Below, piece after piece: positions 1 to 64,000 of a DNA stretch of 64,000 bases. The notes below the pieces were generated by a model. That model did no database searches and had not been told where the DNA came from. It was given only the letters and a program-made list of their open reading frames with translations. Position 1 is the stretch's first letter; each line of letters starts with the position of its first letter. The stretch comes from an uncultured virus (IMG/VR IMGVR_UViG_3300042384_001469) (lineage: Duplodnaviria; Heunggongvirae; Uroviricota; Caudoviricetes): IMG/VR virus record IMGVR_UViG_3300042384_001469; one strand, 5' to 3'. The position numbers and the translations under genes are program-made.

Positions 1-2155
1 CCGCACTATAATTACAGTCACCAAGATTAAATCCATTTAATAAGTTTGCGGAAGAAAAATTAGGTAATCCGGTACTTGGTATTGGATAATTTGAAGTTTG
101 GGAAATATACCAAACGTCGTATAACAATCCTTGTGCGGGGTTTAAATATAAATCAACATTTTTAACATTAATAACCAATCTATCATCTCCAACATAATAA
201 TCTGAATTAAATCCAGCGTCAGAATTTTGTCGACTAGTATCTGTAGATACCCAACTTTTTCTATTGTCTTTAGTTTTCTGTAAACCAAATCCAAGATTTA
301 AATAAGGTAAATTTTCATATCTTTGCAAATATGGTAACCCATAAGTGAATGGAGATAATTGAGTTTGTACATTAAAATTTTGTCCTGTAAAAACACTTGT
401 AGTATAGTTTATAATTTCCGAACTTCTATGAACAGGTGTAGATTCAAACCACCCCGCACCTATTTGAAAATAATAACTTTCACTAGGTTCTACCATTGAT
501 GGATAACCTTGACTGTCCACAGGGTAATCATTTCTTGTAGTATCAGTTTCAATAACAGTATTTGTTATTGTAAAGGCGGTGTATATATTACCTTGTATTG
601 AATAAGTTGTTGAAGAGTCTAAAACAACTGATTGTTGTATGTATGAACCTCCTGCGATTAATTCGTACCTTTGATTAAACTCATTTATATTAATTTTTTG
701 GTCAGCTACGTAAACAGTCTCGTTAAATTCAACAACTGCGTCAGGAGCCCCGATTAATCTTAATAAACTTTCAATAGATTTTCTTGTACCCTTTGACTTA
801 AATAGATAAGCTGAGTTCATTATCAAATTTCTAAAATATTGATAATTTAATTCATCGGGAGTAGGATTAGAACTTATACCATCAAACAATGGTGTTGGAT
901 TTGTTGTAAATAAAGAATCTAAAAAATTGTCATTAGTTATAGGTGAAATATCCGTATTCCACCCTAAAGTTTGAGCCAAATTTTTTAACAACTGTGATGG
1001 TATATCATTACCAATATTATAATTAACAGATGTCATGTTGGCCAAAGCATCAATGAAAACTCTTGTTTCATCAAAACTTCTACCATAAATTTTTAAAACT
1101 TTATCAACTTTTTGGTCTTGGGTATCAAACTCTACAAGTGAATCGGTAACTAAGAATCTAGCAATTAAATTAGTTTTGTAGCTATCAAAATTTTCAGCAA
1201 TTTCATTTAACTTTTCTAAATAAACCGTGAAAGAATCAGTTAAAATATCTAAATTCCATTCCCCAAATAATGGCCATGTAACTTTATCTGTAGAATTATA
1301 CACAGTACCATTATCACTTTCTAAAGGTACTGTAAATTGAGAAGTGTATATTGGGGTTGTTGACCTATCTAAAATAAATTTATCAACATAGTCTAATTCT
1401 AAATTAAATACTCTATTAACAACATCATCATTTGGTCTTATAATTAAATAATCATAACTGATTGGATTGTTATCAAATGGATTACCTTCAACAAACACGG
1501 TTAAAGTTCCCGCAGTTAAATTACTTGATGGAGTTATATTATTAATTGGATAATTTTCCCCGTTTATAACTAAAATGTAATTAGGATACTCAACTGTTAA
1601 ATTTCTTAAATCCGATACTTTAATCTCTCGAGATGATAAATTAACAGTCGCATTAGTAGTAAAGTCAATATTAAATGGATTTGATATTGATTCAATATCA
1701 ATCTCAAATTCTGTCACATTATCATTAGGGTCAAATATTATATTATTTGCAGTAACCCCACTTGTAAAATCAGGTCTATTTTTACTTATCTCTAAAGCCG
1801 CAGGAAAATAATTTACAATGTGCTCAACAGAAGAAGAAAGTCTTTTATTAAGAGGTCCATATAACGTAAAACTAGTAACTTCACTTAAATCTATATTTGG
1901 AAAAACTTGAAAATTATTTGATAGGATTGACCTACTTTGTTCAATTGTTGTATTTAAACTCTCTAACGAAATTGGATTTGAAAATACTCCAGTCTCAAAA
2001 GTTCTATTAGACTTTTCAGTTACTGAAGTCGTAAACTCAAAATTACCTTGAGTAAACCCTCCACCTTGCACTAATTGGAACCCCACCAAATTGTTGGAGA
2101 AAGTTCCAGAACCAGCGGCGGTTTGGGGTGGACATGTATACTTAGTAACAGCCAT
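1..2155 (-). CDS. Baseplate wedge protein, T4 gp7 / P2 gpI-like (runs off the window start; absent from the ORF track)
   Basis: ATG at 2155-2153 overlaps the stop of the upstream gene (TAATG). The stretches I translated (the start, about 750-1030 and 1-360) share one open frame: MAVTKYTCPPQ...; IPSQLLKNLAQTLGW; RNLIMNSAYLFKSKGTRKSIESLLRLIG, which resembles the gpI/gp7 'KGT..I..LL' motif. Confidence 0.65.
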   Translation of the reverse strand, partial: MAVTKYTCPPQTAAGSGTFSNNLVGFQLVQGGGFTQGNFEFTTSVTEKSNRTFETGVFSNPISLESLNTTIEQSRSILSNNFQVFPNIDLSEVTSFTLYGPLNKRLSSSVEHIVNYFPAALEISKNRPDFTSGVTANNIIFDPNDNVTEFEIDIESISNPFNIDFTTNATVNLSSREIKVSDLRNLTVEYPNYILVINGENYPINNITPSSNLTAGTLTVFVEGNPFDNNPISYDYLIIRPNDDVVNRVFNLELDYVDKFILDRSTTPIYTSQFTVPLESDNGTVYNSTDKVTWPLFGEWNLDILTDSFTVYLEKLNEIAENFDSYKTNLIARFLVTDSLVEFDTQDQKVDKVLKIYGRSFDETRVFIDALANMTSVNYNIGNDIPSQLLKNLAQTLGWNTDISPITNDNFLDSLFTTNPTPLFDGISSNPTPDELNYQYFRNLIMNSAYLFKSKGTRKSIESLLRLIGAPDAVVEFNETVYVADQKININEFNQRYELIAGGSYIQQSVVLDSSTTYSIQGNIYTAFTITNTVIETDTTRNDYPVDSQGYPSMVEPSESYYFQIGAGWFESTPVHRSSEIINYTTSVFTGQNFNVQTQLSPFTYGLPYLQRYENLPYLNLGFGLQKTKDNRKSWVSTDTSRQNSDAGFNSDYYVGDDRLVINVKNVDLYLNPAQGLLYDVWYISQTSNYPIPSTGLPNFSSANLLNGFNLGDCNYSA

Positions 2156-3063
2156 TAAGCGATTATATTATCGTAACTTTTACTGAAATCAATGTTACCA
2201 TCTCTGTCTTGTCTAACCTCATAAAGAAGTTCGTTAAATTGGTCTCTAATTTCGTATAAGTTATATTGTTTATATATGTTATTACTTGAGTCGTAAATAG
2301 TGTAAATACCGTCATCCATTGATTTAGTCTGATTACCGTATAACGCTAAGGCCAGTGTTGAGGCATCGTGTTCAACTATTTCAACATCTAAAGTAATAGG
2401 ATTAAAAAATGTATTTGTAATTATAATATCTTGACCAGGTACCCCAATATATGGAGTCGCATTTGGTTTATTTGTCGGAGCCGATGATGGAGTTAACGTA
2501 CAGAAAATCAAATTAGATGCGTTATCAACGTATCGATATCTAACAACTTTTTGTTGTGTTGTTGTTAAATTTTGTGTAACAGGTTCACAATAAAAACTTG
2601 AAGTTATGTACCTGAAGAAATTAGGTACTTTTGACCCATCGGTATTTAAGTACTCAACCCTAAATCCAACTAAACCTTGTGTGACAAATTTGTTACGATA
2701 TTGACTTGGTACATTTGAAATGTCAATTACTATACCTTTAACATTTGGTAATGAAGATAAAACACCACAATCACTTATTTCAGTTCTAATTTGAACAGGT
2801 CTTAAATATAATGTATAAATACCTAATTTATTAAATTCATTTGATGGTAACTTTAAATTATATAACCCGCCTAAAATTTCAACATTAGGATTTCCACCTG
2901 TGTTATTGTTATTAAAATACGGAGTTAATAAAGTAGACGCATCAAGTTTTTTTAATACAAAATTTTCAGTATAGTCTCTTGATGGGGTATAATGAAGTAT
3001 TATTTCAACATCCGCGGGTGAAACATCTGATGGTCTAATTGTACCGTATGAACCTATTGCCAT
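2155..3063 (-). CDS. Hypothetical virion/baseplate-associated protein (302 aa)
   Basis: Long ORF tightly coupled within the baseplate operon; no motif recognised. Confidence 0.55.
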   Translation of the reverse strand: MAIGSYGTIRPSDVSPADVEIILHYTPSRDYTENFVLKKLDASTLLTPYFNNNNTGGNPNVEILGGLYNLKLPSNEFNKLGIYTLYLRPVQIRTEISDCGVLSSLPNVKGIVIDISNVPSQYRNKFVTQGLVGFRVEYLNTDGSKVPNFFRYITSSFYCEPVTQNLTTTQQKVVRYRYVDNASNLIFCTLTPSSAPTNKPNATPYIGVPGQDIIITNTFFNPITLDVEIVEHDASTLALALYGNQTKSMDDGIYTIYDSSNNIYKQYNLYEIRDQFNELLYEVRQDRDGNIDFSKSYDNIIA

Positions 3064-3065
3064 AA

Positions 3066-4166
3066 TTAATATTTTTTAATTTTGAAGAATTTATATCCGT
3101 ATTTAATCAAATCACCCATATTCTGTACCTCACCTAATCTTTGTGTTTTTTCAATACCCGAATCTTTCCCTCTTTCAATAAATACATTTGAGTAGATTTC
3201 CGGCTGATTAATTACTCCTAAAAGATACTCATTTTTAGTAATTGCCGATTGAATTAACATTTCAGATGTTAATCCCCTACTTTGTACATACAATATTGTT
3301 GTACCATCATTAAAATCATAGTAATCAATATTATTAATTGTATACCCAGTGTATGTACCATTAGGGTCAATTCCAAAAATAACTCCTTTGTAAATTGAAT
3401 TAATTCCAACACCTGAATATATTGGTTGATTAACTACGTATTTTTGAGGTCCATAAAGAGATAATTCTGAAAGTTGTGATTTTGTACTTGCAGTAACATA
3501 AAATGGTACTGAAATATAATTTGAACTTACTTGTTGTGAAATTGTATTTTCAGCATCACCATTAAAAATAAAATTATAACTGACGGGAATGTTGGACCAT
3601 GAGCCTCCTTGGGGGGTAAATGTCACCTCACCGTAAGGGTTATCATTAGGTATTAATTCATACGGGACATTTACTTTTTTTTCAACTTCAATTATACCCC
3701 ACGGATTTTTTTGTATTAATTTAATAGTATATGTATAAGGTACTGAAAGATAGGTATGCGAAACAGGTGTTGGAGCAACAACAGAAATAGTTTGTAATGG
3801 TGAACCATCACCCCAATCTACTTTATATGTCGATTCTGATAATAATTTTTTCTGACTCATTTCAGATGTGTTAAAGAATTCCACCGCATATGACCCATCT
3901 GTTTGTGTAAATAAAAAATTAGTAACGACATCCTTTTGTAATAAATCACCATCAAACCCATCATAATATCCGTAATCAATACCTGTTTGAAATAATGAAA
4001 TCGGTAAACTTAAATCTGTTAACAACGAGTTTCCGTTTGTACCACCACTTAAAATTTCAGTCATGCCCGATATTACACCATAAGATACGTTATCAACAAT
4101 AACTGTTCTAACATCTCCGGTAATAACTTCAGGTGAAATTTTATATCTATAATATTGAGTTTCCAT
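3066..4166 (-). CDS. Putative virion protein with PKD/Ig-like domain
   Basis: YKVDWGDGS...VSHTY...YTIKL is the PKD signature; lies in the structural operon. Confidence 0.6.
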   Translation of the reverse strand: METQYYRYKISPEVITGDVRTVIVDNVSYGVISGMTEILSGGTNGNSLLTDLSLPISLFQTGIDYGYYDGFDGDLLQKDVVTNFLFTQTDGSYAVEFFNTSEMSQKKLLSESTYKVDWGDGSPLQTISVVAPTPVSHTYLSVPYTYTIKLIQKNPWGIIEVEKKVNVPYELIPNDNPYGEVTFTPQGGSWSNIPVSYNFIFNGDAENTISQQVSSNYISVPFYVTASTKSQLSELSLYGPQKYVVNQPIYSGVGINSIYKGVIFGIDPNGTYTGYTINNIDYYDFNDGTTILYVQSRGLTSEMLIQSAITKNEYLLGVINQPEIYSNVFIERGKDSGIEKTQRLGEVQNMGDLIKYGYKFFKIKKY

Positions 4167-4957
4167 TATGGGTTAACATATTCATAAAGATTTATTGGCG
4201 AAGTTACTGTACCTATTGCATTATTATTATTATCAAAATATTGATACGTATAATCCGAGTAATCTAAAACAACTTTTAAAAAAGAATACTCATCAGGATT
4301 AAAATTATTATTAGTAAATGTCGTTGGATTAATTGTTAAAAAACTTTTAAATTGTCCTTTAGTCCCATCAAAAAATTTAAAACTTACATAAAATTCATTT
4401 ATGTTTAATAGTGTCGGGTCTGACAAAAAATAAATAAAATAACCTTCTTTATCTTTTAAATAATCTAATTTTAAATATGGTGTCTTTAAATTAACAAACC
4501 CATCATTAGCGTACCAACTTGGGAATATCTGTTCTGAAACTATTTCACCTTGTTGTGTGGGTATTATTAATGTAAAAATTATTTTTTGTTTCTTTTTTTC
4601 ACGAGAATCATAAAAATCTAATTTATAGAAAGAATTTGAAAATGAATTTGTATTATAATAAATCTGTTGGTATTCAAATATTGGTGAGTAACTTAGAACC
4701 CATCCATCTGATGGTCCTCCATAAAAATTAAATTTAAAATTAACACTAGATGCGGTATATACAATAGATGGTGGTTTAAATTCAAACCTTGCAATTTCAT
4801 AATTTTTAGGAGTTCCAATTATTTCATTAACTACCTCATCTTGAATAACTTCAACCCCCATATCTAAACCTAAATAAGTATTGTCTGTTTCGACAGGAAA
4901 TACTAATTTATATTCATTATTTGTATTTTGTAATATTTTAAAATTATTCACAATCAT
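4166..4957 (-). CDS. Hypothetical structural protein (263 aa)
   Basis: ORF overlaps both neighbours in the operon; beta-rich, aromatic composition. Confidence 0.5.
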   Translation of the reverse strand: MIVNNFKILQNTNNEYKLVFPVETDNTYLGLDMGVEVIQDEVVNEIIGTPKNYEIARFEFKPPSIVYTASSVNFKFNFYGGPSDGWVLSYSPIFEYQQIYYNTNSFSNSFYKLDFYDSREKKKQKIIFTLIIPTQQGEIVSEQIFPSWYANDGFVNLKTPYLKLDYLKDKEGYFIYFLSDPTLLNINEFYVSFKFFDGTKGQFKSFLTINPTTFTNNNFNPDEYSFLKVVLDYSDYTYQYFDNNNNAIGTVTSPINLYEYVNP

Positions 4958-6731
4958 CCGATATTGGTTGGTTAATAAAGTTTATGTTATTGTTTGCAAT
5001 GTTTGACCCCTCAGGTAAAATTTTAAATAGAAAATTATTATGTATATAATGACTATTATTTGTAAACGGATTATCAACTCCAACATTATTAGCGTCAATA
5101 TACCCATAAGGATACAAATCTCTCCAACGATACTCTTGTTCTGATTGCGAATAAAACGCGTAATCAGGAATATCAACAACATTTTCAGTTATTGGAGCAG
5201 TCTCAATATAGTCAGAAAAAACTCTAAGAGTGAATTTATAATGTGGTTTATAATAATAACCTTTTGGATTAATTTGTGACGCGATTGTCGCATTATCATC
5301 TATTAATATACTTCTATTTAAAACAAATTTGTGATAAATTTCAGAAATTTCTCTTTCTTTTTGTTCAAAATCATTCCACTCACAAAATGCACCATCTAAA
5401 AAATCACCAACATTTAAATCATCATTATAATAAAATGTAAAAGTATTACCATTATCAATTTTTTGATAACTTGAAACAGTTATTGAGGTGTCGGAATTAC
5501 TATTATTTGGGTTTCTTCTCCAATAAGGTGATAAATTTTCATAGTCAATATTAAATTCCCATCCTTGTTTAAGAGAAGTATTACCTTGGTTAACTGGTTC
5601 ATTAAACCACCCAAACGAACCTTTATTTATTATTGTATAATATAACTCAGTTAACGGTCTGTTTTGATTATCTTTAATTGTATTAATATCAATTTTAAAT
5701 TTATTAGTTAAATTATAAACTGTAGTACCTTCTTTAAACGCAACTTTATTTAAATTATTTGTAGTTAAAGCGGCTGGGAAAAATTTACCATTATCTGAAA
5801 ATATTTGTCTTTCAAACCCCGAGGGAGTTATTACTAAATTTTCATAATCATTTAAAATAATATGTTCTCTAATATAATATTTTGATGTTGTCTCAGTTAA
5901 ATTATCAGGGTCAATAACCCTTTTAAATGTACCTATGGTATCGGTATTTAAAAAGTTATTTAAAAATCCTATATTTTGGATTGAGAAGTAATATTCTTCA
6001 GAACCAACGGTTTCATTTCCTAAATAATAAACTTCAAATATATTTGTGACAGTGTTATTTGATGGGTTTGTATACGATACCGATAATTGAACACTTTCCC
6101 CAACTGACAATCCGTGTTTAACAAAACACTCAAACGTTATTAAATTTTCACCATTAATTTGAGAATAGTAAGTTTTAAATGGAATTCCATCGCCAACAGT
6201 CCAATTAAGATAATAACCATTATAGTTTGAAAGAGTTTTAGTATAGTTATTCCTACACGGATAAGAAATGTAAAAAGACCAATTTAAAATATCAGATTTA
6301 TTTTGAGGAAATAAAATGTGAGGAGTACCAAATGTGGTGTAACCACTTACATTATAGTCATTCCTTGTTAAATCAAATTCTTTAAACTCAGGATACCCTC
6401 CCCAATAACCATCATAATTAGGTTGGAAACTTAATTGCTGATAGTAATTTTCATTAATATAAAAAAGATTATTTCTAAATTGAGTATAATTAGTTTTACC
6501 AGTATACGTATTTTGAAAAATTACGGAAAACTTTGAGGATAGATTAAAATTAGTCGACTCCTGTCTCTCCTTATCAAAGACATCGTTTAAGAAAAGATTA
6601 TAGTTCCTATCATACTCAATGACTTCTTTTTGTTTAGATTGTAGACTTATGTCAACATAACTATCCAATTCAGGAGCCCCCTGAAACCTTTCAGTAGGTA
6701 GGACAATAGATATTTTATTATCGTTATTCAA
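4944..6731 (-). CDS. Hypothetical structural protein (595 aa)
   Basis: Long ORF in the baseplate operon; contains HGLSVGESVQLS, a small beta-barrel motif common in phage baseplate proteins. Confidence 0.5.
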   Translation of the reverse strand: MNNDNKISIVLPTERFQGAPELDSYVDISLQSKQKEVIEYDRNYNLFLNDVFDKERQESTNFNLSSKFSVIFQNTYTGKTNYTQFRNNLFYINENYYQQLSFQPNYDGYWGGYPEFKEFDLTRNDYNVSGYTTFGTPHILFPQNKSDILNWSFYISYPCRNNYTKTLSNYNGYYLNWTVGDGIPFKTYYSQINGENLITFECFVKHGLSVGESVQLSVSYTNPSNNTVTNIFEVYYLGNETVGSEEYYFSIQNIGFLNNFLNTDTIGTFKRVIDPDNLTETTSKYYIREHIILNDYENLVITPSGFERQIFSDNGKFFPAALTTNNLNKVAFKEGTTVYNLTNKFKIDINTIKDNQNRPLTELYYTIINKGSFGWFNEPVNQGNTSLKQGWEFNIDYENLSPYWRRNPNNSNSDTSITVSSYQKIDNGNTFTFYYNDDLNVGDFLDGAFCEWNDFEQKEREISEIYHKFVLNRSILIDDNATIASQINPKGYYYKPHYKFTLRVFSDYIETAPITENVVDIPDYAFYSQSEQEYRWRDLYPYGYIDANNVGVDNPFTNNSHYIHNNFLFKILPEGSNIANNNINFINQPISDDCE

Positions 6732-9700
6732 TTACAATTTCACTATCAACATATTTTATGTAGAATAAATCTACGGCAGTTCTACCTCTTTTTAATCCAA
6801 AATAAAAATGATAAGGTGAACCAACTGTATATTTGTCTTCAGTTATATTACCTAAATCTTCTCTTAAATTACCATCACTATCTACATTATAAATAAACCC
6901 TTTCATGTATTTTGCCTGATTAGATTCCGCCATAAAATATCTTGAGGTATTTTCGGTCCTGTCTAAGTACTGTATATTTCTTTGGAAGAATGTAGTGGTA
7001 TTACTATTTATTGGTTCTGTGTACCAATCATTCTTATGCGAGCCAAAAATAACTTCTCGTCCTAACAAAGGATATGGAATATTAATCCCTAACGGTAATT
7101 CTAAAAATTCAGCCCTTGTCATATAATCATTTTGCCATTGATAAAATGGTACAGATTGACTTGGTTGAGTATATAATGTAACATCGTTTGGTTGAAATGG
7201 TAATTGAGCGTTTTGATTCCACACAATTCTTTTAGGTGTAATTGCATCTCTTTTACTATTATCACTATTAAAGAAAATACCTATTGTGAATTTTGCCGGT
7301 GTTAAGAGTGCTGCAACACCGCCTGACGCCAATGCAGTTAACAATACATTAATATCAAAAAGATTATATATTGGTATAATTCTTATCGAGTTTGCTGAAG
7401 GGTATCCTGCAGGATTAAAAGGTTTAACACCATATTCCGAATTAATTGAAATCATTTGTGCTAAATCCGCATTTACTTTATCTGGTTCTCTTGAGTTTCT
7501 ATCTCCAAAAAAGTTTTTAGTGGGGTCTCCTCCACCAACTACTAAAAGTATTCCAGGATTTACTATAGCCAAACTTATCGCAACAAATGTGTTTACGGCC
7601 TGTTCATAAGCAGTTTCAATTTGTCTAGATGCTACAAAAAAATTAACAATATCTGTAATATCTCTAAAACTTGATGGTGTTAATGTATTTGCAATATACC
7701 CTGAATATCCAACACCTTGAACTAATTCTTGAGTGTAACTAGTTATTGGTCCTAAATTTATTATTGTTGTTGGAGTTTTTAAATTCCTATAGTTCCCCCT
7801 TACATAATTATTTAATCCCGCAATTTCATTTCTTTGTCGAGTCCTACCGCCTATAAAACCATATCCGTATCTATACGGACTACTTCTATAATAATAATTT
7901 TTTGAGTCTTCATGAAAGACAATAATATCTTCACAATATCTTCTGACAGGAAACCCGTCGTTATTTAATTCAGTAATACTATAAAATGTTGGCATAAATA
8001 GGTTACCACTAACCCAATTATTAAAGAAATGATACTGAATACCTTCCATACATAAAAATAAACTTGTTAAAGTTCTTTTATACCATTCATTAATCCTGAA
8101 AAAATCCCAAGGAATACCAATAATAGGTATAGTAACTAATGAATAACATCCTTTACCATTTTGAAAATAAGGTATTCCTAATGGTCCTGTGGTACAGTCA
8201 GGAAAATCATCAATTATAACAACACCATCATTATCAATGTTATAACATTTCAAAGGTACCGCACTTGCACATTCACTAAAACTTGCAACTACTTGGTCAT
8301 TCAACGCCCCTAAAGTAGAACCGTCAGAAAATAAAGCGTTTTCTAATTCAATACCATCAACACTACTTGAGGAAGCGTACACTTCACCTGTATCAGAAAT
8401 CCTAAATGCTGAGAAATTTCTATTTTGGAAAAATAAAAAATGGTTACGTTGAGCGGTAGTGGTGGTAGTAGACGTTGGTAGTCTGTCTGAACGAAAAACA
8501 ATATTTGTAGGATTATCTATTAAAGTTTTACCAAAATTACCATAGGTTCCAGGAGGTGTACCATTTAAATAAGATGGTGAATAATATACTGACCTACTTT
8601 TCTTCCATTCATTATTATCACCACCAAAATGCATATACATAAAAGAACACCCGTCAACTGAGTCACCTAATAAACCATTATCCGCATAGTGTAACATATA
8701 TGCCGAACCTCCCCAAGTACTTCCACCATTCTCACCAACACCATTAACAAGTGCATTATCGTTAGGTTGTGGAGGAAATCCCCATTTATCATCACCTTCC
8801 CATTCATAGTGAGCGGTAAAAGCATTACATCCATACCCAGTACTTGCCTGCATATCTTCTTCACATTGTAATGTTTGACCTTTCATTTTCACAAGAAGAT
8901 AACCTTCGGAATTTTGCCCTACTTGTAACGAATTCAAATTTGTTGATGATGTTTCCCATGGTATAACATTAAATGCATTAATTAAACTTGCATCCATACT
9001 ACCATAGTATTTAGTTAATTCAGTCTGAAATGGTTGGAACTCAGTTCCAGGTTGGAAAAACCATGACGGAAAAAACATTCTTCCTCCGAATTGGTCAGCC
9101 GAATTATTATTAACAATTTGATTGTGTCGTACTGACCTTTTTTTATTACCTGTAGAGGTTCCTCCTGGTTGTACAGGTATGTTTAATTTAAACATTACAT
9201 CTTCACCTCCACCAACCACAACTTGCCCATAACCTCTATTTAATATACGACTTATGTCGTATTTAATTTTATATTTTGGAGAATAAGGGTCAACACCTCT
9301 AACCATTATCACTATTTTTGAATTTGCTAATTCAGAAAATGAACTTTCATTACAAAAAACTGTCCCCTTAAATTCGGCTTCAAATTGCGATTGATTACCC
9401 GCAGTGTCTTTAGCAAACATTACCGACATTGGAGTTTTAAATATTCTATGATAAAAAGTTCCATGGGAACTTAAATCACTAGCGGAACCATTACCTAAAG
9501 AAATAAATTGAGAATACGTAATTGCGGTTACAACTTGGAAATATTCCATATCAAATCTATACCTAGCAAATGTTAAGTATTCTTCAGAATCTTTAAGTGG
9601 TAAATTATAAACTTTAGTACCTGTTAAAGTGTTATTATCTAAAGTACAATAACTTACAGTTATCGACGTTGCAGACGTTGAGGTTCCTGATATCTGATAT

Positions 9701-12108
9701 AATCCGTCAGCAGTTTCATTAATTCCTAATTCAAAATTAGGGTCAGTAGATAAACTTGGGTCTTGGAATGTAATTAAAGCCCCTGGCTGATAAATGTCAT
9801 CACACCCTTGTATTAGTGTAACCAATACATTATCAGTGTGGAATTGATTTCCGTTTAAATCAGGTTCAACATATGTTCTAATTGCCGTAGATTCCCTAAA
9901 ATATTTTTGTTTTGTATTAGATAAATTTATTCTCTCGGCAAACGTTAAACTGTTTGAAAATAAAAATTCTCTTTCATCGTCATAAGTTAAACCTCCTGTA
10001 GCCCACGGTGAGTTATATGCAGAAGTTGGGATTCTGGCACTACAATTCCCACCTGAATTTGGTAAACCGGCAATTACTTGTGGAAAATTTTGTTGTTGTT
10101 CTCCAGGTATGTCAAGTGTTGGAGTTACTGCCCCTCCATCATTTAATGGGAAATGACAACTGTTTCCTAATTCAGAAAGAAGTGCTCCAGCCGCTGAGTT
10201 TGTATATTCTTGTGAGTTTTCACCTTCTTTACATTCACAAAAAGTACATTCATTTTCAGATTGTAATAATAATGGTAATGGTATTTTTTTTATTCTTAAT
10301 TTATCCCAAATAATTCTTGATAGTTCAGCAGGAGTCTTTTTTAATGGATTATTTAACGGAGCTCCAGGAGCTAAGAAATTAACTACCGCAACAACCGCGG
10401 CAATAAAGTAATAAATTGGCGCGTAAATTAACCAAACAATTATTTGTAATATAAAGTTTACAATATACAAAACCAATGAAATTGCATGCATTACAACAAC
10501 TAGTGGGAATAATAAAAGTTTCATTACAGATAAAATATACCTAAATAATAAAAACATTATATTACTACCTCTGTACGCATCATTTACAGGATATTTGTTA
10601 TTTTCAGCACTACAGTCATCATTAAGAATATTTTTTATACCTATAAATCTTAGTTTATTACCATTTTTGTATTTATCCATTAATTGTGAAACAGTATAAA
10701 CTTTTTTAAATTCAAACAAATAAAATCTATCTTCACAATTAATTGCATCTTGTATCATTTCTAACCCCTCAGATGTCGTAGGGTCTCCGTAATCGTACCA
10801 ATCTAAACTGAATGCATATGACTGTTGGTATCTTAAATAATTGTCGTTGGTAGAATACTCAGGATAAAATGCCGGGTTCTCATCATCATTATACGTATTT
10901 CCAGGCTCTCCCCATCCCCATTCTTTAACATTAGGTACTAAAAAATAAGCCCTTCTTGTTTGTTCAGATAATGAAGGAGATTGATTCCATTTTATTTTAA
11001 AACGGTATTTTCCTTTAGTTGGTACACCAATTGTTGGGTCTGTAGATATTACTTGCTCTCCAAACTCATTTGTATAGATGTAATCTAAGTTCATTGGTAC
11101 TTCAATTAACCAAGCACCATTTTCATCTATTAGATACCCATCATTTTGTAAATTATATTTTTCTAATTGAGGGTATCCAAATGTTACTGAATTTACATCA
11201 GTATCATAATTAATTGTTTGTCTTATAGCCAAAATTTGTCCAGGACCTGTAACTAAACTACAAAAATCTCCAACTTTTTTATCTATTTTACAATTATTAT
11301 CAATTTTTGCCTCATCTATTGTACTCATTATTGAACCCATAAACACCGCAGTTGGTGTTAGGTCAATATTAGCTTCAGCAGTTAAATCAAAATCTGTTCT
11401 TGTAATAGATGGTTGGCAAATTTCTTCGTTACCCCATAAAGGTAAAACTTCAACTTGTTTTGTTAAACTTATAATTTGCGGTAAACTATTTAAGTTTGTG
11501 GAATCATTAAATTTAACACCTGATACTTGTCCCTCAGTTGCTAATCCAATTCTTATCAAATCTTGTGGGTTTAATGAGAATTGTCCAATATCACTTAAAT
11601 CTAAATCTAAAAATATAGTAAACGACCCTACAGGGACACCAAAAATCATGTAGTCACCTGAATCATTAGTTTTTACAGTAAATTTATAGTACTTATCGTA
11701 TACCTCATAGTAACTTTTTTCTTTTAAAATTTCTTCTCTTGTTGGAAAACTTCCAGTTGGTACGTGTCCTGAATGTGATTGTTCTTTTGGCAACAAATTA
11801 TATCTATAACCATTAACATCTAAATCTGAAATATTCTCATATGGATAGATATTAGTTATTTCAGGATTTTGAGCATCCTCATCACTTAGTGGAATAAAAA
11901 GTGAAATTTTAACATTTGGAACACCAAAACCATTATTTGCAAAGACCCTACCACAAATAACACCATAGTCTGAGCAAACTCTAGTATATACGTCTCTTTG
12001 GTATATTTTTAGAGACAAAATTTCTAACACTTCAAAATCTTGTTGTAGGTCTACCTGAACTGATTTATCAACACCTACTTGTGTTCTTACTCTATATGAT
12101 GAATTCAT
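6724..12108 (-). CDS. Giant putative baseplate/tail protein (1794 aa) with N-terminal beta-sandwich and long hydrophobic segments
   Basis: YGVICGRVFANNGFGVPNVKISLF...TNDSGDYMIFGVPVG resembles a carboxypeptidase-regulatory/transthyretin-like domain. Hydrophobic run at about aa 515-580. Preceded by the TATTTAT motif. Confidence 0.55.
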   Translation of the reverse strand: MNSSYRVRTQVGVDKSVQVDLQQDFEVLEILSLKIYQRDVYTRVCSDYGVICGRVFANNGFGVPNVKISLFIPLSDEDAQNPEITNIYPYENISDLDVNGYRYNLLPKEQSHSGHVPTGSFPTREEILKEKSYYEVYDKYYKFTVKTNDSGDYMIFGVPVGSFTIFLDLDLSDIGQFSLNPQDLIRIGLATEGQVSGVKFNDSTNLNSLPQIISLTKQVEVLPLWGNEEICQPSITRTDFDLTAEANIDLTPTAVFMGSIMSTIDEAKIDNNCKIDKKVGDFCSLVTGPGQILAIRQTINYDTDVNSVTFGYPQLEKYNLQNDGYLIDENGAWLIEVPMNLDYIYTNEFGEQVISTDPTIGVPTKGKYRFKIKWNQSPSLSEQTRRAYFLVPNVKEWGWGEPGNTYNDDENPAFYPEYSTNDNYLRYQQSYAFSLDWYDYGDPTTSEGLEMIQDAINCEDRFYLFEFKKVYTVSQLMDKYKNGNKLRFIGIKNILNDDCSAENNKYPVNDAYRGSNIMFLLFRYILSVMKLLLFPLVVVMHAISLVLYIVNFILQIIVWLIYAPIYYFIAAVVAVVNFLAPGAPLNNPLKKTPAELSRIIWDKLRIKKIPLPLLLQSENECTFCECKEGENSQEYTNSAAGALLSELGNSCHFPLNDGGAVTPTLDIPGEQQQNFPQVIAGLPNSGGNCSARIPTSAYNSPWATGGLTYDDEREFLFSNSLTFAERINLSNTKQKYFRESTAIRTYVEPDLNGNQFHTDNVLVTLIQGCDDIYQPGALITFQDPSLSTDPNFELGINETADGLYQISGTSTSATSITVSYCTLDNNTLTGTKVYNLPLKDSEEYLTFARYRFDMEYFQVVTAITYSQFISLGNGSASDLSSHGTFYHRIFKTPMSVMFAKDTAGNQSQFEAEFKGTVFCNESSFSELANSKIVIMVRGVDPYSPKYKIKYDISRILNRGYGQVVVGGGEDVMFKLNIPVQPGGTSTGNKKRSVRHNQIVNNNSADQFGGRMFFPSWFFQPGTEFQPFQTELTKYYGSMDASLINAFNVIPWETSSTNLNSLQVGQNSEGYLLVKMKGQTLQCEEDMQASTGYGCNAFTAHYEWEGDDKWGFPPQPNDNALVNGVGENGGSTWGGSAYMLHYADNGLLGDSVDGCSFMYMHFGGDNNEWKKSRSVYYSPSYLNGTPPGTYGNFGKTLIDNPTNIVFRSDRLPTSTTTTTAQRNHFLFFQNRNFSAFRISDTGEVYASSSSVDGIELENALFSDGSTLGALNDQVVASFSECASAVPLKCYNIDNDGVVIIDDFPDCTTGPLGIPYFQNGKGCYSLVTIPIIGIPWDFFRINEWYKRTLTSLFLCMEGIQYHFFNNWVSGNLFMPTFYSITELNNDGFPVRRYCEDIIVFHEDSKNYYYRSSPYRYGYGFIGGRTRQRNEIAGLNNYVRGNYRNLKTPTTIINLGPITSYTQELVQGVGYSGYIANTLTPSSFRDITDIVNFFVASRQIETAYEQAVNTFVAISLAIVNPGILLVVGGGDPTKNFFGDRNSREPDKVNADLAQMISINSEYGVKPFNPAGYPSANSIRIIPIYNLFDINVLLTALASGGVAALLTPAKFTIGIFFNSDNSKRDAITPKRIVWNQNAQLPFQPNDVTLYTQPSQSVPFYQWQNDYMTRAEFLELPLGINIPYPLLGREVIFGSHKNDWYTEPINSNTTTFFQRNIQYLDRTENTSRYFMAESNQAKYMKGFIYNVDSDGNLREDLGNITEDKYTVGSPYHFYFGLKRGRTAVDLFYIKYVDSEIVIE

Positions 12109-12158
12109 GTTATTTTTTTAATAAATAGTTTATGAACTATTTTAAAAAAATAAATAAC

Positions 12159-13997
12159 TTACGAAAAATTGACAGTTTGGAAATTCTTAACTTGAACTGT
12201 AATATCTCTATTTGGGAACCTTACTTGATATATTTGACTCGGTTCCGCAAATAACGTGTCATCAACCAATGATATTTGTTTCGTATTAGAATTTGAATAA
12301 CTCATTGAGGTTTGATTTGATGAATACTCTCCTCCAACTTTGTTAAATACCACAACATCAGTGATACTTATCACACCATTTAAACTTTGAATTTGTCTTT
12401 TTATCTCAGAAATATAAATGTTTTCTCCCATCTCAATGTTAGCAGGACTCATATAAGTTGATACAATATTAACTATTGAAGAGATGACATTCCCTTGGTT
12501 TTGACTTGAGTCTAATACAACACTAATTTGAAACGCCAAGTCAACAACTTGTGCAGATTCAATTGAAATATAATCATTTAACATTCTATAATTTGATAAA
12601 TAATTCGCAATGTTTTCTTGAATAGTATTTGATATTGAACTTGTTAACGTTCCATTATTATCATATGATAATATTTTAATTTTAATTTTATTTTCCTCTT
12701 CAACAATTGCAACTTTACCAGGTGCCCCGAATTTTGAAGGCATTGTGTTTATTAACGACTGATAGTCATTAATTGTCACAGCTCTTTGTTGTGCAGCAAA
12801 ATTAAACGAAACATAGTTTCTAACTTCTTCAATACTAGGTGCGTCAGCCCCACCAATTGCCGCAGTCACATTATTACATGAAAGAGAATTTACAACATTT
12901 GTATTAATTATTTGATTTGGTCCGTTCACAAAAAATGTAACTGTACCAATTTGATTTATAACATTAACACCTAAATTACTACCTGACCCTCCACCAATTC
13001 TATATTGAATAAACAATGTTGAATTAGCCTTTAATGTTGACCCTAAACCAAAATTATTTTGGTACCTTGACAAATCAAGTGGTGTACCATTTCTTGCAAA
13101 ATCACGTAATAAATCATCCGCAGATGTATTACCACCACCAAAAGTCATTTTACAATAACCTAAAGGTGTATATTCAGAAACAAATCTAGAATTTGTAATT
13201 ATATATTTACCAACTTTAACACCTGGTTTATCTGAGACTTTAGTTGGGTCTTCTATAAAAACTCTGTCTTCAGCCAAAGAATTAACTTCGTACCATTTGT
13301 TTGCAGGACTTAGAAAATCATCATATGAAGGAATACCATTATAATTTGTACCATCTTTTAAAATTACACTTGTTATTGATAAGACATTTTGTTCAGGTAA
13401 AAACACTTCTAAAAATGGTCTCGCGTCTTGAGCGTTAACTGTCTTTCTAAAAACTTTAGTAGTTCCATTAACAACAGTTTCTCTTTTTGTAATTGTATAA
13501 TTTATTAAATTATTGTTATTATCAAAATTTGGTATTTTTAATCTATTAGGTCTTCCTAAAGAATTAAATGGCGATGAAAAATCAACATCATCAACAGTTT
13601 CAAATACTTGTCCACCACCAATAAATTGAGCTCCTCTCCTTAAAAATCCACAATATCTTAAATCTTCTTGGTCCCCCAACGCAGGTACAGTTATACTAAT
13701 ATCAAGTATTGCAACTGATGGTCTAACATTTGGAATTTTTAATCCATATGTTCTTGCGATGTTATAAATTGAAGACCTTTGTTGTGCGTACTGTAATACC
13801 GTTTCTTGAATACTTCTATCAATATTATAGTAAAGGTTGTCAGTGACAGCGGCGTTCAAATCCATCATAACTGAAAAAATTGAAGCGTCGTTGAAATTTT
13901 GTACTACAGTCGGATAATACGTTTTTGTGTAATTAATAAGTTCGGTCCTTATCGCTTCAAAATCTTTTACTGTGTATGATATTTTTTTGTTGGCCAT
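12159..13997 (-). CDS. Baseplate wedge subunit, T4 gp6 / baseplate J-like
   Basis: KDFEAIRTELINY, AQQRSSIYNIARTYG, YRIGGG, GGADAPSIEEVR...FAAQQRAVTINDY are gp6/J family motifs. Confidence 0.9.
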   Translation of the reverse strand: MANKKISYTVKDFEAIRTELINYTKTYYPTVVQNFNDASIFSVMMDLNAAVTDNLYYNIDRSIQETVLQYAQQRSSIYNIARTYGLKIPNVRPSVAILDISITVPALGDQEDLRYCGFLRRGAQFIGGGQVFETVDDVDFSSPFNSLGRPNRLKIPNFDNNNNLINYTITKRETVVNGTTKVFRKTVNAQDARPFLEVFLPEQNVLSITSVILKDGTNYNGIPSYDDFLSPANKWYEVNSLAEDRVFIEDPTKVSDKPGVKVGKYIITNSRFVSEYTPLGYCKMTFGGGNTSADDLLRDFARNGTPLDLSRYQNNFGLGSTLKANSTLFIQYRIGGGSGSNLGVNVINQIGTVTFFVNGPNQIINTNVVNSLSCNNVTAAIGGADAPSIEEVRNYVSFNFAAQQRAVTINDYQSLINTMPSKFGAPGKVAIVEEENKIKIKILSYDNNGTLTSSISNTIQENIANYLSNYRMLNDYISIESAQVVDLAFQISVVLDSSQNQGNVISSIVNIVSTYMSPANIEMGENIYISEIKRQIQSLNGVISITDVVVFNKVGGEYSSNQTSMSYSNSNTKQISLVDDTLFAEPSQIYQVRFPNRDITVQVKNFQTVNFS

Positions 13998-14001
13998 ATT
14001 T

Positions 14002-14463
14002 TTAAATATTAATTATGACAAAGTCACTACTTTCAAAAGTATTGTTTTTTATTTTATAATCAATCCTAACTTTTGCAGTATAGTCTCTAACCCCTTGTCC
14101 GGGTATATTATAAGTATTATTAATTACCGTACCATTACTTAATACTACTTTATCAAACTCTTCATCTGTTGCCGCGTAAACTTTAACTGAGGTAATAAGT
14201 AAATTTGGCATATAAGTTTCACAAGCGGTTCTAATATCAGATTCAATATCCCCAAAAGAAAGTCCGTCTAAAGGATTGAAAATATATTCATAAATTCTTG
14301 TACCAAATTCAGGTAAAAAATATCTTGAGCCTTTTCTAGTTAAGATTAAATGTATTAAACTACTTCTAATTTCTTCATCAGAAGTTTCTGACAAATCTAA
14401 ATAGAACCCATATGGAGAATCTCTAAATGGAAAATTAATACCGTATGTTATTGGGCTTGGCAT
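14002..14463 (-). CDS. Baseplate wedge / sheath initiator, T4 gp25 (GPW_gp25)-like
   Basis: IRSSLIHLILTRKGSRYFLPEFGTRIYEYIFNP is the gp25 family signature. Confidence 0.9.
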   Translation of the reverse strand: MPSPITYGINFPFRDSPYGFYLDLSETSDEEIRSSLIHLILTRKGSRYFLPEFGTRIYEYIFNPLDGLSFGDIESDIRTACETYMPNLLITSVKVYAATDEEFDKVVLSNGTVINNTYNIPGQGVRDYTAKVRIDYKIKNNTFESSDFVIINI

Positions 14464-14696
14464 ATTACATAAATATAATGTTGTAAAATTTTAAATAAAA
14501 TAAAAAATCCCAATATGTATTGACTCAAATCAAAACAATAATTTTACCATTAATAGTTTTTGGAATATTGTTTTCGTATTCAAATTCTACAAATTTTTGT
14601 TTTAACAAGTATTCTGTTATAAAATCGTTAATTGGATAATAATTTAAACAATCCACGATTAGTTTTTCTTTTGAGGTGTACTTATAATACCCTACC

Positions 14697-15464
14697 TCAT
14701 AGTCCCATATCGTCAATGAATTTTTTGTGGGACTTTTTGTAAGAAGATTTACTTTCGTCATTAACATCTGTTGTATATTGCCAATTCCAATATAGTTTCT
14801 TATTCGGTTTAAATCCATAGAATTTGTGAGCATCCATTTGAGTTTCTGTAACATTCTCACCATTCCAATTTTGTCCAACACAAATAAATCCTGTTTCAAT
14901 ATCTTCAACTATATTTTTTTCACCTAAAGTAGTATGTCGGGTTTCAATCCAATTTAATCTTTCAATCAAATTTTGATAAAACATATTAGCTTGTCCCCAT
15001 CTTACTGAACTAAAGAATATAACTGCGTCAGATTCAAAAAGTTCTTTAGATATTTTCCAAAGTTCATCTGTTTTATTGTTTAAACTCGCCCAACATCTGT
15101 GATATCCTGAAGGATTTTTCTTATCATCTTTAAGTAACGATTTTAAAAGTCCACAAGTGTTACCTTCTTTTCTCGACACATTACCTTCACAAGGAAAAAT
15201 CTTGAGTTCTGAAACATCAATAAAAACTGATTTATCACCTAATTCTTCATTCAAATACATTGCGATTAATTTTGATTTAGGTACGTCGACTTTTTTAGGG
15301 TCCCAATTAAACCTATTTGAACAACTTAACAATAAAACTTTTTTCTTATTTTTTAAAATGTCTAAAGTCTCTTTTAGTTTTTTTGCACCATCCTCTTGCA
15401 CTAAATCTTCCAAAAGCATCATTTTTCTTATTTTCTCAATTTCTTCCTGAATAATATTAGACAT
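14697..15464 (-). CDS. Flavodoxin-fold protein (NADPH-dependent FMN reductase / WrbA / iron-sulfur flavoprotein-like) with N-terminal extension
   Basis: KVLLLSCSNR...SKLIA; FPCEG; ELFESDAVIFFSSVRWGQANMFYQNLIERL matches the 'D.IIF.SP.Y.G......K..IDR' pattern. Confidence 0.7.
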   Translation of the reverse strand: MSNIIQEEIEKIRKMMLLEDLVQEDGAKKLKETLDILKNKKKVLLLSCSNRFNWDPKKVDVPKSKLIAMYLNEELGDKSVFIDVSELKIFPCEGNVSRKEGNTCGLLKSLLKDDKKNPSGYHRCWASLNNKTDELWKISKELFESDAVIFFSSVRWGQANMFYQNLIERLNWIETRHTTLGEKNIVEDIETGFICVGQNWNGENVTETQMDAHKFYGFKPNKKLYWNWQYTTDVNDESKSSYKKSHKKFIDDMGL

Positions 15465-15485
15465 ACCGATAAATAGTTTATAAAC

Positions 15486-15512
15486 AAAAAAAATCCCGAC
15501 CTAGCTCGGGAT
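15486..15512 (-). terminator. Intrinsic terminator after nrdA
   Basis: Minus strand ATCCCGA-GCTAGG-TCGGGAT followed by a T run. Confidence 0.75.
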
Positions 15513-15535
15513 AACACATCGGATGTTTTAAAAAT

Positions 15536-17968
15536 TTAAGATGAACAACCAAAACAATCAAAATCACTATTCTCAGGTTTTGGAGGTAAATTCATATAAC
15601 TGTAGTCTACCTTTGGTGGTTCTGGTGTAGGATTTGGTTTATTAATTTTTGAAGTATCAATCGCCAAATGTTTAGCCCCTGTTGAGATTGCCTTTGTTCT
15701 AACATAATAACAAAGTGTTTTCAATCCCTTTTCCCATCCATAGAAATGTGATGATGAAATCTTTGACAATGTTGGGTTACCCATATAGATATTCATTGAT
15801 TGTGATTGGTCAATAAACGGAGCTCTGTCGGCCGCCATTTCAATCAATGATTTTTGTGAGATTTCCCAAATTGTTTTATACTTGTTAATTAAGTGCTCAA
15901 TTCTTTTAACTTTTGAATTGTACTTCTTATCTTCTTGGTCAAGGTAGTTGTTGAAATTAATGTTTTGGATTGAACCTTCGTTCATTATGATTTCGTTTTT
16001 CAAATCCTCACACCAAATTCCAATCTTTTCAAAGTCATTAATCAAATACTTGTTAACAATCATAATCTCTCCACCAACTACACGTCTGTTAAAGATTGCT
16101 GAGTGAGCGGGTTCTGTCATTTCATATGAACCTGTAATCTTCGCTGAAGATGCTACAGGCATTTGAGCTGTAAATAATGAGTTACAAACACCATATTTAC
16201 TAACATTCTGTTTAAGAATTCCCCAAGGCCATCTTCCTGATAACTCATCTTCTTTTAATCCCCACATATCAAATTGGAACACTCCTTCTGACATTGGTGA
16301 CCCTTCAAAGTGAACGTATGGTTCATACTTACCATCCATACACAATCTGTTACTTTCAGTGATTGCCGCGAAATAGATTGTTTCAAAAATCTCTTTATTC
16401 AACTTACGAGCTTCATCAGATGTGAAGATGTAATCCATCAAATAGAATACGTCAGCAAGTCCTTGTGTTCCGATAGCAATTGCTCTTTGTTCCAGTCCAC
16501 CCTTACGACCTTTTTCAGTTGAGTAATTGTTGATGTTAACAACTTTGTTTAACGCTCTTACAACTTTACGAGTTTCTTCGTATAACCCATTAAAATCAAA
16601 CTCACCATCTTTTACATAGTTCTTTAACACCATAGATGAAAGAGTACAGATTGCAGTTGTATTCTCGTCAGTATATTGGTAAATCTCATTACAAAGATTT
16701 GATTGTTTAATTACACCAATATTCTGATGATTTGTCTTTTTGTTAGCATTGTCTTTAGAACAAAGATATGGAACACCAGTTTCAATTTGAGATTCAATAA
16801 TCTTATTCCAAATTTCTTGGGCCTTAACTTTCTTACCTAATCCTAACTCAACTGCCTTGTCGTAATTTGACTCATATTCATCACCATAAGATTCTTGTAA
16901 CGGTTTGATACCCGCTTTAACAATATCATTAGGACAGAATAAATACCAATTGTCATTGTTCTTAACCGCATTCATAAAGTTGTCAGGAATCCAAAGTGCG
17001 GTGAACAAATCACGAGCTCTCAATTCCTCAGCACCTGTGTTCTTTTTAATATCCAATAAATCAAAGATATCTTTATGCCAAGGTTCCAAGTAAATTGCTG
17101 CGGAACCTGGTCTACGTCCTTGTTGGTTAAAGAAACGAAGTGACTCGTTAACAATCTTCAAATACTTTAACAATCCACCAGCATATCCTCCAGAAGATGT
17201 TATACGACTCTCCTTACTACGAATGTTAGACATTGATAGTCCGATACCCGCAGCGTCTGATGAATAGGTTGAGATGTCTCTCATAGTATTTAACAAACCT
17301 TCACGAGAATCCGAATCGTTATAATGAAGAACACAAGACGCCAATTGTGGAACCTTTGTTCCAGCATTAATCATAATCGGGGTTGCCGGAGATATTCTTT
17401 GGGTGGATAAAGCTTGGTAATATTCCATAGCCTCTTCAAATGTATTGGTCACCCAAAGAGCAACTCTCATGTACATATGTTGTGGTCTTTCAACAACTTT
17501 TCCATTTGGTAGTTTTAACAAGTACATTTCGGCGAGTGACCTCCAAGCAAAATAGTCAAAGTTATAATCATTATCGTGATTAATTACCTCATCAATTTTA
17601 CTAGGCCCATAAGATTCGACAATCTCCATTAATTCATTACTTACAATACCATCAACGTGTAAGGTATGCATCGTATTTGAAAAACTTGGGTCAGTTTCTT
17701 TGTGGTATGACGAGATTGCAACAGATGAAGCTAAACGAGAGTAATCGTGATGACTACCTGTAAACGCCGCAGCAATTTCATAAATTAACTTATCTAAATC
17801 TTTGGTAGTGATAACCCCTTCAGTTGGTACTGAAGTGATTACTTTAATAAAGATTTCGTCAGAATTAACATTTAAACCTTTTGAGGCTCGTTTAATTCTT
17901 TGATAAATTTTCTGTGGATTAAACGACGCATCGTCCCCACTACGTTTTTTAATTCTTAATGACATCAT
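15536..17968 (-). CDS. nrdA: Ribonucleoside-diphosphate reductase class Ia, alpha subunit with ATP-cone
   Basis: N-terminal ATP cone, SPATP, QLASC, SNLCNEI catalytic loop, AICTLSS, YYVR and C-terminal CFGC. Confidence 0.97.
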   Translation of the reverse strand: MMSLRIKKRSGDDASFNPQKIYQRIKRASKGLNVNSDEIFIKVITSVPTEGVITTKDLDKLIYEIAAAFTGSHHDYSRLASSVAISSYHKETDPSFSNTMHTLHVDGIVSNELMEIVESYGPSKIDEVINHDNDYNFDYFAWRSLAEMYLLKLPNGKVVERPQHMYMRVALWVTNTFEEAMEYYQALSTQRISPATPIMINAGTKVPQLASCVLHYNDSDSREGLLNTMRDISTYSSDAAGIGLSMSNIRSKESRITSSGGYAGGLLKYLKIVNESLRFFNQQGRRPGSAAIYLEPWHKDIFDLLDIKKNTGAEELRARDLFTALWIPDNFMNAVKNNDNWYLFCPNDIVKAGIKPLQESYGDEYESNYDKAVELGLGKKVKAQEIWNKIIESQIETGVPYLCSKDNANKKTNHQNIGVIKQSNLCNEIYQYTDENTTAICTLSSMVLKNYVKDGEFDFNGLYEETRKVVRALNKVVNINNYSTEKGRKGGLEQRAIAIGTQGLADVFYLMDYIFTSDEARKLNKEIFETIYFAAITESNRLCMDGKYEPYVHFEGSPMSEGVFQFDMWGLKEDELSGRWPWGILKQNVSKYGVCNSLFTAQMPVASSAKITGSYEMTEPAHSAIFNRRVVGGEIMIVNKYLINDFEKIGIWCEDLKNEIIMNEGSIQNINFNNYLDQEDKKYNSKVKRIEHLINKYKTIWEISQKSLIEMAADRAPFIDQSQSMNIYMGNPTLSKISSSHFYGWEKGLKTLCYYVRTKAISTGAKHLAIDTSKINKPNPTPEPPKVDYSYMNLPPKPENSDFDCFGCSS

Positions 17969-17987
17969 AGTTTAAAAAGATAGTAAA

Positions 17988-18935
17988 TTAAAAGTCATCA
18001 GTAAAGGAGAGAGTCTCATTTAACTTTGCTTTTTGATATTCAACTGTACGTGATTCAAAGAAGTTACCCTTTGTTTCAACTGCAATTTGTTCCATAAATT
18101 TAAATGGTTGTTCAACATTAAATTGTTTTTTACAACCAAACTTAATTAATAATCCATCAACAACAAACTCAAGGTATTGTTTCATAAGATTTGAATTCAT
18201 ACCAATAAGTGAAACTGGTAATGATTCTGTGATGAATTCTTTTTCAATTTCAAGAGCCGACAATAAAATCTCTTTAATTCTTTTTTCACTTGGTTTTTCT
18301 TCTACGTGATTATTCAATAAATGAATTGCAAAATCACAATGTAAATTTTCATCTTTAAAGATTAAAGAATTAGCATTACACAATCCTTGCATAATTCCAC
18401 GAGACTTTAACCAAAAGATTGAACAAAACGAACCTGAAAAGAAAATACCCTCAACCGCGGCAAATGCCACCAACCTTTCTTGGAAGGATGCGTTTTCAAT
18501 CCAATCCAAAGCCCATTTAGCTTTCTTTTGAACTGCCGGTAGGTTATCCAAAGCTGTAAAACATTTGTTTTTTTCCTCTTCATTTGAGATATAAGTATCA
18601 ATCAATAATGAGTACATTAACGAGTGAATGTTTTCCATTGCAAGTTGTATTCCATAGAAAAATTTAGCCTCGGGATACTGAACCTCTCTATAAAAATTTT
18701 CAGCCAAATTTTCGTTAACGATACCGTCGGATGCCGCAAAAAATGAAAGAATATTTTTAATAAAATATTGTTCGTTTTCTGAAAGATTTTCCCAATCTCT
18801 AATATCACCACTTAAATCAACTTCTTCCGCAGTCCAAAACGCGGCTTGGTGCATTTTATAATATTCCCATATATCATTGTATTGGATTGGGAATATCACA
18901 AATCTGTTTGGGTTCTCTTTTAATATTTTTTCCAT
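17988..18935 (-). CDS. nrdB: Ribonucleoside-diphosphate reductase class Ia, beta subunit
   Basis: [30 protein letters not shown] and DENLH di-iron/tyrosyl radical motifs. Confidence 0.97.
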
Positions 18936-18962
18936 ATTTTTAATTTATTTCTGTTTTAATAA

Positions 18963-20333
18963 TTATACTTGTTGTTGTTTTCTTTTCTCCATAATCTCCT
19001 TAATTCTGTTTCTTTTTTGTTCTTCTTTTTGTTCTTCAAGTCCCAAGAATGTTACAGAACTTTCTGTATCAATATCCAACATTTCGTTGTTGAACTTACA
19101 GTTTTCAAATACTACCCCATCTTTACCGATACGAGATTTTGTAATGGCAATTGTTGCAAGATTTAACTCTTTTTGTTGTAGTGACTTCGCTACAGTAATG
19201 ATGACGTGTCCAACTTGAGCCTTTTTGATTGACCCACCCATTTGGTCTGTAGTTACAACATCTGATGATATTGAACTTCTGTTACCTTGTGTCGCTGTCC
19301 ATCCTACAATATTTAATTCATGACACATAGCCTCAAATGCTCTCATAACTGAACCCTCACTTTTCCATTCATCTTCCAAAGCTTTTTCAGGAGTTACACA
19401 ATCAATATAATCCAAAATAATCATATCAATATGAGTACCATCGGCAATCATCTTACGAATTTGATTTTTAATTTGACTCATAGTAAATGTGTCAGATTGT
19501 AATTTTTTAAGAATTAATTTGTTAGACATCTTCTCTTCAATCTCAGCAACCTTTTTTAACACCTCATCTTTATGTGTACTAAGGTCATCAGGAGCAATAC
19601 CTGTCCAACAAGTAAAATGTTTTCTTTGGATAATTTTTGGGTTATCCTCAAAAAATACCTGTAATACATTAAACCCTAAATTAAACGCATTGTTTGCAAT
19701 CTTTGTAGTTAGAGTTGATTTACCAACACCTGTAGGTGCAAGTATTACCCCAATCTCCCCTTTTGCTAACCCACCTTTAAGTAAGTTGTCAATACCCGGT
19801 ATTCCCATAGGAATTGGGTGTCTATAATCATCCGCTAATACATCTTCTAAGTTTTCAAACACATCACCAGTTCCTTTATCAACATTACCAACTTGTAATG
19901 CCTCTCGAACCATTTCTTCTAATGTGTCATAATTTTCAAACTCACCGTGGTCTATAATTTTTTTAGCCTTTTCCATCACTTTCTGTAACTCTTGTTGTTT
20001 ACAGAATTTTAAAGCCTTTTCTTGAACAAATTGTACCCCACTTTCATCAATATTTTTTATATCAGAAATTGTATCAAGAGTTATTTTTAACAATAACTCC
20101 TGAGCAATTTCACTTTTAGCTACTTGATTAAGAGTATCAAAACTTGGCGAATGCTCAAATTTTTGATAATACTCTTTCACCATTTGAACAATAAGTTTAA
20201 AGTATTTGTTTTCGAAGTAAGATGGTTCTAAAACTCCAACGATGGAATGGGCGAAATCCTTATCAACAATAAGTTGATTTAGAAGTTGTAACTGAAATTG
20301 ATTTCCTAAGTATTCAAAATTTTTGTCCGCCAT
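18963..20333 (-). CDS. dnaB: Replicative DNA helicase (DnaB / T4 gp41-like)
   Basis: Walker A APTGVGKS, ILDYID, WTATQGNR, KSRIG. Confidence 0.9.
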   Translation of the reverse strand: MADKNFEYLGNQFQLQLLNQLIVDKDFAHSIVGVLEPSYFENKYFKLIVQMVKEYYQKFEHSPSFDTLNQVAKSEIAQELLLKITLDTISDIKNIDESGVQFVQEKALKFCKQQELQKVMEKAKKIIDHGEFENYDTLEEMVREALQVGNVDKGTGDVFENLEDVLADDYRHPIPMGIPGIDNLLKGGLAKGEIGVILAPTGVGKSTLTTKIANNAFNLGFNVLQVFFEDNPKIIQRKHFTCWTGIAPDDLSTHKDEVLKKVAEIEEKMSNKLILKKLQSDTFTMSQIKNQIRKMIADGTHIDMIILDYIDCVTPEKALEDEWKSEGSVMRAFEAMCHELNIVGWTATQGNRSSISSDVVTTDQMGGSIKKAQVGHVIITVAKSLQQKELNLATIAITKSRIGKDGVVFENCKFNNEMLDIDTESSVTFLGLEEQKEEQKRNRIKEIMEKRKQQQV

Positions 20334-20357
20334 AATTCCTTTTTTTATTAAATATCT

Positions 20358-20810
20358 TTAAACTAAAGAGTAACCCATATATTCGTGTGTTAAATTTTTA
20401 CTTGACAAAACTTCTGTCAAATCATTTAAAACACCTTTTAAATAAGGTCTAACATCAACCGTATATCTAACTTTAGGTGGGTACGGTTTAGCATCAAATA
20501 CCTGATGATATAATACTTTATCTCCATTTTTAATATAAACATTGAATACTTCGGGTCCGTCAGTAAATGATGTATTCAAAACTTCAGGGTCTTCTGTAAT
20601 TTGATACTGATTGTCAAGCATGTAACTTACAGATTTCATTTTGAAATTGTGTTTTAATTCATTGACAAAATTATCAACCAAGTCAATTAAATCCGCGGAA
20701 CGATGCGAATTTGGGTTATACCCTTTTACATTAAAAAATCTCTGAACAATAAAATTGTTGTTCACTGTCATCAGAAACTCTAGTTTCGTAATGTCTTGTT
20801 GTTCTCTCAT
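20358..20810 (-). CDS. Hypothetical protein in the replication operon
   Basis: Start moved to MREQQ (20810) to remove the overlap with the exonuclease gene; A-rich leader. Confidence 0.55.
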   Translation of the reverse strand: MREQQDITKLEFLMTVNNNFIVQRFFNVKGYNPNSHRSADLIDLVDNFVNELKHNFKMKSVSYMLDNQYQITEDPEVLNTSFTDGPEVFNVYIKNGDKVLYHQVFDAKPYPPKVRYTVDVRPYLKGVLNDLTEVLSSKNLTHEYMGYSLV

Positions 20811-20821
20811 AATTGTTTTTT

Positions 20822-21817
20822 TTATTTTTTGTTTTTTTCTTTTCTTGTTAATTTCATAAACGGTTTTAAAAAATATGTCCACGAATCATCCCCTTTAGGT
20901 AGGTACTTAAACAATCCGTCTTCAACCATATAACGAATAATATTTTTGTAACTTCTTCCTTCAGTTTCTAATGTTTCATTAACAATTTGGGAAATTTCTT
21001 CTTTGTCCTCGTCTTTGAGGAGTGGGTTTGATAAGTCAACAATTTGTTCGTTGACCACATAATATTCGTTTTCAAAAATACCTGATTTTGTTTTTCCTGT
21101 TAGTAAATTTTTCAGTGTCTGATTATCTTTTTGTTCTTTCAAAAGTTCCTCAGCTCTTTCTAAAATATCGGTATAAGAAATCGGTTTTTCAAGTATCTCA
21201 GGAAAAAATTTAACCAATGTCTTTTCACCCAAAAGGTAAATTCCCTCAATATTATCACTCTTATCACCAGTCATAATTTTTAATGTTTTAACATTATAGT
21301 GGGGAAATGAAAAGTCGTCAAATTTAATAGTATCTCCATTTTTAAAAGTACTTTTTAGTGATGGTGAATATACAGATACTTTTTCAGAAATCAGTTGTGT
21401 TAAATCTCTATCTGACGAAAAAATTAATTTATCCTCATTTTCAGATACCTGACAATAATAAGCAATTAAATCATCAGCTTCTCGTCCTGAGACTTCAATC
21501 TGTCTCACATAGATTTCTTCGAGATATTGTTTGATGCGATTTTTTTGTCTTAGGTAGGACATGAAGATTGCATCCTCCATAACTAATTTTCGGTTTTGTT
21601 TGTATTTGGGGTAAAGAACTCCACGAATACTCGTAGAGTCCTCTCCGTCCCAAAATACCACTACTTTATCAAAGTTTTGTTCTTCAATAAATTTTCTTAG
21701 TGTGTTGATGAAATGATAAATTGCTCCAATATGTTCTCCGTTGTGAAAGTAATCTTTCACCCCATGAAATCCAATCTTCATCAAATTATTCCCATCAACA
21801 AGGAGTGTTTTTTTCAC
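20822..21817 (-). CDS. 5'-3' exonuclease / flap endonuclease (Pol I N-terminal, T4 RNase H-like)
   Basis: LLVDGNNL, VFWDG, YPKYKQNR, EADD, SSDRDLTQL, GDKSDNIEGI...GEKT; GTG start. Confidence 0.92.
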   Translation of the reverse strand: MKKTLLVDGNNLMKIGFHGVKDYFHNGEHIGAIYHFINTLRKFIEEQNFDKVVVFWDGEDSTSIRGVLYPKYKQNRKLVMEDAIFMSYLRQKNRIKQYLEEIYVRQIEVSGREADDLIAYYCQVSENEDKLIFSSDRDLTQLISEKVSVYSPSLKSTFKNGDTIKFDDFSFPHYNVKTLKIMTGDKSDNIEGIYLLGEKTLVKFFPEILEKPISYTDILERAEELLKEQKDNQTLKNLLTGKTKSGIFENEYYVVNEQIVDLSNPLLKDEDKEEISQIVNETLETEGRSYKNIIRYMVEDGLFKYLPKGDDSWTYFLKPFMKLTRKEKNKK

Positions 21818-21827
21818 AAAAAGTTAA

Positions 21828-22826
21828 TTAAAATGGTTCGTTTTCGTTTTCAAAAGTTTCTTCACTTTCATCAAGAGTAATTTCCCCTGTACCTGAAAGA
21901 ATTGCGTTCCAATATTGTGAGTATTGTTTTTTGTACTCCTCAAGAGCCTCTTTAGTATCTACAATATATCCTTGTGGTGTTGCAATAATCTTACCATCTT
22001 TATATCCTAATCCGTTAATATGGTTCTTTAGAACAGAGATTTTTGTTCGGATAGCGTAAGACACCGTTCTTCCATTTTTAGTTGCAGTAATGTGATTAAT
22101 ACCTGCATTTTTTTGATTGCCAAATAAAAAAACAAGTGCAGATGCTAACCAAAGTGCTTCACCACCTTTGGCCTTAATTGTTGGTTGTCCAAATGGATTA
22201 TCAGGTAATTCAACCCAAGGTTGATTTACTACTACCATTGTGTTTGTATATGGATAATCTTCCTTACGAGATTTAGTAATACGAGCTTGGATACCCATAC
22301 CAATCTTGTCTGCCAAAACAGATGCGTTGTGTTGTTTACCACCTTTACCATCAAATGTCATCTTACAAGGAACTGAACCAACAGAATCCCAAAGAAAACA
22401 AAGAGAATAAGGAATGTTACCTTTTTCTTGTTCGTCCAATAATTCGTTAATATAGTCTGTAACTTGTTCGATGTAATCAAAGTTATCATTGAAGATAAAT
22501 TGTCCGTCCCATTCTCCTTCGATAAGTTCAGCTTTAAGACCTAATTCTACCGCGTGGTCCCACGACCATTTCTTTTCAGTAATAATGAAAACGGGTAGAT
22601 GCCCCTTCTTCTGAGCCGAAACAGCGGCTTTAACAAGTGCTGTCGTTTTGGAAGAATTTGAGTGCCCCAAGAACATATTGATGTTACCCAAAGCAGGACC
22701 AGGTAAACCGCAACTACTATGAAAAGCTTCGTCGACTTCATAGAACTCTGTATCTTTGTATTTAGTTTTCGTAGAATACTTATTTTTGATTGCATCTAAT
22801 GAAAATTCTTTTTTCTTTATAGCCAT
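21828..22826 (-). CDS. uvsX: RecA/UvsX-like recombinase
   Basis: P-loop GHSNSSKTT, FIITE, Walker B FLWDSVG, VVNQ, KGGEAL, KNH; located next to ssb. Confidence 0.82.
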   Translation of the reverse strand: MAIKKKEFSLDAIKNKYSTKTKYKDTEFYEVDEAFHSSCGLPGPALGNINMFLGHSNSSKTTALVKAAVSAQKKGHLPVFIITEKKWSWDHAVELGLKAELIEGEWDGQFIFNDNFDYIEQVTDYINELLDEQEKGNIPYSLCFLWDSVGSVPCKMTFDGKGGKQHNASVLADKIGMGIQARITKSRKEDYPYTNTMVVVNQPWVELPDNPFGQPTIKAKGGEALWLASALVFLFGNQKNAGINHITATKNGRTVSYAIRTKISVLKNHINGLGYKDGKIIATPQGYIVDTKEALEEYKKQYSQYWNAILSGTGEITLDESEETFENENEPF

Positions 22827-22861
22827 AAATGTCTATGTGTTTAAATTGTTAGTATAAAAAT

Positions 22862-22900
22862 AAAAAAGGATGGACACTTTGACTATGCTAGTGTCCATCC
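22862..22900 (-). terminator. Intrinsic terminator after ssb
   Basis: 11-bp perfect stem GGATGGACACT/AGTGTCCATCC followed by T6 on the minus strand. Confidence 0.8.
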
Positions 22901-22907
22901 GTATAAA

Positions 22908-23753
22908 TTAGAATGGTAAATCACCATCAGGTTCGTCACCTGCTTGTGGGTCAACAATTGACATGTTTCCACCACCAACACTCATTTCAGATGCCGCGTC
23001 TCCATAAACATATTTACCTAAATCAGATGACCATCTTGGAGTTTCTCCACGAGCAATCGCTTCCAAATATTCAACAGGTTTTTTAGAGTAAACATCGGCC
23101 CAAGTAAGTGGGTCTTCAGTCCAAGTTTTAGCAGTTTCCGCGTCTGTGTGAACAGGAGATGGGTCATCGTGCATTACAGTTTGGATAACTGTATAGGTCG
23201 CTCCTTTTGGAGTCTTAGCCTTTGCCAACTCGATAATCAAATCACGACCATTAACAGGGTCAGTAATATCACCTTTAGCTTTCCAAATTGGGATGATTTT
23301 GTCAAGAATACCTTCGTTCTTGTAATTGTGTTTAAATCTCCAAAACTTAACTCCATCCGCTTCGTTATCACGGTCAATAACCTTAACGATGTAGAATTTA
23401 CGTGGTTTGTAAGATTTAGCAAGTTCCTTATCGGACTCTTTACCTGTTGACATTAATTCGTCGTGAATTTCAGTCAAAGGTGAACGCTCGTTGTCGTTTT
23501 TACCTGGGTCATAGATTTTATTCCATTTACCCTCAACTTGTACTTCGTGGTACCACACCTCTTTAAAAGGTGATGAACCGTCAGGAGTTGGTAAAATACG
23601 AAGACGTTTTTGTCCCGATGTTTCATTTTGCGTTAGAATTGCTGCAAAATACTTTTTCATTCTGTCTTCTTGAGACATTTTGTTAGCTCCGTTTGAGCCA
23701 CCTTTCGCTTTTTCATACTGAGCGAGTACAGCATCTAGTGAATTTGTCGCCAT
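22908..23753 (-). CDS. ssb: Single-stranded DNA-binding protein (T4 gp32-like)
   Basis: RLRILP..DGSSPF.EVWYH, VIDRD, DITDPVNGRDLII and acidic C-terminal tail ending DLPF. Confidence 0.82.
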   Translation of the reverse strand: MATNSLDAVLAQYEKAKGGSNGANKMSQEDRMKKYFAAILTQNETSGQKRLRILPTPDGSSPFKEVWYHEVQVEGKWNKIYDPGKNDNERSPLTEIHDELMSTGKESDKELAKSYKPRKFYIVKVIDRDNEADGVKFWRFKHNYKNEGILDKIIPIWKAKGDITDPVNGRDLIIELAKAKTPKGATYTVIQTVMHDDPSPVHTDAETAKTWTEDPLTWADVYSKKPVEYLEAIARGETPRWSSDLGKYVYGDAASEMSVGGGNMSIVDPQAGDEPDGDLPF

Positions 23754-23782
23754 GATATATATAAATTATTAGTTAATAAACA

Positions 23783-23811
23783 AGTATAAGTGTGTCAGCC
23801 GTAATAGTCAA
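23783..23811 (-). promoter_or_regulatory. Sigma70-like early/middle promoter for the ssb-uvsX replication operon
   Basis: Minus strand TTGACT-N17-TATACT. Confidence 0.7.
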
Positions 23812-23818
23812 ACAAAAA

Positions 23819-24490
23819 TTATCTATAAGTGAAAGTATTAGTATCACTATCCTCACTATCCAAATTATTAAAACTGTTTTTTATTTCAGCTTGTGAATAG
23901 TTTTCAACATCATCAGGTGTAATCACATATTCGTTTTTACCTGATTGTTCAATATCCTGTAGTTTATCATCAAAAAATTGTGTCAATTTTTGATTAAAAG
24001 GTCCTGAATCTAAACTTCTTAATTCTAATTTTTCTTGCGGAGTTTTTTCACGATATTTTTCAATCTTAGTTTCAATAGTATTTATCTTATCCATAATTTT
24101 ATCCATTTCAGATAATTTACTTTCAAGATTTTGTATTTGTGAAAAAAGATTTTGAAAGAATTCATTTTGTTTTTCCTCCATATTTTTTTGTGACGTTACA
24201 AGTTCTGTAACATCCAATTCTTCAGTTTCTGAATCTTCTGATTTTTCATCACCGATTTTTTCAACGTCAGGGTCATTTTCCACATCAACAGGTGCTGATG
24301 GTTCAGCGGCGGGTGCCGCAGGGGGTGCCCCTGCTTCAGGTGCCGCAGGTAGTGCTCCTGCTTCAGGCGATGGAGGAGGTGTTCCAAGGGCTAAATCATC
24401 AGGTGGTGGTGGAGCGTCTTGTTCAAAAATATAATTGTTGATTTTATTATGTTTTTTTAATTCCTCTAATAATTTTTTAGATAAATCCAT
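23819..24490 (-). CDS. Acidic, Pro/Ala-rich coiled-coil protein; putative head scaffold or internal protein
   Basis: Probable start MDLSKKLLEE at 24490 (the ORF track starts at 24502); PPPPDD/PAAPEA low-complexity linker followed by a coiled coil. Confidence 0.45.
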   Translation of the reverse strand: MDLSKKLLEELKKHNKINNYIFEQDAPPPPDDLALGTPPPSPEAGALPAAPEAGAPPAAPAAEPSAPVDVENDPDVEKIGDEKSEDSETEELDVTELVTSQKNMEEKQNEFFQNLFSQIQNLESKLSEMDKIMDKINTIETKIEKYREKTPQEKLELRSLDSGPFNQKLTQFFDDKLQDIEQSGKNEYVITPDDVENYSQAEIKNSFNNLDSEDSDTNTFTYR

Positions 24491-24494
24491 TTCC

Positions 24495-24719
24495 TTACCC
24501 ATTTAAAAGTTGTTTATATCCCTGTGTTGTTTCAACATTGATTTTTTTATTAATTGTCATTGTATTGTTAACTCTTTCAATTAAACCGTCTTTCATTCTA
24601 ATTGTGTAACAATCTCCAGTATCTAAGTCACAAACTTCTTTATAACCATTACCCTTATCGGTTTCAGTTATTCTTGTGTTCTTACCAAGGTATCTATCTA
24701 AAGCTTCTTTAGTATTCAT
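24495..24719 (-). CDS. Small hypothetical late protein (74 aa)
   Basis: Preceded by TATTTAT at 24733-24739; coupled to the downstream gene. Confidence 0.55.
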   Translation of the reverse strand: MNTKEALDRYLGKNTRITETDKGNGYKEVCDLDTGDCYTIRMKDGLIERVNNTMTINKKINVETTQGYKQLLNG

Positions 24720-24749
24720 AATTATTTTTTATATAAATATACTAATAAA

Positions 24750-27700
24750 TTAAAATGTCATAGTAATAGGATATGATTTATAATAATCTGACCTTGTAGT
24801 ATCTATTTGACCATTAGATAAAACAGGTTTTGTAAAAATTGTAATTTGGAATTCATAAACTCCACTAGAACCTGAACCAGTACAGTCTACTTCTTCTAAC
24901 AAATCTTCAGCAGTTATTGTAACTGTTTGTCCATTTGAAGAAATATAATTATTTGAGAACTGTTGTCCAGTCGCCGACCCTTCAGCACAACTTGCAGTAA
25001 TATTGTACCCATATTCAACTAAGAATATATTTCTTAACCCATCAACACTAGGATTAACACTAACTGTAAATTCTTCAAACATTGGTGGGTTAGATATTGT
25101 ATATTGATAATCGGAAGTTAAAGGCGGTGTTTGTGTGTTATTAGTTAGTGTTGTACCAGTACTTGTTTGAGTATCCCCTGTTGGGGCTGGGTTCAAATTA
25201 ACAGGGTTTAAAATAACATAAGCCTTTTTAACTTTTTCCAAAATGGCAGCGTACTCGCTAGCATTTTTACTTATATATTCATCATAATAAGCATCTTCCT
25301 GTTTTGATTGTAATGACCAATATTTAATATAAAATTTAGTTAGTTCTTCAACTATAGTAATATCTGTAGCAAAATTTAAATCAGGGTAGAAATTTTTTAA
25401 ATAAAGATTCATGAATTCCAAATTATAAGTAATATTTGGGAATTTAACAATTGGTATTAATTCAGTACCAAAGTTTAAACATGTGTATTCTTTATTAAAT
25501 TTACTTGGTAGGTCACCAGCCCATTTTCGTTTTAAATTAACATTAGTTAAATTATTATTGAATAATTTTATATTTCCATTTGAGTCATTAGATATATAAA
25601 TTAAGGTAAATAATGCCGCTCTTTTTTGTAAATCGTCTCCAACAATAAATTGAACCTCCTCAATTACTCGTGAATATGATAATGTCTTTGATTCACCAGT
25701 AATTTTAATGAAATCATTATACGCCACGTTTGGTTGACAATTTTCATTATTTTTATTTACAGGAGTCTCATTTATTGAATTTGTCGTTTCAGTATTTTGT
25801 TGAGTAACTGTAGTTGCAGATTTACTCAATTGTTCTTTTTGTCGTTTAATTTCAGAATAGAAATTTTTACCTAATTCCATTTTGATAGACGCTAAAAAGT
25901 TTTCACTTTGTTTTAATGTAAATATTTTTTGTCTCACCCCTTGGAAAGTGGTTTCAAATGAGCCAGGGGAAATAGAATGGTTAACTTCTAATATTAGGTA
26001 CGGTCCGTTAAACATCGGTACATTTCTTAATGTAAAATACATTGTTGGTTGTATGGTTGCGTTACCCATAGATTGAACTGTACAAGAATAACTTCTATTT
26101 TTATACAGATTAAAAAGACTAACATTCTGAGTTTGTGACTTTTTACCAGATGTTAACTGAGCCAAATTATATTCCATTAATAATGATTCAGATGTTGATT
26201 TACCAACATCTTGAGCCAAATTTAAATTATGAAACATCTGTTGTCTTTGTAGTCCAAAATCAACAGCAAAACCTACCACTTTATTTGACTTTTCATCTGT
26301 TGATGTGTTTAATCTCACATTAGGGTTGTTTTGAGCCCTACCTAATTCAAAACCATCATCACAATATCCATTATGTTTACTTTCAACTAAAGTATTAGTT
26401 GATGGGTCAGTTGATAATATATTTACAAACTTAGTCGATGTCTCAGAATAATCTACTTCAGAATAAGTACCAAACATTAATTGAGCCATTTCTTGGGGGC
26501 CTTCATTATTTCTTCTATTATAGAAATTGATGTATGAAGGCATTGTAAATGTAACAAAATGGTGGTCTTTAAGAATTTCAGCAATAACTGTATATACAGA
26601 AGTTGCAGGGTCAACATTTGAAATTTTAGTTTTAACTTTAAAAATATCAACTAAAACATCGTCCCCAATATCCCTACTGGCTTTATCTAAAAATAAAAAT
26701 GATTCTAAAAATGTATCTTCTGAAAAATTATTTCCTGAAACCCATTTATCGTTCAATACTTTAAACATGTCATAGTATTCAACTTTTAAATCTTCCCCAA
26801 TTACGTTAGTTGAATTAGTTTTGATACTTTCTATTTGTATTTTAGGTAATTCTTTTTGTAATATTAATAATGTATTATTTAAAACATTATTAGTTAAATC
26901 TACTTTTTCAAAGTAATCAGCTAATAGTTCAATTAAAAATTCTTCTCTATTATCATTTGGATTTTTATATTTGTAAGAAGAATATAATTTTATTATTGGA
27001 GATAACAAAATTATATTATTAGACGTAAACGGTATATCAAAAACAGGAAAGAAGTCTGTTATTGTACTTCCAGATTCTGCGTAATTAATTCCTTCAAAAG
27101 TTGAGAATCCAACATATTCTTGGAGTGTTTTCCACTCGTTTGGATATGCAATTTTAGAAGACGATGTTGTTACGTTATTATTAGGTATTGGTACCGCGTT
27201 AGGTGTTGATACCTGATATGAACCAAAATTTATTGGGTCAACTGTAAATTGTTCTGTATTTATAACCGCACTTAAAAATGAAAGAAAAGTTTTTCTATTA
27301 TAGTCGTAAGGATTTGCCCTTTTTAATACCACATCTTTATTTAAAAATTGTGAAATAGTTTGGTTTTTATTAGAAAATTGAGCTTGTTGGACATTTTTAA
27401 TAATGTTTAAATCATCTAATCCACTAACCGAATTTACCTTATTAATTATTTTATACAACATTTGGAAATTGTTGTATTCCGATATCATATTTTTGTTTGC
27501 AGTTTCCTCATTATAATTTTTTTCAGATTTAGAAAAATTTAAAAATTCTTTTTCAAATATGTCCAATTCTTCTTTTGTAAAAACCCCAAATATATCTTCA
27601 ATTTTTGAATACCCATTTTGATGTAAGAAAGTAAATTCTTGTTGATTATCCGTTTCTGAATTTATCTTACATAGATACTCATTATAACTTGGTTTAACCA

Positions 27701-30700
27701 TATTAGTAGGGTCAAAATATCCAAAATGTGGATTTGACCAATCTAATCTAATAGACCCATTATAAGTTCCTGGCACATCATAATTTTTTTGTAAATCGTT
27801 TGTTTGTGAATTAAAAAATTCATAAAATAATTGATTTACTGGTGAACCAAAAGATGGAGTTACGTAGAATGTTCCATCACTTTTTAAAGTGTTTTTTAAT
27901 AGACAAGAATAGTTAGAAATTGTTAAATACAATGCCGGGTCATATGTACTCTCACTACTACTTATTTTTGTAGATATTGGTGATAATATCTTTAATGTAC
28001 CATCATTTCTATAATAAGAAAAAGATTGACTTACTGTTGAGTATTGGGTAACTAAATCAAAACCATTATAAAAGTAATTAAAGTCATTAATTACTTTAGG
28101 ATAAAACCCAACAGAGACATCTTCATATGTAATATTAGGTATTGAAGTTGTATCAACTTTTTTTAAAGTTATATCAAAATTTGTAGTTGTTGATGTGATT
28201 TGATAATTTCTTGAAATATCCGAATTAATTGGGTCGTAATTTGTTTGATAATTAAATGGTACCCAACATTTATCTAAAATATCAATATTGTTATTTATAT
28301 AGTTTTTATATCTATACCATATAGAACCATATTTTAAAATCCATGCATATGGTAATTTGTGAAGAGCCCCAAATTTTCTAAATGTTGATGCAATGTAATC
28401 TAATTCTGTAAAATTTTTATTTGGAGTACTATTACCATTATTTGGTTGATAGTCTTTAAATCTTTGACTCAAAGTTGCTAATGGTAAACTATTTAACAAC
28501 AAATAAGCCGCCTCAGTATACGGATACGGAGCTCCTGATTTTTCATTATTAACACCATTTTGTATAGCATTCACAAAAAACGGAGTGTTGAAAATTGAAG
28601 TACACTGAGCTTGTGTCATTAAATTATTATAACTACTATAGTAAACACTACCAACAGTCGTTAAAAGTTGGGTATTGTCAGTTAGAAGATTAGTATAAAA
28701 TTCATTTGAAAAATTGTTTGTATTAATTTGTTGTGAAGCTCTTACATTAAAATTAGTAACTGGTCGATTTACATCAACATTTGTAAATGAATCAAAATTT
28801 GTTGTAGTTTTATAGTATGGGTTAAACATTATTGATTTGGTCGTGTTGTTAAACAACTCATAATTTGTAATTGTTTTACCGTTTGTAACATTTGAAGTTA
28901 ACCAATTATCACTTATATAAGGTAATGTATCAAAAAAATAGTAAGTATTACTTGTCGTACCTGTATAAATTCCAAAAAGTTGTTCAACATTTTTAAAGTC
29001 TAGGTTAGGTTTTGGAAATTCTGTTAAAAAATCTTTATAAATTATTGTCGGGGTTTGTATTATTTTGTCAATTTCTTGTGTGACAAAATAATCTCTAATA
29101 TATTTGTTATAAGATTCACCATTACCATTATTTGATATTGTTTTTAAAAATTCATTAAAAGACGCAACGTCTATTTTATAATTTGAAAAAAGATTTAACA
29201 AGTCAGGACTACCAGTACCTATACTTTCTTTAATACTTTTACTTATAGCATCTGAAATAAAATTTATAATTTGTGTTTTTTTCGCAGTATCTCTTTGTAA
29301 CCCTTGATAATTTGTATTCAAAATAATCCTCTCAATTATTTCGTATAAAAATTTTGTAATTTCTTTATTTGAAAAAATGATGTTTTTAATCGGTGCGTCA
29401 AAAGTAGACAAAGATAATCTATAAACATCTTTGTTTTCATTTCGGTTTGTAGTATATGGATTTGGTACCGACTCTCTTTGAGCAAAAGCGTTTGAAAACT
29501 CTTCGACAAACTCTACTTCAGGCCAAACACTATAATCATAAGATTTAACTACGTTTTGATATTTTCTATCACCAGGATAGGCAATTTCATAACTTGTATC
29601 TCCTGATGTGTTATTTTTTTTAACAGTAAAGAGTGGCCAAGGATATACTACTGCCTCTTCAATTGTTTGAGATGTTTCTAAACAATTATAATCATTCTCG
29701 GTAAACTCAGATTTTCTAGCCTTGTCATATCGTTTGTCATAAGCCTTTGTGTGTACATCATCAAGCAATGAATAAAACGCTTCAACTGACACAACAAATA
29801 TTGAGATTATATTTCTTATTGTTGGTTTAAACCCAATACCTGTTTGCGGGTTTTCTAAAATTTTTACAAGTTGTTCTGAAAATTTTTTTTCATTTTCTTC
29901 TCTAATCTCAATTGCTCGTTTTTTTAGATTACTTGTTTTCGTAATAAACGTTTCGTCATTCGGCACTCCTTCAAAAATAAAAAATTGATTAGTTTGAAAA
30001 TTTGTGCCATCACTGTTTATTGTTACCGCACCTTTAACTAATTGATTTAAGGATTGTGTAAAACCTGATAATTCATCGGGAGTTGGTGCTTTATTGTTTC
30101 TTGCCTTATAAGTTGCAACCGGGTCAACCTCGTCAGGTGATAATGAAACTAAAAAATTTGATATATCGACATCAGAGGTTAATCCAATATTACATTTTGC
30201 CAATGAGTCATTATATTGAACTATGATTTTTTTTAATTCCGCAATAGAATCAATTTTAGTTTGTTGGTTAAGTTCTTTATCTTCTTTAAACGTATAATAT
30301 TTTTTTCCATCTGTTTTAGATATATAAAAATTTATAGTATTAATGTACTTATCGAACCAAGATTCACCCCTATAAAAATAAACATCCCCTTGGAATTTTT
30401 CTAAATTTGTTAAAAACAAGTCACAATTTGTAAGTGGTTGTAAATCTACTTTACCTGAGTTATTTAATATGTCTTGTACAAATTTATCTAATTTATACAT
30501 TAACTCCTGTATAGTAATATTTGGTAAATCTGTAATTAATGGTGGGTCACTATTCCTATATTTGTCATACAATTCCACCAACCTTTGGTATCCTCGTTGG
30601 GAAGTTTGGGTTTCAACAACTCGACTATCACTTGAATTTGAGGTGTTTGTTTGACTTGTTGTAGTAAATTTTGTAGTGTACATGTGGGGTAATGCCATTA

Positions 30701-31412
30701 TTTCACCCATGGTTATGTCACCAAACGGACCATACTTGTAAGTTATGAATGTTAAAGATACAATGAAATTACCTGAAGATGAGTCATACGATGAATTAAA
30801 TTTTTGTAATAATAAAGGATATTGTACCGCCTTACCGTAATAACCTTTAAGTGTTAGATAAAATATTGGATACGGTAATGAGAAAAATGCAGCGTAAGGT
30901 GAATTGTTACCTTGCTCAAACATAGCCCTACCCCTAACATCAACCAAAGTAATTGTTACTGTAGGTACAAACGCAGAATTAGTTCTTACTTGTATGTTTG
31001 TTATACCTAAAAAACCATTATCAACAATACTGTTATTATTGGTTATGTTGTCATCAAAATTAAAAAATTCTCTTGATTGTTGAGCGTAATTTTTACTTCT
31101 AGCCGCGTTAACTTTTTCATCTGTACCTAAAAGTTCACCTATATAATTGTTTTCTAAAAAATCTTTATTATTTGGTTTTAAAAAATTAATTTTACCTATT
31201 GTAACAGTTTCAGACCCAACTTGTCCGTTTGCAACCCCATAAGTTAATTTACTTCTTGGACTTAATTTACATTCCAAATTGGCGTACATTATTAATGACT
31301 CCTGTTTAACGTACCTATCTTCCCTTCCACCTTCATCAGATGTAACAGAATTTGGGTCAACTAAAAAAATATTCTCGTAATCGAATTCGACGTAGATTGG
31401 TTTATCTGCCAT
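24750..31412 (-). CDS. Giant baseplate hub-like protein (2220 aa; T4 gp27/VgrG-type hub elements)
   Basis: N-terminal LGITNIQVR...PTVTITLVDVRG; C-terminal YSCTVQSMGNATIQPTMYFTLRNVPMFNGPYLILEVNHSISPGSFETTFQGVR hub signature. Confidence 0.65.
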   Translation of the reverse strand: MADKPIYVEFDYENIFLVDPNSVTSDEGGREDRYVKQESLIMYANLECKLSPRSKLTYGVANGQVGSETVTIGKINFLKPNNKDFLENNYIGELLGTDEKVNAARSKNYAQQSREFFNFDDNITNNNSIVDNGFLGITNIQVRTNSAFVPTVTITLVDVRGRAMFEQGNNSPYAAFFSLPYPIFYLTLKGYYGKAVQYPLLLQKFNSSYDSSSGNFIVSLTFITYKYGPFGDITMGEIMALPHMYTTKFTTTSQTNTSNSSDSRVVETQTSQRGYQRLVELYDKYRNSDPPLITDLPNITIQELMYKLDKFVQDILNNSGKVDLQPLTNCDLFLTNLEKFQGDVYFYRGESWFDKYINTINFYISKTDGKKYYTFKEDKELNQQTKIDSIAELKKIIVQYNDSLAKCNIGLTSDVDISNFLVSLSPDEVDPVATYKARNNKAPTPDELSGFTQSLNQLVKGAVTINSDGTNFQTNQFFIFEGVPNDETFITKTSNLKKRAIEIREENEKKFSEQLVKILENPQTGIGFKPTIRNIISIFVVSVEAFYSLLDDVHTKAYDKRYDKARKSEFTENDYNCLETSQTIEEAVVYPWPLFTVKKNNTSGDTSYEIAYPGDRKYQNVVKSYDYSVWPEVEFVEEFSNAFAQRESVPNPYTTNRNENKDVYRLSLSTFDAPIKNIIFSNKEITKFLYEIIERIILNTNYQGLQRDTAKKTQIINFISDAISKSIKESIGTGSPDLLNLFSNYKIDVASFNEFLKTISNNGNGESYNKYIRDYFVTQEIDKIIQTPTIIYKDFLTEFPKPNLDFKNVEQLFGIYTGTTSNTYYFFDTLPYISDNWLTSNVTNGKTITNYELFNNTTKSIMFNPYYKTTTNFDSFTNVDVNRPVTNFNVRASQQINTNNFSNEFYTNLLTDNTQLLTTVGSVYYSSYNNLMTQAQCTSIFNTPFFVNAIQNGVNNEKSGAPYPYTEAAYLLLNSLPLATLSQRFKDYQPNNGNSTPNKNFTELDYIASTFRKFGALHKLPYAWILKYGSIWYRYKNYINNNIDILDKCWVPFNYQTNYDPINSDISRNYQITSTTTNFDITLKKVDTTSIPNITYEDVSVGFYPKVINDFNYFYNGFDLVTQYSTVSQSFSYYRNDGTLKILSPISTKISSSESTYDPALYLTISNYSCLLKNTLKSDGTFYVTPSFGSPVNQLFYEFFNSQTNDLQKNYDVPGTYNGSIRLDWSNPHFGYFDPTNMVKPSYNEYLCKINSETDNQQEFTFLHQNGYSKIEDIFGVFTKEELDIFEKEFLNFSKSEKNYNEETANKNMISEYNNFQMLYKIINKVNSVSGLDDLNIIKNVQQAQFSNKNQTISQFLNKDVVLKRANPYDYNRKTFLSFLSAVINTEQFTVDPINFGSYQVSTPNAVPIPNNNVTTSSSKIAYPNEWKTLQEYVGFSTFEGINYAESGSTITDFFPVFDIPFTSNNIILLSPIIKLYSSYKYKNPNDNREEFLIELLADYFEKVDLTNNVLNNTLLILQKELPKIQIESIKTNSTNVIGEDLKVEYYDMFKVLNDKWVSGNNFSEDTFLESFLFLDKASRDIGDDVLVDIFKVKTKISNVDPATSVYTVIAEILKDHHFVTFTMPSYINFYNRRNNEGPQEMAQLMFGTYSEVDYSETSTKFVNILSTDPSTNTLVESKHNGYCDDGFELGRAQNNPNVRLNTSTDEKSNKVVGFAVDFGLQRQQMFHNLNLAQDVGKSTSESLLMEYNLAQLTSGKKSQTQNVSLFNLYKNRSYSCTVQSMGNATIQPTMYFTLRNVPMFNGPYLILEVNHSISPGSFETTFQGVRQKIFTLKQSENFLASIKMELGKNFYSEIKRQKEQLSKSATTVTQQNTETTNSINETPVNKNNENCQPNVAYNDFIKITGESKTLSYSRVIEEVQFIVGDDLQKRAALFTLIYISNDSNGNIKLFNNNLTNVNLKRKWAGDLPSKFNKEYTCLNFGTELIPIVKFPNITYNLEFMNLYLKNFYPDLNFATDITIVEELTKFYIKYWSLQSKQEDAYYDEYISKNASEYAAILEKVKKAYVILNPVNLNPAPTGDTQTSTGTTLTNNTQTPPLTSDYQYTISNPPMFEEFTVSVNPSVDGLRNIFLVEYGYNITASCAEGSATGQQFSNNYISSNGQTVTITAEDLLEEVDCTGSGSSGVYEFQITIFTKPVLSNGQIDTTRSDYYKSYPITMTF

Positions 31413-31725
31413 AATAGAAAAAATAATTATCTAACTGATTTTTATAATCTAATAAACTTGAATCCAAAGGAAATGGTACCCTTAATGAATATCCATCAGG
31501 TATATTATTTTCTAAACCACCAAACTGAGGATTTGCTTGTAATATTAACCAACCAAAATAAGGTGTCCCATAAATTTGTTGAGAAACTTTATCAAGTCTT
31601 GTTCTGCTTGACCTGTAAATGTATCTTTTATCAGTTGATTTAGAAGTTAATCTAACAAAAGGCACAATATTTTGTGTCCCATTAATTAAAAAACCTTTAT
31701 ATCTATTGTAATATTGAAGAGCCAT
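31402..31725 (-). CDS. LysM-like baseplate wedge protein (T4 gp53 / P2 gpX-like)
   Basis: RLDKVSQQIYGTPYFGWLILQANP...IPDGYSLRVP. Confidence 0.8.
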   Translation of the reverse strand: MALQYYNRYKGFLINGTQNIVPFVRLTSKSTDKRYIYRSSRTRLDKVSQQIYGTPYFGWLILQANPQFGGLENNIPDGYSLRVPFPLDSSLLDYKNQLDNYFFYYGR

Positions 31726-31726
31726 G

Positions 31727-34700
31727 TTATATAAATTTTATTTTATCATTAAAGGTTAATAACTCTTCAGTTAAGTTTACTGTTTTATATATATTCTGAA
31801 GTTCGGTTGATTGTTGGGTTGTTGGTGTTAGTGTCTCAGTAAAATCAACTATAACATCAACATCTTTGTTATATGGAGTGTAAGAGTCTTTATCATAATC
31901 TTCAGTATAAAGAACCCCTAAACCTTCTACAGCACTTAAAACTTCTTCTTGTCCAATTCCATATTGTTCCATAACATAAAAGAACTCATCTTTAACAAAA
32001 TTGTAAAGGTTTTGAGGGTTAGTTACATCTTTAATCCCAACAGTTAATTTATCAATTATCTCATCAACATTTGATGTTGCCTTATAAGTACTCCAAAATA
32101 TTGTACCCATTTTTTGAAATTGTAAATCTGTATCAGTAAAATAATCAGGAGATATTTCAAAAGTTGATGTGTCATAATCATTATTTAAAAAACCATAAGT
32201 ATTTTTATATTGATTTAAATAATCTGTCAAATCAGTACCAACTTGGTCATAGTTTAATCTTAGATTTATAAAATCACTAGACGACCCATCAATATCATAT
32301 ACAACAGTAGAGTTATCAGGTAATAAATAACCGTCATTTAATAAATCAACATAATTTAATTTTCTAAAGGTTTGTACATAATTTTCTTGATAAGAAGTTA
32401 AATCATTAATAATTGCATTAACCCCTTGTAAAGTATTATTTTTACATTCTTCAATAAAAGATTTTAAATTGTTTTTAAATTTACGAACATCTGAATTTTT
32501 AAATCCCGCGTCATCCATACTAACAACCAAATAGTTAGTGTCAATATTATCAACTAAATTTGCAGACAACTCATCAAATATTTGTTGGTAGTCTACGTAT
32601 TTACCAACGATTTCAACTGTTTGAGGACTACTAAATCTTCTTATTTCACCAGTATAACAATTGGCAAATTTGGTAGCAATTTGAGTCGCGCCAAATCCAT
32701 AATCAGTAATCATTTTATTTACACTATTATAGACAATTTCATAATAACCAATAGTTTGGTCTAACAAAGTATTCATTATTTTTTTATAATTTGTAGTACC
32801 AGTTATTCCACTACTACTATAAAATTTACTTTGAATTTCACCAATTGTTGTACCTCCATTAGTCTGTGGTAATCCATTATTAATAATTGGGTTAATTGGT
32901 TTTTTCTCAAAAATTGCCGCAATTATACTCTCATCTAAAGCATCTGTATTTTCAGTTTCATCAGCCCTATCATCGTACATTTCAGTATTAGCGTAAAAAT
33001 TAAATGAAAGCGCATTTTGTAATTTATCAACAGGTTCTTTAAGTCCCATTCCACCTATGATGTTAAAATTTAAAGTAACATTGGCAATCATTGGTTGAAC
33101 CCCAATACCTTCAGGGTTTATATCTAAATTTTCATAAGTAAAACTAAGACTATTTGGAATAATTTTAGTATTATAAAAGTCACCAATTCTTAATACTAAA
33201 ACAGGTGGAGTACCAAAAGAAGTATTTATTGCGTCATTTTGAACAAAACTTTTAGAGTCAGAGTCGTATGTTGGTATTGTGTCACCAGGTCTAACGCATT
33301 GATTTAAGAAAGTTAATCTTGAATTTAATCCTTCAGGTGTCATTGAGTGAAACGCTGGATGAAAATGTTTTATTTTTTGACTAAAACTGTCGTAAAAAAT
33401 TGGGTCACTACCTTTAATCATATCAAAATAATCACATTCACTCAAAAGATATCTTATGAATTTTTTTGCAATTTTATCATATGGTTTTTGTGTAGTTCGA
33501 CTTGTTTGAGGAATTTTTATCTCAACTCTGTCAGTTACAGGAATTTCAGTTGGTACCAAAATAACTTGTTCTCCGTTATCAGGTTGAGGTACATTTTCAG
33601 CCGGAGTTACTTTTATTTCTCTAATACCTACTCTTCTACATCCCATAGCGTTTGCAGAGTACCAACTGTCTGTTGGTGGTTGTTGTAACGTAACATCATT
33701 ACAAACAAACGTAGAGTTATAATCAGGTCCTACAACATTAACTGTCGCAACTTCTCCCAAAGCTTTTGTTTCAATTAACAATTTATTGTCGTTTATTAAT
33801 TGAGCGAATGTATTAGTACCATCAAATGAAAAAGTACTAAACATATTTTTCACATTACTAACCCTTCTTTCCGCCAATTTTTTATTATACGACACACTTG
33901 CAGAAGCCGATGTTGTTCCGTCAAGATATATGATACATTGTGTAATTTTTCCATCAGTCATATCCTGATAAAGTTCAGTCATCATTTCCTTAACTTTAGT
34001 CCAATTCCATTCAATAACACTAAACATTTTTTCTACACCTTCTCTCTTGTCTTCATTAGCATATCCAAGATATAAATCTTTTTGTTGTATATATGTGTCA
34101 TATAAATTTTGATAATTAGTCGTAGTTGTTGTTTGAGTAGTTTCAGGGTCAGGATAATCATTTTCATAATAAAAACCATATTTACCTTCGTATTTAGAAC
34201 TATCAAATGCGGGTCCTGGTGGTGGAATAGGATTTGGTACAACTGTTGGTATTTGTTCTTGTACAATTCGTTCTATTTCGTGAACTTCAACACCCCCTCC
34301 TTCTAAAACAGTCTGTACCTCAAAAAAGAAATCTATTGGGAAAAAGTTATAACTACTTGCTAAATCGTATAAATCATATTTTTTACATCCTGAAAAAAAT
34401 GAATCCATTACTTTATTTAACACCTTATCGTCTAAACTTTTATATACTTTATCAACTAAAAGATTAGTTATTGATGGATGGTCAACAATTATTTTCCAAG
34501 TCAAAGTTCCACTTCTTGATGTGTCTTTATAAGTATATATTGGTTCGGGTCTACCTAAAAAACTGTTTGAATGGAAATTTGCAGTAGATGAATCAGTAAA
34601 AGTTAATCCGTATGGTGGGAACCACATAACTCTACCCCCATTTGGACCTCTTTCACACACAGGTAAATCATTATAAGTAAATCCCTTTCTTTTTGAACCC

Positions 34701-36619
34701 GCCCATGCCAAATTTTCAATTGAGAACATATATTTTTTCACATAAGCGTTATCACGTCCTGGATTAACTATATTTGTCGCACTATCCCCTCTCCATGGTG
34801 CAATATTTAAATTAAACGTTGAATCTAAAACTGAGTACGTTGATTTCCTTATATTACCATTAATTTCCGAACCGTCAATTCTTGAAGTGGTTTTCTGTAA
34901 ATCATTAAATGTATAATATGGTGTATCTTTAGTAAAAACTCTACAGTATTCAATACCAATTGGATTAATATTAGAATCTGTATATGTCATCACTTGAGAA
35001 CCTTTTGTCATAATTTTATAACCATCGTGAAATACTTTACTTATTTGGTTCATAGCGTTACCCGCATGTTTAAGTCTTCTTTCACCCTCAACTTTATCCG
35101 CAGAATCAATTAATTGTTGTGTCTTAACTAAAAGACTATTGTCTCTAACAAAATCAGAATTTGTTGATACTAATAAATTCTGAGACGCGTGTCCCTGGAT
35201 AACATTTTCAATAATTCTATACTCAGGGTCTTCAGTTCTAGTTCCTCCTGATAATCCCGCTCTTTTACCGGCATCTTTTAGTGATTTTGTTGATGACCAT
35301 AAAAATCCTCCGTCAACATTTGCAGTTGAGTCATAGGTTGATTTACCTTTTAATCCAAAATTAATACTTGATATTCTTTTACCTTCAAAAGTTTCAGAGA
35401 CAATATCTTGACCGTAAACAATAGCAGATAATTCGTTACCTTGAGCATCTTCAGGTAATTCCCCTGATGGTGATGTTAAGGTACTTACATTAACATCTTT
35501 AGAACCAACGTAATAGTATCCAACACTTGACTCATTATCAAAAGGATTTATAGCATCTAATATTCTACTTAAAATAGGTCTTTTATAATAAGGTTTGTAT
35601 GTGTTATAATCTAAATTTTTAAATAAAAAAGATTTTTGAGCACCACCTGTACTTTCTAAAAATAACTCAGAAGGAGTGTCTTGATTTGTTCTAAATAATT
35701 TTGCAGCAATTTTTCCAAGTCCAGTTTGATTAAACGCATTTACTAATTGTCCAAAAAAAGCTTGTTGACTATCAGGGTTAGTTAAATAATTCCCAGGTAT
35801 TATTGATGCCGGAAAATATGTACCTGAGATTCTTTCTAAGGTCGAAATTATTCTTAATGGTCCAACTGTTATTCGATAATCTCTGTCAATCAATGGTTCA
35901 ACACCCGTCAATAACGCAAAAGGATTATTTAACGCGTCTTGATTAATTGGATTTAAAGAATCAGAAATTTCTCTACTTATTCTTTCTGTAAAATAATCTT
36001 TTAATTTTTGAGCACCTATCTTAACCAATACGGTATCATTAGACATTGGTCCAATACTACCTGTAGGATTATCTTCAGTTAAAATTGAATATAAAGAATA
36101 TGAAGAAACTCCTCCAACAATATTGGTATAGTAAGGTTGACCTAAAGATGGTAAAATAACCGTAGTTACAAAATATAATAACCCATCTCCCGTACTTTTA
36201 AATTTATTAACCCCAACTGATAATCTATAAAAATCAGAAGTTATTGATGGTAATTTTTCGTCACTTAAATCATATTCATTAAAATTACCAATTACGCTAA
36301 TAGGGTTACCTTGGTCATCTGTAGTTTGAGTAACATTGTATGTTTGTAAAGTACTAATTAATTCGGCACCATCTTGGGTGTTTACAGGTCCATATTCATT
36401 TAACGCACCTAACAATCTTGACTGATACATTGGGGAGTCAATATTTGTTGTTATTGACGGTGAATCAACCACACTTGAGTTTGACTGAATGTATTCAGGG
36501 GTTTGATTTTGTACGTTTGGATTAAAATTACCTTGAACCGCATAGGGTTGTAAGTTTCTTGACAGTAATGAATCCCTTAAAGTTTGAGTACTTAAATATG
36601 ATAATGGTACTTCTGGCAT
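31727..36619 (-). CDS. Large baseplate / tube-initiator-like protein with inserted OmpA-like peptidoglycan-binding domain
   Basis: FLGRPEPIYTYKDTSRSGTLTW and PPVLVLRIGDFYNTKIIPNSLSFTY (tube-initiator type) flank GTTS...YNKKLAERRVSNV...ALGE...RRV (OmpA C-like). Confidence 0.6.
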   Translation of the reverse strand: MPEVPLSYLSTQTLRDSLLSRNLQPYAVQGNFNPNVQNQTPEYIQSNSSVVDSPSITTNIDSPMYQSRLLGALNEYGPVNTQDGAELISTLQTYNVTQTTDDQGNPISVIGNFNEYDLSDEKLPSITSDFYRLSVGVNKFKSTGDGLLYFVTTVILPSLGQPYYTNIVGGVSSYSLYSILTEDNPTGSIGPMSNDTVLVKIGAQKLKDYFTERISREISDSLNPINQDALNNPFALLTGVEPLIDRDYRITVGPLRIISTLERISGTYFPASIIPGNYLTNPDSQQAFFGQLVNAFNQTGLGKIAAKLFRTNQDTPSELFLESTGGAQKSFLFKNLDYNTYKPYYKRPILSRILDAINPFDNESSVGYYYVGSKDVNVSTLTSPSGELPEDAQGNELSAIVYGQDIVSETFEGKRISSINFGLKGKSTYDSTANVDGGFLWSSTKSLKDAGKRAGLSGGTRTEDPEYRIIENVIQGHASQNLLVSTNSDFVRDNSLLVKTQQLIDSADKVEGERRLKHAGNAMNQISKVFHDGYKIMTKGSQVMTYTDSNINPIGIEYCRVFTKDTPYYTFNDLQKTTSRIDGSEINGNIRKSTYSVLDSTFNLNIAPWRGDSATNIVNPGRDNAYVKKYMFSIENLAWAGSKRKGFTYNDLPVCERGPNGGRVMWFPPYGLTFTDSSTANFHSNSFLGRPEPIYTYKDTSRSGTLTWKIIVDHPSITNLLVDKVYKSLDDKVLNKVMDSFFSGCKKYDLYDLASSYNFFPIDFFFEVQTVLEGGGVEVHEIERIVQEQIPTVVPNPIPPPGPAFDSSKYEGKYGFYYENDYPDPETTQTTTTTNYQNLYDTYIQQKDLYLGYANEDKREGVEKMFSVIEWNWTKVKEMMTELYQDMTDGKITQCIIYLDGTTSASASVSYNKKLAERRVSNVKNMFSTFSFDGTNTFAQLINDNKLLIETKALGEVATVNVVGPDYNSTFVCNDVTLQQPPTDSWYSANAMGCRRVGIREIKVTPAENVPQPDNGEQVILVPTEIPVTDRVEIKIPQTSRTTQKPYDKIAKKFIRYLLSECDYFDMIKGSDPIFYDSFSQKIKHFHPAFHSMTPEGLNSRLTFLNQCVRPGDTIPTYDSDSKSFVQNDAINTSFGTPPVLVLRIGDFYNTKIIPNSLSFTYENLDINPEGIGVQPMIANVTLNFNIIGGMGLKEPVDKLQNALSFNFYANTEMYDDRADETENTDALDESIIAAIFEKKPINPIINNGLPQTNGGTTIGEIQSKFYSSSGITGTTNYKKIMNTLLDQTIGYYEIVYNSVNKMITDYGFGATQIATKFANCYTGEIRRFSSPQTVEIVGKYVDYQQIFDELSANLVDNIDTNYLVVSMDDAGFKNSDVRKFKNNLKSFIEECKNNTLQGVNAIINDLTSYQENYVQTFRKLNYVDLLNDGYLLPDNSTVVYDIDGSSSDFINLRLNYDQVGTDLTDYLNQYKNTYGFLNNDYDTSTFEISPDYFTDTDLQFQKMGTIFWSTYKATSNVDEIIDKLTVGIKDVTNPQNLYNFVKDEFFYVMEQYGIGQEEVLSAVEGLGVLYTEDYDKDSYTPYNKDVDVIVDFTETLTPTTQQSTELQNIYKTVNLTEELLTFNDKIKFI

Positions 36620-36658
36620 TTATATCTATTTTTTTAATAAATAGATTGAAAAGAAATT

Positions 36659-38677
36659 TTATCCCGCATTAATATAAGTTCTATTAACATCAGTAGGTGC
36701 GTTTGTGAAATAATTGTTAGCCATTTGTTTATTAAATTGAACAACTAAATTTTCCATAAAACCTCTATTATTTTTAAATATTTCATTTAACGCTCTTGTA
36801 TCTACACCAGCAGGTGCGTTTATGTCAATAGAAAATTTTAATTCACCCTCATGTTTTATAGGGTCCATTTTATGGTTAACTTCTTTAGTATTATTTTGGT
36901 TCATCGCCATATTTTGGAATTGTTCAAAATAATTGTTATTGTTGTTTGTAGGCGCGTTAGCACTTATAATAGTTTCTTTAACTTTTTGAAGAATGTCCAT
37001 ACCCCCCATCGCAGCGACCATACCTTGTCTTTGAGCAAAAAACGCATTATCATCAGGATGTGTTTGCACTATTTGTTTATTATTTCCCTGACCATATACA
37101 AACCCGTCATTAACTTCACCAACTTTATATTCATTAACATTCGCCTTATCTAAAACCTCCCCATAATTTGCAAAAGTACCTAATCTTTTAACTTGTTTTA
37201 AATTGTTTTGGAATTCAAGTGCGGCATCAAGTGTTGCGTCAGTAATACCATCAAGACCTGTGTTTAGTAACGATTTAAATCCTGCAAGAGTACCATCAAA
37301 TCCGCTCGCTGAAGTAGTTATACTTTCATATATTTTTTTTAAATCGTCACCTGATTTATCAATAATGTCAGCAATTTTACCTGAATCCATTGCTTTAGCC
37401 AAAGGTTTATAAACTAAAGCGTCTGCGGCAATTGTTAAATCAACCACACCTTCACCTAATTTAGAACCTGCAATACCCATACTTGGTCCGTTTTTAATGG
37501 CGTCTAAACTATTTGCCATTCTTGACAAGAAATCTACTTGGTCTTGAGCCAATTCTTCCATAGTTTTTGGATTTGCAACTTGGTCGGCTAATTTTAGTAT
37601 GTCTTTTTCATCCAGTGAAGATACAAGTTTTTCCGTAGTCGTACCATCGTCTTTTTTTATTTGTACATAATATCCCTTACCTTGTGGACCGTCCTTCATT
37701 GCCGCTAAATTAGCAATCATAGTTTTTTGGTCTTCAGTAATATTTAAATTAGGCATTTTAATTTCCGCCATTTTCCTGTTCAAAGTTTCACTCTGAACTA
37801 TCATTCGACTAAATTCTGTAGAAGTCATTCCAGCTGCGGCAGCTAACTCTTTAATAACCCCTCTTTTTTCTTTGAATATTTCTACTTTACCTGTTTGTTC
37901 GTTATAGTAAGTCATTCCCTTACCTAACTCAATCATTTGGTTTTGTAACTCTTCCATATCATTCGTCGCTAAATCCATAGCTCTAAATGGGTCAATAAGT
38001 TCACTTTGTATACCTAAAGATTGTAATCTTGCAGAAAACTCAACAGCTTGTTCAGGACTTATCAATTTATCCGCTAAATTAAATGTTGAACTCATGTCAA
38101 GTTTAAACATTGCGGATTTGGCGGCCATCCTACTCAAACCTTCAACACCTCTTTCAAATCCGTACATGTTCATCTTTTCAAGATTAGCAACCATTCGTGT
38201 TGATACTTCGGTAGCATTTAATCCTAATGACCTTGACTGATTTACAACACCTTCCATTGTATTTTTAATGTCATAAACTGACTTACCAGCATTATCAAAT
38301 GCTGTAATCAATTCGTGAGCGGATTGTTCAGTTACTTTAGTTGTCGCAAATAAATCGTCGTGATATTCTCTTTGTAATATTAATTGTCTACCAGTACTGT
38401 CATTTAGATTTTGTTGTTGTTGTACAATGTTTTCTAAATCACCACCTAAAAGTTTGACGTTGGTGTACGCACCGGCAATATTTGACTTTATTAAATGGGA
38501 TAATTCTCGACCAGCGCCCATCCCTCCGATAATCTGAGTCATACCTACGTCAACTCTATCTAAGTTGTCTAATATAACATCAGTACTTATACTTTCTTTA
38601 AGAGAGCTACCTAATGAGCCAACAAATGCATCTAATACATCTTTAAGACCCGAACCTAAATCTTCTAAAAATCCCAT
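36659..38677 (-). CDS. Tape measure protein
   Basis: Helical A/M/Q/L-rich protein directly downstream of the tail tube and chaperone genes. Confidence 0.72.
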   Translation of the reverse strand: MGFLEDLGSGLKDVLDAFVGSLGSSLKESISTDVILDNLDRVDVGMTQIIGGMGAGRELSHLIKSNIAGAYTNVKLLGGDLENIVQQQQNLNDSTGRQLILQREYHDDLFATTKVTEQSAHELITAFDNAGKSVYDIKNTMEGVVNQSRSLGLNATEVSTRMVANLEKMNMYGFERGVEGLSRMAAKSAMFKLDMSSTFNLADKLISPEQAVEFSARLQSLGIQSELIDPFRAMDLATNDMEELQNQMIELGKGMTYYNEQTGKVEIFKEKRGVIKELAAAAGMTSTEFSRMIVQSETLNRKMAEIKMPNLNITEDQKTMIANLAAMKDGPQGKGYYVQIKKDDGTTTEKLVSSLDEKDILKLADQVANPKTMEELAQDQVDFLSRMANSLDAIKNGPSMGIAGSKLGEGVVDLTIAADALVYKPLAKAMDSGKIADIIDKSGDDLKKIYESITTSASGFDGTLAGFKSLLNTGLDGITDATLDAALEFQNNLKQVKRLGTFANYGEVLDKANVNEYKVGEVNDGFVYGQGNNKQIVQTHPDDNAFFAQRQGMVAAMGGMDILQKVKETIISANAPTNNNNNYFEQFQNMAMNQNNTKEVNHKMDPIKHEGELKFSIDINAPAGVDTRALNEIFKNNRGFMENLVVQFNKQMANNYFTNAPTDVNRTYINAG

Positions 38678-38703
38678 ACATATAAATAACTAAAAAAAAA
38701 TTT

Positions 38704-38865
38704 TTATTCCTTAGGAGTATTCATTTCAACTAATTTATTAATTAAATACCTTCTTTGGAATACCGGTATAAGTAAGAAATCTTCGTAGGACATATTGAGT
38801 TTCATTGATAATAAAAGAAACTCATTCATTTGTACTTCGTAGTAATCAGAAGAAAGGCCGAAAAA
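38704..38865 (-). CDS. Frameshift extension (gpT-equivalent) of the tail assembly chaperone
   Basis: +1 frame is open from the TTTTTTC site to TAA at 38706-38704: FFGLSSDYYEVQMNEFLLLSMKLNMSYEDFLLIPVFQRRYLINKLVEMNTPKE. It fills the gap before the tape measure gene. Confidence 0.7.
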   Translation of the reverse strand, partial: FFGLSSDYYEVQMNEFLLLSMKLNMSYEDFLLIPVFQRRYLINKLVEMNTPKE

Positions 38866-39598
38866 ACTCCACCCCAAAGGCTATCCTCAAGGATACCTTT
38901 TTTCCGGACGGGGCGATAACTTCTTTTGTTAAATCGTATCTTGGCTCGTTTTCACTCAAAAAATTACGAATATATTTTGAGTCAGTAATTGGCATTTTTT
39001 CAATTGACTTGGATATTTCACCTTTATCTCTCGTACCATTTAATTCAACAATCTGTTCTAATAGTCTTTTTGTAATTCTTGGTGGAGTAAGTCCTTGTGG
39101 GTAACCTTCTAGTTGTCTTTCAATTTCTAAGTCTTCACCAAACGTTAAAAGTTTTAATTTAACGGATACATTACTTTTAGGTAATGTTGTAACAAACAAA
39201 CCCTCACCATCAGGTTCTTCTTTAGTTTTTTTAATATCTAACTCAGATAGGTCTATATTTGCAATAAATGACTCTCCAGTTGCAGGGTCAATTGCAGGTA
39301 TACTATAATTAGGACCAAATGAAGTATTTCTAAGAAATACCAAAACCGCTTCAATATCCCCATCTAACATCTGTTCTGGTTTCATATCAGGTTCATAAAG
39401 TTTGTTTCTAACAATTGCATTTATGATAGATTGTGAATCAGCTTTTTTAATATTAACTAAATGATTTTCATCTGAAGCAGTTAAAAATCCAACTTTAACA
39501 CTTTTCTTTTTATTTTTATAAAATTTACCCCCACTTGGTAGTGTCACTATATCGTGTGGTAAATTAAAATTCATTTGTCCGGCTTCTCTTGAGTCCAT
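38846..39598 (-). CDS. Tail assembly chaperone / baseplate hub assembly protein (T4 gp26-like)
   Basis: VTLPSGGKFY, LTASDEN, GDIEAVLVFLRNTSFG, and C-terminal FGVEFFRP; lies between tube and tape measure. Confidence 0.75.
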   Translation of the reverse strand: MDSREAGQMNFNLPHDIVTLPSGGKFYKNKKKSVKVGFLTASDENHLVNIKKADSQSIINAIVRNKLYEPDMKPEQMLDGDIEAVLVFLRNTSFGPNYSIPAIDPATGESFIANIDLSELDIKKTKEEPDGEGLFVTTLPKSNVSVKLKLLTFGEDLEIERQLEGYPQGLTPPRITKRLLEQIVELNGTRDKGEISKSIEKMPITDSKYIRNFLSENEPRYDLTKEVIAPSGKKVSLRIAFGVEFFRPFF

Positions 39599-39619
39599 AT
39601 TTGTTTGTGTTTTATTAAT

Positions 39620-39648
39620 TAAAATAATCTAACATTATTTCATAGTAA
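39620..39648 (-). promoter_or_regulatory. Sigma70-like promoter for the chaperone gene
   Basis: Minus strand TTTACT-N17-TATTTT immediately after the tube-gene terminator. Confidence 0.4.
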
Positions 39649-39650
39649 AC

Positions 39651-39677
39651 AAAAAACCCCACATATGTGAGGTTTTT
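39651..39677 (-). terminator. Intrinsic terminator after the tail tube gene
   Basis: AAAAAACCCCAC-ATAT-GTGAGGTTTTT inverted repeat. Confidence 0.7.
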
Positions 39678-39695
39678 AAAAAATATTTTTTTATA

Positions 39696-40184
39696 TTAGT
39701 AAACTAAGATACATCTATCAGGTCTTAAAGTTGCCGTGATAGTTGCCAATCCATCTTGTGAGTAAGATAATTGGTTAAAGTTAACGTCAGTTAAGAACGT
39801 ATCTTGTAACAACCATTTTTCAACAACAACACCTGTCGGGTCTAACATTTCTAAATCAATGTTTTTCTTATAACCCGCAGCGTAACCCATACGTCCTGTT
39901 ACAGATTCAGCATGTAAACGAACCCACTCCATAAGAGCCTGAGCAGCTGAAGGTCCAATTGGGTCACGGAACGTAACGTTAATTGTCTGCCAGTTAAATC
40001 TACCAGCTACGAATGTAGAAGTGTTTAAGAATTGAATCTCCGTAGCACCGATTGTGATGTGTGGTCTACTTGTAGATTCTACAAACCATTCATTGATTCC
40101 TAAAGAAGAATCAAATCTTAATATAAATCTATTCTGCCTTTTCGGTTCGTAAGGAATCGGCATTTTCATCAGCAAATCAGCCAT
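39696..40184 (-). CDS. Tail tube protein (T4 gp19-like)
   Basis: YEPKRQNRF, AGRFNWQTINVTFRD, EWVR, YKKNIDLEMLDPTGVVVEKW; downstream of the sheath gene. Confidence 0.88.
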   Translation of the reverse strand: MADLLMKMPIPYEPKRQNRFILRFDSSLGINEWFVESTSRPHITIGATEIQFLNTSTFVAGRFNWQTINVTFRDPIGPSAAQALMEWVRLHAESVTGRMGYAAGYKKNIDLEMLDPTGVVVEKWLLQDTFLTDVNFNQLSYSQDGLATITATLRPDRCILVY

Positions 40185-40278
40185 AGTTTCTTTTTGTTTT
40201 TTTTCTGTTTTATTCTCTTATAAATATATCACAAAAGAAAAATCTATTTACTTTTATTTTTTTTTAGAAATATTTGTA

Positions 40279-41121
40279 CTAGTCTTCAGTATTGCTTCCT
40301 TGAAACTTCTTTTTTTCACCAGTCTTAGTAGTATACATTTTTAAAGATTTTTCTTCGTCATCAGATAATTTATTAATCATAGCCTGTAAATTTCTTTCAT
40401 CATCATCTGAAAAACCTATTTGTGGTACAAACGAATTAGATACATCGTCAATCATTTCTACGTCTTTTTGTAAAAGTTTCGCCTGTTGTCTGACATATGA
40501 TATAAATTTTCTCATAGCTTTAACTTTACCGTCTTCAGGATTTGTCGCACTTCCTTCACCATGTGTAACAGGATAAAATTGACACATTTCTAAATATAAA
40601 TTTATAAGTGTATTATCATCTAATTTTTCAGTTGGGAGTCCTTTAACTTTATCTCTATATTTTTTTAAATTTTTAACAATTTCTTGTTTAGAAATACCGT
40701 CGATTTCACCGTCAATTAATTGTTTTACCGCTCTTTTTAATGTATTTGGGTGATGACCTCTTGCAGTAATTATTGAAAAAATTGACCCACCATTTATTGC
40801 TTCTACAAAATCACTCCAAGCAGGACCTTTTTTCGCCATCAAACAACCAATCAAAAATTCTTCATCACCTTTTTCTCCAAAATATCTAAACGGGTCATCT
40901 GAAAATCCTACAATAGTATTGCCATTATATTCAAACTCTTCTTTTCCAATTAATGTACGGTATTTTGCAAAATCATGTGTACCCATACCAACCTCTTTAC
41001 CATTTTTTTCTTTTAAGATAATTTTAGTTGGCATATACATTATATTATCATCCCAATCAAATGCATAATATTTTAAATCAGGAGTACCCTCTTCTGTGAA
41101 ACCTTCAAAAATTCTTTTCAT
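40279..41121 (-). CDS. HAD-superfamily phosphatase-like protein
   Basis: Motif I FDWDDNI, motif II ITARG, motif III K, motif IV FSDDD. Start set at MKRIFE (41121), just after TATTTAT and the terminator. Confidence 0.65.
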   Translation of the reverse strand: MKRIFEGFTEEGTPDLKYYAFDWDDNIMYMPTKIILKEKNGKEVGMGTHDFAKYRTLIGKEEFEYNGNTIVGFSDDPFRYFGEKGDEEFLIGCLMAKKGPAWSDFVEAINGGSIFSIITARGHHPNTLKRAVKQLIDGEIDGISKQEIVKNLKKYRDKVKGLPTEKLDDNTLINLYLEMCQFYPVTHGEGSATNPEDGKVKAMRKFISYVRQQAKLLQKDVEMIDDVSNSFVPQIGFSDDDERNLQAMINKLSDDEEKSLKMYTTKTGEKKKFQGSNTED

Positions 41122-41144
41122 ATTATATAAATATTGTTTAAAAT

Positions 41145-41171
41145 AAAAAACCCCCAATAAGGGGGTTTTTA
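41145..41171 (-). terminator. Intrinsic terminator after the tail sheath gene (bidirectional form)
   Basis: AAAAAACCCCC-AATAA-GGGGGTTTTTT. Confidence 0.8.
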
Positions 41172-41187
41172 TAATTATTGTTTAATA

Positions 41188-44100
41188 TTAGATGTTCTCA
41201 AAAGAAGCTCCAGTTGGAGTAATTAAGAACTCAATATCAATAAATTCAAGAGCTTTAGTTGGTTTGATGTAAATCTTACCTATCATTTGGTTTCTATCTA
41301 AATCTTCAGGAGTGTTTTGAACTGTAACTCTGAAGTCATATAAACCTCTGTCTCTACGAATAGAATCTAAGATTGGATTAACCGCATCTAAGAATTGTTG
41401 TCTAACTACCGCGTCGTTTTGTTCAAACAATAATCTTACAGCCACTGCCGAAATCAACTTACGTGCTTGTAACAACAATCTTCTAACGTTAATTCTATCT
41501 AATGCTGACTCTCTAATTTGAAGTGTTTTATTACCCCAAATAACTGTTCCGACATCATTGAATGTTGCGATAGGATTAATTCTACCCTTGTACAATGTGT
41601 CTCTATCTTCTTGAGTTAACTTTTTACGAGCCTTGATTGCGTTTACTAGTCCTCTTGTGTAACCAGCGGCTGCGAACCATGGGAACGCAATGTTATCAGT
41701 TAATGCCAAGTTTCTTGTTACTTCAGCAGTTGCAGGTAAGTAAATTTGGGTATTATTAACTGTATCACGAGTCAACACCCAAGGATAGTAAGTTGCGGTA
41801 TAGTTTGAGTCAATACCCGCAGTTTCTAAAATATCTACAACCTCTTGTGGGTAATATAAATTATCAACTGAAGTTGATGGTTGTAATAAATTAAAATCAG
41901 GGATTGTCGTAATATAGATTGAATCCGCTCTGTCGTTTTCAATCATATCAATAGACGCCTCAACTAAATTACTATTATTATCAATATCAATACCAGGAGT
42001 AACAAATACGTTAATATTAACCGCTTCAGGGTTTGAGAAAGTTTTTTGACCTAACAAATATGCATAATAGTCAGTATTTGCCCAATCAACACTATTGTCA
42101 CCTACAGTAATTTGTTTAAACATACCTGTACCTGTTGCTAAAGGATATGATGTCGATACACAAGCACCTGCCAAGTATCCACTTCTACCTAACACAAATC
42201 TGTCAGAATTAGTTCTTCTTTCAGTGTAGATATCCCATCCGTCAAAACCACCTTGTAATGCTAAAGTGAATTTACGAGAATATAATCTATAGTAAGGATT
42301 AGTTTCAGAAGTTGGTTCAGTATTAAATGACGCAACCCCACAATCAAACGCTTGGTTTCCTGAAGTTGTTAAACCATTATAATTAGGACTTAATTGACCT
42401 ATTGTAACAACTGTAGCCCCACTATCCATATGGAATCCTCTTGACAAATATGCCCAATCAGAACCAGTTACTGCGTCACAGAAATCACTTACAGGATTTT
42501 GTTTACCTTTATAAATTAATAAAGATTCATCAATACCAAATTGACTTGAGAAACCTAAATAACTTCTTCTAACGTTGTCTCCTGAACTTTGAGTGTCGTT
42601 ATTAACACCAGCAGAATTACCGAAAGGAGGGTCATATATTGTTTCACCAGGAATATAATATTTTGTCTTATATATTGGGAAAGCCGAATTTGATGAAGGA
42701 TACTCTCTGTTAATATATCCTTCAAATCCACATGGTAACGCGTCTATTGGTGCATCAACATTAACTTCAAGCATAACATATTTAGAATTTAATTGGTATT
42801 CACCATCTGAGGTACCAATTTTCTTAGCAACATAGTTATTCAAGTTAGGGTCCATGCTACAATTTGAGAATTTCTCAACAACAACAGGGTTACTATCAGT
42901 ATCGTAAAAATCTCTAACAATTACATCAAAAGTACCATTTGTGAATGATATATTTGCAACTGTAATTTTAACTTGTGTATTAGAATTATTACCATCTGAA
43001 ATAGTGAAAAATTTAAATAATTCATAAATTTTATTACCTCTCAATTCTGACACAACCCATGGAGACTCGGCACTTTGATATTGTTCAAGGTACCATCCTA
43101 AAGAATCTGTAGTCAAATCTCTAGCTTTAGCAGATGTGTCTAAACCACAATTCAGACCTCTAATATATCCTTTATTGTATGCGTAATTAATTAAAGTAGT
43201 GTACGCTTCTTCAACAAATAGAGGGAACGTTGTTCTAGGTTTACTAAAATTAGATACACCAAGAACTTTAGAAATGAAATTAGGACTAGTTTCTAATAAA
43301 TTAACTTCATATGTGAAATTAGTATTATCTATAGTATTTCCTGATAATAAGAATGTTGATAAAGGATTCTTAGTTACTCCTGAATAAGACCCCGAACACA
43401 CCATAGTCAACGCAGTTGTTGCGGAAACTTGATAAACAGGTCCGTTATCACTTGAGTAATCAGCTAAACCTCTAGAACGTAAAGTTGCGACAACAATATC
43501 ATTGTAATCAGAAAATGCTGTTCCTGAATATGAGAATACAGTACCTGATACACATCCTGAAAAAGAACCCGCGTTTCCATAAGCAGTACCCGATAATGAT
43601 GTTACCGATGCATTAAATGAAATTCCTGAATATGAATCACCATACATTAAACCAAATGTGGAATAAAACCATGGGTCGTTTTTTGAATCACACGTAATTG
43701 CCGATAAACTGGTAACTCCGTATTCATTTGTAATTGCTGAGTAAACTGATGAATACGACGTATAAGCACTTGCCGGAATTGTTCCCCACATACTACCTGT
43801 GTATGCAGAAGTTGCTTGTGACCTCATAATATTCAATACCAATGATTTCATATCATCAGAAATTGATGATGTCCCACCATTAAATGTAGTGTATGGTAAT
43901 GAGAAAATATTCGGATTTAAAGCAGTTGGAACCGAACCAAATGTTATTGACGATGTTGATGCGGATGTACCTGTAAATGTAAGTAAATAGTTTGTTGACC
44001 CTGTGAATATTATTGTATCACAATCAACATTTGCAACAGTACTGATAGACCATGATGGTCCAGCGTCATAACCGGATAACCCTAATACACGAGTTACAAA

Positions 44101-44373
44101 AAGTTGATTAGATTGTTGTAGGTAAGATTTGGCGATATACGCCGCCTCATACTTAGGTATTTGAGTGTTTATGAATTTTTCAGGTGAAGTACCTCCAAAG
44201 TAAAGTTGGAATTCGTCATAGTTAGTGACAAATATAGGTTCAAATGCCGGTCCCTTAATAGTTTCACCAACAATACCTAAAGTAGTTACACCCACATTTT
44301 GAGACACAAAACTCAAATCTCTTTCAGATGTATACACACCTGGAGAAACGAAAACTGTGTTTGATTTAGCCAT
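41188..44373 (-). CDS. Contractile tail sheath protein (T4 gp18-like) with large insertion domains
   Basis: VSPGVYTSERD, GETIKGPAFEP, YYPW, PWFAAAGYTRG, INPI, WGNKT, RINVRRL, FEQND, PTKALEFI. Confidence 0.95.
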   Translation of the reverse strand: MAKSNTVFVSPGVYTSERDLSFVSQNVGVTTLGIVGETIKGPAFEPIFVTNYDEFQLYFGGTSPEKFINTQIPKYEAAYIAKSYLQQSNQLFVTRVLGLSGYDAGPSWSISTVANVDCDTIIFTGSTNYLLTFTGTSASTSSITFGSVPTALNPNIFSLPYTTFNGGTSSISDDMKSLVLNIMRSQATSAYTGSMWGTIPASAYTSYSSVYSAITNEYGVTSLSAITCDSKNDPWFYSTFGLMYGDSYSGISFNASVTSLSGTAYGNAGSFSGCVSGTVFSYSGTAFSDYNDIVVATLRSRGLADYSSDNGPVYQVSATTALTMVCSGSYSGVTKNPLSTFLLSGNTIDNTNFTYEVNLLETSPNFISKVLGVSNFSKPRTTFPLFVEEAYTTLINYAYNKGYIRGLNCGLDTSAKARDLTTDSLGWYLEQYQSAESPWVVSELRGNKIYELFKFFTISDGNNSNTQVKITVANISFTNGTFDVIVRDFYDTDSNPVVVEKFSNCSMDPNLNNYVAKKIGTSDGEYQLNSKYVMLEVNVDAPIDALPCGFEGYINREYPSSNSAFPIYKTKYYIPGETIYDPPFGNSAGVNNDTQSSGDNVRRSYLGFSSQFGIDESLLIYKGKQNPVSDFCDAVTGSDWAYLSRGFHMDSGATVVTIGQLSPNYNGLTTSGNQAFDCGVASFNTEPTSETNPYYRLYSRKFTLALQGGFDGWDIYTERRTNSDRFVLGRSGYLAGACVSTSYPLATGTGMFKQITVGDNSVDWANTDYYAYLLGQKTFSNPEAVNINVFVTPGIDIDNNSNLVEASIDMIENDRADSIYITTIPDFNLLQPSTSVDNLYYPQEVVDILETAGIDSNYTATYYPWVLTRDTVNNTQIYLPATAEVTRNLALTDNIAFPWFAAAGYTRGLVNAIKARKKLTQEDRDTLYKGRINPIATFNDVGTVIWGNKTLQIRESALDRINVRRLLLQARKLISAVAVRLLFEQNDAVVRQQFLDAVNPILDSIRRDRGLYDFRVTVQNTPEDLDRNQMIGKIYIKPTKALEFIDIEFLITPTGASFENI

Positions 44374-44405
44374 TTAATGTAAGTTTTTTTATAATTTATT
44401 TTTCT

Positions 44406-44412
44406 ATAAATA
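44406..44412 (-). promoter_or_regulatory. TATTTAT late-gene motif upstream of the sheath gene (representative of about 14 copies)
   Basis: The same heptamer sits on the coding strand upstream of structural and late genes across the window (see findings). Confidence 0.65.
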
Positions 44413-44490
44413 CTTTCAGGTTTTTCAAAAAACTTTACATATCTTAATCTATTTATATTTTGGTATGATTTTTTTCTACTTTTTTATCCT

Positions 44491-44637
44491 ATGAAATTTA
44501 AAAATTTAAAAATATCGGAATATCATCACGATTTACTAAAAAAACATTGCGATAAGCACGGTCTTAAAATAAATAAATTTATAGAAATGTTAATTAAAAA
44601 AAATTGTACAAATAAAAATGATATTTACGGAGAGTAA
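44491..44637 (+). CDS. Small ribbon-helix-helix-like DNA-binding protein (48 aa; below the ORF-track cutoff)
   Basis: MKFKNLKISEYHHDLLKKHCDKHGLKINKFIEMLIKKNCTNKNDIYGE: alternating beta strand, helix, G turn, helix. TATTTAT at 44450-44456 upstream; stop abuts the convergent gene's stop. Confidence 0.65.
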   Translation: MKFKNLKISEYHHDLLKKHCDKHGLKINKFIEMLIKKNCTNKNDIYGE

Positions 44638-45675
44638 TTAAATTAACTCAATACCTAATGACATTTTAGAATCCAATTCCGAGGTGACTTTTTGTATATC
44701 AATTTGTAAAGTATCACCATTATTAATTTGAATGGTTGATGAATTGGACCCATAAAAAAGACCATTAATGTATATATAATAATTTGTAATATTAACCTTA
44801 GACTCAACAGTTAAGTTGGCGGTATATTTAAATTCTTGTGTAATCGTTGTGGTCGCACCTTCAAAATTTAAAGTTAAACTTGAAGATGGAGCGGTTTCAT
44901 TTTTAATTTTTTTAGATTTCACTTTTTTTGTATCTGTTTCAATTAATTGTAATACTCTATTAATTGCAGGTTTAACTTCAAATTCATCTTCATCAATTAA
45001 AAACCCCATTAATGTAAACCCGTAACTTTGGATATAATATCTTCTTTTTTCAACGTCCATTACTGATTCATCAGAAATTTCATTCATAACTATTGGAATG
45101 TAATGACCTTTAACATTTGTGTAAGCTTGACGAGATGAAAATTTTTCTATTACTTTTTTATTAAACTTATTTAACTCTCTCATTCTATTACAAACTATTT
45201 TTACTGAGTATGTAATATCAACAGGTACTGGTTGTGGTATTGTATAAACATCGTACCCTTTTCTTTCACCATCCCACGTTGGTACTGCTGCGTAAAAATA
45301 TTGTTTTCTATTTGGAATAGTCCACATTAATGATGGTAATGAACCGTATTTAACTTCAGGATTTCTAATTGTTGTCACAAAAGGAGGTTCAGGATTTTTA
45401 TCTAAATTTTGAAATGACCAAGTTTTTGCGTAATTTGACCAGTTTTGAGTTGTCATGATAATGTCAATAATTGGTACTTTAACACCATCAGTACTAATCT
45501 CTAAATCATTTTTAACAAAATCTAAAAACCCTCTATCCAAATCTTCGTGTAATATAGATTTTGGTAGATATGTTCCATGCTCGTTAATCATATCAAGCAT
45601 TTCTATCCTACGAGACAATCCTTCTTTTTTAGGGATAAGACTAATGTCTTTTTTTATTTTTTTAGGTAACCCCAT
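44638..45675 (-). CDS. Tail completion/terminator protein (T4 gp15-like)
   Basis: IPQPVPVDITYSVKIVC..MRELN..N pattern; located between the neck and sheath genes. Confidence 0.65.
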   Translation of the reverse strand: MGLPKKIKKDISLIPKKEGLSRRIEMLDMINEHGTYLPKSILHEDLDRGFLDFVKNDLEISTDGVKVPIIDIIMTTQNWSNYAKTWSFQNLDKNPEPPFVTTIRNPEVKYGSLPSLMWTIPNRKQYFYAAVPTWDGERKGYDVYTIPQPVPVDITYSVKIVCNRMRELNKFNKKVIEKFSSRQAYTNVKGHYIPIVMNEISDESVMDVEKRRYYIQSYGFTLMGFLIDEDEFEVKPAINRVLQLIETDTKKVKSKKIKNETAPSSSLTLNFEGATTTITQEFKYTANLTVESKVNITNYYIYINGLFYGSNSSTIQINNGDTLQIDIQKVTSELDSKMSLGIELI

Positions 45676-45676
45676 T

Positions 45677-46192
45677 TTATATTCCGTTAAATTCGTTTGG
45701 TCCTACAGGTGACGCATTTATTGTTCTGTAGAATGGTTTATATCCTGCGTAAGTATGTTTATTATCTGAAACAACTTTACCATCATTATTAACTGTATAG
45801 TATCTTACACGGTTTTCTTTTTCATAATACCCTATATAGTCACCATATTCAATTTCAATACCTAATTCATCCAAATGTGACTGATATACTGAAATTCTAA
45901 TATTACCAGGTTCAAATTGATTAATTTTACTAGTACCTATATTTTTATTTTCAGGTGCAGATACTTGAACATATGCCTTAAACTCGACAGGTGTGAGAAA
46001 TTTAATTCCGTTAGCTAAAGCCTCCCCATAAACATCATCAATATCTGTCTTTTGTTTATCGATTTTGTATAAGACCAAAGTAAAGTTCATATCCCCTTCT
46101 AGCCATTCTCTACCCATACCCACATCTAATGTGAAGTCCTCGGCTCCAAAAAATTTTCCTAAACGAGTAATTGGTACATTTCTTTGTGACAT
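45677..46192 (-). CDS. Neck / head-closure protein (T4 gp14-like)
   Basis: LYKID..KT..DDVYGEA...F..PVE, then ISVYQSHL.E....I..GDYI. Confidence 0.65.
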   Translation of the reverse strand: MSQRNVPITRLGKFFGAEDFTLDVGMGREWLEGDMNFTLVLYKIDKQKTDIDDVYGEALANGIKFLTPVEFKAYVQVSAPENKNIGTSKINQFEPGNIRISVYQSHLDELGIEIEYGDYIGYYEKENRVRYYTVNNDGKVVSDNKHTYAGYKPFYRTINASPVGPNEFNGI

Positions 46193-46193
46193 A

Positions 46194-46222
46194 TTGATAA
46201 ATATCTTTATTTCACTTATTAT
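46194..46222 (+). promoter_or_regulatory. Sigma70-like promoter for the SNF2 gene, overlapping the divergent late motif
   Basis: TTGATA-N17-TATTAT. Confidence 0.5.
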
Positions 46223-46246
46223 TATAAGTAATGTAATATTGAAAGT

Positions 46247-48004
46247 TTGGAAACAGGAACTTCACATTTAAGTATTGAACAAAAAGCCCTAAGTATTTTA
46301 GAAAATTATGAAGGGTCAAATAACTATATACTTAAAATTAAAAAACAATGTGAGACAAACAAAAAACACATCCCAACTAGAGCTCAATGTGAGTATATAA
46401 TAACTTATTATACCACAACTCCAAAAGTTGCCAAAAAATGGGTGGATATTGATTCTTATTTTTCACAAAAACTTGTCGAGGATAATCCATTTATAAAAGA
46501 GCCTGATAAAATTTATGTAGAAAAAATTTTAATAGAAAAAGATAAATCTTATCATATTTGGGGTAAGATTCATAGTGGTGAAACTATTCATGATTTTTGG
46601 ATACCTAAAGCCGCGATTGTTAAACAATATAAAGAAAATGTAATTGAGGTCGATTATTCTAAGTATCAAAATCGACCCCCCTTATCTCACCAAAAAGAAG
46701 CGATAGAAAAACTATTAAAAAATGATAAATTCATTTTAGCGGACGATATGGGATTAGGTAAAACTACCTCAACAGTAATTGCAAGTTTAGAAAGTGGTGC
46801 TAAAAAAATATTGATAATTTGTCCAGCGTCTTTAAAAATCAATTGGGAAAGAGAAATTAAAAATTATACAGATAAAAATATTTTTATTTGTGAAGGTAAA
46901 AAATATGAGGACAGTGATTTTGTAATTACAAATTATGATATCCTTAAAAATTTTTACGACCCAAAGGACAAAGAAAATTCATTAATATTCAAATCAAATT
47001 TTGATTTAATCATAATTGATGAAGCACATTATGTTTCTAACGCTCAGGCACAAAGAACCAAAATTATAATGGACTTAACTAAGAATGTTAAAAAACTTTG
47101 GTTATTAACAGGTACTCCAATGACATCAAGACCAATGAATTACTACAATCTTTTAAAATTAATTGATAGTCCTGTTAGTCAGAATTGGATGGCGTACGCA
47201 ATTAGATATTGTAACGGATATCAATTTAGGGTTGGTAATAAAAAAGTTTGGAATGTTACAGGTGCATCAAATTTAGAAGAACTTAGAGAAAGAACTTCTC
47301 GTCAAATTTTAAGAAGACTAAAAACAGATGTTTTAGATTTACCTGAAAAAATAATGACCCCTGTTTATTTGAGATTAAAATCAAAATTTTATGAAGGATT
47401 AATGGGTGAGTACTATGATTGGTATAATAATAGACAAGAAGAATCTAAATCACTTTCAATACAGTTTACAAAATTAATGAAAGTAAGACAAGTTATTGCC
47501 GAAGAAAAAATACCAACAACAATTGAGTTAGCTGAAAATATTTTAGAACAAGGTAAAAAAGTAATCATTTTTAGTAATTTTACAGAACCTCTAAAAAAAA
47601 TACATGAACATTTTGGTAAAAAATCAGTTTATTTAGATGGGTCAACTACAAAACCCGCAAGACAGGATGCTGTTGACAGATTTCAAACTGATGAAAAAGT
47701 TCAAGTATTTTGTGGTAATATTAAAGCCGCAGGTGTTGGTTTAACATTAACCGCGGCTGAGGCGTGTATTATGAATGATTTATCTTTCGTACCCGCAGAC
47801 CATTCACAAGCTGAAGATAGAGCGTACCGATATGGTCAAAAAAATTCAGTTTCCGTATATTACCCAATTTTTGAAAATACAATTGAAGGGGTAATTTATG
47901 ACATTTTAGATAACAAGAAAAAAATAATAGGAACTGTAATGGGTGACGACGGAACGTCCTCGGATATTGTTGAACAAATACTTAACGAAATCAATAGTAA
48001 GTAA
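46247..48004 (+). CDS. SNF2-family helicase/translocase (HARP/SMARCAL1-like)
   Basis: LADDMGLGKT, ICPASLKINW, DEAH, LTGTP, LRRLK, GVGLTL, QAEDRAYRYGQ; TTG start. Confidence 0.92.
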   Translation: METGTSHLSIEQKALSILENYEGSNNYILKIKKQCETNKKHIPTRAQCEYIITYYTTTPKVAKKWVDIDSYFSQKLVEDNPFIKEPDKIYVEKILIEKDKSYHIWGKIHSGETIHDFWIPKAAIVKQYKENVIEVDYSKYQNRPPLSHQKEAIEKLLKNDKFILADDMGLGKTTSTVIASLESGAKKILIICPASLKINWEREIKNYTDKNIFICEGKKYEDSDFVITNYDILKNFYDPKDKENSLIFKSNFDLIIIDEAHYVSNAQAQRTKIIMDLTKNVKKLWLLTGTPMTSRPMNYYNLLKLIDSPVSQNWMAYAIRYCNGYQFRVGNKKVWNVTGASNLEELRERTSRQILRRLKTDVLDLPEKIMTPVYLRLKSKFYEGLMGEYYDWYNNRQEESKSLSIQFTKLMKVRQVIAEEKIPTTIELAENILEQGKKVIIFSNFTEPLKKIHEHFGKKSVYLDGSTTKPARQDAVDRFQTDEKVQVFCGNIKAAGVGLTLTAAEACIMNDLSFVPADHSQAEDRAYRYGQKNSVSVYYPIFENTIEGVIYDILDNKKKIIGTVMGDDGTSSDIVEQILNEINSK

Positions 48005-48017
48005 GTATTTATTATTG

Positions 48018-48728
48018 ATGAAATCATTAAATTTATTATCAGAATCTTTACAGAAAAAAATAACAGGTGATATAGTATTACCTGAAACAAAGTATTTTAT
48101 CAATGAAATGAAAACCATAGGTATCGATAAATTACCGTATGGTTATGCATCTCTTCGTAGGTTTATTGACCCTGAAACTATGAAGTTTCATTATCAAAAA
48201 CATTATAAAGGGTACGTAAAAAAATTAAACTCAGCGTTACGAAAAAGAGATTACGGTGATGTTGAGTTAGAAAATATTGTTAAACAAATTTCAAAATATA
48301 ATACCGTAATTAGAAATAATGCGGGTGGAGCATTTAATCACGCACTTTTTTGGAAAATGTTATCTCCAACACCTCAAAAACCATACGGTGAAATTTTAGA
48401 AAAAATTAAAAAAGATTTTGGTTCTTATAGAGAATTTAAAGAAAGGTTTGAGTCTGTTGCAAAAAAAAGATTTGGTTCTGGATGGATATGGTTAGTAATA
48501 ACAAAAAGTGGTAAATTAAAAGTGATGTCTACTCAAAACCAAGACAATCCATTGATGAATATATTTGACAGAGGTGGGTTCCCAATTTTAGGGTTAGATT
48601 TATGGGAACATGCATATTATTTAAAATATCAAAATAAAAGAGACGAATATATTACAAATTTTTGGGATGCGGTAAATTGGAAATTCATAAATGAACTTTA
48701 TTTATCTAAAACTAAAAAGTCAAATTGA
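48018..48728 (+). CDS. sodA: Fe/Mn superoxide dismutase, probably Mn-type, with N-terminal extension
   Basis: LPYGY..L...I..ETM.FHYQKH, NNAGGAFNH, FGSGW, NQD, DLWEHAYY. Start re-assigned to ATG 48018, after TATTTAT. Confidence 0.93.
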   Translation: MKSLNLLSESLQKKITGDIVLPETKYFINEMKTIGIDKLPYGYASLRRFIDPETMKFHYQKHYKGYVKKLNSALRKRDYGDVELENIVKQISKYNTVIRNNAGGAFNHALFWKMLSPTPQKPYGEILEKIKKDFGSYREFKERFESVAKKRFGSGWIWLVITKSGKLKVMSTQNQDNPLMNIFDRGGFPILGLDLWEHAYYLKYQNKRDEYITNFWDAVNWKFINELYLSKTKKSN

Positions 48729-48746
48729 TATTTATAAATAAAAACT

Positions 48747-49868
48747 ATGTCAGTAATTGCAGAACCATACAGAAGTGATTTATATACTAAAGTACGTCAC
48801 GTATTAGGAGCTCCCCTACGTTCAATAGAACTTGAGGACGAACAAATGGACACTTTATTAGAATTTTCAATAGGTGATTATTCACAATATGTTCAAAACT
48901 TTTTAATTGAGTCTCAGTGGGCTCAATTATGGGGATTAAATATGGACACTCAATCATTATCAAGAGCGTTTGTAACTAAAGATTTTAATTTAGAACAAAG
49001 ATACTCGTACGCCTATTCTAAAATTGTAGGATTACAAGCTGGAGGTGATTGGGTTTTGAAAAAAGATTATATACAATTATCTCCAGGTCAACAAATTTAT
49101 GAAGTTCCCGCAGGTAGAGAAATTAATGAATTACTTTGGTTTACACCTGCCGAGTTAAATAATATTTTATTTGACCCTTGGAGTTTTGGAGCATTAGGAG
49201 GTCCAGGTTTAGGTGGTCCCGCAGGTTACTCCCAAATGGGTTACTCAGGTTCATATTTCATGATGCCGGCATTTGATATGTTATTAAGGATGCAAGAAAT
49301 AAACATCCAAAGAAGAATTATTGCGGGTGATTTAACTTATAGAATTACGGCTTTACCTGATGGTAAAAAGGGTATACATTTAATGCAGACACCTGGAGGT
49401 AGATTTGATTTTGGTAACTCAACTTTAATGAGAGGTAAAGTTTGGTATTGGTATTATGATGTCGGTCCTGCTGATAGAGATAAATGTTTAAAACAAAATC
49501 CTGATATAATACGATTACCATCTGATGTACCACAAGATTCTATGTCTTGGGTTGATTTAAATAATCCCGCACAACAATGGGTGAGAAGATATTTTATTGC
49601 AAGTTGTAAAGAAACTTTATCTAAAGTAAGAGGTAAATATTCAGGAAATTTAAAAACCCCTGATTCTGAATTAACAATGGATTATACTTCGTTAGCTACT
49701 GAAGGTAAGGATGAAAAATTAAAACTGATTGAGGAATTAATTGGAGCTGAAGGTATTTTAACAAGATTAAAACCTGAAAAAGTGATGGAAAGGGAAGCTT
49801 TAACTGCTGAAAATTTAAACAAACAAATGAAGTTTAGAGCATTCCCAAGACAAATATATGTAATTTAA
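48747..49868 (+). CDS. Neck / head-tail adaptor protein (T4 gp13-like)
   Basis: LGAPLRSIELEDEQM and WVRRYFIASCKETLSKVRGKYSG...P..ELTMD; preceded by TATTTAT. Confidence 0.75.
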   Translation: MSVIAEPYRSDLYTKVRHVLGAPLRSIELEDEQMDTLLEFSIGDYSQYVQNFLIESQWAQLWGLNMDTQSLSRAFVTKDFNLEQRYSYAYSKIVGLQAGGDWVLKKDYIQLSPGQQIYEVPAGREINELLWFTPAELNNILFDPWSFGALGGPGLGGPAGYSQMGYSGSYFMMPAFDMLLRMQEINIQRRIIAGDLTYRITALPDGKKGIHLMQTPGGRFDFGNSTLMRGKVWYWYYDVGPADRDKCLKQNPDIIRLPSDVPQDSMSWVDLNNPAQQWVRRYFIASCKETLSKVRGKYSGNLKTPDSELTMDYTSLATEGKDEKLKLIEELIGAEGILTRLKPEKVMEREALTAENLNKQMKFRAFPRQIYVI

Positions 49869-49871
49869 TTT

Positions 49872-50204
49872 ATGCCAACTTTAAAAACACAACCTGAAAA
49901 AAGAATAATCAACGGAATTGAAAAATTAGTATCAACAAAAGTAATTACTAGTGAACCTGAATACACACCTAGTGGTGAGTTTTTAGTTATTACCGTGGAT
50001 TCCGACCAAGTTTTAATTAGATTAAACTCTGAGTTATGTGACCACATAATTATCAAAGCGTTAACTGAAACAAGGATTGTACCTGATAAATTTAAAATTG
50101 ATAGAGAATACGATGATATGGTAATCGGAAAAGGTGCCAGTGTTGAATTGTGTTTTGTCTTCAACACTTGGTACGTTATTTCATCTGACGGTGTAAAAGA
50201 TTAA
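49872..50204 (+). CDS. Hypothetical protein (110 aa)
   Basis: Follows the neck gene by 3 nt; stop is convergent with the polymerase stop. Confidence 0.55.
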   Translation: MPTLKTQPEKRIINGIEKLVSTKVITSEPEYTPSGEFLVITVDSDQVLIRLNSELCDHIIIKALTETRIVPDKFKIDREYDDMVIGKGASVELCFVFNTWYVISSDGVKD

Positions 50205-50206
50205 TA

Positions 50207-53002
50207 TCAAACCATTTCTTCCCACCCTTCTTCAGCAAGTTCGTAAATGTATTCAGGATTAATTCCTCGTTTACCCCAATATACCATTTCTTGGTCTGTA
50301 ATAGTTAACAAGTCCTCAATACTATCTTGGTCAGCGGGTTCAAAAGGAACACCATTAATCAATTTACATTGGTCTTTAGTAAACAAACCTCTGTCTTTAG
50401 GGTCAGTAACTATTAGATTATTTCTAACTTCTTCACCAAATACAATTAACAATGGCTCAATTCTTTTGTTAAAAGTAACGATTGCTCTCGACACATTATA
50501 TTCACCTGTCATATTAGGATTTGACTCCAATTCAGATGGGTTAAGACGATAACAATTAAGTTTTACATACGATTCAACCATTTCACGAGGTATTTTACCA
50601 TATCCTTCCATCATATTATCCAAATCAGATTGTGCCCACCCTTTTTTAGGTTTATTAACCTTTTGAACATCTCCGTGTGATGCTTTAACCCCATTATTGA
50701 CATAGAATATTACATCACCTAAACTCACCGCAATACCATCACGGATTGCAAGTTCCATATGTGCCATACGAGACATCTCATTACCCGCTTTGGTCTTTTC
50801 CTTTGAACGTTTTTTATAATCATCAATTGATAACTTAACCTTTGCTCTTTGGGCAATTTTCATCAATGGAATTCGTTGGTTAAAAATTACTTCTAAGTAT
50901 TCGTAATACCACTCAACAAATGATTGACCATCACCTTCTAACAACATCTTAATCCCCTTATCCAAAAAATCCTCAATATAAAGTGGTAGTTTCTTACTCT
51001 TGATTGAGTTACCTGTAAGTTTAATCTTACCGTTATGTTCCATCGTTGCGTAGTTCTTACGAGCAATGTTCATACAGGATTTCCAAGTTCCATCACAATC
51101 AAGTCCCATTGCACCTTTCATAAACATATCGTTAAACTCGGCAACATCAGCATCATAACCTTTATATTCTTTACCTTCCTTAACCAACCAGTTATTACCC
51201 TTACCGATGTATCTTCTATCATCCACACCACCTTCAGGTAACGAGAAGTTCATACCATCCGTATCACATACAAGAGGGGTATATCCTCGTTTCATAAAGA
51301 AACGTAACATCTGACGAAGGTATTGTCGTCCTGTACAGGTAATCTGTTCACCCATATACATATCACCCCAGTGATATACTTGTGGTGCCGATAGAGCTCC
51401 AAACATTGAGTTGATGAAAATCTTAATAGGTAATTGTTTTCTGTCGTAAGATGTTGATTGTTTCTTATCTATATCAGCATATTCTTTAGCCAAATTTTTA
51501 TACTTGATACGAGTGTTACGGAAATAATTTAACATACCTTTCATTGCACCTGTAATGTCACAGGTTGGAAACACATCGTGAACAAGTTGTATTGAAGGGT
51601 AAAGTGACGAAAAGTCAAGTTTTAATACATCAGTAGAAAATCCTACTTTAAGTAGTCGTGATAATCCACCAACAAACTCTGTTTTCTCATTCTTTGCAGG
51701 AATTGCCAATTTGTGTTTGTATGACCAAGCTCTCATTTGGATTTCCCATAATGTCGCAGTTCCCATAGTAGAAACCCTTTCATATGTTGTGGGAACCAAA
51801 GACGCAAGTAGGAATGAACCTTGGTTAAATTCTTCATCAACCGTTAGAGTCTCTTCCAAGTCATCGTCAAGATATCTCTCAACCAAATCATCACCTGTTG
51901 TTTTAATATAAACATTTGAGTGTTTAGAACATGCTTCGTCAATTGTGGGGTCAACTCCCACTTTCTTATATTTTCCGTTTTGGATATTCAACCAATACTC
52001 TTCTTTTTTTGCGTAAAATGGACCAATATCTGTGTGGTCAATATAAACACGGTCAGCAGCTTCGGCTTTAATATATTGGGTAATATACTTCAAACCCGCG
52101 GATTTGATAGATGAGTTAATTGCTTGAGCTCTTCTAACTGCGTGTAATGTATCTACCACATTATAACCCCACATGGATGTTTGATTAAATCTTTCAACCT
52201 CATTTGCAAGTTTCAACATACTTTCAGATTGTTTGATTGGGTTGATTGGATTAAGAGTTTTAGCAACTTTCTTAATGTCCAACTTTAAAGCCTTTGCTCT
52301 TTCAAATATCCAAAACCAGTCAAAGTTAAATCCGTTGTAAGATGCGATGATACTTGGTTTAAGTTCATCTATGGTATTAAAGAATTTGATAATACCTTCC
52401 CTCTCTTGGTCTTCAGTTGAACATTCAATTACCTGACTAAAACCTTTATTGGTTTTCATCCCTATCATAAAAATACGACCGTCTTTTGGTTCTAATGCGG
52501 TCGTCTCCAAGTCAAATACAAACCTCGTGATACTATTGTAATCATCAAATCCTTTGAATAGACGCTTCTCCTTTGTAACCAAGAACTGTTCAACAGGTGG
52601 TAGAATAAGGATTAATCCTTTAGTTTTCTCACCCCAAGGGTCAACTCCCCCATCTCTAAAAAATTGAATAAGGGAACGGTAACCATTAAGAGATTTAACC
52701 ATAAATGTTAAACCTTTCTCCAATCTTTCATTACCATCAGTACGTAATTTTTCAATGACAATCTTATGTTTTGTCATTGCCTCTTTTTGTAATGCTTTTG
52801 ACGATTGGTAAAAGTTTAACCCGCGTAAGTCACCAACCCAAGCGAATGGGATAAAAGTATCTTTTTTAATTTGTTTACCGTGAATTGGGTGCTCTATAAT
52901 TTTCCAAACACAATCTTTGACATAATCGTATTCAACACCGATTATATATTTTTCATCATCATTTCCTTGTAGGAAATTTTCAATTTCTTCGTTAGATATC
53001 AT
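50207..53002 (-). CDS. polB: DNA polymerase, family B
   Basis: ExoI FDLET, ExoII YNGFNFD, region A DFSSLYPS, region B KIFINSMFG, region C CDTDG, KNYA. Confidence 0.95.
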   Translation of the reverse strand: MISNEEIENFLQGNDDEKYIIGVEYDYVKDCVWKIIEHPIHGKQIKKDTFIPFAWVGDLRGLNFYQSSKALQKEAMTKHKIVIEKLRTDGNERLEKGLTFMVKSLNGYRSLIQFFRDGGVDPWGEKTKGLILILPPVEQFLVTKEKRLFKGFDDYNSITRFVFDLETTALEPKDGRIFMIGMKTNKGFSQVIECSTEDQEREGIIKFFNTIDELKPSIIASYNGFNFDWFWIFERAKALKLDIKKVAKTLNPINPIKQSESMLKLANEVERFNQTSMWGYNVVDTLHAVRRAQAINSSIKSAGLKYITQYIKAEAADRVYIDHTDIGPFYAKKEEYWLNIQNGKYKKVGVDPTIDEACSKHSNVYIKTTGDDLVERYLDDDLEETLTVDEEFNQGSFLLASLVPTTYERVSTMGTATLWEIQMRAWSYKHKLAIPAKNEKTEFVGGLSRLLKVGFSTDVLKLDFSSLYPSIQLVHDVFPTCDITGAMKGMLNYFRNTRIKYKNLAKEYADIDKKQSTSYDRKQLPIKIFINSMFGALSAPQVYHWGDMYMGEQITCTGRQYLRQMLRFFMKRGYTPLVCDTDGMNFSLPEGGVDDRRYIGKGNNWLVKEGKEYKGYDADVAEFNDMFMKGAMGLDCDGTWKSCMNIARKNYATMEHNGKIKLTGNSIKSKKLPLYIEDFLDKGIKMLLEGDGQSFVEWYYEYLEVIFNQRIPLMKIAQRAKVKLSIDDYKKRSKEKTKAGNEMSRMAHMELAIRDGIAVSLGDVIFYVNNGVKASHGDVQKVNKPKKGWAQSDLDNMMEGYGKIPREMVESYVKLNCYRLNPSELESNPNMTGEYNVSRAIVTFNKRIEPLLIVFGEEVRNNLIVTDPKDRGLFTKDQCKLINGVPFEPADQDSIEDLLTITDQEMVYWGKRGINPEYIYELAEEGWEEMV

Positions 53003-53026
53003 AAATTAAATTTTGGTATATTAGCA

Positions 53027-53044
53027 TCCGAATTATAGGTCGGA
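53027..53044 (-). promoter_or_regulatory. 5'-UTR hairpin of the polymerase gene (candidate translational operator)
   Basis: mRNA UCCGA-CCUAUAAU-UCGGA: 5-bp stem and 8-nt loop, 24 nt before the ATG. Confidence 0.45.
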
Positions 53045-53060
53045 GTTTACCTTAGATTTA

Positions 53061-53089
53061 AACTTAATTTAAAAATAAATAAATGTCAA
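53061..53089 (-). promoter_or_regulatory. Sigma70-like promoter for polB
   Basis: Minus strand TTGACA-N17-TAAGTT. Confidence 0.6.
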
Positions 53090-53090
53090 A

Positions 53091-54836
53091 TTACACACTA
53101 AAATGAACATTCCAAATATCACTATTTTGACCAAACCCTTTAAACGGTGTATTAGATGACGCAACATTTGTTATTGTGTACGGAGGTGTTTTAGATATAT
53201 TATAAATTTGACCAGTCCCTGACGATACATAAAACTCTGAATTTGAAACAAAAATACCTGAAGGGTTACTTATATTATTTGTTAAATTAATTTGTACTTC
53301 AACTGTAGATGGATTTGACAATGGTAAATTTAAATTATATTGAGTTAATAAAAAGTCGTTATTAGTAACATTAGACGTAATAACAATAAGTCTATTTGTT
53401 GTTGTTTTAATTATACCACCAGTAGTAAATCTTCCATATGGTAATACCGCAAGTGATGTAAAGCTAGAATTTTCTGTAGATATTTGTCTTATTTCATTTC
53501 CATTTCCTGCTGAAAAATTGTTTTTAGAAACAATAAGAGATGTGGTTGATAAAGCAACAAATGACCTGTCAAAATTTCCAGATAAAGTTAATAAACTTAT
53601 ATTTGATGAATTAGGACTTGAATTATATCGTATAGTCTGATATCCGTTAAAATAGAAATGTCTAATTTCACCTGTGGTTGTTGAAAATCCTTTTGAATAC
53701 CAAGAAGTTGGGGTTGTCGTAATTAGTGTGGTAGTTGTAAAATTGTTAACATAATTGCCAGGGTAAACATATTGACAAACAGTATTATAAATTGAACCAT
53801 TTGGATAAACCAAAGTATAAAAAGAACCAACCACAGTTGTTACTGGGAATTTTGTTGGGGTAATTGTTGGGGTTACTGTATTTGTTGGAGTAATACTAGG
53901 TGTTATTGTATTTGTTGGTGTATTTGTTGGTGTAATCGAGTTAGTAGGGGTATTTGTTGGCGTAATTGAGTTAGTAGGTGTAACTGTTGACGTATTAGTT
54001 ACGGACGGGGTCATGGCTGGCGTTGAAGTATTTGTAGGAGTTACAGTTACAGTTGGAGTAGGGGTAGGGGTAGTAGTATTTGTTGGAGTTTGTGTTTTAG
54101 TCGGTGTTTTTGTATTTGTAGGAGTTGTAGTCGTTGTCGGAGTTTGAGTATTAGTTGGTGTATTAGTTGGTGTTTGAGTTAATGTTGAGGTCATTGTTGG
54201 TGTATTAGTCGGAGTAGTTGTGTTAGTTGGTGTTTGGGTTAGTGTTGCGGACATTGTTGGAGTAGAAGTAGGTGTTGGGGTTTTAGTATTATCTGGAGTA
54301 GGTGTTGGAGTTGAGGTCGTTGTTGGTGTTACAGTTGGAGTAACTGTTACCGTACTTGTTGGGGTCGCAGTGCTAGAAGGTGTGTTTGGAGGGGTTACAG
54401 GTATTGGTATTGGTAATACTTGGTCACAACAAGGATACTCTACCTCATAACTATTTGCAAATGAGTATCCATCTATTGAAAAACTATCAATTATATTAAC
54501 AAAAACTCTATCTCTTATTTTAAAAACAACTGAACCGTTTGTATCAACTATTGATAATTCTACCACATATCTACCTAATTTTTTTGTTTCTTCGTTTTTA
54601 AATTGATACTCAACAAAATAAAGTATTTTTGTGTCATCATACTCAGATTGTCCTGTAACAATTGAACATGGTCTACTTGCGAATTTTATTTCCGAATTTA
54701 CAGGGTCAATTAATGTTATATAACTTGAGGTTACGCCGCTTAAATTTTGTATGTTATTAAAATCGCTCCTACCATCTTGAAATATTTCAAATTTCAATAA
54801 AGGTAACGTCGCATTCTTTTTTATAAAAAATTCCAT
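53091..54836 (-). CDS. Putative virion fibre/appendage protein: BppU-like N-terminal domain, mucin-like Thr/Pro stalk, beta-rich C-terminal head
   Basis: [16 protein letters not shown]-terminus, about 185 aa of TPT-rich repeats, then a beta-propeller-like tail. Confidence 0.6.
53845..54415 (-). repeat. Degenerate coding repeat encoding (T-P-T-x-x-x)n, a mucin-like domain
   Basis: [31 protein letters not shown]...; plus strand shows gttggtgta/gttggagta runs. Confidence 0.9.
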
Positions 54837-55204
54837 TAAGTGGTTATTGTTGATTCGGTAACGTTTATGAATAATTTATCTCTTATTGGTAATAAAAGAG
54901 TTCCATTTTCAGATTTTAACAAAAACTCACCTTCAAATCTTCCTGATTTAGACGTGTCATTTTTTGAAAATTTATAGTAAATATAATATTCAACATCAGA
55001 GTTTGGTTCTAAAAATATTTTTTCAACAAAACCGGCAGAAGAATTTAATATTTTATAACTTCCATTATTAATGTCTTTCATTGAAAAGTATAATACAGAT
55101 TCCTCAATAATTTGTAACATAGTGTCAATATCGTGTTTACCGTCTTTAACAACTTGCATCTTTAATATAGGTAAAGTGGTATTTTGACCAATATAGAATT
55201 CCAT
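54836..55204 (-). CDS. Stand-alone BppU-N-like adaptor domain; paralogue of the N-terminus of the downstream protein
   Basis: [18 protein letters not shown]...YYKF...DT...GRFEGEF...[11 protein letters not shown] aligns by eye with the first ~120 aa of 53091..54836. Confidence 0.6.
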
Positions 55205-55231
55205 TTATTGTTTTTACAATAAATATACAGA

Positions 55232-56914
55232 TTAACTTTCTTTCCTTAATTTTGAATCATAATGTTCAAAACGGTTATGTTCAGTAGGTGTAATTAACAA
55301 TAATCCTGGATTTAGATTACCAATGACTGTTTCTTGAAACATGTGACTCATCCATGTTTGTTCATACGGATGATTCCATTTTGTTTCTAAAAACATTTTT
55401 TGATTTCCTGATTTGGAAACTATTTGAGGCCAATTACAATAAAATATTTCACCTGTAGCAACAGGTATATCTTCATACGATGTTATTGATGTAAACTTAG
55501 TTTTTGGAGAATTTGGGTCCAATCCCATTTCAGGTAATTTTGGATTTTCAGGCCAATGTTTTTCTCTAAATGACTGAGGTACATTATACCAACTCCATTG
55601 GGTCCCATTATTACCAAAAAATTCGGTATAATTTAATTTTAAAAAATCAAAATTATAATTTTTAATAATGTTTAATGATTTGTTATATAAATTTTTTACA
55701 TATCTATTAAATCCATTTTTACATACTTGTCCTTCTTCAGGATAAAAAAACATATCGTCTTCGAAAAAAAACATAAAGTCACTATCACTTTTTTCAAAAT
55801 GTTCAGCTATAAATTGTCGACCACCACAAATTCCTAAATTTTCTTCAGACCAAATTATTTCAAAATTATGTAACTCACATATTTTTATATATTGTTCATC
55901 AGTAGTTCTATCAGTAGAATTATTTAAAAGATATTTTTTTGGTTTTTCTATGAAATCCTTGTCATACGATATCATAGAAGTAATTAAAGTTTCAAGTTGT
56001 TTAGGACTGTTAAAACCAATAACATATAAAGACGTTTTATCGATATCTAAACCATTATACAAATTAATTGGTAATTTATTTTTTACTTCTAAAATTTCAT
56101 TTTTAGCATTTTCAAAAAATGTACCTAATAATCCATCATAATTTATTTCGAAATAATTTATAATTTTTGGGTACTTATAAACCATTATTGAAAATATTGA
56201 TTCTTCAGTACCCATATAACCTTGAGATAGAGTTTCATTTAACAACCCATAATAAAGGGAATTTACTTCCGCAATAGATTCTTTTGTTCCTCCAAAAAAC
56301 CCTCCTCGTCCAACTAATCTTACATCATCATTCGCCCAATCATTAATTTTAGGATATGAAAACCCGTGAATTTCATTGTTTGCATCGTATGGAAAACAAA
56401 TGAAAGAAAATTTAGTAATTTTACTATCTATTTTTTTTAATACATTATCATGTGTAAAATACCCTACGTGAACTGTATTTGTTATACCAGCATCTATCCA
56501 AAATAATTTATCAGAATTAAATTTATCTAAAATTTTTGCATCGTGAAGAAGAAACATTTTAGACATCACTAATGGGTTGTAAAATTCTAATTTTGACTGT
56601 GTAGACTCAGGTAACCATGAAGATTGATTATACCATTTTTCGTCATTTCTAATACCTTGAATTTTGCCAAAAAACTCATTTTTAAACCACGATAATTCTC
56701 TTAATACAAATTGAGTGTTCTCAGATTTTCGGTTTTCCCAAACAAATTTTTCAAGCTCAGAGTCTCCAAATATTATTAAATTTTCCTCAATTGTTAGAAG
56801 TTGTTTAAATTTTTCTAAATAGTGTTCTTTAAATGGTCTCGCCCATCCTTCATTTAACCCATCTCTTTTTAAATCCCAAAGCCCTGTAACTAAAGTTATC
56901 TTACTCATAATCAA
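55232..56914 (-). CDS. HtrL/YibB-like domain fused to a GT2-like glycosyltransferase domain
   Basis: ITLVTGLWDLKR, WIDAG, GGFFGG, GTEE (HtrL-like); then FNSPKQL...ENLGICGG...FFFEDD (GT-A). Confidence 0.65.
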   Translation of the reverse strand: MIMSKITLVTGLWDLKRDGLNEGWARPFKEHYLEKFKQLLTIEENLIIFGDSELEKFVWENRKSENTQFVLRELSWFKNEFFGKIQGIRNDEKWYNQSSWLPESTQSKLEFYNPLVMSKMFLLHDAKILDKFNSDKLFWIDAGITNTVHVGYFTHDNVLKKIDSKITKFSFICFPYDANNEIHGFSYPKINDWANDDVRLVGRGGFFGGTKESIAEVNSLYYGLLNETLSQGYMGTEESIFSIMVYKYPKIINYFEINYDGLLGTFFENAKNEILEVKNKLPINLYNGLDIDKTSLYVIGFNSPKQLETLITSMISYDKDFIEKPKKYLLNNSTDRTTDEQYIKICELHNFEIIWSEENLGICGGRQFIAEHFEKSDSDFMFFFEDDMFFYPEEGQVCKNGFNRYVKNLYNKSLNIIKNYNFDFLKLNYTEFFGNNGTQWSWYNVPQSFREKHWPENPKLPEMGLDPNSPKTKFTSITSYEDIPVATGEIFYCNWPQIVSKSGNQKMFLETKWNHPYEQTWMSHMFQETVIGNLNPGLLLITPTEHNRFEHYDSKLRKES

Positions 56915-57773
56915 AAAATCTAATGTTATTACTTAATTTAGTTTGATTGTACGATGCCGCAAAAAATAAAAAAACAGACCACCAATTACATATTCTAAAT
57001 ATTTTTTCAGATTTAGACATTGCATACATCTCAAATAAAGTAGATTTAAAAAAATACATTAATTCATCATCACTTAATCCTAAACTTCTTGTTGTACTTA
57101 AATCACCTTTATAAACATAATCATTGTAATATAAATTTTTATAATTACATTGCTTAAGTTCATTTTTTAAAATTTCAAATTGTGTAAACACAAATATTGG
57201 TCTATCTTGATTTTTTTCAATAAAATTTTTAATTGACTGTATTGAATTTGATAATTCTTCAGTTTGGTTATTTAATTCAAAAGGTCTGTAATGTACACAA
57301 TAAAAATTTTCAGGAAATGATTTTAGTTTTTCTTCGCAGAATGACACCACTTCGTCAGTTAAAAAACTTAATTTTGGCCACTCATCGTACATTATCCATT
57401 TTCTATAATTTTCAATATGAGGAAAATTATTTAAATCTTCCACTCCCTCAATAATCTCATCAACATAAACATAATATATTTTTGAATTATCAATAACTAA
57501 TTTAGTTTCATTTCTTTCAGGAAAATTTCCTTCATGAGGACTAAATCCACTAGTAAAAAATGTAAAATTATCTAACTTGTCTAATTTAAAAATTTTAAAA
57601 AAAACATCTCTATTTTCATTATTCATTTTATAAGGATTTAGGCCAAAATCAACATAAGTTTTAACCTTATATCCCATCTCTTTTAATTTTTCTTGTGTTA
57701 GATATACTGAATAGATTGTTGAATACATATCCCCCAAACCTGAATTCATACCGGTAGTAATATACGCATTCAT
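56901..57773 (-). CDS. NodZ / O-fucosyltransferase-like GT-B enzyme
   Basis: SGLGD, CVHYR, IFVFT, EMYAMSKS...WSVF resemble inverting fucosyltransferase motifs I-III. Confidence 0.55.
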   Translation of the reverse strand: MNAYITTGMNSGLGDMYSTIYSVYLTQEKLKEMGYKVKTYVDFGLNPYKMNNENRDVFFKIFKLDKLDNFTFFTSGFSPHEGNFPERNETKLVIDNSKIYYVYVDEIIEGVEDLNNFPHIENYRKWIMYDEWPKLSFLTDEVVSFCEEKLKSFPENFYCVHYRPFELNNQTEELSNSIQSIKNFIEKNQDRPIFVFTQFEILKNELKQCNYKNLYYNDYVYKGDLSTTRSLGLSDDELMYFFKSTLFEMYAMSKSEKIFRICNWWSVFLFFAASYNQTKLSNNIRFFDYE

Positions 57774-57777
57774 ATTT

Positions 57778-58698
57778 TTAACTATTTAAAATGTCTATCC
57801 AAACCATGTATAATGGTTTAGGTTTACCCCAAGATGGGTCCCAAAGTTCAAAATGATATTGGTCATGTTCATCAGTTTGGTGAACGTCAAAAATTAAAGG
57901 ATGAACAATGTCTTTTAATTTATCATAAACTAATTTCATTATTGATTCTTCTGTACATAAAAATTCTTTATCAATAATTTTATCACAAAAATTCCAATAC
58001 TCATTTATATAATTTTTTAACTGTTTAGTATCTCCTCCAATCATACCTGCAATAGGATAATATGGTCTAATATCATAATCAATTATTCCTTTAGTTTTAA
58101 AAACATATCCTGATTGAGGATTTGTTGCGGTTAAATTTAAAACTTTATTCTCACTAATCTCATTCATTTTTATGAAAAGTTCAGTATTGAATAATTTTGT
58201 AAAATCATATTGAGATATTTGATTATTATTCCACACAGGTACTTCATTTGGATTATGAAATTTTTTATCCCCATATGGAACACAGTACATCCACGGGAAT
58301 ATCCCTGGATGTTGTAATCCTCCGTCAACCCAATAGACCCTATCAAAACCTTCTAACTCTTGTTCAAGAACTTGGAATTTTCCCCACATTATTTCAGGTC
58401 CTCTACCATCTAAGTCAGTATCAAAATTTTTATCTCTAACATCTTTTATTTTTTTATGATACTTCATGTCAGATAATTCCAATATTTTAATTTCAAGATT
58501 AGATAAATTATAATCTAATTTAAGTTTTTCAATTTCGGATTTATTTTTTTCGTGAGTGTAACAAACAACTGGAAAATTAATACCACGGCAATGACTAATT
58601 AAAGACCCATAATATCTATCTTTTCTAACTGAGCTAGCCCCTTGGAAAGGGTACCCAGCGACATCTAGCCATAAGGCGGTTACTATTTTAGTTTTCAT
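57778..58698 (-). CDS. HtrL/YibB-like putative glycosyltransferase
   Basis: TKIVTALW, VYWVDGG, AGMIGG, CTEESIM; paralogous to the N-domain of 55232..56914. Confidence 0.6.
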   Translation of the reverse strand: MKTKIVTALWLDVAGYPFQGASSVRKDRYYGSLISHCRGINFPVVCYTHEKNKSEIEKLKLDYNLSNLEIKILELSDMKYHKKIKDVRDKNFDTDLDGRGPEIMWGKFQVLEQELEGFDRVYWVDGGLQHPGIFPWMYCVPYGDKKFHNPNEVPVWNNNQISQYDFTKLFNTELFIKMNEISENKVLNLTATNPQSGYVFKTKGIIDYDIRPYYPIAGMIGGDTKQLKNYINEYWNFCDKIIDKEFLCTEESIMKLVYDKLKDIVHPLIFDVHQTDEHDQYHFELWDPSWGKPKPLYMVWIDILNS

Positions 58699-59438
58699 TA
58701 GAATCTAACGTGAAAATCTCCAAGTTTAGTGTAGAACGAAAAACAATTTTGAATGAAGTGATTTAAAACTCCTTCATATTGGTATTTCATGTCAGCTTCT
58801 AATGCTGAAATTCCAATTTCAAAACCATCAGGATAATTTCTAATGTCATTAGCGATACTATACCATAAAAATTGTTCCCATCTTTGTACAAAAAATTTAA
58901 ATTTTGAATTGTTCCTAAAAACTAAAAATTGTTCGTTAACCACATGAGCCTCATCCCATTTATTATGGTCAAAAACATCGTAATCAAAAAGTTTATCTCT
59001 AAAAAAACTTTCATTTGGATTTAACTTGTGAGGACCAATTGGTGCGGGTCTTTCAAACAAAAAATCAACATTATTTTGTTCCATATGGTCAAGCATGTTT
59101 AATATTTTTTGTTCATCAAATCCATCATGCATTCTCCAATCACCATCAGTAAAAATAATATAATCGGGACTATTTCCAGTTTCTTTCTGATGTTCTAGTA
59201 TATGTTTTAAAGATAAAACTTTTAAATTTAAATTAAAATTAAATCCTCCCCTTGAATCATATAATGGTGGGTTAACAATTTTTGTGTGAATTCTGTCACC
59301 TTGATTTCTTAATTGTTCATTATTTGTTGTGATAAAAAACTCACATTCTTTAGTTTTTTCACGTAACTCTTTATAAAACTCAGGAGTGATAGTTTCATAA
59401 GGTTCGTTGATTGCTAGTGTTGTAAAACAGTATCTCAT
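58698..59438 (-). CDS. GT-A fold nucleotide-sugar glycosyltransferase, family uncertain
   Basis: FTTLAI..Y, FFITT, FNFNLKV, IIFTDGD (DxD motif). Confidence 0.5.
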   Translation of the reverse strand: MRYCFTTLAINEPYETITPEFYKELREKTKECEFFITTNNEQLRNQGDRIHTKIVNPPLYDSRGGFNFNLNLKVLSLKHILEHQKETGNSPDYIIFTDGDWRMHDGFDEQKILNMLDHMEQNNVDFLFERPAPIGPHKLNPNESFFRDKLFDYDVFDHNKWDEAHVVNEQFLVFRNNSKFKFFVQRWEQFLWYSIANDIRNYPDGFEIGISALEADMKYQYEGVLNHFIQNCFSFYTKLGDFHVRF

Positions 59439-59440
59439 AT

Positions 59441-60118
59441 TTATAAATTTAAATCATTTAAATATTGCAGGCATTGCTCCCCGCTTGGTTTAGTTGGGTT
59501 ATCGTATTCATCTAACTGAATTCCAATAAAAAAATTTTTATTATCTCTACGTATATAGGTCTCAGGTTTGTCATACCCACAGTAAAAAATATTATCATCT
59601 GAAATTTTTGACATATATTCATGTAAAATTTCTTGGTCAGTCCCCCATCTCAAATCAGAACTACTAATAAAACTATTAAAATGGTCCTCAAAATCAGTAA
59701 TTTTTCGTATTATACCAAATAAACCACTAGGTACTGGAGAATGCCACGGGTGGTCTCTTATTATAAAATAATCTTTATTAGATTGTACCCATCTATTGAT
59801 ATATTCCACTTCTCGTTCAGAAAGTCTACTATCTAAATCTCTAGATATTGTAATCCCGTCATCAAAAAAAGAAATAAATCTCCAAAAAAATGGGTAATCT
59901 TTTGGAGGACGATTACCAAATGAAAAAGACGACACGTCAATCATTTTTGCCCCCATATTTGATAATTTATCAATATATTCGTTACGAATCATTTCAGGAT
60001 GGTAATAAATCACCGTTTCCCAATCAGGTAATAACTTTTGATTGATTAAAATATTTTTCTCAGCACCTGTGTAATATTTGTAGTCTAATCCAAATAAACT
60101 GTAAGAAATTGATTTCAT
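59441..60118 (-). CDS. Uncharacterised GT-A-like protein
   Basis: ISYSLFG...Y..GA..N, WRF, SRDLDSR (DxD), IRDHPWH, GLFG, DQ.IL. Confidence 0.55.
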   Translation of the reverse strand: MKSISYSLFGLDYKYYTGAEKNILINQKLLPDWETVIYYHPEMIRNEYIDKLSNMGAKMIDVSSFSFGNRPPKDYPFFWRFISFFDDGITISRDLDSRLSEREVEYINRWVQSNKDYFIIRDHPWHSPVPSGLFGIIRKITDFEDHFNSFISSSDLRWGTDQEILHEYMSKISDDNIFYCGYDKPETYIRRDNKNFFIGIQLDEYDNPTKPSGEQCLQYLNDLNL

Positions 60119-60119
60119 A

Positions 60120-61109
60120 TTAAATAATTTTACTAAAAAAATCTAAAATGTAATCCTCATCGAAATAAATTGGTAATTTATTTTCATTAAAAATAGGAGA
60201 TTCAAAATAAGATTTTAATTTATTATTATCAGAATATATTGTATTTAATTCATCGACTAATTCATCAAAATTTTTAAATTTGTGAGCATTGATAAATGAC
60301 TCAGGATTAAATCCTTCTTCTTCAATGTATTGGTTACCATAAAATATTGGAATTGAATTAGAAGCGAATGCATGTATTATTTTTTCTTGAGTTAGATAAT
60401 CCGTATTAGTATATTGAAAAGCCATGTTGAATGTACAGTCTGAGAAAAAATTAATTTTATCCCTATAGGTTAACCCGTCAATTTTTCCCATATAATCTTT
60501 ATTGGAATAGTTATGATATTTGTGAGGATTTAAGGTTTCTGAATCAGGTATTGTTTGTCGATACGGACCTGAACTTTTAATATAATGATACTTTTCCACA
60601 ATATTAAAAAATTGGTCTCTATCGGGATTAAAACTTGCTTGAACTAAACTACAAAAATGTTTTTTTATTAGTTTAATATCTTCGTATTTTTTTGGTTTGG
60701 TTAACCAACCAAAATTACTTTCAAATAGACCTCCTTCATTATGGAGTACATGCGCGTCTAAAACATATGTTGGGAACCTTAAATATCTGTCATGGTCATG
60801 GTGTTCATATCCTAAAGCGTAATAGTTTTCCCCTTTATTTAAATGAGATAAGAAATCAGGTCTTGCCTCACCACTTATGAATATTTTTTTTACGTTATCA
60901 TTGTATTCATGAATACCTTTAACAATTTCGTTAGTGTAAAAATCTAATTCGTTTTCTCTGTAAAATTGGTTAGTATAAATAACCAAATCAGGATTTTTAG
61001 AATCTATTATTACATTATATTTTTTGGATAATATTTCATAAAAGAAATTCATCCATGAAAAATTCCCCACACCTGGAAAATTAGCTCTACTTATTCTTAT
61101 AGTCTTCAT
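60120..61109 (-). CDS. Alpha-1,3/4-fucosyltransferase-like (GT10)
   Basis: KIFISGE, RYLRFP, FCS, FNMAFQ...DYLTQEKIIHAFASNSIPIFYG, FNPESFIN as in Helicobacter-type GT10. Confidence 0.82.
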   Translation of the reverse strand: MKTIRISRANFPGVGNFSWMNFFYEILSKKYNVIIDSKNPDLVIYTNQFYRENELDFYTNEIVKGIHEYNDNVKKIFISGEARPDFLSHLNKGENYYALGYEHHDHDRYLRFPTYVLDAHVLHNEGGLFESNFGWLTKPKKYEDIKLIKKHFCSLVQASFNPDRDQFFNIVEKYHYIKSSGPYRQTIPDSETLNPHKYHNYSNKDYMGKIDGLTYRDKINFFSDCTFNMAFQYTNTDYLTQEKIIHAFASNSIPIFYGNQYIEEEGFNPESFINAHKFKNFDELVDELNTIYSDNNKLKSYFESPIFNENKLPIYFDEDYILDFFSKII

Positions 61110-61948
61110 TTTTTATAAATGTCATCAATTTTAATGTGAACATATCGGTCTTCATCATCAACTTTTAAATTAACATGAGTTCCAAAATTTTTATTGTTTG
61201 AATTTGGCCCATCGTTAGTGACCGGCCAATATATTTTACTCGCATTTGATAAGAAACATACCCAAAATGAAAATGTACCTTGACAAGCAATTATTTTATT
61301 AAATGATGTTAGTTCTTTAAACACATCTAAAATTGAACCCTCAATATATTTTGGATTATAAATTTGTAATTTATCTAAAATACTTTTATGGTTATAGACA
61401 TGGTCAAAAGAAACGTATAAATTTTTAAAATTTTCTTTTTCCAAAATGTTAAGGTAATATTCATCAGGCAATACAAATCTACCATCGTCTCTACTATTTC
61501 TTAACATCAAAACCAAATCGTCATCATTTCTTTTTGGTAATACTATTTCTGAAAGAAAATTTCTAACTTTTTCTTTGTACGGTTTAATATAATCGTACTT
61601 AGAAAAATAGGAGGCGGAAATAATTTTATGTCCCCGACAATGGTCTACCATTTTTTCGACAGTATTCAATGTTAATACATCAGTGTCCCCAATTGAGATG
61701 ACTGGACCTTCAATTGACTCTTTTCCGGTAATGGATTTAAATGGGAATACTTGCTCAACATATTGACCAACACTTAATTCTTCTCTACGTATTAATGAAT
61801 TATCAGGAACAATTAAATCATAATTTAATTCATCGGCAATAAGTCTACTAACAGAATAAATAAATAATTTATTTCCTAAGTTTTTTCTGTAACTAGAAAA
61901 GTGACCTCCTTTCAATCCTTCACAGTAACCATCAAAAATTTCAACCAT
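61106..61948 (-). CDS. Alpha-1,2-fucosyltransferase-like (GT11)
   Basis: LGNKLFIY, LP.EYY, LYVSFD, IIACQGTFSFW. Confidence 0.68.
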   Translation of the reverse strand: MVEIFDGYCEGLKGGHFSSYRKNLGNKLFIYSVSRLIADELNYDLIVPDNSLIRREELSVGQYVEQVFPFKSITGKESIEGPVISIGDTDVLTLNTVEKMVDHCRGHKIISASYFSKYDYIKPYKEKVRNFLSEIVLPKRNDDDLVLMLRNSRDDGRFVLPDEYYLNILEKENFKNLYVSFDHVYNHKSILDKLQIYNPKYIEGSILDVFKELTSFNKIIACQGTFSFWVCFLSNASKIYWPVTNDGPNSNNKNFGTHVNLKVDDEDRYVHIKIDDIYKK

Positions 61949-61950
61949 AA

Positions 61951-63195
61951 TTATAAATTACCTGTTATTCTTTCACCCCATCCTTTTGATTCTGAATATG
62001 GCCAAACAACCCAATATGTTGGTTTTTTAGTCATATTAAATTCTCTCCAAATTTTTATATAACCATCAGGGTCATCCATCATTCTTGCAATTTCAGATTT
62101 ATCGGCATCTTTTCTAAAAAGTGTTTCATCTGTTTCATCATGAAATGCAACAACCCAAAATTCATAATCTTTTTCAGGTACTTGAGAATATTGTAAATCA
62201 ATACAATGTTTAAAAATCGATGAGAATGAATTCATCCATTCTTCTTCAGAATTAAAATTATAAGGATTTGGTGGGTAATGTTTATCTATTGTCCATTGTT
62301 GGATTGCTCTTTTGGAAAAAAGTAACCCTGAATATTTTTCATAGTCTTTTAATGTCCTTTGTTTACCAAATCCATATTTTCCATGGTTCATTGGTTCTTC
62401 ACCATCCATTCCAAATAGACTTCTATTTTTTTTGTGACAATAATCATTTTTACTTACCCAATCTTTATCATCATCCCATTGTTTAGTTCTTCCCTTTCTG
62501 GTATATTCGTGCCAAATAAGAATTTTATGTATATGAAATAAATCATAACCATGTGTGTACGCTCTAGCTGCAATTGATATCTCCTCACCATGAAAATAAA
62601 ATTCAGGGTCATGTTGTACTTCTTTGGAAAATTTACCTAATGTGAAACAATAATGTGCTGAGTAAAATCTTGCAGGAACTGGTTCTGTCATACTTTGCCA
62701 TCCAGGGATTACTTCAGGTAGGAAAAATACCGCCCCTTCAGGTATGAATCTATCAAAAACCATTCTCCAAGGTTCCATAACTCTAGAGTTTGGGTCATCG
62801 TCAGGGTCAAAAGATGGAACATATCCTGTTAATAAAGGTTTTTTATGTCCTTTTTTCTGTAACTTTTTAATGATATCAATCATTTCAACATCCCAATTTT
62901 CAGCGAATCTCATGTGAGAATCAATTTGTAATGTGTATTCTTCTTTTTGATAAAGTTGTTGTATTTGATTTCTAGCCCAACAAGCCCCTTTAGATTCTTC
63001 ACATGGAATATCTAAAATTCTAAATCTGTCATCACCTCTATATTCATCCAAATTATCAAATCCATCTTCAATATGAAATTGTCTGGCAATTCCGAATATT
63101 AAATTTTCAGGATGTTTGGCATTATCTAATGCGGATTTAATAGTTGGTATTAATTGTGGGTCTCTATAAGACGCGACTTGGATAAAAATTTTCAT
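61951..63195 (-). CDS. GT60 polypeptide alpha-GlcNAc transferase-like (Skp1 Gnt1 / trypanosome OGNT family)
   Basis: IFIQVASYRDPQL..TI, SKGACWAR, LQIDSHMRF..NWD, LLTGY, FYFHGEE...AR.YTHGYD, WHEY.R. Confidence 0.82.
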   Translation of the reverse strand: MKIFIQVASYRDPQLIPTIKSALDNAKHPENLIFGIARQFHIEDGFDNLDEYRGDDRFRILDIPCEESKGACWARNQIQQLYQKEEYTLQIDSHMRFAENWDVEMIDIIKKLQKKGHKKPLLTGYVPSFDPDDDPNSRVMEPWRMVFDRFIPEGAVFFLPEVIPGWQSMTEPVPARFYSAHYCFTLGKFSKEVQHDPEFYFHGEEISIAARAYTHGYDLFHIHKILIWHEYTRKGRTKQWDDDKDWVSKNDYCHKKNRSLFGMDGEEPMNHGKYGFGKQRTLKDYEKYSGLLFSKRAIQQWTIDKHYPPNPYNFNSEEEWMNSFSSIFKHCIDLQYSQVPEKDYEFWVVAFHDETDETLFRKDADKSEIARMMDDPDGYIKIWREFNMTKKPTYWVVWPYSESKGWGERITGNL

Positions 63196-63231
63196 TATTA
63201 GTATTTTTAACCAAAAAATATAAAAATAAAA

Positions 63232-64000
63232 TTAGGTGTAAAGGAATGTTTGGTCTAATTCAATAATATAAAAATAAAAATTATTACCACAACAATTAGG
63301 TACTGACAAAGTATTCATGATGTATGGGAAAGTTTCATTTTCAACAACCACATATCTTGGTTCTCCTGAATCTTTATAATAGTAAAGATTAAATGTCATT
63401 CCTGAAAACTCATCAGATGAAAATATAATATCAGTACCTGAACTAACTCCAATTATATCATTTATTACACCATCAGAACAACTTGGGCATTTGTAATCAA
63501 ACAACTCAAAATTACCTTTCAGTATATCAAAATTATGAACAACTTCGGGGTATGTTAAAGGTTCGGTATACATTCTAAATTGTGAAATTGCTCCGTCAAA
63601 TGAACCTGCAAAATTAGGTTCAATAAAAATATTTGTGGTTAACGCTGATAAGGATGTCCCCGATAATGTTTCGTTTGGCATACATTCAGGGTCTTGTTGA
63701 TACGTTAATCCAGACAATGAAGTCGGACATTCTCTAAAAGTTAAACTTTCTCTTAATCCTTGTGTACCTCCACCCCATCCGATATTGAAGGGAACCCCTA
63801 TTTGTTTTTCTTTTTCAGTATTTAATCCTCTTGGGATTACTTCTTCAAATCCGTTAATAACGTAGAATAATCTACCATTTATGTATATCTTCAAAGAACC
63901 TAATCTTTGGTCCTTTTCAATCAACCATTCCTCATTTAGATTAACTACTTCAATTTGGTCTGCAGGAGTCTCTCCTGAATGTGTGTACGGTATTGTAATT
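63232..64000 (-). CDS. C-terminal part of a LamG/concanavalin-like virion protein (5' end lies outside the window)
   Basis: Frame is open beyond the track's TTG to the window end. LKIYING...IGWGG...FDGAISQFRMYTEPLT..EV is a LamG-like pattern. Confidence 0.6.
   Translation of the reverse strand, partial: ITIPYTHSGETPADQIEVVNLNEEWLIEKDQRLGSLKIYINGRLFYVINGFEEVIPRGLNTEKEKQIGVPFNIGWGGGTQGLRESLTFRECPTSLSGLTYQQDPECMPNETLSGTSLSALTTNIFIEPNFAGSFDGAISQFRMYTEPLTYPEVVHNFDILKGNFELFDYKCPSCSDGVINDIIGVSSGTDIIFSSDEFSGMTFNLYYYKDSGEPRYVVVENETFPYIMNTLSVPNCCGNNFYFYIIELDQTFLYT

Follow-up and report, generated by a model that had tools for sequence, protein, structure and literature searches.

Cytoplasmic mucin-type O-glycosylation is regarded as a eukaryotic trait, and phage protein glycosylation is, to our knowledge, known from very few systems. 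The closest described enzymes are found in glycosyltransferase family 60 (GT60), which corresponds to the Pfam family PF11397 (PMC6418280). In Trypanosoma cruzi, the UDP-GlcNAc:polypeptide alpha-GlcNAc-transferases TcOGNT1/2 belong to this family; TcOGNT1 makes GlcNAc-alpha-O-Thr on mucin-like proteins, and the account cited describes TcOGNT as Golgi-located, with Thr-rich mucin-like acceptors whose chains are variably extended by other enzymes (PMC9472816). Gnt1 adds alpha-GlcNAc to a hydroxyproline of Skp1 and requires that PhyA make this hydroxyproline (PMC6939170); in Dictyostelium and Toxoplasma it is described as a cytoplasmic, soluble, chain-starting enzyme, followed in the pathway by the two-domain GT74+GT2 protein PgtA (PMC6939170, PMC11468063). 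Among phages, transferases encoded by mycobacteriophages decorate the phages' own structural proteins, with glycans on the C-termini of capsid and tail-tube proteins, and the part of the account cited shows no link to GT60 or to Thr/Pro tracts (PMC12619734). Our searches of the literature other than subscription journals returned only passing CAZy listings for GT60 or PF11397 with phage, virus or bacteria, nothing on a pairing of GT60 with Thr/Pro tracts under virion glycosylation, jumbo-phage O-glycosylation, mucin-like phage proteins or VgrG with glycosyltransferase, and no measured sugar, glycopeptide or activity for any prokaryotic or phage GT60 homologue.

The window analysed here, a 64-kb stretch of DNA from an uncultured virus, belongs to a low-GC T4-like jumbo phage, with genes for T4-type sheath, tube and baseplate proteins, gp32, UvsX, DnaB, RNR and PolB and a GC content of 26-37%. 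It encodes a 414-aa protein with an ATG start (61951..63195; this and all features below lie on the minus strand) whose sole Pfam match is PF11397 'GlcNAc' (E 1.7e-64, 218.9 bits against a cut-off of 21), placing a GT60-family gene in a bacteriophage as the initial annotation had proposed. The match is split in two stretches, the last ending at residue 292, and phrog_24687 covers the full length including the C-terminal domain (E 2.4e-171, residues 2-411 against profile positions 3-406 of 409). The Pfam search gave no GT2 match at E<=0.01, and neither the best HMM match nor the best structure match was a generic GT2 polysaccharide enzyme, the outcome that the annotation had named as speaking against it. 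Both motifs noticed initially are retained: QIDSH (residues 90-94) contains the DxH motif D92-S93-H94 (62914..62922), by analogy a putative metal site, and GEE occupies residues 203-205 (G203-E204-E205; 62581..62589). Across an alignment of 53 homologues, D92, H94, E204, E205 and H229 are invariant and G203 occurs in at least 90% of the sequences. The invariant H229 (in WHEY; 62509..62511) is a candidate third metal ligand, a role suggested by analogy with the chemistry of GT27 enzymes.

The AF2 model of the protein (pLDDT 96.2) has a GT-A fold with a DxH-type metal motif, its catalytic domain comprising residues 1-292 (62320..63195). The model opens directly with strand 1 and the highest Kyte-Doolittle 19-residue mean is 1.14, so that the protein has no membrane segment, in agreement with the earlier statement that a signal anchor is absent. 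In the structural ranking, polypeptide transferases stand above polysaccharide enzymes, with a margin of 1.4 Z units or more and roughly 80 additional residues aligned. The catalytic-domain fold is common to the GT27 polypeptide GalNAc-transferases of animals and Toxoplasma, which are membrane-anchored Golgi proteins; however, identity to these is only 10-15%, a sequence search of the PDB with the phage protein gave no match, and its accessory domain is FN3-like rather than a ricin-type lectin. This accessory domain is the extra C-terminal domain of the initial annotation, and fold prediction resolved it into a linker (residues 293-324) followed by a predicted FN3-like beta-sandwich (about residues 325-414; 61954..62220), with pLDDT >87 throughout and structure matches that were generic FN3-like only. 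It probably helps to grip the acceptor protein; the bacterial homologues L134 and L145 have a PqqD recognition domain joined to their GT60 catalytic domain at the place where the phage protein has the beta-sandwich. Compared with the Golgi-located TcOGNT, the phage enzyme is soluble and unanchored, carries the FN3-like domain and is without Pfam profile positions ~45-95. By analogy with the family, it may be a retaining enzyme that transfers alpha-GlcNAc from UDP-GlcNAc, while donor specificity is not readable from sequence.

Homologues from cultured phages are four only, distant and detected at the protein level; genes annotated 'glycosyltransferase' in the jumbo phages XacN1, Xoo-sp13, CM1 and RAS14 are full-length homologues, with 46-48% identity over 99-100% including the C-terminal domain. 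Megablast of positions 57000-64000 against 50,697 phage records gave no match, and the nearest record (G001, a 47.6-kb fragment) is without a GT60 gene. Aquatic jumbo 'moraphages' are described as having four core glycosyltransferase groups and Bacteroidota hosts (PMC12619734). For the sequence beyond the window end we used a related locus (L002) as a proxy, in which GT60 and ten cluster genes match at 100%. There, three co-directional genes encoding 519, 195 and 551 aa precede GT60; GT60 is thus the first gene of the glycosyltransferase run but not of its co-directional run, whereas the initial annotation had placed it first in the operon. The gene directly upstream, separated by 36 nt with no terminator-like site in the gap, is open at the window end, so that the window contains the last 255 aa of its product (63232..64000), a Cys-rich protein of 551 aa whose end is weakly LamG-like; the full-length protein from L002 has weak matches to phrog_8510 and Laminin_G_3. 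A scan for sigma-70 promoters and terminators stayed at chance level (80 found against 72 expected), as did the T4 late-promoter motif (14 matches against 16 expected).

Downstream of GT60 extends a block of glycosyltransferase genes bracketed by a conserved partner. Across 78 related phage loci, GT60 (78/78) and a two-domain HtrL_YibB/GT2 gene (63/78, downstream of GT60 in 58 of the 63 loci having both) enclose a variable, swappable set of genes. The partner in the window encodes 560 aa (55232..56914), with a match to PF09612 at residues 5-254 (E 9.5e-16) and a GT2-like second half; a homologue (L086) also matches PF00535 at residues 305-408, and a PDB sequence search gave no match. Its outline resembles that of PgtA, the second enzyme of the Skp1 pathway, and the PgtA literature examined gives no link between HtrL_YibB and GT74. 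Each of the six genes in between occurs in only 3 to 20 of the 78 loci. Next to GT60 lies a probable glycosyltransferase of 280 aa (61106..61948; phrog_2644 'glycosyltransferase', E 2.4e-4, with a weak GT11 match, E 0.018; 3/78 loci), followed by a GT10-like fucosyltransferase of 329 aa (60120..61109; PF00852, E 8.6e-11, and PF18025; 6/78) and a probable GT-A transferase of 225 aa (59441..60118; 7/78) that has no Pfam match and whose nearest Atlas clusters, named glycosyltransferase with a score of 0.98, serve as a lead only. The remaining three are a 246-aa protein without a match in Pfam, PHROGs or NCBIfam (58698..59438; 10/78), a 306-aa protein without a family match (57778..58698; 20/78, mostly at 22-30% identity) and a 290-aa protein, also without a family match (56901..57773; 3/78).

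A second frequent companion of the enzyme is a class of Thr/Pro-repeat proteins. In the window, the sole such ORF lies 396 bp past the HtrL gene and encodes a mucin-like protein (g581; 53091..54836) consisting of an N-domain, a Thr/Pro tract and a C-terminal phrog_15511 domain. The tract (residues 143-345; 53802..54410) comprises 203 residues, of which 90 are Thr, 40 Pro and 14 Ser, so that P+T+S amounts to 71% against 27% in the remainder of the protein. The 519-aa protein just beyond the window end shares the phrog_15511 domain and has TQTPT-type repeats. Between g581 and the HtrL gene, a 122-aa protein (g122; 54836..55204; 43/78 loci) is a paralogue of the g581 N-domain (29% identity over 118 aa, E 3e-14); its assignment as a PqqD-like domain was rejected, as there was no Pfam support even at E<=10. 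Thr/Pro-repeat ORFs are present in 64 of the 78 phage loci, many of which are close relatives rather than independent samples, and in 48 they fall inside the GT60-HtrL block or no more than 300 bp from it. Their density near GT60 (131 per 1.35 Mb) compares with 7 and 8 per ~215 kb in two whole relatives. Fourteen of the 78 loci have no such ORF, some of those in related phage genomes sit 60-100 kb from GT60, and Thr/Pro tracts are common flexible linkers; the adjacency could merely reflect a shared variable 'host-interaction' island.

Taken together, kinship to protist starters of mucin chains and the flanking Thr/Pro proteins suggest that the phage probably sugar-coats those proteins, and on balance we favour the interpretation that its GT60 starts Thr O-glycosylation in the phage's own Thr/Pro stalks. 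As a soluble, metal-dependent GT-A enzyme made in the cytoplasm of the infected cell, it would most likely move the first sugar from a UDP-sugar to Thr (or Ser) hydroxyls of long Thr/Pro tracts, g581 and the 519-aa protein being the candidate acceptors. The characterised GT60 enzymes suggest by analogy that this first sugar is an alpha-linked HexNAc and probably GlcNAc. Extension of the chain would fall next to the HtrL_YibB/GT2 enzyme and the phage-specific transferases (GT10-like, GT11-like and others), so that related phages would carry different glycans. This logic of a neighbouring Thr/Pro tract and a variable extension cassette matches that of T. cruzi TcOGNT, whereas the Skp1 acceptor is a single Pro and the phage candidate a repeat tract. 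The protein-O-glycosyltransferase reading of the initial annotation is supported in part. The analysis shows the family and fold of the enzyme, its motifs and solubility, the order of the genes and the statistics of their co-occurrence, whereas the acceptor, the donor sugar, the order of action and the role of the C-terminal domain are inferred.

A polypeptide acceptor other than the flanking Thr/Pro proteins, such as another virion protein or a host protein during takeover, is rather improbable. The upstream LamG-like protein would be one such candidate, its gene lying immediately upstream and its homologues being found upstream of GT60 in 16 of the 78 phage loci; it is, however, a far less constant neighbour than the Thr/Pro ORFs. 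The mycobacteriophage glycans on capsid and tail-tube C-termini (PMC12619734) would fit such an acceptor, as would XacN1, whose GT60 (48% identical) also heads a gene group, with a carbamoyltransferase and a GT9-family gene, but which unlike the window shows no Thr/Pro-repeat ORF in the 8 kb on either side, even with the threshold lowered to 60%. Against this, it is specifically Thr/Pro tracts with which the bacterial genes are associated, and the proteins bearing them are otherwise unrelated.

The T4-like setting also brings in DNA as a possible acceptor, with the block adding sugars to hydroxymethyl-pyrimidines as in T-even phages. T4-like phages glycosylate their DNA, a 2024 paper, cited in PMC12619734, reportedly describes virus glycosyltransferases that hypermodify DNA with diverse glycans, the cluster is near DNA-metabolism genes (PolB in the window, dUTPase and exonuclease in L002), and two of the five related phage records carry thymidylate-synthase-family genes. 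The related record rated 100% complete, however, has GT60, HtrL and three Thr/Pro ORFs and no thymidylate-synthase-family gene for a hydroxymethyl base, the homologues in bacteria belong to T6SS, eCIS and peptide-export clusters rather than to DNA-modification loci, and the known T4 DNA glucosyltransferases are GT-B enzymes. Hypermodification of phage DNA by this block is accordingly very unlikely.

Homologues of the enzyme are numerous, and its pairing with Thr/Pro-repeat ORFs is seen again in bacteria. Among the candidates scored, 7257 were homologues at E<=1e-3, and there are 4435 clusters at 50% identity. Strong Thr/Pro-repeat ORFs were found in 15 of 31 bacterial GT60 loci, compared with 1 of 31 control regions of matching size taken from the same contigs at a distance of ~60 kb (Fisher p 7e-5); the other 16 loci had none at the 80% threshold. 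These loci are not independent samples, many being close relatives and about a dozen of the 31 being Burkholderiales T6SS clusters. The carriers of the tracts are unrelated to one another: VgrG spikes, an eCIS-cluster protein, a T9SS-sorted protein and small signal-plus-PT-plus-anchor proteins. Among 79 bacterial loci, the HtrL/GT2 gene occurs near GT60 in 27 and PqqD-like genes in 12. In one locus (L099), which speaks against the preferred reading, a lipid-carrier priming transferase (PF02397) is encoded 4 kb from GT60. A further alternative is that the block builds or alters a glycan not carried on protein, for example a polysaccharide or one of the host envelope, with GT60 as a chain builder and the Thr/Pro proteins as unrelated neighbours. 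This we consider unlikely, as the 8-gene cluster in the window has no flippase, polymerase, lipid-carrier transferase or membrane protein, GT60 itself has no membrane segment, and the structural ranking, the PqqD and prolyl 4-hydroxylase (P4H) fusions among homologues and the excess of Thr/Pro ORFs over control regions all point to polypeptide substrates.

P4H-type oxygenases adjoin GT60 or are fused to it in three bacterial loci, which makes it probable that some family members use hydroxyproline. In L087, a Lewinellaceae locus, the gene of the Thr/Pro protein that adjoins GT60-HtrL is overlapped at its end by that of a PF13640 oxygenase (30 bits); a Tepidamorphus operon has the order O-FucT-like / P4H / GT60 / HPAT-PqqD; and in Spongiihabitans, HPAT, GT60 and P4H are united in one protein of 1185 aa, with small PT-repeat ORFs alongside. 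Bacteria commonly have PF13640 genes, as do 25 of the 31 genomes with GT60, and in the tracts Pro is as abundant as the residues flanking Thr. For the phage, these observations, together with the requirement of Gnt1 for hydroxyproline, would be consistent with the same enzyme and acceptor proteins but with the sugar on hydroxyproline, the tract prolines being first hydroxylated by a host P4H. The initial annotation had noted that no prolyl hydroxylase is visible in the window, and indeed none of the 43 window ORFs scanned is a 2OG-Fe(II) oxygenase; in the five related phage records, one of them rated 100% complete, PF13640, PF13759 and PF03171 all remained below cut-off, the sole oxygenase match being one of 22 bits in one record. 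The fragment G001 likewise has no P4H above cut-off, although a host enzyme might supply the activity. Furthermore, tblastn found the L087-type oxygenase in only 1 of 79 bacterial loci, and Thr accounts for 44% of the residues in the g581 tract, which in this respect resembles the mucin acceptors of T. cruzi. We therefore regard hydroxyproline as a quite unlikely acceptor in this phage, and Thr as the preferred one.

More tentatively, and with some doubt about the whole, these observations can be joined into a broader proposal. Large aquatic phages may run their own cytoplasmic mucin-type O-glycosylation, in which the GT60 starter and HtrL/GT2 would build a core on the Thr/Pro stalks of virion fibre-like proteins and a swapped cassette would turn it into a phage-specific coat, a kind of particle 'serotype' system. 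In many bacterial phyla the same GT60 module, sometimes fused to PqqD, prolyl-hydroxylase or Hyp-arabinosyltransferase domains, would act on the Thr/Pro tracts of secreted proteins, of eCIS-cluster proteins and of T6SS spikes as their glycosylating enzyme, and it may be the prokaryotic stock of the protist Skp1 and mucin pathways. If so, a very abundant group of environmental phages would have a diversifiable glycan coat, with possible effects on adsorption, on resistance to proteases and on recognition. The GT60 family would be enlarged by a big prokaryotic branch whose acceptors, VgrG spikes of T6SS among them, can be tested, and the two enzymes together would make a compact tool for producing mucin-like glycoproteins in bacterial cells. 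Since a candidate acceptor is encoded next to the enzyme, the idea is testable with two cloned genes.

Finally, a midpoint-rooted tree was built from phage and bacterial rows only (158 input loci, four of which were left out because their coverage was incomplete or they had an internal stop, while another 20 rows were removed as exact duplicates). In this tree the bacterial clade of L087, the locus in which the oxygenase gene overlaps that of the Thr/Pro protein and which thus bears on the hydroxyproline reading, nests among phage sequences, and GT60 of XacN1 groups with Burkholderiales T6SS-linked genes, apart from the clade of the window.

The minus-strand open reading frame at 61951..63195 (414 aa, starting with ATG) was confirmed as the GT60 gene proposed in the initial annotation, PF11397, 'Glycosyltransferase (GlcNAc)', being its sole Pfam family (E 1.7e-64; 218.9 bits relative to a curated cut-off of 21 bits); a brown-alga genome paper likewise annotates PF11397 genes as glycosyltransferase family 60 (PMC6418280). 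The QIDSH and GEE motifs were found at residues 90-94 and 203-205, respectively, as claimed, and an alignment of 53 homologues (35-93% identity) revealed Q39, R75, D92, H94, F97, W101, D102, F184, F201, E204, E205, R211, G216 and H229 to be invariant. The protein lacks a signal anchor, as had been noted, since its highest 19-residue hydropathy mean is only 1.14. Both the best HMM match and the best structures were starters of protein O-glycosylation rather than generic GT2 polysaccharide enzymes, and the phage enzyme has the sequence and fold features of GT60. The Pfam match stops at residue 292, past which the AlphaFold model (pLDDT 96.2, pTM 0.90) shows a brief helical linker that leads into a beta-sandwich (325-413); the extra C-terminal domain of ~85 aa is therefore real, its suggested role in substrate recognition being a putative one. 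A GT60 paralogue of equal length in two gammaproteobacterial loci (L134 and L145) carries in the C-terminal position a PqqD domain (PF05402, residues 347-413; E 4e-11 and 8e-13), and the gene that follows encodes a second GT60 (PF11397, 424-428 aa). In RiPP pathways, PqqD serves to recognise the peptide, and the tail of the GT60 enzyme may be a slot for alternative acceptor-recognition modules.

The family proved to be large, with phrog_24687 ('glycosyltransferase') matching the protein over its full length including the C-terminal domain (E 2.4e-171). A word-indexed search with 7999 scored candidates yielded at least 7257 proteins at E<=1e-3, the best 120 of which are all 414-418 aa long and 78-93% identical, and an exhaustive search of 50%-identity representatives yielded 4435 clusters at E<=1e-3 (847 at E<=1e-30). 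These include multi-domain proteins, which contain as many as four GT60 stretches, and proteins without the C-terminal domain. Among cultured phages, only four jumbo phages (XacN1, Xoo-sp13, CM1 and RAS14) encode a relative (46-48% identity, full length), annotated as 'glycosyltransferase' at most. At least 587 stretches of GTDB species genomes code for a relative, spanning Bacteroidota, Gemmatimonadota, Verrucomicrobiota, Acidobacteriota, Actinomycetota, Planctomycetota and Pseudomonadota; given this spread, GT60 may fairly be described as characterised mainly from protists, as it had been, but not as found mainly in them. Searching the literature outside subscription journals, we found no paper on phage or bacterial GT60 or on its link to Thr/Pro proteins; GT60 is mentioned solely as a CAZy label, in a giant-virus genome paper and, together with GT10 and GT11, in a sponge virome preprint. 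Within this known family, the phage enzyme represents a branch that is new and uncharacterised.

A midpoint-rooted tree of 135 catalytic domains from phages and bacteria (4 of 158 loci excluded for incomplete coverage or a stop; 20 rows removed as exact duplicates) placed the window protein in a clade of 56 phage and 22 genome rows (78 in all), the latter mostly Bacteroidota. Chromosomal Saprospiraceae/Lewinellaceae copies are nested within this clade (supports 93-96), and the XacN1 copy groups with T6SS-linked genes of Burkholderiales (support 98). Together, these placements suggest repeated exchange of GT60 between phages and the lineages that they infect, and hint at a Bacteroidota host for the window phage.

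The phage itself is a low-GC (26-37%) T4-like myovirus, with structural genes for tail sheath, tube, baseplate wedge and hub and replication genes for a gp32-like SSB, UvsX-like recombinase, DnaB-like helicase, class I ribonucleotide reductase and family B polymerase. Two IMG/VR loci with an identical GT60 gene, L002 and L003, reach beyond the window end, and L002 shows GT60 to be preceded, after a divergence point, by three genes in the same orientation (519, 195 and 551 aa), the 551-aa gene being separated from GT60 by a 36-nt gap without a terminator-like site. GT60 thus heads the run of glycosyltransferase genes, but not demonstrably the operon of which it had been called the first gene; promoter scans gave chance-level results only. 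Just beyond the window, 7 kb upstream of the cluster, a second, unrelated glycosyltransferase gene (L002:2160-3416, minus strand; phrog_7162, E 2.8e-44) sits beside exonuclease and dUTPase genes. A short plus-strand island in the window encodes an Fe/Mn superoxide dismutase (47943-48728; PF02777 E 1.4e-40, PF00081 E 5.5e-22) and an SNF2-type helicase (46247-48004), and three very large minus-strand ORFs among the baseplate and tail genes (24750-31412, 31727-36619 and 6724-12108; 2220, 1630 and 1794 aa) have neither a Pfam or PHROG match nor a Thr/Pro tract at a 60% threshold.

Gene order in the cluster was compared with that of 78 related phage loci. GT60 has a homologue in all 78 and the 560-aa HtrL_YibB/GT2 protein in 63, its gene following GT60 at a distance of 2-9.5 kb in 58 of these and immediately preceding it in the other five. 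The genes between them recur far less often: g306 in 20 loci, g246 in 10, g225 in 7, the GT10-like g329 in 6, and g280 and g290 in 3 each. Hence a pair of conserved enzymes flanks a cassette swapped among related phages, similar to O-antigen loci. The GT60-HtrL pair is also adjacent in 27 of 79 bacterial loci, among them chromosomal contigs of Saprospiraceae (L086; 34% GC, GT60 66% identical) and Lewinellaceae (L087), in which the two genes overlap. The simplest reading of this gene order would be that a conserved enzyme initiates on an acceptor that is likewise conserved, and that variable extension follows.

A lead to candidate acceptors came from the two gammaproteobacterial loci with the PqqD-bearing enzyme. 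Directly upstream of HtrL-GT60-GT60, each encodes a small protein that begins with a signal-like stretch, continues as a long (Pro-Thr/Ser)n tract and ends in a hydrophobic-basic tail; the two proteins are 44% identical (E 3e-26). This prompted a scan for Thr/Pro tracts, defined as >=70% P+T+S in 30 residues with >=5 P and >=8 T/S. Exactly one such ORF was found in the 64-kb window, g581 (53091-54836, minus strand), 396 bp beyond the HtrL gene; its residues 143-345 comprise 90 Thr, 40 Pro and 14 Ser (71% P+T+S versus 27% elsewhere in the protein). The 519-aa protein, encoded just past the window end on the other flank of the cluster, contains ~250 residues of TQTPT-type repeats and has the phrog_15511 domain in common with g581. 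The small gene between HtrL and g581, g122 (54836-55204, minus strand; 122 aa), is retained immediately behind HtrL in 43 of the 78 related loci; its product is a free-standing protein paralogous to the first ~120 aa of the mucin-like g581 (29% identity, E 3e-14).

At least one Thr/Pro-repeat ORF was detected in 64 of the 78 phage loci and none in 14 (131 ORFs per 1.35 Mb, ~1 per 10 kb); in 48 loci the nearest lies inside the GT60..HtrL block or within 300 bp of it. Two whole relatives, G003 (217 kb, completeness rated at 100%; seven such ORFs, three in tandem just upstream of GT60) and G002 (215 kb; eight, one doubtful, two abutting the block), show tracts to be ~3- to 4-fold enriched near the block, yet not confined there. 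For bacteria, 31 GT60 loci on large contigs were compared with 31 equal-sized regions ~60 kb away on the same contigs: ORFs of >=100 aa with a >=80% tract occurred in 15 GT60 loci but only one control (Fisher P=7e-5), and at the 70% threshold in 19 versus 7 (P=0.004), the loci, like those of the phages, being phylogenetically non-independent. Such an ORF was absent from 16 of the 31 bacterial loci at the 80% threshold, and none lies within 8 kb of GT60 in XacN1, even at a 60% threshold. The bacterial tract carriers are unrelated proteins, including VgrG spikes with perfect (PT)n runs in T6SS clusters of Burkholderiales, a ~1200-aa protein in eCIS clusters of Sphingomonadaceae and a T9SS-sorted protein in Saprospiraceae, with others in Gemmatimonadota, Chthoniobacter and Actinomycetota loci.

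Several surroundings of GT60 were recorded separately. In seven Burkholderiales loci (L097, L111, L127, L137, L139, L140 and L156) a T6SS VgrG gene with perfect (Pro-Thr)n runs of >=30 residues lies a few kb from GT60, and in 18 of 79 bacterial loci the gene immediately upstream of GT60 is fimbrial/MrkD-like. In Sphingomonadaceae (L112, L116, L121 and L125), GT60 genes sit within the extracellular contractile injection system cluster, between the Pro/Thr-tract protein and the core and tape-measure genes, a second PF11397 gene being confirmed in L125. In three Bacteroidota loci (L131, L132 and L142) GT60 lies downstream of a bacteriocin-type C39-peptidase ABC exporter, which suggests glycosylated secreted peptides. 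A Ginsengibacter MAG contig (L103:1-4952) has three consecutive ORFs with KKPTPPPTTT-type repeats upstream of GT60, and near the cluster of two phage loci (L057:~14800-16000 and L058) a 919-aa ORF has ~40 consecutive serines instead of Thr/Pro repeats.

Acceptors other than protein were considered. The glycosyltransferase block might modify DNA, and thymidylate-synthase-family genes do occur in two of five related records; however, the complete relative G003 keeps GT60, HtrL and Thr/Pro ORFs without a gene of that family to supply a hydroxymethyl base. A polysaccharide or envelope glycan as product would agree with a PF02397 gene 4 kb away in one bacterial locus, whereas the eight-gene cluster itself encodes neither a flippase or polymerase nor a lipid-carrier transferase or membrane protein. 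GDP-mannose-4,6-dehydratase-family genes in two of the five records (G003 and G006; 268 and 406 bits) fit the fucosyltransferase-like genes and do not discriminate between acceptors; with them, some related phages may make their own deoxy-sugar donors.

Characterised GT60 enzymes have polypeptide acceptors (PMC9472816, PMC6939170): TcOGNT1 of T. cruzi forms GlcNAc-alpha-O-Thr on mucin-like proteins, which is then variably extended (PMC9472816), and Gnt1 transfers alpha-GlcNAc onto a hydroxyproline of Skp1, followed by the two-domain GT74+GT2 enzyme PgtA (PMC6939170, PMC11468063). On genomic evidence, the phage enzyme would work like a mucin-type starter with putative donor and acceptor; in contrast to the characterised enzymes it is soluble, has an FN3-like tail, lacks Pfam profile positions ~45-95 and is in fixed partnership with the HtrL_YibB/GT2 protein. 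The phage appears to encode a mucin-type glycosylation system for its own Thr/Pro stalks, headed by GT60 and varied through the cassette, which, if true, would be a new variant of virion glycosylation. Apart from the operon position, sequence, fold and context support the initial annotation to the extent that they can, the donor sugar and acceptor residue being putative.

As to that residue, Thr/Ser had been favoured over hydroxyproline for want of a prolyl hydroxylase in the window, and indeed no 2OG-Fe(II) oxygenase was found among the 43 ORFs scanned; PF13640, PF13759 and PF03171 gave nothing above cut-off in G001 and five larger related records, the single match below it (22 bits) being in G004. 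Because the phage records lack a hydroxylase and 44% of the tract is Thr, Thr/Ser is the more likely acceptor in the window phage, and hydroxyproline made by a host hydroxylase the less likely one. The preference does not hold family-wide. In the Lewinellaceae locus, the Thr/Pro-protein gene adjoining GT60-HtrL is overlapped at its end by a PF13640 gene (30 bits); a second Tepidamorphus locus has the gene order O-FucT-like / P4H / GT60 / HPAT-PqqD (L223:4782-9900, minus strand); and a 1185-aa protein of 'Ca. Spongiihabitans' (L222:14151-17708, minus strand), adjoined by small PT-repeat ORFs, fuses a Hyp-arabinosyltransferase-family domain, GT60 and P4H. From these arrangements, some bacterial GT60 members very likely act on hydroxyproline, and the fusion and the Tepidamorphus operon look like a bacterial kit for hydroxyproline glycosylation in the style of plant extensins.
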